Shown: in pieces, positions 1 to 16,174 of the stretch | Layout: each line of letters begins with the position of its first letter | Position numbering within the stretch: position 1 is the first letter of the stretch | NCBI GenBank assembly: GCA_045805065.1 | Contig: JBJMMA010000237.1 | Location: 1-16,174 of the forward strand | Direction of reading: 5' to 3' | DNA length: 16,174 nt | Source of the DNA: Bdellovibrionia bacterium | GTDB taxonomy: Bacteria > Bdellovibrionota > UBA1018 | Made by a program: the position numbers and the translations under genes | The notes under the pieces: generated by a model | What the model saw: the letters and a program-made list of their open reading frames with translations, nothing else | Databases searched by the model: none | What the model was told of the DNA's origin: nothing

Positions 1-1
1 A

Positions 2-604
2 CTCTGGGCGGACTTCAAACCTCATTGGGCGTTGGTGGTGTGGTGGCCGATGGTTCTTGGGCTCGCGCTTGCCTGGGCCAAGCAGGGGAGTGCCTGGGCA
101 AAGTGGCAGACCCGTTACGGGCTTACTCTGGGAGCAGTGGTCCTGGTCTGTTGTCATGTGCCAGTGGTTCAATACGCCATTTACAAGGCAAAGAGCGAGC
201 AAGCGGATCCAAGACTGGATGTGACGAACGATCTTTACGGGTGGCAAAAGCTGGGTGAGTTTTTGCGGAAGCAGCCTGGAAACGAAGATCTTTCGATTCC
301 TGTTTTAGGGTCTCGCTATCAAACCGCATCACAGGCATGGTTTGCCTTAGGTGCAAAAGCCAGGGTCAGCATGCTGCCGTTGGATGTTAAGTCCCGCGAT
401 GAGTGGCCTAATCTCTCTGTATCAAAAAGCTTAGGACCTGACTGGTCTGAGCTGACTCATCCCGTTTTCTTTGTTGCGGATAACCGATATGACGCTGCTC
501 CTGAGTTTCCTCATTCTCGCTGCAATAAAGCGGGAAGGGTCCAAGAGGATCGCGCTGGCTATCCCGCCAAATGGATCGATGTCTGGCGCTGTGAGCCCAT
601 GTGA
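2..604 (+). CDS. 3' part of an ArnT/PMT-like (GT39/GT-C) membrane glycosyltransferase, truncated at the window edge
   Basis: Frame is open from position 2 (LWADFKPHWALVVWWP...). Hydrophobic helices are followed by LYGWQKLG and SRYQTASQAWF, which resemble the C-terminal periplasmic region of GT39-family proteins. Confidence 0.6.
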   Translation, partial: LWADFKPHWALVVWWPMVLGLALAWAKQGSAWAKWQTRYGLTLGAVVLVCCHVPVVQYAIYKAKSEQADPRLDVTNDLYGWQKLGEFLRKQPGNEDLSIPVLGSRYQTASQAWFALGAKARVSMLPLDVKSRDEWPNLSVSKSLGPDWSELTHPVFFVADNRYDAAPEFPHSRCNKAGRVQEDRAGYPAKWIDVWRCEPM

Positions 605-663
605 TCAGCTTGCCTGATCAATGTGTGGTGATCAGCTTGCCTGATCACATGTAAAATGATCAG
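598..663. repeat. Intergenic 20-bp direct repeat GTGATCAGCTTGCCTGATCA (601-620, 628-647), self-complementary; possible bidirectional terminator
   Basis: Two identical 20-mers. Each folds as TGATCAG/CTGATCA with a 5-nt loop. Outer arms 598-608 and 641-651 are exact reverse complements. Five TGATCA hexamers start at 602, 615, 629, 642 and 657. Lies between convergent genes. Confidence 0.85.
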
Positions 664-1865
664 TTCGTTACCGTGCCGTTTGTAGCAGCAGGAACGACCT
701 GGACCGAATCCGTGCGAATCCAACCAGCGATCTCTTCGCCATTTTGTGAGGCGCTAGCCGATTGCGGAAGGACCTTAAACCAGCGATCGTTCCAATCCGT
801 GACGACGTACTTGGCTCTCTCGTCGGCATTGCCTACGACGGGATAAACCATTCCAGGGCCTGAACGAAGGTGGATGTTCTTTGCTTTGGGTTGAACGACC
901 AAAGGTGGATTGTCGCTCGAGAGCTGTACCGGGTGAGGAGCAGTCGGAGCAGGCATGCGCTCTGGAGCCATCGCCTGGCTTCGAACTTGATCCGAATATC
1001 CCGTATTAGGCTGAGCTTGTGCGACTTTGGCCACAGCAACAGGCGTAATCGGGTGAGACGTTTGCGCTACAGTGTCGCTCTCCTCGGCTCGTGCCGGGGC
1101 CTGGTGGCGATCGCTTAAAGTTGGGCGAGTCTTTTCGATGATCTCACCGCTTTGCATGAGCAGATAGAGGCCTGATCCCAGCGCAAAGGCCGCTGCAATG
1201 CCAATGGCCATCGGAAGAAGCCGGATTTTTCCAGCCGCTGCCGGAACTTCCGGAAGAGGCTCTGGGAAAAGCCCCATATTATTCACGCCATTCACGCCGT
1301 TCATGTAAGAAGGCATTGCGTTGCGGTCAACGCTTGCGCCTGCAGGCGCATTCGGGCCTGAGAGGGGACGTGCACCTGCTTCTTGTGACACTGGAGCAAA
1401 GGGTTGGGGATGAGAGATCTTGTCGAAAGGAAGATCCATCGCTGCAAGCGGATTTGAGCGATCTGTTTCAACGTGAGACGTATTGGCAGCGTGCAGGGGA
1501 TTGATCATTCCAGATGCCGTGTTTCGGCGGGTTGCGGGCTTAACAACCGGTTTGTCCGAATGAGCGGCAGGTGCTGCCGACATTGCGGCTGAAGACGCAG
1601 ATTGGGAAGCAGAAGTGCCTGCATTGTTCGTATAACGATTGAGAGTGCGGGTCGCTGCTTCGCTCAGAAGCGGATTTTCAGAAGATTCCGGAAGCAGGAC
1701 TTTTTCACCCGCCGGCGCGCGGTCCACTTTGATGATGTTGACTTCGGCCTTTCTGACGAGTGCGTATCCACCACATTGATAGCACCGAGAAAATGACCAG
1801 CTTGTGGTCATTTTATCATCAGCAATGCCTAAACTCACACCACAGTGCGGACAATTCCAACGCAT
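660..1865 (-). CDS. Bitopic membrane protein: N-terminal zinc ribbon (CPHC-x19-CYQC), disordered linker, one TM helix, periplasmic C-terminal bacterial SH3 (SH3b) domain
   Basis: Two CxxC pairs at the N-terminus; TM segment LLPMAIGIAAAFALGSGLYLLM; C-terminal NIHLRSGPG...WFKV...GWI SH3b pattern; RBS-like GGGAG before the ATG. Confidence 0.8.
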   Translation of the reverse strand: MRWNCPHCGVSLGIADDKMTTSWSFSRCYQCGGYALVRKAEVNIIKVDRAPAGEKVLLPESSENPLLSEAATRTLNRYTNNAGTSASQSASSAAMSAAPAAHSDKPVVKPATRRNTASGMINPLHAANTSHVETDRSNPLAAMDLPFDKISHPQPFAPVSQEAGARPLSGPNAPAGASVDRNAMPSYMNGVNGVNNMGLFPEPLPEVPAAAGKIRLLPMAIGIAAAFALGSGLYLLMQSGEIIEKTRPTLSDRHQAPARAEESDTVAQTSHPITPVAVAKVAQAQPNTGYSDQVRSQAMAPERMPAPTAPHPVQLSSDNPPLVVQPKAKNIHLRSGPGMVYPVVGNADERAKYVVTDWNDRWFKVLPQSASASQNGEEIAGWIRTDSVQVVPAATNGTVTN

Positions 1866-1910
1866 GGGAAGCTCCCTCTGCGTACTAGTTTTTCACAGCT
1901 GGGATTTCGG

Positions 1911-2705
1911 TCAATGGGCAGTAGTTGCCGCATCAGGAGCCGCGCCCACGGGCTCCGCCAAAGGCACTCCAGTGGCCTCAGGAGCGAGGATGCGAAGAAC
2001 GACGCGTCGGTTCTTTGACAATGCTTCCTCATCCCACTCTCCGGCGGGATTGCGGGAAGGGGCTTCCGGCCGGGTGTCGGCATAGCCGATGGCGGCAAGT
2101 TTTTGAGGCGAGAACCCGAGATCCAGAAACATTCGCACAACGCGCGAGGCACGCGCTCCGGAGAGTTCCCAGTTGGTGGGGAATGTGCCGCCTAAGATCG
2201 GTCTGCTATCGGTGTGACCCTCAACTATGATCCGGTACTCTCTCTTGTCGGCTTGTTGACGATTGGAGATCGTCGCGATGAGTTTATCAAGCACGACCTT
2301 GCCTTCGGGCTTCACGTCCGCCGAAAGGGTGTCAAAGAAGACGGTGGATTGAAACGTCACGCTCACGCCAGTGGCGTCCGTTTTGACGTTTGCAAGCTTT
2401 CCAAGCTGAGCATCGCTGATGACTTGAGTGATGAAGTTGGCGAGCTCCTGAACCTTGGGTTTTTCGTATTTTCCTTTGAACTGTGTGGCGAGCTCTTTCT
2501 TGGCTGACTCAAACTTGTTTTGGTCCACCGTAGAAAGCGCAAACATCATGATGAAAAACCCGCAAAGCAGGGTCATCATGTCGGCATAAGAAACCAGCCA
2601 GTTGGTCTCGTCGTGATGCTGAGTCTGATAAGGATTGGATTCCTTATGCCTCTTTGGCAGAGGAAACTCATGCTCCTTATTGTATTTGATCCTCTTCGTA
2701 TTCAC
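1911..2705 (-). CDS. motB: MotB/PomB-family stator subunit with OmpA-like peptidoglycan-binding domain
   Basis: TM WLVSYADMMTLLCGFFIMMF with the conserved Asp; C-terminal VEGHTD, NWELSGARA, GYADTRP and NRRV motifs; GTGA overlap with motA. Confidence 0.95.
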   Translation of the reverse strand: MNTKRIKYNKEHEFPLPKRHKESNPYQTQHHDETNWLVSYADMMTLLCGFFIMMFALSTVDQNKFESAKKELATQFKGKYEKPKVQELANFITQVISDAQLGKLANVKTDATGVSVTFQSTVFFDTLSADVKPEGKVVLDKLIATISNRQQADKREYRIIVEGHTDSRPILGGTFPTNWELSGARASRVVRMFLDLGFSPQKLAAIGYADTRPEAPSRNPAGEWDEEALSKNRRVVLRILAPEATGVPLAEPVGAAPDAATTAH

Positions 2706-3484
2706 GCAGCTTTTCTCACGACGCGTTCACGAGGCATGAGGAAGGAGTTGAGCCCTTCGCGCATTGCGATCGGATTGACCTGGGACTTGAGCATAAGCGT
2801 GCCTTCCACGATCATGCGCCGAAGAGTGAGCTCCTCATGTGAGCGCTCAGTCAGGTTCTCCGCGATGGGAAGGAAGATCAGGTTTGCCAGTGCAATCCCA
2901 TAGAGGGTTCCAATCAGACCGACGGACATGGCAGGTCCGATGAGCTTCTGACTATCGGCCTGGCCGACCTTCTGAAGGACACCGATCATGCCAAGCGTTG
3001 TGGCAAGAAGTCCGAAGGCTGGAGGAAAGCGGCCGATCGTGCGGAACATGTTGGCTTCGTACATGTAGCGCATTTCTATTGTCTTGATCCGTTGCTCCAG
3101 AGTGGTTCTGATCTCATGTTCATTGAGAACGCCTGCTGCAACGAGTGCGACGGCTTCACGAAGAAACGGATGCTGAATGGAGTTCAGTGACTCAGAAAGA
3201 GCGGACAGGCCCATGCTTGCGCGCTTGTTCAGCTCGAGAAGCTGCGTGATGGTTCCTTGATAATCGACCTTGTTCTGACCCAGTACTCGCAAAGCAAAAA
3301 CGCGGGTAAGCGCAATGAGATGCGAAAGCGGGTAGCTGATGCTTGCTGCGGCGGCGGTCCCGCCGCAAACGATGAGGATCCCGTGAAGATCGAGAAAGAC
3401 CTCCAGGTTATCCGTCGTGGAGGTGAGAGCAATGAACATCACGCTGATGCCAATGAATACGCCAAAGAAAGATGAGAAGTTCAT
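2702..3484 (-). CDS. motA: MotA/PomA-family stator subunit
   Basis: GILIVCGGT, PAFGLLATTLGMI, IGPAMSVGLIGTLYGIALANLIFLPIAENL and NP motifs typical of MotA/PomA; 260 aa; RBS AAGGAGG. Confidence 0.95.
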   Translation of the reverse strand: MNFSSFFGVFIGISVMFIALTSTTDNLEVFLDLHGILIVCGGTAAAASISYPLSHLIALTRVFALRVLGQNKVDYQGTITQLLELNKRASMGLSALSESLNSIQHPFLREAVALVAAGVLNEHEIRTTLEQRIKTIEMRYMYEANMFRTIGRFPPAFGLLATTLGMIGVLQKVGQADSQKLIGPAMSVGLIGTLYGIALANLIFLPIAENLTERSHEELTLRRMIVEGTLMLKSQVNPIAMREGLNSFLMPRERVVRKAA

Positions 3485-3485
3485 G

Positions 3486-3986
3486 TTAAGCGGCCTCCTT
3501 CTTCAGTGCGATCTTCCAAAGCTGGTATTGGCTGATCACGTAATTGTCATCCAGTTCACGAAGTCTTGCGACGAGGTGTTTCACGCAGCTTTCGTAAAAG
3601 CGCACCTTTGTGGCAGGTGAGTGATTCAACAAGGCTTGAAACGCTTCCTTGGAAACAAAAAAGAGGTCGCATTCCGTCAGGGCTTTAACGGTTGCGGAGC
3701 GCGGATTATTGTCCACCAACGACATTTCTCCAAAAAAACTGCCTTTGCGAAGTTGGCCGATGTCGTAGTTCTCGCCCGTAAGCTTGTTGGTCTTGAAGAT
3801 CCCCACCATGCCCTCAACGATCAGATACAAACCCCAGGAGAGCTCGCCTTCAATCACGATGTTGGAATGAGGCTCGTATTTGATCCATCGGCCGAGCTGA
3901 AGCACTTGGGTGAGCTCAGAATCCGTCAGAGGCTGAAGAAGCTTGATCTCTTTCAGGAGAGAGATGCTGGGCTTTTGCGTACTCAT
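3486..3986 (-). CDS. Stand-alone cyclic nucleotide-binding (CNB/CAP_ED) domain protein, no HTH
   Basis: IVIEGE, LYLIVEG and FFGEMSLVDNNPRSATV phosphate-binding cassette; 166 aa ending after a C-helix; ATGA overlap upstream and 1-nt gap to motA. Confidence 0.92.
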   Translation of the reverse strand: MSTQKPSISLLKEIKLLQPLTDSELTQVLQLGRWIKYEPHSNIVIEGELSWGLYLIVEGMVGIFKTNKLTGENYDIGQLRKGSFFGEMSLVDNNPRSATVKALTECDLFFVSKEAFQALLNHSPATKVRFYESCVKHLVARLRELDDNYVISQYQLWKIALKKEAA

Positions 3987-6409
3987 CCAGCCTCCCGTCT
4001 TGAGACGCCGTCCGGAGTAATGCTTCCAACGACGCCACCGGCTTGGATGTTGGTCGTCATATCGCCGTGTTGATCGGCGAACATGCGCTCATTGGTTTCG
4101 ACAAGATTGATCAGACCGTCGTTTGCCATGAGCTTCATTCGGTTCAAGATCTTGCGCTCGATCGCAAAGTAGGTCTCGCGGTTGACTTGCGGCGCATTTG
4201 CCACTTCGTCCTCAAGCTCGATTGCAAGCTCACGAGGGGACTTGGCGAAGATCGCGTCACGGACTGCAGGAGGCGCTGCCTTGAGGAACTGGATCAACTC
4301 ATCATGGCGCAGGCTGAGCACCACTTCAAGCAACTGACCATCGCGAAGATAGCGAAGCGTCTCGACGCTGACCAGCTTGCCTTTGACGTTGCGAGCACTG
4401 TCAGGACTTGATGACTCGAGGTTTTTCATGACGTCACGTTGCAAGCCCGTGCCCGTGCGCTCAAGCAGGCTGACCAGGACTTCAGAGCCAGGGAGCGCTT
4501 CAGTGTTGAGGCGAGGATTTTCACGGCGCTTGCGCTTGAGGGCGTTTGCGACGTTGAAGATGAAATCACGTGGCAAGTAATCGATGCGGCTGAGCTCGGC
4601 CAGCAGCTTCATGCGGATCTCTTCATCAAGATGTCCGTAAATCATGGAGCGCTTCTGAGCGTCGCATTGAGTGAGGATAATGGCTTTCACGGTAATAGAC
4701 TCATTGCGGATCATTTCGAGGATCTGCATCGCATCCATCTCAGCCAGGAAGTCAAAGAGGTTCGAGGAGCGGTTGCCGATCACGGCGAGTTTACCCGATA
4801 CTGTGCGCTGATGGAGCTTGCGGAGAAGATCCAGGCGCTCGACATCCTTCAGGTCAATCGTTGTGCGAGCGTAGTACTCCATGAGCTCGTTCATATCGCC
4901 CTGCAAGCTTGGGTCACGGAGCATGTCGATGACGATGCTCTCGCCAAAGATATGGAGATAGAGAGCGGTGATTTCAATTCCATCCTCGGTGATGACGCGC
5001 GTGAAGACATGCTTGGCAACACGTGGATGTTGGGAGAAGACCTGGACCAAGTCATCCGTCAGGCGTTGGATCTCAAGTCTGCGCGAGAGGGTGGTGGAGG
5101 TATCACTGGAACCCTCAGAAGAGCTTCCCATCTCATCGGATGCCGCTGACTTGTTAGATAAGCTTGAGGCGGCAGTCTGGCTTGGAGTATGCGTCACCAA
5201 AGCGTGGCGCTGACGCATGCTTGCGATCGCGATGAAGATCAGAAGAGAAAGGATCGAGCAGCCAAAGATCAGAGCGTAGACTTTGAAGTTCTGAAGCTCG
5301 GCATGAACGGCGTCGCCATTCTCGACGCGCTCAATTTTCTCATAGTGCTCAAAGCGCTCTTTTTTCGTGTCGTTTGAATTCGATGTGTTTGAGGCATTCG
5401 TCGCAGCCGTCGAATTGAGCTCGTTGGAGGAAGAATTATTGGCGTTCTCATTGTGCTGGCGCGACTCAACACTGCGGGAGTCACTGCTCTTGTTTTCCAT
5501 TTGTTCGCGGTTGAGCTTCTCGCTGGAGAGCCCGCGTTTTGCACCTGTGAATTCGCCCTCGTTATCGAGAGTTCCATAGCCAGGCACCGCGGAATTCATG
5601 GACGAGGGTTTTGGGAAGCGTAAGGTCTTCGAGTTCAGTGCGACGTGTTTGAATGAGCTCGTCTTGAGTTTGATCATCTCGACGATATTAGTGCGCTCTT
5701 CGGGGCTTAAGGACTCATCAATCAGGAGCGTGCCCCCGATTTCCTTGATCTTGATCGCGATATCGCCTTCCTGGACAAATTCACCTGGGGCAGCGTACTG
5801 GGCTTCCTCAGCGTTGACGGCTTCGGTTTTCAGATTGAAGTCCGTGAACAAGCACTGTTCCGGGCAGAACTGCTGGATCAGAGTGTTGACGGTGTTTTCA
5901 AAGTTCTTTGCGATGCGATCGCGAAGCTCCGCGACCTTGCCCTCGGATCCTGCTGGATCAGGGAAATGGACAACATCCATATCGACGGTGACAGGGTAGT
6001 CAAGCGTATCGAGATAGCGTTGGATGAGCTCGAGAAGCTTTCCGCGCGAGACGGCGCCAATCTTGTCGGCCATCAGAATCTTCATCTTTGCGGAAGTTGG
6101 CGCAAGAGAATCAGGTCCGACCGGAGGTGGTTCATCAAAGCCTGGTGCGATCGTTTCAGGGACGTTAAGATCGACTTGAACGGCAACAGACAGAAGCTTG
6201 CACTGGTCATGACAATACTTATCGAGAAGCGGTTCCACCAACCGGCGGATCTGGTTCTCAGTCGACTTTTGGACAGTCTCGCGAACCGTGCTTGCTCCAG
6301 GCAAGGTCGCTGCAAGAGAAGGGGTTGCCAAGGAGCCGCCGATCAGTCCAGCGAGCACGATCAGAGCTGATAATCTCATCATCAGAGCTCTTTTCATGAA
6401 ACTTCTCAT
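3983..6409 (-). CDS. Membrane-anchored FliG-domain protein; apparent FliF-FliG-like fusion (signal peptide, two periplasmic repeats, TM, FliF-tail-like helix, FliG N/M/C-like domains)
   Basis: aa 551-625 resemble FliG-M (FDFLAEMDAMQILEMIRNE...). aa 679-770 resemble FliG-C (LKAA...ELEDE...ERKILNRMKLMANDGLI). TM at aa ~376-397; N-terminal signal peptide. The FliG call is strong; the FliF-like call is inference. Confidence 0.85.
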   Translation of the reverse strand: MRSFMKRALMMRLSALIVLAGLIGGSLATPSLAATLPGASTVRETVQKSTENQIRRLVEPLLDKYCHDQCKLLSVAVQVDLNVPETIAPGFDEPPPVGPDSLAPTSAKMKILMADKIGAVSRGKLLELIQRYLDTLDYPVTVDMDVVHFPDPAGSEGKVAELRDRIAKNFENTVNTLIQQFCPEQCLFTDFNLKTEAVNAEEAQYAAPGEFVQEGDIAIKIKEIGGTLLIDESLSPEERTNIVEMIKLKTSSFKHVALNSKTLRFPKPSSMNSAVPGYGTLDNEGEFTGAKRGLSSEKLNREQMENKSSDSRSVESRQHNENANNSSSNELNSTAATNASNTSNSNDTKKERFEHYEKIERVENGDAVHAELQNFKVYALIFGCSILSLLIFIAIASMRQRHALVTHTPSQTAASSLSNKSAASDEMGSSSEGSSDTSTTLSRRLEIQRLTDDLVQVFSQHPRVAKHVFTRVITEDGIEITALYLHIFGESIVIDMLRDPSLQGDMNELMEYYARTTIDLKDVERLDLLRKLHQRTVSGKLAVIGNRSSNLFDFLAEMDAMQILEMIRNESITVKAIILTQCDAQKRSMIYGHLDEEIRMKLLAELSRIDYLPRDFIFNVANALKRKRRENPRLNTEALPGSEVLVSLLERTGTGLQRDVMKNLESSSPDSARNVKGKLVSVETLRYLRDGQLLEVVLSLRHDELIQFLKAAPPAVRDAIFAKSPRELAIELEDEVANAPQVNRETYFAIERKILNRMKLMANDGLINLVETNERMFADQHGDMTTNIQAGGVVGSITPDGVSRREAG

Positions 6410-7212
6410 GGCGTCACCTCCGCCTGGCTCTCACCAGAGCTAGAGGGCGATGCTGCAGGAATGCGTCCGCCGCGTCGCTCGATGAAGCGACGAAGAGTTT
6501 GATCTCCTGGATTGAACCGAAGTGCTTGTCCCCAGGACTTCAAGGCAAGATCTCTGCGACCTACGCGATCCAGAAGCGTGCCCTTCATCTCATGAAGTTT
6601 CGGATCGGTTGGGAAATCGTGGATCATGGAGTCCACTTCAATCAGGCCGGCCTCATAGCGACCCATGCGATAGAGTTGCTTGATGTGATCCATGGATGCC
6701 AGATAGCTCTTCTGGCGTTCAGGGGTCATTTCTTCGGATTGAACCAGGCCCAGACCTTTTTCGATATCGCTTCTCTTTTGCTCATCTTCAAAAGGCGCTT
6801 GGGAGAACTTTCTTGTCAGCTCGCGGTCGGTCCTGGTCGGAGCCAGGTTTGCGTAAGCGTTTTCAGCAGCGGGTACAGCAGAGTCATCTGCCGCCGAGGC
6901 TGGAGCGCGCGAAGCTGATCCGCCTGAGACAGGGAGCACGAAATCGGTAACTCCTTGGTTTGCGCGGGAGAGCTCAACCTCAACTGCCTTGTTTCCGTTT
7001 TTGGAGCGGAAGATCATCGTGTCCGCTGGATCTGCGTTATTTGCCAAAGTTGGCTCATAATCGCCGAAAGGATTGGAGATCGGTTTGTTTTCCTCTTTTG
7101 AGGTGTCGGCGGCAAAAATGCCACGAACGCTTGAGCAGGCGACGCACGAGAGCGACGCGAGAGCCAGGGCTCCTGCGATTCTCATCGTGTTTTTTCTCGT
7201 CGTCCGTTTCAC
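6406..7212 (-). CDS. Lipoprotein with C-terminal TPR repeats
   Basis: Basic N-terminus, hydrophobic stretch and lipobox (CVAC); TPR-like helices YRMGRYEAGL...PKLHEMKGTLLDRVGRRDLALKSWGQALRFNP; GTG start with AAGGAG RBS; ATGA overlap with the next gene. Confidence 0.85.
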   Translation of the reverse strand: MKRTTRKNTMRIAGALALASLSCVACSSVRGIFAADTSKEENKPISNPFGDYEPTLANNADPADTMIFRSKNGNKAVEVELSRANQGVTDFVLPVSGGSASRAPASAADDSAVPAAENAYANLAPTRTDRELTRKFSQAPFEDEQKRSDIEKGLGLVQSEEMTPERQKSYLASMDHIKQLYRMGRYEAGLIEVDSMIHDFPTDPKLHEMKGTLLDRVGRRDLALKSWGQALRFNPGDQTLRRFIERRGGRIPAASPSSSGESQAEVTP

Positions 7213-7224
7213 GTTCTCATCTCC

Positions 7225-8334
7225 TTAGAATAAAATGTGGATTCCTAAGCCTGCTTCAACTCCGCCCACTTCGCCTGCCGGATTGCTCGAAATAAATGCC
7301 GTGGATTTCGGGCGATATCCAAGAGTTGGCGAAACCGCATAGCTCTTGCCCAGGCGCCATTCGTACTGGGCGCGGAGCAGGCCGCCTAAAAATCCTGAGG
7401 CGTAAGTTCCACCCAGGCCAAGCATGAAGCTTCCACGAGGATGGTTATAGTTCTCTTCATCACCGATGAAGTTCCAGCCATGGACAAACAAAAGAGTCGC
7501 GTTGACGCCCGAGTAAAGGTCCACGGTGGAGCTGGTTGATCCTACGATGCTTGAGGCGTTCTTTAGGACATCGATCTCAAATCCCACTTCTTTGTGGCGA
7601 TTGTCGTAGCGCTCGACGGCGCGGAAGCCGATGCCTGCAGCGCCAGTACGTTCGCCCACATTTGGCTCAGAAAGATAAAGCACTCCCAGGCGATATTGAA
7701 TCGTCGGGACATACTCTGCCTGCTTGCGGGAGTCATCAATCTGGCTGTAATCGACGCCGCGGCGGGCAGCCGAGGTGCGCGAGTTTTCAGAATTATAAGT
7801 TCTGCTCCAGATGATCGTTCCTTGCTCGGGATCCGTAATATGGAGAGAGAGAAGCATTCCCGAAGATTGATAGGCGAATGAAACGTCCATGAAATGAAGG
7901 ATGCCGTTCTCTTTGGCGATCCTGGATAATTCAACTGGGTTTGAGTCAGGTGAGCTCACGACGACCTTATCGCCGCTGAGCTGCGTGCGCTTGGAGCGGC
8001 ACTGCAGACACTGAATCACGCGAGTCTTGCTGGTCTTCAAAATACGCTCACTCACCAGAAGCTCAAGATGGCTTCGGAATGAAGGAGGCACGTTCTCGCT
8101 CATGGCGATGTTGCGCACAGAAAGATCTTTGAGGCCTTGAACGTTTCCGTTCTTTAGGTCGTATTCAAAATCAGAAAGCACATCTTCGAGCACTTCGTAG
8201 AAGTTTCTGGTCTTTGAATCGCTGTCGGCGGCTTTCGCGACAGAAGGGTGAACGCCCGCCACAAGTGCCAGCCCTACGGCCAAAGCCGCGCTGATGCTGA
8301 GATTTTTAAATGTCCTGTTCAATAGACGTCGCAC
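7225..8334 (-). CDS. Exported protein: N-terminal alpha/beta domain with CxxC (possibly CsgG/TolB-N/FlgO-like) plus probable C-terminal outer-membrane beta-barrel
   Basis: Signal peptide ending AKA; CLQC; LSLHITDPEQGTIIWSRTY pattern; C-terminal alternating Gly/aromatic strands ending GLGIHILF (terminal Phe, BAM-type signal). GTG at 8334 is preferred over 8352 because AAGGAG lies 6 nt upstream and the putative promoter position fits. Confidence 0.7.
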   Translation of the reverse strand: MRRLLNRTFKNLSISAALAVGLALVAGVHPSVAKAADSDSKTRNFYEVLEDVLSDFEYDLKNGNVQGLKDLSVRNIAMSENVPPSFRSHLELLVSERILKTSKTRVIQCLQCRSKRTQLSGDKVVVSSPDSNPVELSRIAKENGILHFMDVSFAYQSSGMLLSLHITDPEQGTIIWSRTYNSENSRTSAARRGVDYSQIDDSRKQAEYVPTIQYRLGVLYLSEPNVGERTGAAGIGFRAVERYDNRHKEVGFEIDVLKNASSIVGSTSSTVDLYSGVNATLLFVHGWNFIGDEENYNHPRGSFMLGLGGTYASGFLGGLLRAQYEWRLGKSYAVSPTLGYRPKSTAFISSNPAGEVGGVEAGLGIHILF

Positions 8335-8356
8335 TTGAGGCTCCTTCCTCACTTGC

Positions 8357-8383
8357 TCTTCGGAGTTTCACCGCAGGGCTTGA
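8357..8383 (-). promoter_or_regulatory. Putative sigma28 (FliA)-type promoter for the motor-like operon
   Basis: Minus strand TCAA-N15-TCCGAAGA versus consensus TAAA-N15-GCCGATAA, just upstream of the RBS of the first gene. Confidence 0.55.
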
Positions 8384-8443
8384 TGAAAAAGTGCGTATTT
8401 CTGGACACTCCTTTTCTCTTTGTACGAAATGAACAAAATTGCC

Positions 8444-8471
8444 TCACGCTCTGGGAACTATTTGCCGAGAA
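8444..8471 (+). promoter_or_regulatory. Possible sigma28-type promoter for the divergent lipoprotein
   Basis: TCAC-N16-GCCGAGAA. The -10 box matches 7/8, but the -35 is weak and the site is very close to the ATG. Confidence 0.35.
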
Positions 8472-8480
8472 AAAGGGGAG

Positions 8481-9575
8481 ATGAAAGCGAGTCTTCGTCA
8501 TAGAATTGGGTCCGTCAAGTGGCTGACGCTGATGCTTGGAGCCGGGGGTGCCTGGCTTGGAGTCGCAGGGTGCAGCACAACGAACACCCTTTCTCCGCAT
8601 GAACCAGCGAAAGAAGTCGCGTTGCCAGCGTACGCTTATCTGCCGCATCCGGCAGGGCATACAACGGGCGATGTCATCAGCCTTTTTACTGAGAGGGGTG
8701 CGCCCTCGCGCGTGACTATGGCCAAGTGCGAGGATGAATTCCGCACGCTTTACTCCAAGGCGCAAAGTATCGAAGAGCGCACAAAAGGCGTTCGGGAACT
8801 AGTGAGTCGCAATCCTGCAGCCTATCATTGGTGTTTCTATTCTCAGATCCTTGGTCTTGAGGAAGGGCTGAGTCAGGATGAGTTTGTTGATCAGAAGCAA
8901 AAACGCGTCATGACGACCTACGAGTATCTCGTCCCGGTTGCTCGCGCTTTCATGAAAGAGTTCCAGGATTCCCGCTATCTCAGATGGGCCATTCAGGACT
9001 ATCGGCGCCTTGCGGATCTGTATTTCTATCGCAAGCTCGAGATGTCGCCCCATATGAGCAGCGAACTGGTGGATGTTGCCGTTCCGGTGGACGAGCGTTC
9101 GTCAGCTCGCAATGAGGGCGCTGCCCAAGATGCGAAAAAGATGAGCGTACTCGAGAAGTATAAGATCGGAAACGCTCTTCCTGAATCCTCCGTCCTTGTT
9201 CAAGCGAAACAGCAGGCAGATGATGAGAGCGCAGCAATTCCAAAGAAGGCCGAGTTGCCACCTCCTGTTGTCGAAGCCGTGGCTGAGAAGAAAGAAGAGC
9301 CAGCTGAGCCTGCAGTTACGGATCCGGATGTTCAAGACACGATTCAGACTGCGATGGAGCTTGCTCGCCAACGCAAGGAAACGGCGACTCAAAACCGGGC
9401 TCCTGCCGGGAAGGTCGAGTCGGCCCCTGCTATGATACCAGCTCAAGCTCTAGTGCCTGCACCGGCGGTTGTTCCAGTTGCTGCTCCAGTTACAGCCCCG
9501 GTTGCTGCCCCGGCTCCAAAAGTTGTCTCACCGGTGACAGAGCCTCCCAAAGAAGAACTTCCTGCAATCGAGTGA
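8481..9575 (+). CDS. Hypothetical lipoprotein with helical core and Pro/Ala/Glu-rich C-terminal tail
   Basis: ATG at 8481 after a purine-rich stretch; lipobox VAGC; helical domain with two Cys (AKCEDEF, YHWCFY); low-complexity PAPAVVPVAAP tail. Confidence 0.75.
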   Translation: MKASLRHRIGSVKWLTLMLGAGGAWLGVAGCSTTNTLSPHEPAKEVALPAYAYLPHPAGHTTGDVISLFTERGAPSRVTMAKCEDEFRTLYSKAQSIEERTKGVRELVSRNPAAYHWCFYSQILGLEEGLSQDEFVDQKQKRVMTTYEYLVPVARAFMKEFQDSRYLRWAIQDYRRLADLYFYRKLEMSPHMSSELVDVAVPVDERSSARNEGAAQDAKKMSVLEKYKIGNALPESSVLVQAKQQADDESAAIPKKAELPPPVVEAVAEKKEEPAEPAVTDPDVQDTIQTAMELARQRKETATQNRAPAGKVESAPAMIPAQALVPAPAVVPVAAPVTAPVAAPAPKVVSPVTEPPKEELPAIE

Positions 9576-9605
9576 AGTGGAGTGAGTGAAGTCGATTAAG
9601 CGTGA

Positions 9606-9637
9606 AGGCGCGAGTGCAAAAGCCTGCCTCCGCGCCT
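9606..9637. terminator. Imperfect GC-rich hairpin between convergent genes
   Basis: AGGCGCG (9606-9612) pairs with CGCGCCT (9631-9637), with partial inner pairing; no clear U-tract. Confidence 0.3.
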
Positions 9638-9653
9638 GTTCGAAATGTACCGA

Positions 9654-11501
9654 TTAGAACTGATCAGGGTTATAGCCGCGGTTGCGCAGCTCGCGTTTGA
9701 CGCCCTCGAGCAAGGACTGAATTCGGGATCTTTCGCGAACGTAATCGATATTCACAAGCCCTGCGGGTTTGCTCTCGAGAATTTTATCGAGCGTTTTGAG
9801 CTCCTGCATCTGGTTGACATAGGCGGAAGACGCATTCGTTGCAGCGATAGGGCGCCTCGTGACCAGTGATACTTCAGTACCCCGTTCGTTATTCAGGACA
9901 GAGCGTGAAGGACCTGCTTCTGCCTGAGCCCTCAAGGCCTGGAAATTTTCGTTCAGGGCCTCATTGGCATTTCTGAAGCCACTTGCTTCAAAGTCAGTTT
10001 TGGCATTCTCCACGAACATTTTTGCAGCACCTTCAGTGTCACCCGCACGGATTCTCATGCCGAGAAGCGCTTCGCGGTCCCGCTGGGAGGCCAGCATATC
10101 GGGCGCGTTTTTTAATACACGGTCATACTGCGAAAGCGCATCCTTGGTCAAAGCCTGGCCTGAAGTCAGATCGCCCACGGAAGCTGCCGATTCCCCTGCG
10201 ACTCGGTTTGCTTCAGCAAGGCCACGGACGTTGCGAAGGTACTCGCGCTTCTCGGCGGCGGTCATTGAGGAGAAGCGATACCCCTGGCTGTCCACTTCCC
10301 GAAGGAGTCGGTCTCTTAAATCAAATACTTTGAGTCGAGACTCCTGCTCGTATTTTGGGAGTATCTTGAAAGTTTTTGTCTGGGACATCGATGCTCTGAT
10401 TCCGGCTGAATCGGCAGACGATCCTGCAATCCCGTTTCTCATCAGAATGGCACGCTCGCGGGAAGTGAAACCTGCGCGTCTTAAAATGCGCGCCTTGTCG
10501 CGAAGCTGTTCCGGGGTGTAAGTCATGAAACCTGCACCGGTGTCTTTACCCACTTCGTGGGCAGCAATGAGCGCATCTTTTTCTGCCTTCGAAAGAGTTC
10601 TGCCTAAAAGAAATTCGGCCACACCTTTTCGATCAGCGTTGGACAACCCGCCAGCCGTGGGCATGATTGCGTCTCCAGCCTTGGCAAGCTTGCTGGCTGC
10701 AGCCTCGACCTGAACTGATTTGGACAACTCGACAAGGCGATTCAAGCGAGCCACGCGGAAAGCTGCAATTGCTGGTCCGGCCGCCGTGAGGGCTGCGACC
10801 GTGCCGGCTTCACAGTACATCTCTGCCAGAGCCTCGGTATTGTAGCACTCGCGTTTGACTTTCAGCTCATCCAGAAGCTTTCCTGCCGCTGCCTTTAGAT
10901 CAACAGTTTTCTTGAGATCCCGTTTCACTGGATTGATTTCTTTTGAGACGTCAGCGGCGCTTTTCTCAGTCATTCTTTGCGTGACGTTGTAAGCCTTGGT
11001 GTTGAACTCCTTGAGGAGGTCCGAGCAGGACATTCTTTCAAGACTTTGCGTGGGCGGGGTCTTGAAGCTCTCACCGGGGGGAAGCGCATCGTTGAACTGG
11101 TCGATCATATCGAGTTTTTGCTCGATATCCGAATTACAGGTCGAAGAATGGGTTGCGAATGCGTAAATGCCTTTTAGAACATCCCAAATAGCTTTGCCTG
11201 TGGCATTCCACGCTCCCAGGCTGCATCCTTTCGTGCGTGCGATGGCTGCATCCAATGATGTTCGCTCACAGAAGCTCTTCATGTCGCAGGAGTAGAGCTT
11301 CTCCGAGTCTTTGATATCAGCGCAGGCCGCGGCGCGTGTTACTTCGCATCCTTTTTCGAGAACGCCGTTCGAATGGTTACTGAGTGTCGAAGCTGCACAG
11401 CTTTTCTCGGAGAAACAGGGGCTATCCGATGAATACGACTGGGGAACGTTACTTAGAATGGCAAGTACTGCGACTGTGAAAAACCTGTAGGCTTTCTGCA
11501 C
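9654..11501 (-). CDS. Secreted hypothetical protein, Cys-rich N-terminal part and Cys-free helical C-terminal part
   Basis: 615-aa ORF; GTG start with GAGGGGG RBS; signal peptide; 11 Cys in aa 29-230 and none afterwards; hydrophobic segment at aa ~232-250. Confidence 0.8.
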   Translation of the reverse strand: MQKAYRFFTVAVLAILSNVPQSYSSDSPCFSEKSCAASTLSNHSNGVLEKGCEVTRAAACADIKDSEKLYSCDMKSFCERTSLDAAIARTKGCSLGAWNATGKAIWDVLKGIYAFATHSSTCNSDIEQKLDMIDQFNDALPPGESFKTPPTQSLERMSCSDLLKEFNTKAYNVTQRMTEKSAADVSKEINPVKRDLKKTVDLKAAAGKLLDELKVKRECYNTEALAEMYCEAGTVAALTAAGPAIAAFRVARLNRLVELSKSVQVEAAASKLAKAGDAIMPTAGGLSNADRKGVAEFLLGRTLSKAEKDALIAAHEVGKDTGAGFMTYTPEQLRDKARILRRAGFTSRERAILMRNGIAGSSADSAGIRASMSQTKTFKILPKYEQESRLKVFDLRDRLLREVDSQGYRFSSMTAAEKREYLRNVRGLAEANRVAGESAASVGDLTSGQALTKDALSQYDRVLKNAPDMLASQRDREALLGMRIRAGDTEGAAKMFVENAKTDFEASGFRNANEALNENFQALRAQAEAGPSRSVLNNERGTEVSLVTRRPIAATNASSAYVNQMQELKTLDKILESKPAGLVNIDYVRERSRIQSLLEGVKRELRNRGYNPDQF

Positions 11502-11532
11502 GCGGATTCCCCCTCAATTGTCTCTAGAAGAA

Positions 11533-11559
11533 GTATCGGAATATTTACTGATTTTATTA
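11533..11559 (-). promoter_or_regulatory. Putative sigma28-type promoter of the 615-aa secreted protein gene
   Basis: Minus strand TAAT-N15-TCCGATAC, upstream of the RBS. Confidence 0.55.
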
Positions 11560-11592
11560 AATGCAGACCTTTACGTCAGTGCCCGGCCCGAC

Positions 11593-11609
11593 TGTCTAAG
11601 GTTTAGACA
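11593..11609. promoter_or_regulatory. Perfect 7-bp inverted repeat TGTCTAA-N3-TTAGACA; candidate transcription-factor or enhancer site
   Basis: Dyad in a divergent intergenic region, about 50 bp upstream of a sigma54-like -24/-12 element. Confidence 0.5.
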
Positions 11610-11659
11610 CTCTGAAGTCCTGCGGAGCGCTTTATCTGGGGCAGGACCGGTAGGATCTC

Positions 11660-11675
11660 TGGCATGTGCACTGCA
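11660..11675 (+). promoter_or_regulatory. Putative sigma54 (-24/-12) promoter
   Basis: TGGCATGTGCACTGCA gives GG-N10-GC, close to TGGCAC-N5-TTGCA; followed by an AGGAG RBS and ATG at 11701. Confidence 0.6.
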
Positions 11676-11700
11676 GTCTTATGTGGCCAGGAGACTGAGT

Positions 11701-12141
11701 ATGAGTTCAAAAACGCTTTCCTTGTCAGCCATGATTTTGGTGCTTCTTGGAGCCGGTGTTGCGGATGCAGCGGTCAAGGTTCAGTGCAAAGGAATGGTTC
11801 AGGACGTGAACTATTGTTTAGATGATATGTGTTCAGATAACGCATCTTTGGTTTTGAAAGATTTTGATCGCCCATATTCGATGGATTTTCGGTTTTCAGG
11901 CGAAGCGAATTCGAAATTAAATACTAAAGACTACGATTATAAAGAGCACTACGAATTCATTCTTTCTAAAATCGAAGGTTCCACAGTTCTTGAGTTAGAA
12001 GTTCGCGCCAAAAGCAGTGTCGGCCATCCAAATCTTAAAATTGGGGTAATACGTGGCCAGAAATTTCGTTTCGATTACAAGACCCCAGTTGACACTTATA
12101 ATTACACCAATCATGTCTTGAAGTGCGAGCTGAGTGAATAG
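11701..12141 (+). CDS. Small secreted hypothetical protein (AT-rich gene)
   Basis: ATG at 11701 with AGGAG RBS; signal peptide ending ADA; four Cys; visibly AT-richer than the flanks. Confidence 0.7.
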   Translation: MSSKTLSLSAMILVLLGAGVADAAVKVQCKGMVQDVNYCLDDMCSDNASLVLKDFDRPYSMDFRFSGEANSKLNTKDYDYKEHYEFILSKIEGSTVLELEVRAKSSVGHPNLKIGVIRGQKFRFDYKTPVDTYNYTNHVLKCELSE

Positions 12142-12166
12142 TTCAATCCTCTCAAGGTCAAAGTAT

Positions 12167-12874
12167 ATGAATACCAAAGTTATGGCGCTGGGGCTGATGA
12201 TCTCAACAGCATTCGTCTCAGCATGTTTTGCTCAAGATAGTTCGTGCACTTCTAAAAAGGCGCGCTTAAATGGCGAGACCGTCGTGCTGGACGAGAAATG
12301 CATGCTGAGCTTCCCAGGCTATGGGAACAATCATTTTGGCAGATCCTATATCGATCAGGTGGGAGAGCTCTTCGTTTTTGCTCAGGTGGCAGAGACGGGC
12401 GTTGATTCCAAGGACTATGGATCTCGGACCTATTTTTTGCTCCCGGTTCGTCAGACGTCAGACTTTGAAGTGAATGAGTCGACAGGCGAGCTTGTGATCC
12501 ATCATTCTTCTGGCGAGACCATGACGCTTGCTCCGGACTTCAAGGTCAAGTCTTTCACAGGCGTTGAGTTTGTCGAGGCCGAGAAAAGCAGTGACGCCAA
12601 TAAGGGCGGCTTTGAGATCAAGAAATACAGCAACGGGATTCTTCTCGATACGGGCTGGACGCATTCTGCAATCACGATCAAGGCGGAAGGACAATCCACT
12701 TTCATGGATCGCACTGGAAAGACGTGCGTGGTGAAAAACAAAGAGATCTTTGATTTTTCGGGTGAGTATGCCGAGAACGCTAATTTCAAATATCCGGGTA
12801 GCAAAGAGCTTCAAGTTTATCTGAAGAAGCGCTGCCCGAAGCTGGATCTATCTCCGCTTCAATCCCAAAAGTAA
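12167..12874 (+). CDS. Secreted hypothetical beta-rich protein
   Basis: ATG at 12167 begins a signal peptide (MNTKVMALGLMISTAFVSACFA); paired Cys near both ends; no recognised family. Confidence 0.75.
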   Translation: MNTKVMALGLMISTAFVSACFAQDSSCTSKKARLNGETVVLDEKCMLSFPGYGNNHFGRSYIDQVGELFVFAQVAETGVDSKDYGSRTYFLLPVRQTSDFEVNESTGELVIHHSSGETMTLAPDFKVKSFTGVEFVEAEKSSDANKGGFEIKKYSNGILLDTGWTHSAITIKAEGQSTFMDRTGKTCVVKNKEIFDFSGEYAENANFKYPGSKELQVYLKKRCPKLDLSPLQSQK

Positions 12875-12895
12875 AACCCTCAGAAAGAAAGTAGT

Positions 12896-13345
12896 ATGAA
12901 GAAATCCCATTTGTTTTTCCTGGTGCTGGCTCCCGTTCTATTCACGCTGACATCTTTTGCGAGAGCAGAGGACTCCTCAGCGGAGAAATCCTCATGCCAT
13001 TGCATTTTCAATGGGACAAAAGATTATCAGCTCTATGATGAGACCAAGAACTATTTCGGCAAACGCAAGGTTCATCGCAAGTGGACTTGCGAGTACACCT
13101 GTCATGTGGGATCGCTTACAGAAACCGTCAAGGGGAGTTACGATCTGGTCAATCGCGGCGATGATGACGGGCGTGAAGGAATCTGCGAAGGCACGGTCTA
13201 CGAATCCCAGTTCAACCAATTCGTGATGCGCGAAGTTTACACTTATAAGTCGAGCGAGACCTTCAATCCGAAAAAAGCGAAGGCCTCCGAGCTCAAGCAA
13301 TGGGCCGAGAGTCAGAACTGCGATAGAGGATCGATTTTCGACTAA
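12896..13345 (+). CDS. Small secreted Cys-rich hypothetical protein
   Basis: Signal peptide ending ARA; six Cys (CHC, CEYTC, GIC, QNC). Confidence 0.75.
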   Translation: MKKSHLFFLVLAPVLFTLTSFARAEDSSAEKSSCHCIFNGTKDYQLYDETKNYFGKRKVHRKWTCEYTCHVGSLTETVKGSYDLVNRGDDDGREGICEGTVYESQFNQFVMREVYTYKSSETFNPKKAKASELKQWAESQNCDRGSIFD

Positions 13346-13348
13346 GCG

Positions 13349-13618
13349 CTAAGCCGAATTCTCAAGCTCCGGATCAAAGCTCTGCCGCTCATTAGAGTAG
13401 AGCTTGTCGTATTTAGCCATAAATCCGGGCTGAAGCTCATCAAGCAGCTTTTTAAGCGTCTGGATTTCAATCTTCAGTCGACCGACTTCTGCTTTTCGGG
13501 ACAGAACTTCGCTGTCAAGCTGCTCACCCTGAACGATCAGTTCTTGCTTCAGGGTTTCAATTTGATGAGCCAGGTGTACCAGCTGTTCGGATGCGCCGCC
13601 AACATTCTCAGTTGCCAT
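13349..13618 (-). CDS. Small coiled-coil hypothetical protein
   Basis: 89-aa ORF with heptad-like Leu/Ile pattern, 38 bp downstream of the co-oriented M48 gene. Confidence 0.65.
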   Translation of the reverse strand: MATENVGGASEQLVHLAHQIETLKQELIVQGEQLDSEVLSRKAEVGRLKIEIQTLKKLLDELQPGFMAKYDKLYSNERQSFDPELENSA

Positions 13619-13656
13619 GCTGAATCTTAAAGCAATCGGGATACCGCTTTGTGTGC

Positions 13657-14976
13657 TCAGGCAGCCTTGTCGTTTTGTTCGCCTGCTGCCTTAAGTTCTG
13701 CGGTTCGCTCGAAATACTTCTCCAACACGCGAATGCGGAACTCAGTTACAGGGTGTCCCAATGAGATGAGCATCGATCCAGGATCACGCTTTTGAGGAAG
13801 ATTCGGGGAGCTCATGCGATCGAGTTTTCTCAACGCCGAGGACAGATCAGAAAGAGTCGCGCCCAAGTGTTCAATGGCGTGAATGTCGGCAGCAAACTCC
13901 TGATACCTGACGAGTTTTGCTAAAAGCCTGAACGCGAACACGAAAGAAATCAGAAGCGAGCTAAAGCCCACCATCGTCTGGCCCTGCTGCGAGACGCCCA
14001 TAAAGCGTGAGCAGAGTACGGAGAATCCTGTCATCAGAGCCGCGCATAAGATCAGTCCTGCAGAGAAAGTGAATCGTTTTTTCAAATGCTGAAGCTTCCA
14101 GTGGCTGATCTCATGAAGCACGACGGATTTGAATTCACCTTCGGTCAACTTGTTTACGAGTCCACTTGAGATGAAAAATCCTGGCTTGAAAAGACCACGA
14201 CCGTTTGGGAATCCGGCCATCATCGCACTTGCTTGGGCGCTTCCTTGGGCACTCCCTTGGGCACCGCTTGGAGCTCCCCCGGATTGGGTTTCGTGCGTGT
14301 CGATCAACCAGAACTCAGGCATAGGAGCCTTTGCGGAGGTGAAGAGCTCAGTCAGGGACTGACGAAGCTCGCCTTCGGGGGCAGCCTGGGCGTTCAAGAT
14401 CTTGCGGACAAAGAGGGCGCCAAGCGCAAAGCTTATGCAAAGTCCTCCGACGACCCCGACACCCATTCCAATAAGAACGAGTCCGAGCTTCACACCCATC
14501 GGCGCTTGAGACAGAACTCCGATCAGCGAAAAAGCAAAAACGGAGGTCAGAATCGAGGCCACGTAAGTCAGGCCTGCAAGCAGCGACCAGAAGAAAGTTC
14601 GGATAGCCTGCCAGTAAAAAGAGCCGCCGTTTTTCTCAAGATCCGCTCCAGCTACTTTTCCCTCCAGGTTTCGTTGGAGAGCAAGTTGGAGCAAAAAAGC
14701 AGTGAGAAAGAGGGGATAGGCAATGGCTGGATGTTCGCGCCGGATGGGCGTGGATCCAAAGAAAATCAGGATTTCGACGAGATTGATGAAGAATCCAGCC
14801 GTTCTGATGCGATAAAGCTCATCGGCGCGGTTCACTTCCTCGCGTTCGTCCAGCTTGGCTTGAAAGAAGCGCTCGAAGTAGTCGCACCAGAGGGCAAAAG
14901 CCGCAATTGGAATGGCAGTGAGGATCATAAGACCTGCCAGATTCATGACGCCCTGCTGTGCTAGTTCTTCATTCAT
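13657..14976 (-). CDS. M48-family (HtpX/Ste24-like) integral membrane zinc metalloprotease
   Basis: HEISH (HExxH), EFAAD third-ligand motif, HP...RI motif, multiple TM helices. Start placed at ATG 14976 so that it avoids overlap with meaB and lies downstream of the sigma28-like promoter. Confidence 0.88.
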   Translation of the reverse strand: MNEELAQQGVMNLAGLMILTAIPIAAFALWCDYFERFFQAKLDEREEVNRADELYRIRTAGFFINLVEILIFFGSTPIRREHPAIAYPLFLTAFLLQLALQRNLEGKVAGADLEKNGGSFYWQAIRTFFWSLLAGLTYVASILTSVFAFSLIGVLSQAPMGVKLGLVLIGMGVGVVGGLCISFALGALFVRKILNAQAAPEGELRQSLTELFTSAKAPMPEFWLIDTHETQSGGAPSGAQGSAQGSAQASAMMAGFPNGRGLFKPGFFISSGLVNKLTEGEFKSVVLHEISHWKLQHLKKRFTFSAGLILCAALMTGFSVLCSRFMGVSQQGQTMVGFSSLLISFVFAFRLLAKLVRYQEFAADIHAIEHLGATLSDLSSALRKLDRMSSPNLPQKRDPGSMLISLGHPVTEFRIRVLEKYFERTAELKAAGEQNDKAA

Positions 14977-14995
14977 AGACTCGACCCCGAACTCT

Positions 14996-15023
14996 TTATC
15001 GGGTATGAGTGGACTTATCTTTA
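14996..15023 (-). promoter_or_regulatory. Putative sigma28-type promoter of the M48 peptidase gene
   Basis: Minus strand TAAA-N16-CCCGATAA, near consensus; its -35 box touches the divergent meaB ATG. Confidence 0.65.
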
Positions 15024-15970
15024 TGACCAGCGCTCCAAGAAACCTCATTCAAGACATGCTTTCTGGAAATCGGCTTGCGCTTGCTCGTTTGATTTCAAAA
15101 GTCGAAAACCGTGACTCTCAGCTCTCTGAGTTGATCGAGCAGCTCTATCCTCACACTGGAAAGGCCCAGGTTTGGGGAATCACGGGGCCTCCTGGCGCGG
15201 GTAAATCCACCCTGGTGGACCGTTTGACTGCGCATCTTCGCGCCGAAGGAAAGCGCGTCGCAGTCGTTGCTGTCGACCCATCGAGCCCTTTCACGGGCGG
15301 CGCAATTTTGGGTGACCGCATTCGTATGCAGCAGCATGCAAGCGATGTAGGCGTTTTCATCCGCTCTTTGGGAACTCGTGGAAAGCACGGCGGTCTATCC
15401 CATGCGACCAAAGAGGTTGTCATGGTACTTGATGCTGCAGGCTTTGACGTCATCCTCGTCGAAACGGCCGGAGTTGGCCAGACCGAGCTTGATGTTCTGA
15501 AACTGGCTCAAACGGTTCTAGTGATTTTGGTCCCTGAGAGCGGCGATTCCATTCAAGTCATGAAGGCAGGACTGATGGAAATTGCCGATGTTTTTGCGGT
15601 CAATAAGAGTGATCGTCCCGAAGCTGACAAGATGGTGCGCGAGCTCATCTCGATGGTGGGACTCAATCCGCATGACGAGCACAGCTGGATGATCCCGGTC
15701 CAAAAGACCGAAGCAGTTCGCGATGTCGGCGTGAAGGAACTCATCGAGCAGGTTCAGAAGCATCAGGACTATCTGACTCGCAGTGGTCATCGCAAAACCA
15801 AAGAGCGCCAGTTTCTTAAGGAAGAAGTCGCAGACATTCTGAGTGAGCGTCTCACTCATTCCGTGACGGCAGCCTTTGAGACATCGTCTGGCATGCAGGT
15901 TCTCGAAGAGCTCCTCGATCGTAAAATCGATCCTTACAAAGCCGCAGACCTCATCTCCGGCAATACCTAA
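15023..15970 (+). CDS. meaB: Methylmalonyl-CoA mutase-associated GTPase MeaB (ArgK/MMAA family)
   Basis: GITGPPGAGKST P-loop, AVDPSSPFTGGAILGDRIRM, ETAGVGQ, GDSIQVMKAGLMEIAD and NKSD motifs. Exact start uncertain (ATG at 15005, 15023 or 15056). Confidence 0.95.
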   Translation: MTSAPRNLIQDMLSGNRLALARLISKVENRDSQLSELIEQLYPHTGKAQVWGITGPPGAGKSTLVDRLTAHLRAEGKRVAVVAVDPSSPFTGGAILGDRIRMQQHASDVGVFIRSLGTRGKHGGLSHATKEVVMVLDAAGFDVILVETAGVGQTELDVLKLAQTVLVILVPESGDSIQVMKAGLMEIADVFAVNKSDRPEADKMVRELISMVGLNPHDEHSWMIPVQKTEAVRDVGVKELIEQVQKHQDYLTRSGHRKTKERQFLKEEVADILSERLTHSVTAAFETSSGMQVLEELLDRKIDPYKAADLISGNT

Positions 15971-16107
15971 ACTGAGCAAATCCCAGAGAACTGAGACGTG
16001 AGTTAAAAGTCCTCGTTGTGACATCCTGTCACATTCCCAGTCGGCATCCTGCCTGGGAACGACTCGGCTTTTAACTCACGTCTCAGTTCTCTGGGATTTG
16101 CCCAGTT
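15970..16107. repeat. 138-bp palindromic element: 40-bp arms (1 mismatch) enclosing two internal hairpins; REP/MITE-like repeat or structured RNA
   Basis: 15976-16009 is the exact reverse complement of 16068-16101 (34 bp), extendable to 15970/16107. Inner hairpins are TGTGACA-TCC-TGTCACA and TTCCCAG..GGCA-TCC-TGCC..TGGGAA. Confidence 0.9.
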
Positions 16108-16117
16108 CCGGTTCTTT

Positions 16118-16174
16118 TTATCGGCTCACGAGGTCTGCCATCGTGAAGGCGTAAAGGTGGTCGCGTACTTTTGG
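16118..16174 (-). CDS. Possible 3' end of a convergent gene running off the window
   Basis: Open frame PKVRDHLYAFTMADLVSR* ending at TAA 16118-16120; too short to verify. Confidence 0.3.
   Translation of the reverse strand, partial: PKVRDHLYAFTMADLVSR

Follow-up and report, generated by a model that had tools for sequence, protein, structure and literature searches.

A conserved operon of Bdellovibrionota joining a flagellar-type stator to a FliF-like/FliG fusion: a candidate rotor-stator unit of the envelope

At its core, the flagellar motor comprises the FliF MS-ring, FliG and the MotA5B2/PomAB stator, and in flagella it is the C-terminal domain of FliG that is pushed on by MotA. To our knowledge, no instance of this torque interface has been described outside flagella, and all other 5:2 motors (Ton, Tol, Agl, Gld and Zorya) couple in other ways. 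The latter systems (Tol-Pal, ExbBD-TonB, AglRQS-Glt, GldLM and Zorya) resemble the locus described here in that the genes of an ion-driven A5B2-type motor accompany those of an inner-membrane transducer and of partners in the outer membrane or periplasm, TPR proteins and barrels among them. Engineered Salmonella and Vibrio FliF-FliG fusions also unite the two rotor proteins in one chain and, according to excerpts of the respective reports, form rings (PMC10941966, PMC11481574). FliG/MgtE-like ARM repeats that are membrane-anchored near the motor occur in the E-ring proteins FlgY, FlbB and MotE and in spirochaete FliG paralogues; as outlined in part of PMC13023049, the ARM-like head of the E-ring proteins is periplasmic and encircles the MS-ring.

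Operon layout and the FliF-like/FliG fusion protein

The window, i.e., the whole analysed stretch of 16,174 nucleotides from a Bdellovibrionia bacterium, carries on its minus strand seven co-oriented ORFs, g1 to g7 (7225-8352, 6406-7212, 3983-6409, 3486-3986, 2702-3484, 1911-2705 and 660-1865), separated by 12, -4, -4, 1, -4 and 45 nt. Recomputation of the ORFs reproduced exactly the gene order and gaps of a preliminary description, which had read the operon as a self-contained stator with a fused rotor and as a candidate non-flagellar, envelope-spanning rotary motor. Its observations were confirmed and its interpretation is supported overall, the checks it called for having come out as it expected; the formation and turning of a ring, the contacts between the parts and the roles it named (gliding, prey invasion or secretion) lie outside that support. 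Pfam searches of the 15 ORFs of the window detected no flagellar gene, and the operon lacks genes for a rod, export gate, FliM/FliN, hook or filament. We found no description of this module in print.

The gene g3 (3983..6409, minus strand) encodes a FliF-like/FliG fusion of 808 aa, characterized by Pfam, AF2, Foldseek and VIA; its start may lie 27 nt further in, since the called protein (P0001) counts 799 aa. A signal peptide (~6-25) is followed by two alpha-beta-beta-alpha-beta domains (39-147 and 155-263), a disordered linker, a membrane helix (~364-399) and a FliG fold (~475-781). Pfam recognizes FliG_M (PF14841) at residues 562-631 (E 1.4e-8, 35.3 bits vs a cut-off of 25) and FliG_C (PF01706) at residues 663-769 (E 8e-12, 45.8 bits vs 23.3). 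With the AF2 model (50 sequences, pLDDT 77), Foldseek retrieved FliG (3hjl, E 4.5e-7) and FliF rings (E 2e-5 to 5e-4 overall, 7bk0_B at 2.3e-5), while VIA superposed residues 475-775 on FliG 4-327 (8wiw, 8umx; Z 14), covering the whole N+M+C fold, and residues 681-768 on FliG_C of the MotAB-FliG complex (8ucs_H; Z 11.6, rmsd 2.1 A over 88 residues). The best VIA match of residues 36-150 was FliF RBM3 (Z 10-11.4, rmsd 2.6-3.0 over 96-99 residues), with the C-terminal domain of the cation-efflux protein MamB also reaching Z 10.0; such unrelated domains score as high, and the RBM assignment is one by fold only. At the sequence level, the fusion gave no match to Pfam YscJ_FliF (PF01514), its periplasmic profile aligned with the FliF of the same genome at an hhalign probability of 2.9%, and a profile search of PDB sequences came back empty. 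The membrane-anchored FliG protein and "single-polypeptide rotor" of the preliminary description are borne out by fold: a single chain combines predicted FliF-RBM-like domains with a membrane helix and the full N+M+C fold of FliG.

The signal peptide is positively charged and basic residues follow the membrane helix, which places the FliG part in the cytoplasm. Cysteines 66/70 and 182/186, invariant and forming one CxxxC pair per alpha-beta-beta-alpha-beta domain, fall on the predicted periplasmic side. The fusion is not a FliG equivalog (TIGR00207, 54.7 bits vs a cut-off of 226.7). When aligned by HMMER with T. maritima FliG, the EHPQ(R) and MFXF motifs, which we take to be the FliM-binding site and the hinge of FliG, are not kept and read NESI/L and LVS(V/I), so that the ordinary switch-complex contacts appear lost. 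Charged positions of the FliG_C helix region (K710, K723, E731, E733, E735, R744 and E745) show full invariance or a conservation of at least 90% among 50 sequences; in HMMER alignments, these and the basic and acidic MotA residues given below lie 1-2 positions off those of the solved proteins. The engineered fusions are laboratory constructs of full length acting inside a flagellum, whereas g3 is natural, shortened, diverged and provided with its own stator. In contrast to the periplasmic ARM-like heads of FlgY/FlbB/MotE, the FliG part of g3 is full and predicted to be cytoplasmic.

The stator pair and the accessory genes

The stator A subunit, g5 (2702..3484, minus strand; 260 aa, Pfam MotA_ExbB, E 3e-20), is a flagellar-type, MotA/PomA-like protein with four TM segments and a large cytoplasmic loop. 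It aligns end to end with solved MotA (8ucs_C, E 1e-34) and PomA (8brd, E 2e-27) and stays below all NCBIfam equivalog cut-offs (best MotP, 147 vs 394 bits). In all 21 orthologues we found conserved K87, K/R88, E/D98, PP154-155 and P207; these comprise the two TM prolines and, within the cytoplasmic loop, a basic pair plus one acidic residue. Its partner, g6 (1911..2705, minus strand), has the MotB plug, the channel Asp and an OmpA-like peptidoglycan-binding domain (Pfam MotB_plug, E 1e-18; OmpA, E 7e-14); the Asp, located in SYAD(M/L/I)MTLL, is invariant in 21/21 orthologues, and the protein likewise scores below NCBIfam cut-offs, MotD (152.9 vs 283 bits) and MotS being closest. The functional role of these MotA and MotB residues is known from work on E. 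coli and Vibrio. In the tree, the operon MotA proteins form a clade of their own (99/99 support) that groups with PomA-like stators, far from the ExbB-like protein of the same genome. The pairing typical of Tol-Pal, Ton or Agl-Glt systems, an ExbB/TolQ-type A subunit with a TonB/TolA-like transducer, is not seen: g5 falls with PomA-like stators, and g3 carries FliG and no match to TonB/TolA families in Pfam. The motor belongs to the flagellar branch (plug and OmpA domain, four-TM MotA) and not to the ExbB/TolQ type, and the partner of the stator is a cytoplasmic FliG domain.

Between the rotor and stator genes lies g4 (3486..3986, minus strand), a stand-alone cyclic-nucleotide-binding protein of 166 aa (Pfam cNMP_binding, E 4e-20) with an FGE...RSA cassette in its translation; this candidate regulator keeps its position in 16/20 syntenic loci. 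Pfam thus agrees with the earlier MotA, MotB and cNMP-binding calls. The last gene, g7 (660..1865, minus strand), encodes an accessory protein in which translation and hydropathy reveal an N-terminal CxxC...CxxC zinc-ribbon-like motif, a low-complexity region, one membrane helix (~219-237) and a weakly SH3b-like C-terminal domain. It had been called a Zn-ribbon/SH3b protein; the cysteine motif is visible in the translation, and the SH3_3 match (E 0.005) falls below the cut-off (17.5 vs 27 bits). With the window's protein as query, g7 was found in 14/20 loci, mainly via the N-terminal motif.

The first gene, g1 (7225..8334, minus strand), most likely starts at the GTG at 8334; the resulting 369 aa equal the length of the called protein P0121, and a ribosome site, GGAAGGAG, lies ahead. 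Its AF2 model (45 sequences, pLDDT 79) and VIA indicate a secreted protein with a periplasmic alpha/beta domain (~51-213) and an 8-stranded C-terminal barrel (215-375, numbering from the 8352 start) that ends in Phe, in agreement with the preliminary "OM-barrel-like" label. In a wide VIA search, the barrel resembled OprF (4rlc, Z 15.1), NspA (Z 14.2), OmpW (Z 14.0) and OmpA (all in the Z 14-15 range), and the N-domain the LpoB C-domain (4q6l, Z 9.6). The protein belongs to no Pfam or NCBIfam family; a set of 5.8 billion sequences holds 293 relatives, of which the named ones come from Bdellovibrionota or Oligoflexia, bar one listed as Methylotenera by NCBI and as Oligoflexia in nr. For g2 (6406..7212, minus strand), a lipoprotein with a putative C-terminal TPR domain, the alignment of 21 orthologues displays a nearly invariant lipobox Cys and the short conserved motifs PIxNPFG, a RTKKGDRSVEVE-like strand and RREIExGLGL. 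The earlier "TPR lipoprotein" call stands as a lead, with ESM Atlas feature matches to TPR clusters (0.96-0.99) and Pfam silent on the window's copy. A divergent lipoprotein gene (8478..9575, plus strand), syntenic in 18/20 loci, may be an eighth member of the system; it falls into no Pfam or NCBIfam family, and its ESM Atlas matches score 0.81 or lower.

Taken against the flagellar motor core, the operon shares the FliG N+M+C fold and the superposition on stator-bound FliG_C, the predicted RBM-like periplasmic domains, the end-to-end MotA match and the MotB plug, Asp and OmpA domain. It differs in having one polypeptide for FliF and FliG, one or two RBM-like domains lacking a FliF sequence match, altered FliM-contact and hinge motifs, no rod, export gate, FliM/FliN, hook or filament, and an outer-membrane barrel protein and TPR lipoprotein as partners; furthermore, a variant of the module occurs in two genomes that gave no match to flagellar markers.

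Distribution and a FliA-like promoter

We found that the genome encodes, away from the operon, 7 flagellins, fliM and a fliF-fliG pair of the canonical kind (contig C184), with fliF/fliG and fliM on other contigs, as well as three MotB-plug stators, i.e., that of the operon and two more. The operon is therefore a paralogous system, and it is not the only FliG/FliF equivalent of the genome, a point the preliminary description had singled out for checking. In 20 related loci, searched for homologues of ten window proteins, the core (g1, g2, g3, MotA and MotB) was syntenic in every case. When 60 further genomes were sampled from the order to which the window belongs, g3 was present in 45 and g1 in 46, whereas full-length g3 was found in none of 240 sampled genomes outside the order. 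An orthologous MotA (at least 58% identity) accompanies g3 in 44 of the 45 holders vs 0/255 non-holders, in line with the co-occurrence the preliminary description called for. Orthology to Bdellovibrio-like stators, also raised there, was checked in the MotA tree, in which no stator of the complete genomes of family f20 is orthologous. The 15 order genomes lacking the fusion still match canonical FliG, and all 45 holders of the full-length form checked belong to a flagellated lineage.

Rearranged, shorter forms of the module are present in three other families. Form B (g1-g2-MotA-MotB-short fusion; its g2 homologue aligns with that of the window at an hhalign probability of 99.7%, E 3e-27) was found in G071 and G055, and form C (g1-g2-FliG-like-MotA-MotB) in G106. 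The FliG-like protein of form C consists of a membrane anchor and FliG and has no periplasmic domain, hence no periplasmic ring can be a requirement across the family. Neither G071 (91% complete) nor G055 (89% complete) gave any match to FliF, flagellin or FlhA, and their sole FliG_C match is the form B fusion itself, so no canonical FliG was detected, which speaks for independence from the flagellum. The stators of the full-length form (form A) and of forms B/C, which sit on long branches, were joined in one clade in 0/200 bootstrap trees.

Upstream of g1 lies a FliA (sigma-28)-like promoter (8358..8383, minus strand), absent from the preliminary description and first found by regex, with TCAAG, a 15-nt spacer and CCGAAG, 8 nt before the ribosome site. 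The end coordinate 8383 of that description coincides with the upstream end of this site. Scored with a matrix built from upstream regions of operon orthologues, it is the genome-wide best (22.7 bits). A loose FliA pattern is present in 20/21 orthologous upstream regions, in 17 of these 20 at 8-13 nt ahead of the SD, vs a background of 191/5418 windows of 260 nt (3.5%). At 18 bits or more, the matrix finds 43 genome sites vs 15 in the reversed sequence, including those of two flagellin genes (C171 and C143), of which the former, TTAAG-N15-CCGAAG, is very close in form to the operon site. The element thus has a TAAAG-like -35 and a CCGATA-like -10, 15-16 nt apart and just upstream of a gene, as in a FliA regulon, and matches in form the B. 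bacteriovorus consensus TTAAG-N16-CCGATA (excerpt of PMC3627812). Judged from its sequence, it would tie expression of the operon to the motile programme and leaves room for a flagellum-linked role in this lineage, which is flagellated. According to the same excerpt, FliA of B. bacteriovorus also drives most non-flagellar attack-phase genes, hence the promoter does not discriminate between a flagellar and a non-flagellar role.

A possible rotor-stator unit and its alternatives

We consider it somewhat probable that the product of the operon is an ion-driven rotor-stator unit that stands on its own in the envelope, apart from the flagellar basal body. A dedicated MotA/MotB pair is invariably inherited together with a single inner-membrane protein, which bears a complete FliG fold and, in its periplasmic part, one or two predicted FliF-RBM-like domains, as well as with an outer-membrane barrel protein with a periplasmic domain and a TPR lipoprotein. 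In such a unit, MotB would anchor the stator to peptidoglycan, and the MotA ring, driven by ion flow, would rotate against the FliG-like domain. Oligomerisation via the RBM-like domains might assemble the fusion into a small ring, turning in the inner membrane in the absence of a rod, export apparatus or FliM/FliN; g1 and g2 might set the stator's position or pick up the output at the outer membrane, the cNMP-binding protein could act as a brake or clutch, and the promoter would put the machine in a motile, attack-phase-like programme. More tentatively, and as a conjecture we would hold at less than even chance, this would be a free-standing, rod-less rotary nanomachine, in which the fusion ring, spun by its own flagellar-type stators and coupled to the outer membrane via the TPR lipoprotein and barrel protein, performs mechanical envelope work in the motile or attack phase, e.g., at the prey-contact pole. 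The flagellar torque interface would then be put to use a second time, in a machine that may have descended from the flagellar motor core or may retain a stage predating the flagellum.

An unlikely reading, albeit the most probable of the alternatives, is that of a flagellar-motor accessory, which would provide a thick, high-torque polar flagellum with one more membrane ring and with a stator scaffold, much as the H/T rings or the PflA/PflB scaffolds do in other polar motors; FlgO, FlgP and FlgT, too, are outer-membrane-linked. The flagellated state of the full-form holders and the close likeness in form of the promoter to that of the C171 flagellin agree with it, as do the one unusually thick polar flagellum of relatives in class UBA1018 (partial account in PMC13200544) and the TPR-protein motor scaffolds and stator partners, MotC and MotK, described in part of PMC13023049. 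Yet form B persists in two genomes with no FliF, FlhA, flagellin or canonical FliG match, a quarter of the order genomes (15/60) match canonical FliG and lack the fusion, Pfam detects no flagellar gene among the 15 ORFs of the window and fliF/fliG and fliM lie elsewhere, the module comes with a stator and with FliF-like and FliG parts of its own and so amounts to more than a scaffold, and the B. bacteriovorus FliA regulon extends beyond flagellar genes (PMC3627812, in part).

Rather improbable is a role other than that of a rotor, with the anchored FliG-like protein docking or sequestering a special stator, in a signalling device that senses ion flow or load, or as a stator reservoir, tuned by cyclic nucleotides. 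The position of the cNMP-binding gene in 16/20 loci, the reduction of form C to anchor and FliG, and the NESI and LVSV readings of the switch motifs would fit, and stator gene mutations change the lifestyle of B. bacteriovorus, as an excerpt of PMC11323537 indicates; on the other hand, the barrel protein and TPR lipoprotein, needless for a purely cytoplasmic sensor, are co-inherited in every form, and the ion-conduction residues of the stator and the FliG-like helix charges are conserved. Very doubtful is a linear or pulling transducer in which single fusions driven by MotAB pass force to g2 and g1 at the outer membrane with no turning ring, for which speak the layout shared with Tol-Pal, Ton and Agl-Glt (a 5:2-type motor accompanied by a TPR protein, an outer-membrane barrel and an inner-membrane transducer that has a periplasmic part) and the LpoB-like periplasmic domain of g1, but the A subunit is flagellar-type and not ExbB/TolQ-type, coupling via a cytoplasmic FliG domain is without precedent in TonB, TolA or Agl-Glt systems, and RBM-type domains are mainly known as ring builders.

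Should the operon indeed encode a separate rotor-stator unit, a conserved module of stator, FliG and FliF-like anchor in genomes without flagellar markers would mean that the rotor-stator core can work, or be reused, without a rod, export gate or switch. The module would then offer a simple natural system for the study of torque generation and a new data point on the origin of the flagellar motor. For the predatory Bdellovibrionota, it may represent an added envelope machine that, as its promoter suggests, would be expressed with the motile programme.

Operon organization and encoded proteins

We found that the seven genes form a minus-strand operon in a contig whose entire 16,174 bases make up the window and which belongs to a 4.2-Mb genome that is 94% complete. 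The products are a barrel protein (g1, 7225-8352), a TPR lipoprotein (g2, 6406-7212), an 808-aa FliG fusion (g3, 3983-6409), a cNMP-binding protein (g4, 3486-3986), MotA (g5, 2702-3484), MotB (g6, 1911-2705) and an accessory protein (g7, 660-1865), and the ORF coordinates agree with the co-orientation and the gaps of 12, -4, -4, 1, -4 and 45 nt given in the preliminary description. Pfam assigns FliG_M and FliG_C to g3, cNMP_binding to g4, MotA_ExbB to g5 and MotB_plug with OmpA to g6; g1 and g2 match no Pfam family, with NCBIfam concordant. According to NCBIfam, g5 and g6 are similar over their full length to MotP/MotA/PomA and MotD/MotS, under every equivalog cut-off, and g3 scores 54.7 bits with the FliG equivalog (226.7 required). 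No Rfam family reaches its gathering score within the window, where sigma-70 and terminator scans do not exceed the shuffled expectation. No RNA dataset was among the listed runs matching the window; four soil-metagenome DNA runs of one study contain 0.20-0.25 of its words.

The AF2 model of g3, built with 50 homologues (pLDDT 77), begins with a hydrophobic helix, followed by two alpha-beta-beta-alpha-beta domains (residues 39-147 and 155-263). Next comes a long membrane helix (364-399) with disorder on both sides, and an all-helical region (436-781) completes the order. Foldseek retrieved full-length FliG (3hjl, E 4.5e-7) and chains of the FliF MS-ring (7bk0_B, E 2.3e-5). VIA-align superposes g3 475-775 on FliG 4-327 (Z 14) and g3 681-768 on the MotAB-bound FliG_C of 8ucs (Z 11.6, rmsd 2.1 A); the membrane helix and the full FliG fold bear out the membrane-anchored FliG proposed earlier. 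The periplasmic part aligns with FliF RBM3 (g3 36-150, Z 10-11.4) and with FliF 125-438 (g3 39-266, Z 9.8), an RBM-like assignment to be read with the caution that this small fold is common, cation-efflux C-terminal domains also reaching Z 10. At the sequence level no relation to FliF was seen in Pfam or in a PDB profile search, which came back empty, and hhalign of the periplasmic profile with the FliF of the same genome gave 2.9%.

g3 starts with a basic N-region and an SLA-A cleavage-like site, further basic residues come after the membrane helix, and both invariant CxxxC pairs fall within the part predicted to be periplasmic. Because of this charge pattern, the signal-like start and the CxxxC placement, the FliG part is predicted to be cytoplasmic, on the same side as the MotA loop. 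The HMMER alignment to T. maritima FliG revealed neither the FliM-contact motif EHPQ nor the hinge motif MFXF in g3. Charged positions of the C-terminal helix region show complete or almost complete conservation across the 50 homologues. The predicted topology differs from that of E-ring proteins, whose FliG-like heads are periplasmic according to passages of PMC13023049.

As for the partners, g5 can be aligned over its whole length to the MotA chain of the solved stator-FliG complex (8ucs_C, E 1e-34), and to PomA as well. Across 21 orthologues, the basic pair 87-88 and acidic residue 98 of its loop and two transmembrane prolines are conserved, as is the channel Asp of MotB in g6; the charged g5 residues lie one or two positions away from their counterparts in the solved proteins. 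In g1, a signal peptide precedes an alpha/beta domain of the periplasm, which scores Z 9.6 to the LpoB C-domain; the C-terminal part is a barrel of 8 strands with terminal Phe (Z 14-15 to OprF, NspA, OmpW and OmpA), consistent with the outer-membrane barrel suggested before. The lipoprotein g2 has a TPR end and a number of short motifs that are conserved, and g4 contains a phosphate-binding cassette of canonical look. For g7, described previously as a Zn-ribbon/SH3b protein, the zinc-ribbon-like motif was recovered in a single-pass protein, and the SH3b-like character of its C-terminal end is weak, the Pfam SH3_3 match being below threshold. A control-free complex prediction of the g1 periplasmic domain and the g3 periplasmic part, with mature g2 as partner, scored 0.29 and 0.30 (mark, 0.32). 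For the divergently oriented lipoprotein gene (8478-9575, plus strand), a possible eighth member, the ESM Atlas search was uninformative (best score 0.81).

Distribution and variant forms of the module

Over 120 clusters of proteins near 800 aa in length are related to g3 at 48-90% identity; their names, where given, refer to Bdellovibrionota/Oligoflexia or to 'FliG' only. A related-locus search of genome contigs returned 3 loci only, and the counts rest on searches of 301 sampled genomes, the genome of the window included, all within the phylum. Among the 60 other genomes of the window's order, 45 encode full-length g3 and 46 yield strong matches to the g1 profile; the 240 genomes from outside the order all lack the full-length protein. 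Of the 45 fusion holders, 44 also encode an orthologous MotA (58-95% identity), the single exception carrying its fusion at a contig end, and the next best MotA in the sample does not exceed 44% identity. In a synteny set of 20 loci from 20 genomes, g1, g2, g3, MotA and MotB retain identical order throughout. The divergent lipoprotein accompanies them in 18 loci, the cNMP protein in 16 and g7 in 14; the core genes thus show the conserved co-occurrence on which the preliminary description hinged. Homologues of g3 (P0106, 51% identity) and of g1 (P0123) occur in the magnetotactic Bdellovibrionota FG-1 and FG-2 of class UBA1018, of which the genome of the window is probably a member too. Passages of PMC13200544 describe the FG-1 and FG-2 cells as vibrioid with a single thick polar flagellum and a pointed anterior pole.

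Beyond the divergent lipoprotein, the window encodes a 615-aa secreted protein (9654-11501, minus strand) that neither Pfam nor NCBIfam assigns to a family and that shows no synteny with the operon at any of the 20 loci, then three successive small exported Cys-containing proteins without family (11518-13345, plus strand; G+C 0.47 vs about 0.54), and finally, at 13657-15970, an M48 peptidase (minus) whose N-terminal part spans the membrane several times and a MeaB GTPase (plus). At L119, a locus of the form B described below, a methylmalonyl-CoA mutase gene adjoins the module; this and the MeaB gene of the window are probably a coincidence.

The g3 periplasmic-part profile, searched against 1.84 billion representatives (E 0.001 or better), matched only 167 proteins. 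Among 28 sampled matches, 25 carry FliG-type domain matches (FliG_C, FliG_M or MgtE_N-like, some below Pfam cut-offs), three have no family, two of them being short fragments, and none matches a FliF family. The matches include a 540-620-aa class with a single periplasmic domain and an approximately 970-aa class with an N-terminal extension. A form with the order g1-g2-MotA-MotB-short fusion (form B, as opposed to form A of the window) was detected in two genomes of other families, G071 (f18) and G055 (f25). The hhalign comparison of G071 proteins with the window families gave 99.5% (E 2e-22), 99.7% (E 3e-27) and 98.7% (E 4.5e-16), and in the short fusion the signal peptide, a single membrane helix, the FliG part and the motifs CxxxC and PGF are all retained. 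In turn, form C, in G106 of the sister order, comprises a g1-like protein, a short protein with TPR, a FliG-like protein of 413 aa that is anchored in the membrane but lacks a periplasmic domain, and MotA with MotB. In one holder, G248, a second, diverged set (L120, C83, 2567-6120) encodes a FliG fusion of 686 aa together with TPR and barrel proteins, on a 9-kb contig that carries neither MotA nor MotB; second g1-like copies occur in G008, G296 and G227.

The drafts of G071 (91% complete) and G055 (89% complete) contain no FliF, flagellin or FlhA match, and their sole FliG_C match is the fusion of the module; the same search gave clear FliF and flagellin matches in three control genomes. Absence from drafts is no proof, yet chance loss of all four flagellar markers is unlikely, and the module probably occurs in non-flagellated genomes, as had been asked at the outset.

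Relation to the flagellum

In the genome of the window, fliF adjoins a 338-aa fliG on contig C184 and fliM lies on C251; seven flagellin genes and a hook-associated homologue are also present. With canonical flagellar genes elsewhere, g3 is not the sole FliG, and its operon is a paralogue, not the flagellar rotor. MotB-plug proteins number three (g6 and one each on C165 and C83). A third, weak FliG_C match (33 bits; C105:18974-19237, L003), in an open frame of 151 aa, may represent an E-ring protein of the FlgY/FlbB type or one that is MgtE-like; comparable small ORFs occur in G057, G293 and G106.

We built a maximum-likelihood tree from 44 MotA sequences. The 21 that belong to the operon fall into a single clade (99/99, recovered in 100% of bootstrap trees), which lies within the phylum's PomA-like stators. 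Stators from the complete Bdellovibrio-like genomes (f20) are placed elsewhere, so none of the three B. bacteriovorus motAB pairs, raised earlier as possible orthologues, is orthologous to the operon stator. The stators of forms B and C cluster together; with the long branches involved, a single clade of these and form A gained no support but may still exist.

Directly upstream of g1 we predict a FliA-like promoter (8358-8383, minus strand; TCAAG, 15 nt, CCGAAG), 8 nt ahead of a strong ribosome site. A loose pattern is found in 20 of 21 orthologous upstream regions, 17 of these 8-13 nt before the ribosome site (background 191/5418 windows); a sigma-54 pattern is found in none of the 21. In the closely related L064 and L065, the spacer holds a run of eight G, possibly a slipped-strand site able to vary spacer length. 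For the divergent gene, a candidate sigma-28-like -10 box (GCCGAGA, 8464-8470), only 7 nt before the ATG, was not established, the strict pattern occurring in 6 of 17 orthologous regions.

A matrix derived from the orthologous sites (threshold 18 bits) detected 43 sites of at least 18 bits in the genome vs 15 in the reversed sequence, the window site ranking first genome-wide. Top sites precede two flagellins, two PilZ proteins (one on the C165-stator contig), a GAF protein, a 368-aa cNMP-binding paralogue of g4 (C245) and a PilT-like ATPase; the matrix also selects an MscS-like channel and RelA/SpoT. Among 20 top sites with annotated downstream ORFs, seven lead to proteins without a Pfam family and three (Hsp70, RecQ, alanine racemase) are probably intragenic false hits. 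Upstream of the seven flagellin genes, a first strict regex matched one region and the matrix scores at least 18 for two.

The operon site agrees in form with the B. bacteriovorus FliA consensus, TTAAG-N16-CCGATA, reported on 92 of 140 attack-phase promoters in passages of PMC3627812, where many non-flagellar genes are also FliA-driven. The matrix-selected signalling genes hint at a broad FliA regulon as in that species. Since FliA drives non-flagellar genes too, the predicted promoter is to be read as expression with the motile programme, not as membership of the flagellum. That the operon encodes a flagellar accessory, the alternative that survives best, seems unlikely beside the modules of G071 and G055.

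Novelty and proposed function

No description of the cassette was found in the searched literature, subscription journals excepted, and the only FliF-FliG fusions encountered there were engineered. In the passages seen of a 2025 survey of MotAB evolution, flagellar-type stators are handled as one flagellar group (PMC12505986). New are the two-domain form with a cNMP-binding protein within a flagellated lineage, the predicted FliA-type promoter of the operon, the three gene orders inside one phylum and the strict co-occurrence counts.

We lean slightly towards regarding the operon as a stand-alone rotor-stator unit, as first proposed, whose rotation, ring formation, contacts and output we infer. 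The simplest account is that the dedicated stator would act upon the FliG part of g3, because a conserved stator of flagellar type, dedicated to this module, never comes without a full FliG that is anchored in the membrane. A device for docking or sensing is a rather poor candidate. A non-rotary transducer of the Ton/Tol/Agl-like kind appears improbable. For the stand-alone rotor-stator unit, the RBM-type domains of g3 suggest a ring, and the partners in the outer membrane point to an outer envelope that either positions the stator or receives the work.

Follow-up and report, generated by a model that had tools for sequence, protein, structure and literature searches.

A conserved FliF-tail-like and FliG-like single-chain protein encoded with MotA and MotB in a Bdellovibrio-like bacterium

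The FliF ring of the bacterial flagellum consists of about 33-34 subunits and houses the type III export gate. Torque passes from the C ring into the MS ring through the interface between the C-terminus of FliF and the N-terminal domain of FliG (FliF-C:FliG-N), which also fixes the 1:1 stoichiometry of the two rings. One open reading frame in a stretch of DNA of 16,174 nucleotides (the window) raises the question of whether the two sides of this interface can be encoded natively as one polypeptide, and what such a protein would be used for. The window originates from a Bdellovibrio-like bacterium, and the 808-residue fusion is predicted to be a membrane protein. A separate soluble FliG encoded after fliF was not found at this locus, the FliG-like part being fused in the same frame.

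The predicted parts of the fusion protein and the neighbouring genes are listed in Table 1. Translation of positions 4919-5080 on the minus strand gave RLEIQRLTDDLVQVFSQHPRVAKHVFTRVITEDGIEITALYLHIFGESIVIDML, corresponding to residues 444-497 of the ORF. A reading of the sequence alone (the sequence-only reading) had placed a transmembrane (TM) segment followed by an S-rich linker ahead of the junction, and both the hydrophobic residues 377-397 and the S-rich stretch were found there. C66 and C70 of the first periplasmic module and C182 and C186 of the second are invariant in the family alignment, and the S/N-rich stretch at residues ~270-350 varies in length within the family.

Table 1. Coordinates of the fusion gene, its predicted parts and the neighbouring genes in the window.
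Feature	Position	Strand	Size or residues	Remarks
Fusion ORF	3983-6409	(-)	808 aa	FliF-like periplasmic half, one TM, FliF-tail-like helices, FliG-like N-M-C
N-terminal hydrophobic segment	6308..6379	(-)	aa ~11-34	Signal peptide or first TM; read from the sequence by eye
Periplasmic module 1	5969..6295	(-)	aa 39-147	Alpha-beta-beta-alpha-beta, CxxxC motif; AF2 model
Periplasmic module 2	5621..5947	(-)	aa 155-263	Second CxxxC motif; internal duplicate
S/N-rich low-complexity periplasmic stretch	5360..5602	(-)	aa ~270-350	Disordered in model, pLDDT <50
Transmembrane helix	5219..5281	(-)	aa ~377-397	Conserved EKIERVENGDA motif before it
S-rich cytoplasmic linker	5111..5218	(-)	aa 398-433	Variable alignment columns
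FliF-tail-homologous helices	4982..5110	(-)	aa 434-460 and 462-476	Assigned by profile comparisons
FliG-N-like region	4754..4981	(-)	aa 477-552	Begins at G477, equivalent to FliG G11
FliG_M domain	4517..4726	(-)	aa 562-631	EHPQR positions mostly altered
FliG_C domain	4103..4423	(-)	aa 663-769	Acidic torque-helix segment ELEDE
Upstream partner	7225..8352	(-)	375 aa	No Pfam family; 61/72 loci
Upstream partner	6406..7212	(-)	268 aa	No Pfam family; 66/72 loci
Cyclic-nucleotide-binding protein	3486..3986	(-)	166 aa	Pfam 4e-20; 58/72 loci
MotA-type stator A subunit	2702..3484	(-)	260 aa	64/72 loci
MotB-type stator B subunit	1911..2705	(-)	264 aa	Plug and OmpA-like domain; 60/72 loci
Protein with Cys-rich zinc-ribbon-like N-terminus	660..1865	(-)	401 aa	Weak SH3_3 (E 0.005, below cut-off); 43/72 loci

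The genome encodes fliF (561 aa), fliG (337 aa), fliH and fliI as separate genes on another contig, fliF and fliG being adjacent, and in the phylum all 30 of 30 canonical loci likewise have the two as distinct genes. The fusion is thus not the flagellar FliF/FliG of the organism, but paralogous to both genes. It is encoded in the order 375-aa gene, 268-aa gene, fusion, cyclic-nucleotide (cNMP)-binding gene, motA, motB, an order and strand kept across 72 loci; the start of the 166-aa cNMP gene overlaps the stop of the fusion gene. The 375-aa protein appears outer-membrane-like, judging from its N-terminal signal and C-terminal F, and in our own reading the 268-aa protein is lipoprotein/TPR-like. 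The same order and strand were seen in 55 loci of group B, which belongs to the same superfamily and has diverged less, for MotA (44 loci), MotB (40) and a 375-aa-like gene (33), the latter being weak homologues encoded upstream. MotA gave flagellar MotA (8ucs_C and 6ysf, 1e-34) and PomA as its closest PDB matches. The expected stator features, a MotA_ExbB domain, a MotB plug and an OmpA-like peptidoglycan-binding domain, were found with Pfam, and MotB contains the segment SYADMMTLL, which we take to be the channel-Asp motif. The NCBIfam equivalog cut-offs for MotAB were not reached (147 vs 394). Basic residues at positions 87/88 and E/D at 98 are kept in 60 MotA orthologues. In the HMMER alignment, which contains an indel, the canonical R/E positions would correspond to S90 and S97, with the conserved charges displaced by 1-2 residues.

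No other flagellar gene and no export-gate gene was found in the operon within the window. Given the conserved operon around it, with MotA and MotB of its own, the fusion probably serves as the rotor in a MotAB-driven machine other than the flagellum, and we regard it as a candidate for that role. The fusion could instead be part of, or accessory to, the flagellar motor of the organism, for instance as a stator scaffold or an additional rotor-like ring, which would agree with the genome being flagellated and with MotA and MotB being of the flagellar type. However, besides the lack of further flagellar genes around it, the fusion has as conserved neighbours envelope proteins without a flagellar family whose order is kept in the 72 loci, its FliM-binding EHPQR positions are mostly changed, and the module recurs in distant marine group-B loci. 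A flagellar accessory role was consequently considered unlikely.

The sequence-only reading had likened residues 444-476 to the FliG-binding tail of FliF. Neither FliF nor FliG-N was detected by direct HMMER/Pfam searches of the fusion protein, and neither YscJ_FliF (PF01514, RBM1/2) nor YscJ_FliF_C (PF08345, RBM3) matched it. Comparison of the full 808-position family profile with FliF tails (the C-terminal 110 aa from 30 canonical FliFs) in hhalign gave one match, placing residues 444-479 on the two-helix tail with a score of 19.3 and P 0.08. As high a score was obtained in 3 of 60 column shuffles, and a reversed FliF tail, used as null, scored 13.7. The match is colinear with the TM and RBM matches, the TM region showing a weak colinear match to the start of the FliF TM. 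With the tail pieces alone, the family matched canonical FliF with P 0.0022. Eleven sequences of group B were then used as a bridge. The family tail matched the group B tail with P 2e-4 and the group B tail matched the canonical FliF tail with P 1e-5, and in neither case did any of 40 shuffles reach the score. The likeness between the tail and FliF is thus beyond chance by way of group B, and the group B route and the weak direct alignment give an identical tail register, in which P462 aligns with P532 of the genome's own FliF. Group B aligned to canonical FliF in one 164-column alignment comprising the RBM3 end, TM and tail (P 2.2e-10), which stops 15 residues short of the FliF C-terminus, and to the fusion family over residues 431-773 (P 1.3e-29). 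As the direct similarity of the family to the FliF tail is weak (P 0.08, or 0.002 piecewise), the assignment depends on a single bridging group, the 11 sequences of group B. A further group C of five sequences matched the fusion family with P 3.5e-29, and its comparison with FliF gave no significant link (P 0.06).

The FliG-like part was assigned along the same route. FliG helix 1 had been proposed to follow the tail directly, and via group B the pattern G477-I-E...A482...G489 does correspond to G11-I-E...A16...G23 of the organism's own FliG. Group B matched canonical FliG with P 3.1e-28 in an alignment that starts at FliG residue 10, one residue past the end of the FliF alignment. Residues 477-541 matched group B with P 2e-7, and group B matched FliG 11-69 with P 1.1e-6. 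These two comparisons and those of the tails (1e-5 and 2e-4) were made with TM-free pieces. A direct hhalign comparison of residues 477-560 with FliG-N was weak, placing 508-545 on FliG 60-105 (P 0.05), and this register was set aside in favour of the group-B register. Also as proposed, the FliG-N region is shortened, by ~23-25 residues relative to the canonical domain. FliG_N (PF14842) gave no match in the fusion protein at E <=0.01 and none in a scan of the whole genome. FliG_M (PF14841) and FliG_C (PF01706) matched with 35.3 and 45.8 bits, above the Pfam cut-offs of 25 and 23.3, respectively; the equivalog level of TIGR00207 was not reached (54.7 bits vs the NCBIfam cut-off of 226.7). The EHPQR motif of FliG_M is the FliM-binding motif. 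It is not kept in the fusion, where NEHPQT pairs with NESITV in hhalign and the motif Arg pairs with the invariant E605. For E. coli FliG, the part of PMC7564593 available to us gives R281, D288 and D289 as the charged residues of the torque helix. D734 and E735 of the fusion align with the acidic pair, and the position of R281 is occupied by E727, with R/K726 adjacent.

Helices 434-476 might alternatively have no FliF origin and belong to FliG-N as additional or rearranged ARM-type helices, in which case the protein would be a membrane-anchored FliG paralogue with a periplasmic domain convergent on the RBM fold. Similar xPxxAxxIF motifs are present in the FliG ARM helices, hhalign placed residues 461-472 on FliG 23-34 (P 0.06; P 0.021 over 11 columns), no Pfam FliF model matches the fusion protein and the periplasmic fold is a common one. 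The alignment to the FliF tail is, however, longer (32-38 columns) and stronger, both directly (P 0.002) and via group B (2e-4 and 1e-5), whereas the group B tail compared with FliG-N gives only P 0.23. Furthermore, group B follows FliF from RBM3 through TM and tail (P 2.2e-10) before continuing as FliG from residue 10, and its periplasmic part matches the FliF counterpart with P 1.9e-7. An ARM-helix origin is therefore held to be very unlikely.

The fusion had been suggested to be the native state, and this was borne out by the homologues. One long frame was present in 66 of the 72 related loci, 58 of them with the periplasmic and the FliG marker in one frame and eight more with one long frame. 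None of the 72 was encoded as two genes, the remaining six being cut by contig ends. A family search returned 206 proteins at E <=0.001, the best 120 of which span 542-839 aa, nearly all 730-840, and a junction HMM matched all 56 main-family representatives of at least 550 aa with iE <=8e-22. Contigs from four runs of one study cover positions 4922-5387 with no letter difference and no indel; that study is possibly the source of the assembly, and the contigs are therefore not independent of it. This natural fusion is thus shared by 72 genomes or more. Although the window is from a draft genome of 262 contigs, an assembly or frameshift artefact joining two genes has a negligible probability and was for practical purposes refuted by the single-frame homologues (other assemblies have one long frame at 66 of the 72 loci and a split gene at none), by lengths of nearly always 730-840 aa among the best 120 of 206 family proteins, and by indel-free contigs from the four runs, which may include the source sample.

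Structural models were compared with solved structures. The 13 best Foldseek matches to the cytoplasmic model were FliG without exception, and residues 475-775 aligned with full-length FliG (residues 4-327) with VIA Z 12-14, Salmonella FliG residue 4-5 falling at residues 475-476. For H. pylori FliG-N (5wuj_B), the best alignment was with the C domain of the model and not with its N region. The top seven Foldseek matches of the periplasmic model were FliF MS-ring chains (E 8e-8 to 9e-6), and periplasmic module 1 superimposed on FliF RBM3 with VIA Z 10-11 and an rmsd of 2.6 A over 98 aligned residues. This alpha-beta-beta-alpha-beta fold is widespread, the C-terminal domains of CDF transporters reaching Z 8-9, i.e. 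1-2 Z below FliF. Profile comparison matched residues 219-269 with the last beta-alpha-beta of the RBM3-like part of group B (P 0.005), the group B periplasmic part with that of FliF (P 1.9e-7), and group B members with PF08345 below threshold (E 7e-4 to 9e-3). In the model, the junction region forms a pair of helices that lead into a FliG-like fold, in line with the sequence-only reading and not with an unrelated fold. When folded as split chains, residues 430-476 were predicted to pack onto 477-552 with ipSAE 0.65 (runs 0.54, 0.66 and 0.65) vs 0.00 for the best control; 116 of 157 solved complexes attain this ipSAE mark, as do 2 of 215 mismatched pairs. The runs shared at least 85% of contacts, with a partner pLDDT of at least 74. 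Since a comparable complex has already been solved, the packing result may only reflect that likeness.

Known counterparts are found in the flagellar literature. As far as the available part of PMC7355467 goes, a co-folded 'split domain' of FliF C-tail and FliG-N at the MS/C-ring interface is represented by T. maritima 5TDY and H. pylori 5WUJ, Salmonella FliF-FliG fusions occur as full-frame and deletion types, and a deletion fusion without most of FliG-N gives smaller C rings (n = 31). A Vibrio FliFG fusion is available as PDB 8z4d/8z4g (PMC11481574). Literature on 'FliF-FliG fusion' was, among the matches listed, all on the Salmonella or Vibrio flagellar motor and lab fusions, and no description of a natural FliF-FliG fusion or its operon was found in it, including the available parts of PMC12505986, PMC13277936 and PMC13104615.

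As in the split domain, the two-helix tail of the fusion appears in the same register, its second helix opening with a conserved Pro, FliG helix 1 (G-I-E..A..L....G) follows, and the modelled tail packs on the FliG-N helices. Both the sequence register and the model packing thereby point to the two-helix, FliG-N-binding cytoplasmic tail of FliF. In contrast to the split domain, the fusion is one polypeptide with about two linker residues (E-D) between tail and FliG helix 1, its FliG-N is ~23-25 residues short, and it belongs to a paralogous non-flagellar operon. The lab fusions likewise join FliF to FliG end to end, and the shortened FliG-N, which may alter ring size as the sequence-only reading suggested, parallels the Salmonella deletion fusion; to the extent that these papers were available, however, the lab fusions are mutants or constructs of a real flagellar rotor with FliF kept whole, whereas the natural one is without RBM1/RBM2 (no PF01514 match), has a duplicated RBM3-like module and apparently keeps FliG-N helices 1-4. 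The fusion resembles canonical FliG (TIGR00207; 3HJL, 8UMX, 8WIW) in its N-M-C order and fold and has an acidic pair that lines up with that of the torque helix, but reads E-S-I-T...E at EHPQR, has E727 at R281 and is membrane-anchored via the FliF part. With canonical FliF it shares a hydrophobic N-terminus, RBM-type periplasmic modules, a TM and a cytoplasmic tail; it differs in its CxxxC pairs, its long S/N-rich insert and the lack of export-gate genes nearby.

An explanation can be proposed on this basis. Residues 434-476 would descend from the two FliG-binding helices of the FliF C-terminal tail, and the tail is covalently continuous with a FliG-like protein from G477, equivalent to canonical FliG G11, so that the flagellar FliF-C:FliG-N split domain is a single chain here. 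The single chain is shown by homology, and its packing is supported by the models. Compared with the genome's own proteins, FliF would have lost ~15 residues from its C-terminus through the join and FliG ~10 from its N-terminus, with ~22-25 more apparently missing near the end of FliG-N. The periplasmic modules may oligomerise into an inner-membrane ring, in which the fusion would fix one FliG-like unit per subunit. Peptidoglycan-anchored MotAB would push on the FliG_C-like torque helix, and the movement would pass on to the two conserved envelope partners. The FliM/FliN switch would presumably not be involved, because the EHPQR site is degraded, and the small cNMP-binding protein may serve as a regulator. 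A FliF-tail-derived segment 434-476 on a FliG-like chain in a paralogous MotAB operon, together with this ring mechanism, is considered a likely explanation as a whole. It is a more tentative idea, given somewhat less than an even chance, that the complex is a stand-alone MotAB-driven rotary ring, without rod, hook, filament, export gate or FliM/FliN, which acts on periplasmic and outer-membrane partners and is cyclic-nucleotide-controlled in most lineages. That the ancestral MS/C-ring interface resembled the single-chain FliF::FliG, which would then not have arisen by later fusion, is improbable.

The conserved single-chain version shows that a covalent FliF-FliG solution with a trimmed FliG-N has been used in evolution, and structural studies of the FliF-C:FliG-N interface could draw on the natural fusion as a simple construct. 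The setting of the FliF::FliG fusion weighs more than the junction itself. Its own MotAB, the absence of other flagellar parts and the conserved envelope partners point to the flagellar torque generator being used outside the flagellum, with a bearing on the origin of the motor and on other jobs powered by MotAB stators. If the proposal holds true, flagellar-motor parts would make up a second type of machine, the stand-alone ring.

The stretch 4919-5080 of the reverse strand encodes aa 444-497 of an 808-aa protein, and its translation was identical to that in the sequence-only reading. The cytoplasmic half of the protein is strongly conserved. Of the two CxxxC pairs in the periplasmic part, both C66/C70 and C182/C186 are unchanged across 30 aligned homologues. 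The only Pfam matches were FliG_M (aa 562-631) and FliG_C (aa 663-769), and the score with the NCBIfam fliG model was far under the cut-off. The periplasmic CxxxC modules (window 5621-6295, reverse strand) are internal duplicates of each other, and the single module of group C, five further relatives, aligned to both (P 1.5e-12, and within an alignment of P 3.5e-29). Most family members end in a conserved I-K-K-V-A-G-W, perhaps a docking peptide, which is replaced by RREAG or RREVG in the window's protein and in the two relatives closest to it. Ordinary fliF (561 aa), fliG (337 aa), fliH and fliI lie on another contig of the same genome, which makes the fusion gene a paralogue. A third FliG_C-like sequence of this genome is a stand-alone 146-aa ORF (locus L003, 1468-1908, reverse strand, G000:C105; E 1.7e-7), which adjoins a gene for a small-membrane-protein-like product.

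The fusion gene, segments of its product and neighbouring genes (counts among 72 related loci, same order and strand required)
Feature	Position	Strand	Loci	Remark
808-aa ORF (fusion gene)	3983-6409	-		translation
Hydrophobic segment	N-terminus of 808-aa protein
S/N-rich stretch	after periplasmic CxxxC part
TM	about aa 377-397
S-rich linker	C-terminal to TM
375-aa protein			61/72
268-aa protein	between 375-aa protein and fusion gene		66/72
cNMP-binding protein	next after fusion gene		58/72	missing in one subclade
MotA	after cNMP-binding protein		64/72
MotB	after MotA		60/72
401-aa Cys-rich/SH3-like protein	after MotB		43/72

Relatives with E of 0.001 or less numbered 206 in a word-indexed search. 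Among the best 120 of these, lengths were 542 to 839 aa, nearly all 730-840 aa, and the named sources were Bdellovibrionota or Oligoflexia MAGs. In species-representative genomes, 72 related loci were found, and the gene was a single long frame in 66 of them, with periplasmic and FliG markers within one frame in 58 and variant motifs in 8. Contig ends truncated it in the remaining 6, and it was split into two genes in none of the 72. A frameshift artefact had been raised as a concern; contigs from four soil runs of one study, from which the assembly itself may derive, span 4922-5387 and showed no difference and no indel. An HMM of the junction (aa 430-560) matched 63 of 70 library representatives of at least 550 aa, including all 56 of the main family (iE 8e-22 or lower); of the distant representatives, seven matched weakly and seven did not match. 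The proposal that the fusion is the native state was thus borne out, and aa 476/477 is a natural, conserved, single-chain junction of FliF tail and FliG.

The AF2 models used an alignment of 119 rows. For aa 430-808 the model was all helical (mean pLDDT 88.6), and each of its 13 Foldseek matches with E no higher than 0.001 was a FliG. VIA-align placed model residues 46-346 (aa 475-775) on residues 4-327 of Salmonella FliG (Z 13-14, 288-291 residues aligned), with two helices, aa 434-460 and 462-476, preceding the position of FliG residue 4. In the model of aa 30-400 (mean pLDDT 80.0), two alpha-beta-beta-alpha-beta modules were accompanied by a disordered stretch and by a TM helix. Its top seven Foldseek matches were FliF MS-ring chains (E 8e-8 to 9e-6), and VIA aligned 98 residues to FliF RBM3 (a ring-building module) at Z 10-11 and rmsd 2.6 A, a lead of just 1-2 Z units over unrelated domains that share this topology, CDF-transporter C-terminal domains among them. 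The two halves of the protein are FliF-like and FliG-like in character.

All 30 canonical fliF-fliG loci collected from the phylum have separate adjacent frames. Against the FliF tail, the 808-position family profile gave a sole match, in which 444-479 lay on the tail's two helices (score 19.3, P 0.08); of 60 shuffles, 3 reached this score and 5 were placed between TM and FliG start. The direct match is weak, yet lies at the expected place. With 477 aa of FliF as the target, three weak matches fell on a single diagonal (RBM, TM start and tail), and the family tail piece matched the FliF tail directly with P 0.0022. One canonical FliF clade of the phylum (L078, L079, L089, L095, L099, L101) has a differing C-terminal region, with the last 110 aa free of a TM and the tail KLRLQAAKMQ...V.REW; the FliG of this clade has a long N-terminal extension.

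The alignments regarded as decisive for the junction came from group B, a less diverged branch of the superfamily found by exhaustive profile search and then extended (11 sequences, 590-720 aa, one named as a Bermanella MAG). Group B aligned with canonical FliF (P 2.2e-10) from the RBM3 end through the TM to 15 residues short of the FliF C-terminus, with canonical FliG (P 3.1e-28) from one residue further on, at FliG residue 10, and with the family over aa 431-773 (P 1.3e-29). In this register, family H461-P462-R463 equals group B H332-P333-R334 and FliF N-P-Q (P532 of 561), D476 equals FliF residue 546, and G477-I-E equals FliG G11-I-E. Both the likeness of aa 444-476 to the FliF tail and the start of FliG helix 1 directly after it, as first read from the sequence, were confirmed in this way. 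TM-free pieces still aligned, so the links are not driven by the TM: group B tail with FliF tail (P 1e-5) and family tail with group B tail (P 2e-4), each with 0 of 40 shuffles reaching the score, family FliG-N with group B (P 2e-7), and group B FliG-N with canonical FliG-N (P 1.1e-6). An unlikely alternative is that the residues before 477 are FliG-N helices; the family tail matched these with P 0.021 over 11 columns, and the group B tail with P 0.23.

When the chain was cut at 476/477 and aa 477-552 was folded with aa 430-476 as partner, ipSAE was 0.65 (runs 0.54, 0.66, 0.65), compared with 0.00 for the best control. For comparison, 116 of 157 solved complexes attained this ipSAE mark, as did 2 of 215 mismatched pairs. 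Agreement between runs was at least 85% of contacts, with a partner pLDDT of at least 74, and the modelled contacts joined 440-476 with 477-509 and 522-544. Since a like complex is already solved, this packing is a likeness and not proof of binding. The suggested shortening of the FliG-N region also held. Family 477 to 534 (57 residues) corresponds to FliG 10 to 92 (82 residues), and the VIA span is 301 model residues compared with 324 in FliG; about 23-25 residues are therefore missing, tentatively near FliG 70-91, past helices 1-4, as judged from the bridge alignment. The review PMC7355467 describes smaller C rings in a Salmonella deletion fusion without most of FliG-N.

The fusion gene lies in a tight block of genes on the same strand, and an operon with its own stator is conserved. 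The cNMP-binding gene is lacking between the fusion gene and motA in the subclade L062-L068 and L070 (42-45% identity), and it is also absent from group B loci. Directly downstream of the group B gene, MotA was found in 44 of 55 metagenome loci and MotB in 40; a weak 375-aa-like gene was upstream in 33, and many loci without these genes are short contigs. Further out in the window, a divergent upstream 378-aa gene of no assigned family (8439-9575, forward) was syntenic in 49 of the 72 related loci, and a 200-aa gene past the 401-aa one (2-604, forward) in 34; a 615-aa ORF (9654-11501) was present in none of the 72.

No natural FliF-FliG fusion or fusion/MotAB operon was found described in the full-text literature searched. 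Judged by title and start of abstract, the listed works on FliF-FliG fusions all deal with the flagellar motor of Salmonella or Vibrio and its laboratory fusions. A single 818-aa ORF on a 4437-base metagenome contig (P0276) matched YscJ_FliF, YscJ_FliF_C and FliG N, M and C with strong E-values. It represents a full-frame canonical FliF-FliG fusion, or else an assembly error or the loss of a stop codon. P0275 appears to be a patchy form of this protein. In another genome of the phylum, a weak FliG_N match (G055:C140:10071-10340, E 9e-5) lies in a 553-aa open frame, which may be another long FliG-like protein.

The closest structures to the operon MotA were flagellar MotA and PomA, and 60 orthologues retain its basic residues at 87/88 and an E/D at 98. 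On the torque helix of the FliG_C part the acidic pair D734 and E735 is kept; the EHPQR motif positions in the FliG_M part are mostly altered. As a proposed rotor, the fusion protein would form a ring through its RBM-like modules, MotAB would exert torque on the FliG_C-like domain, the movement would be passed on to envelope partners, and cyclic nucleotide may provide regulation.
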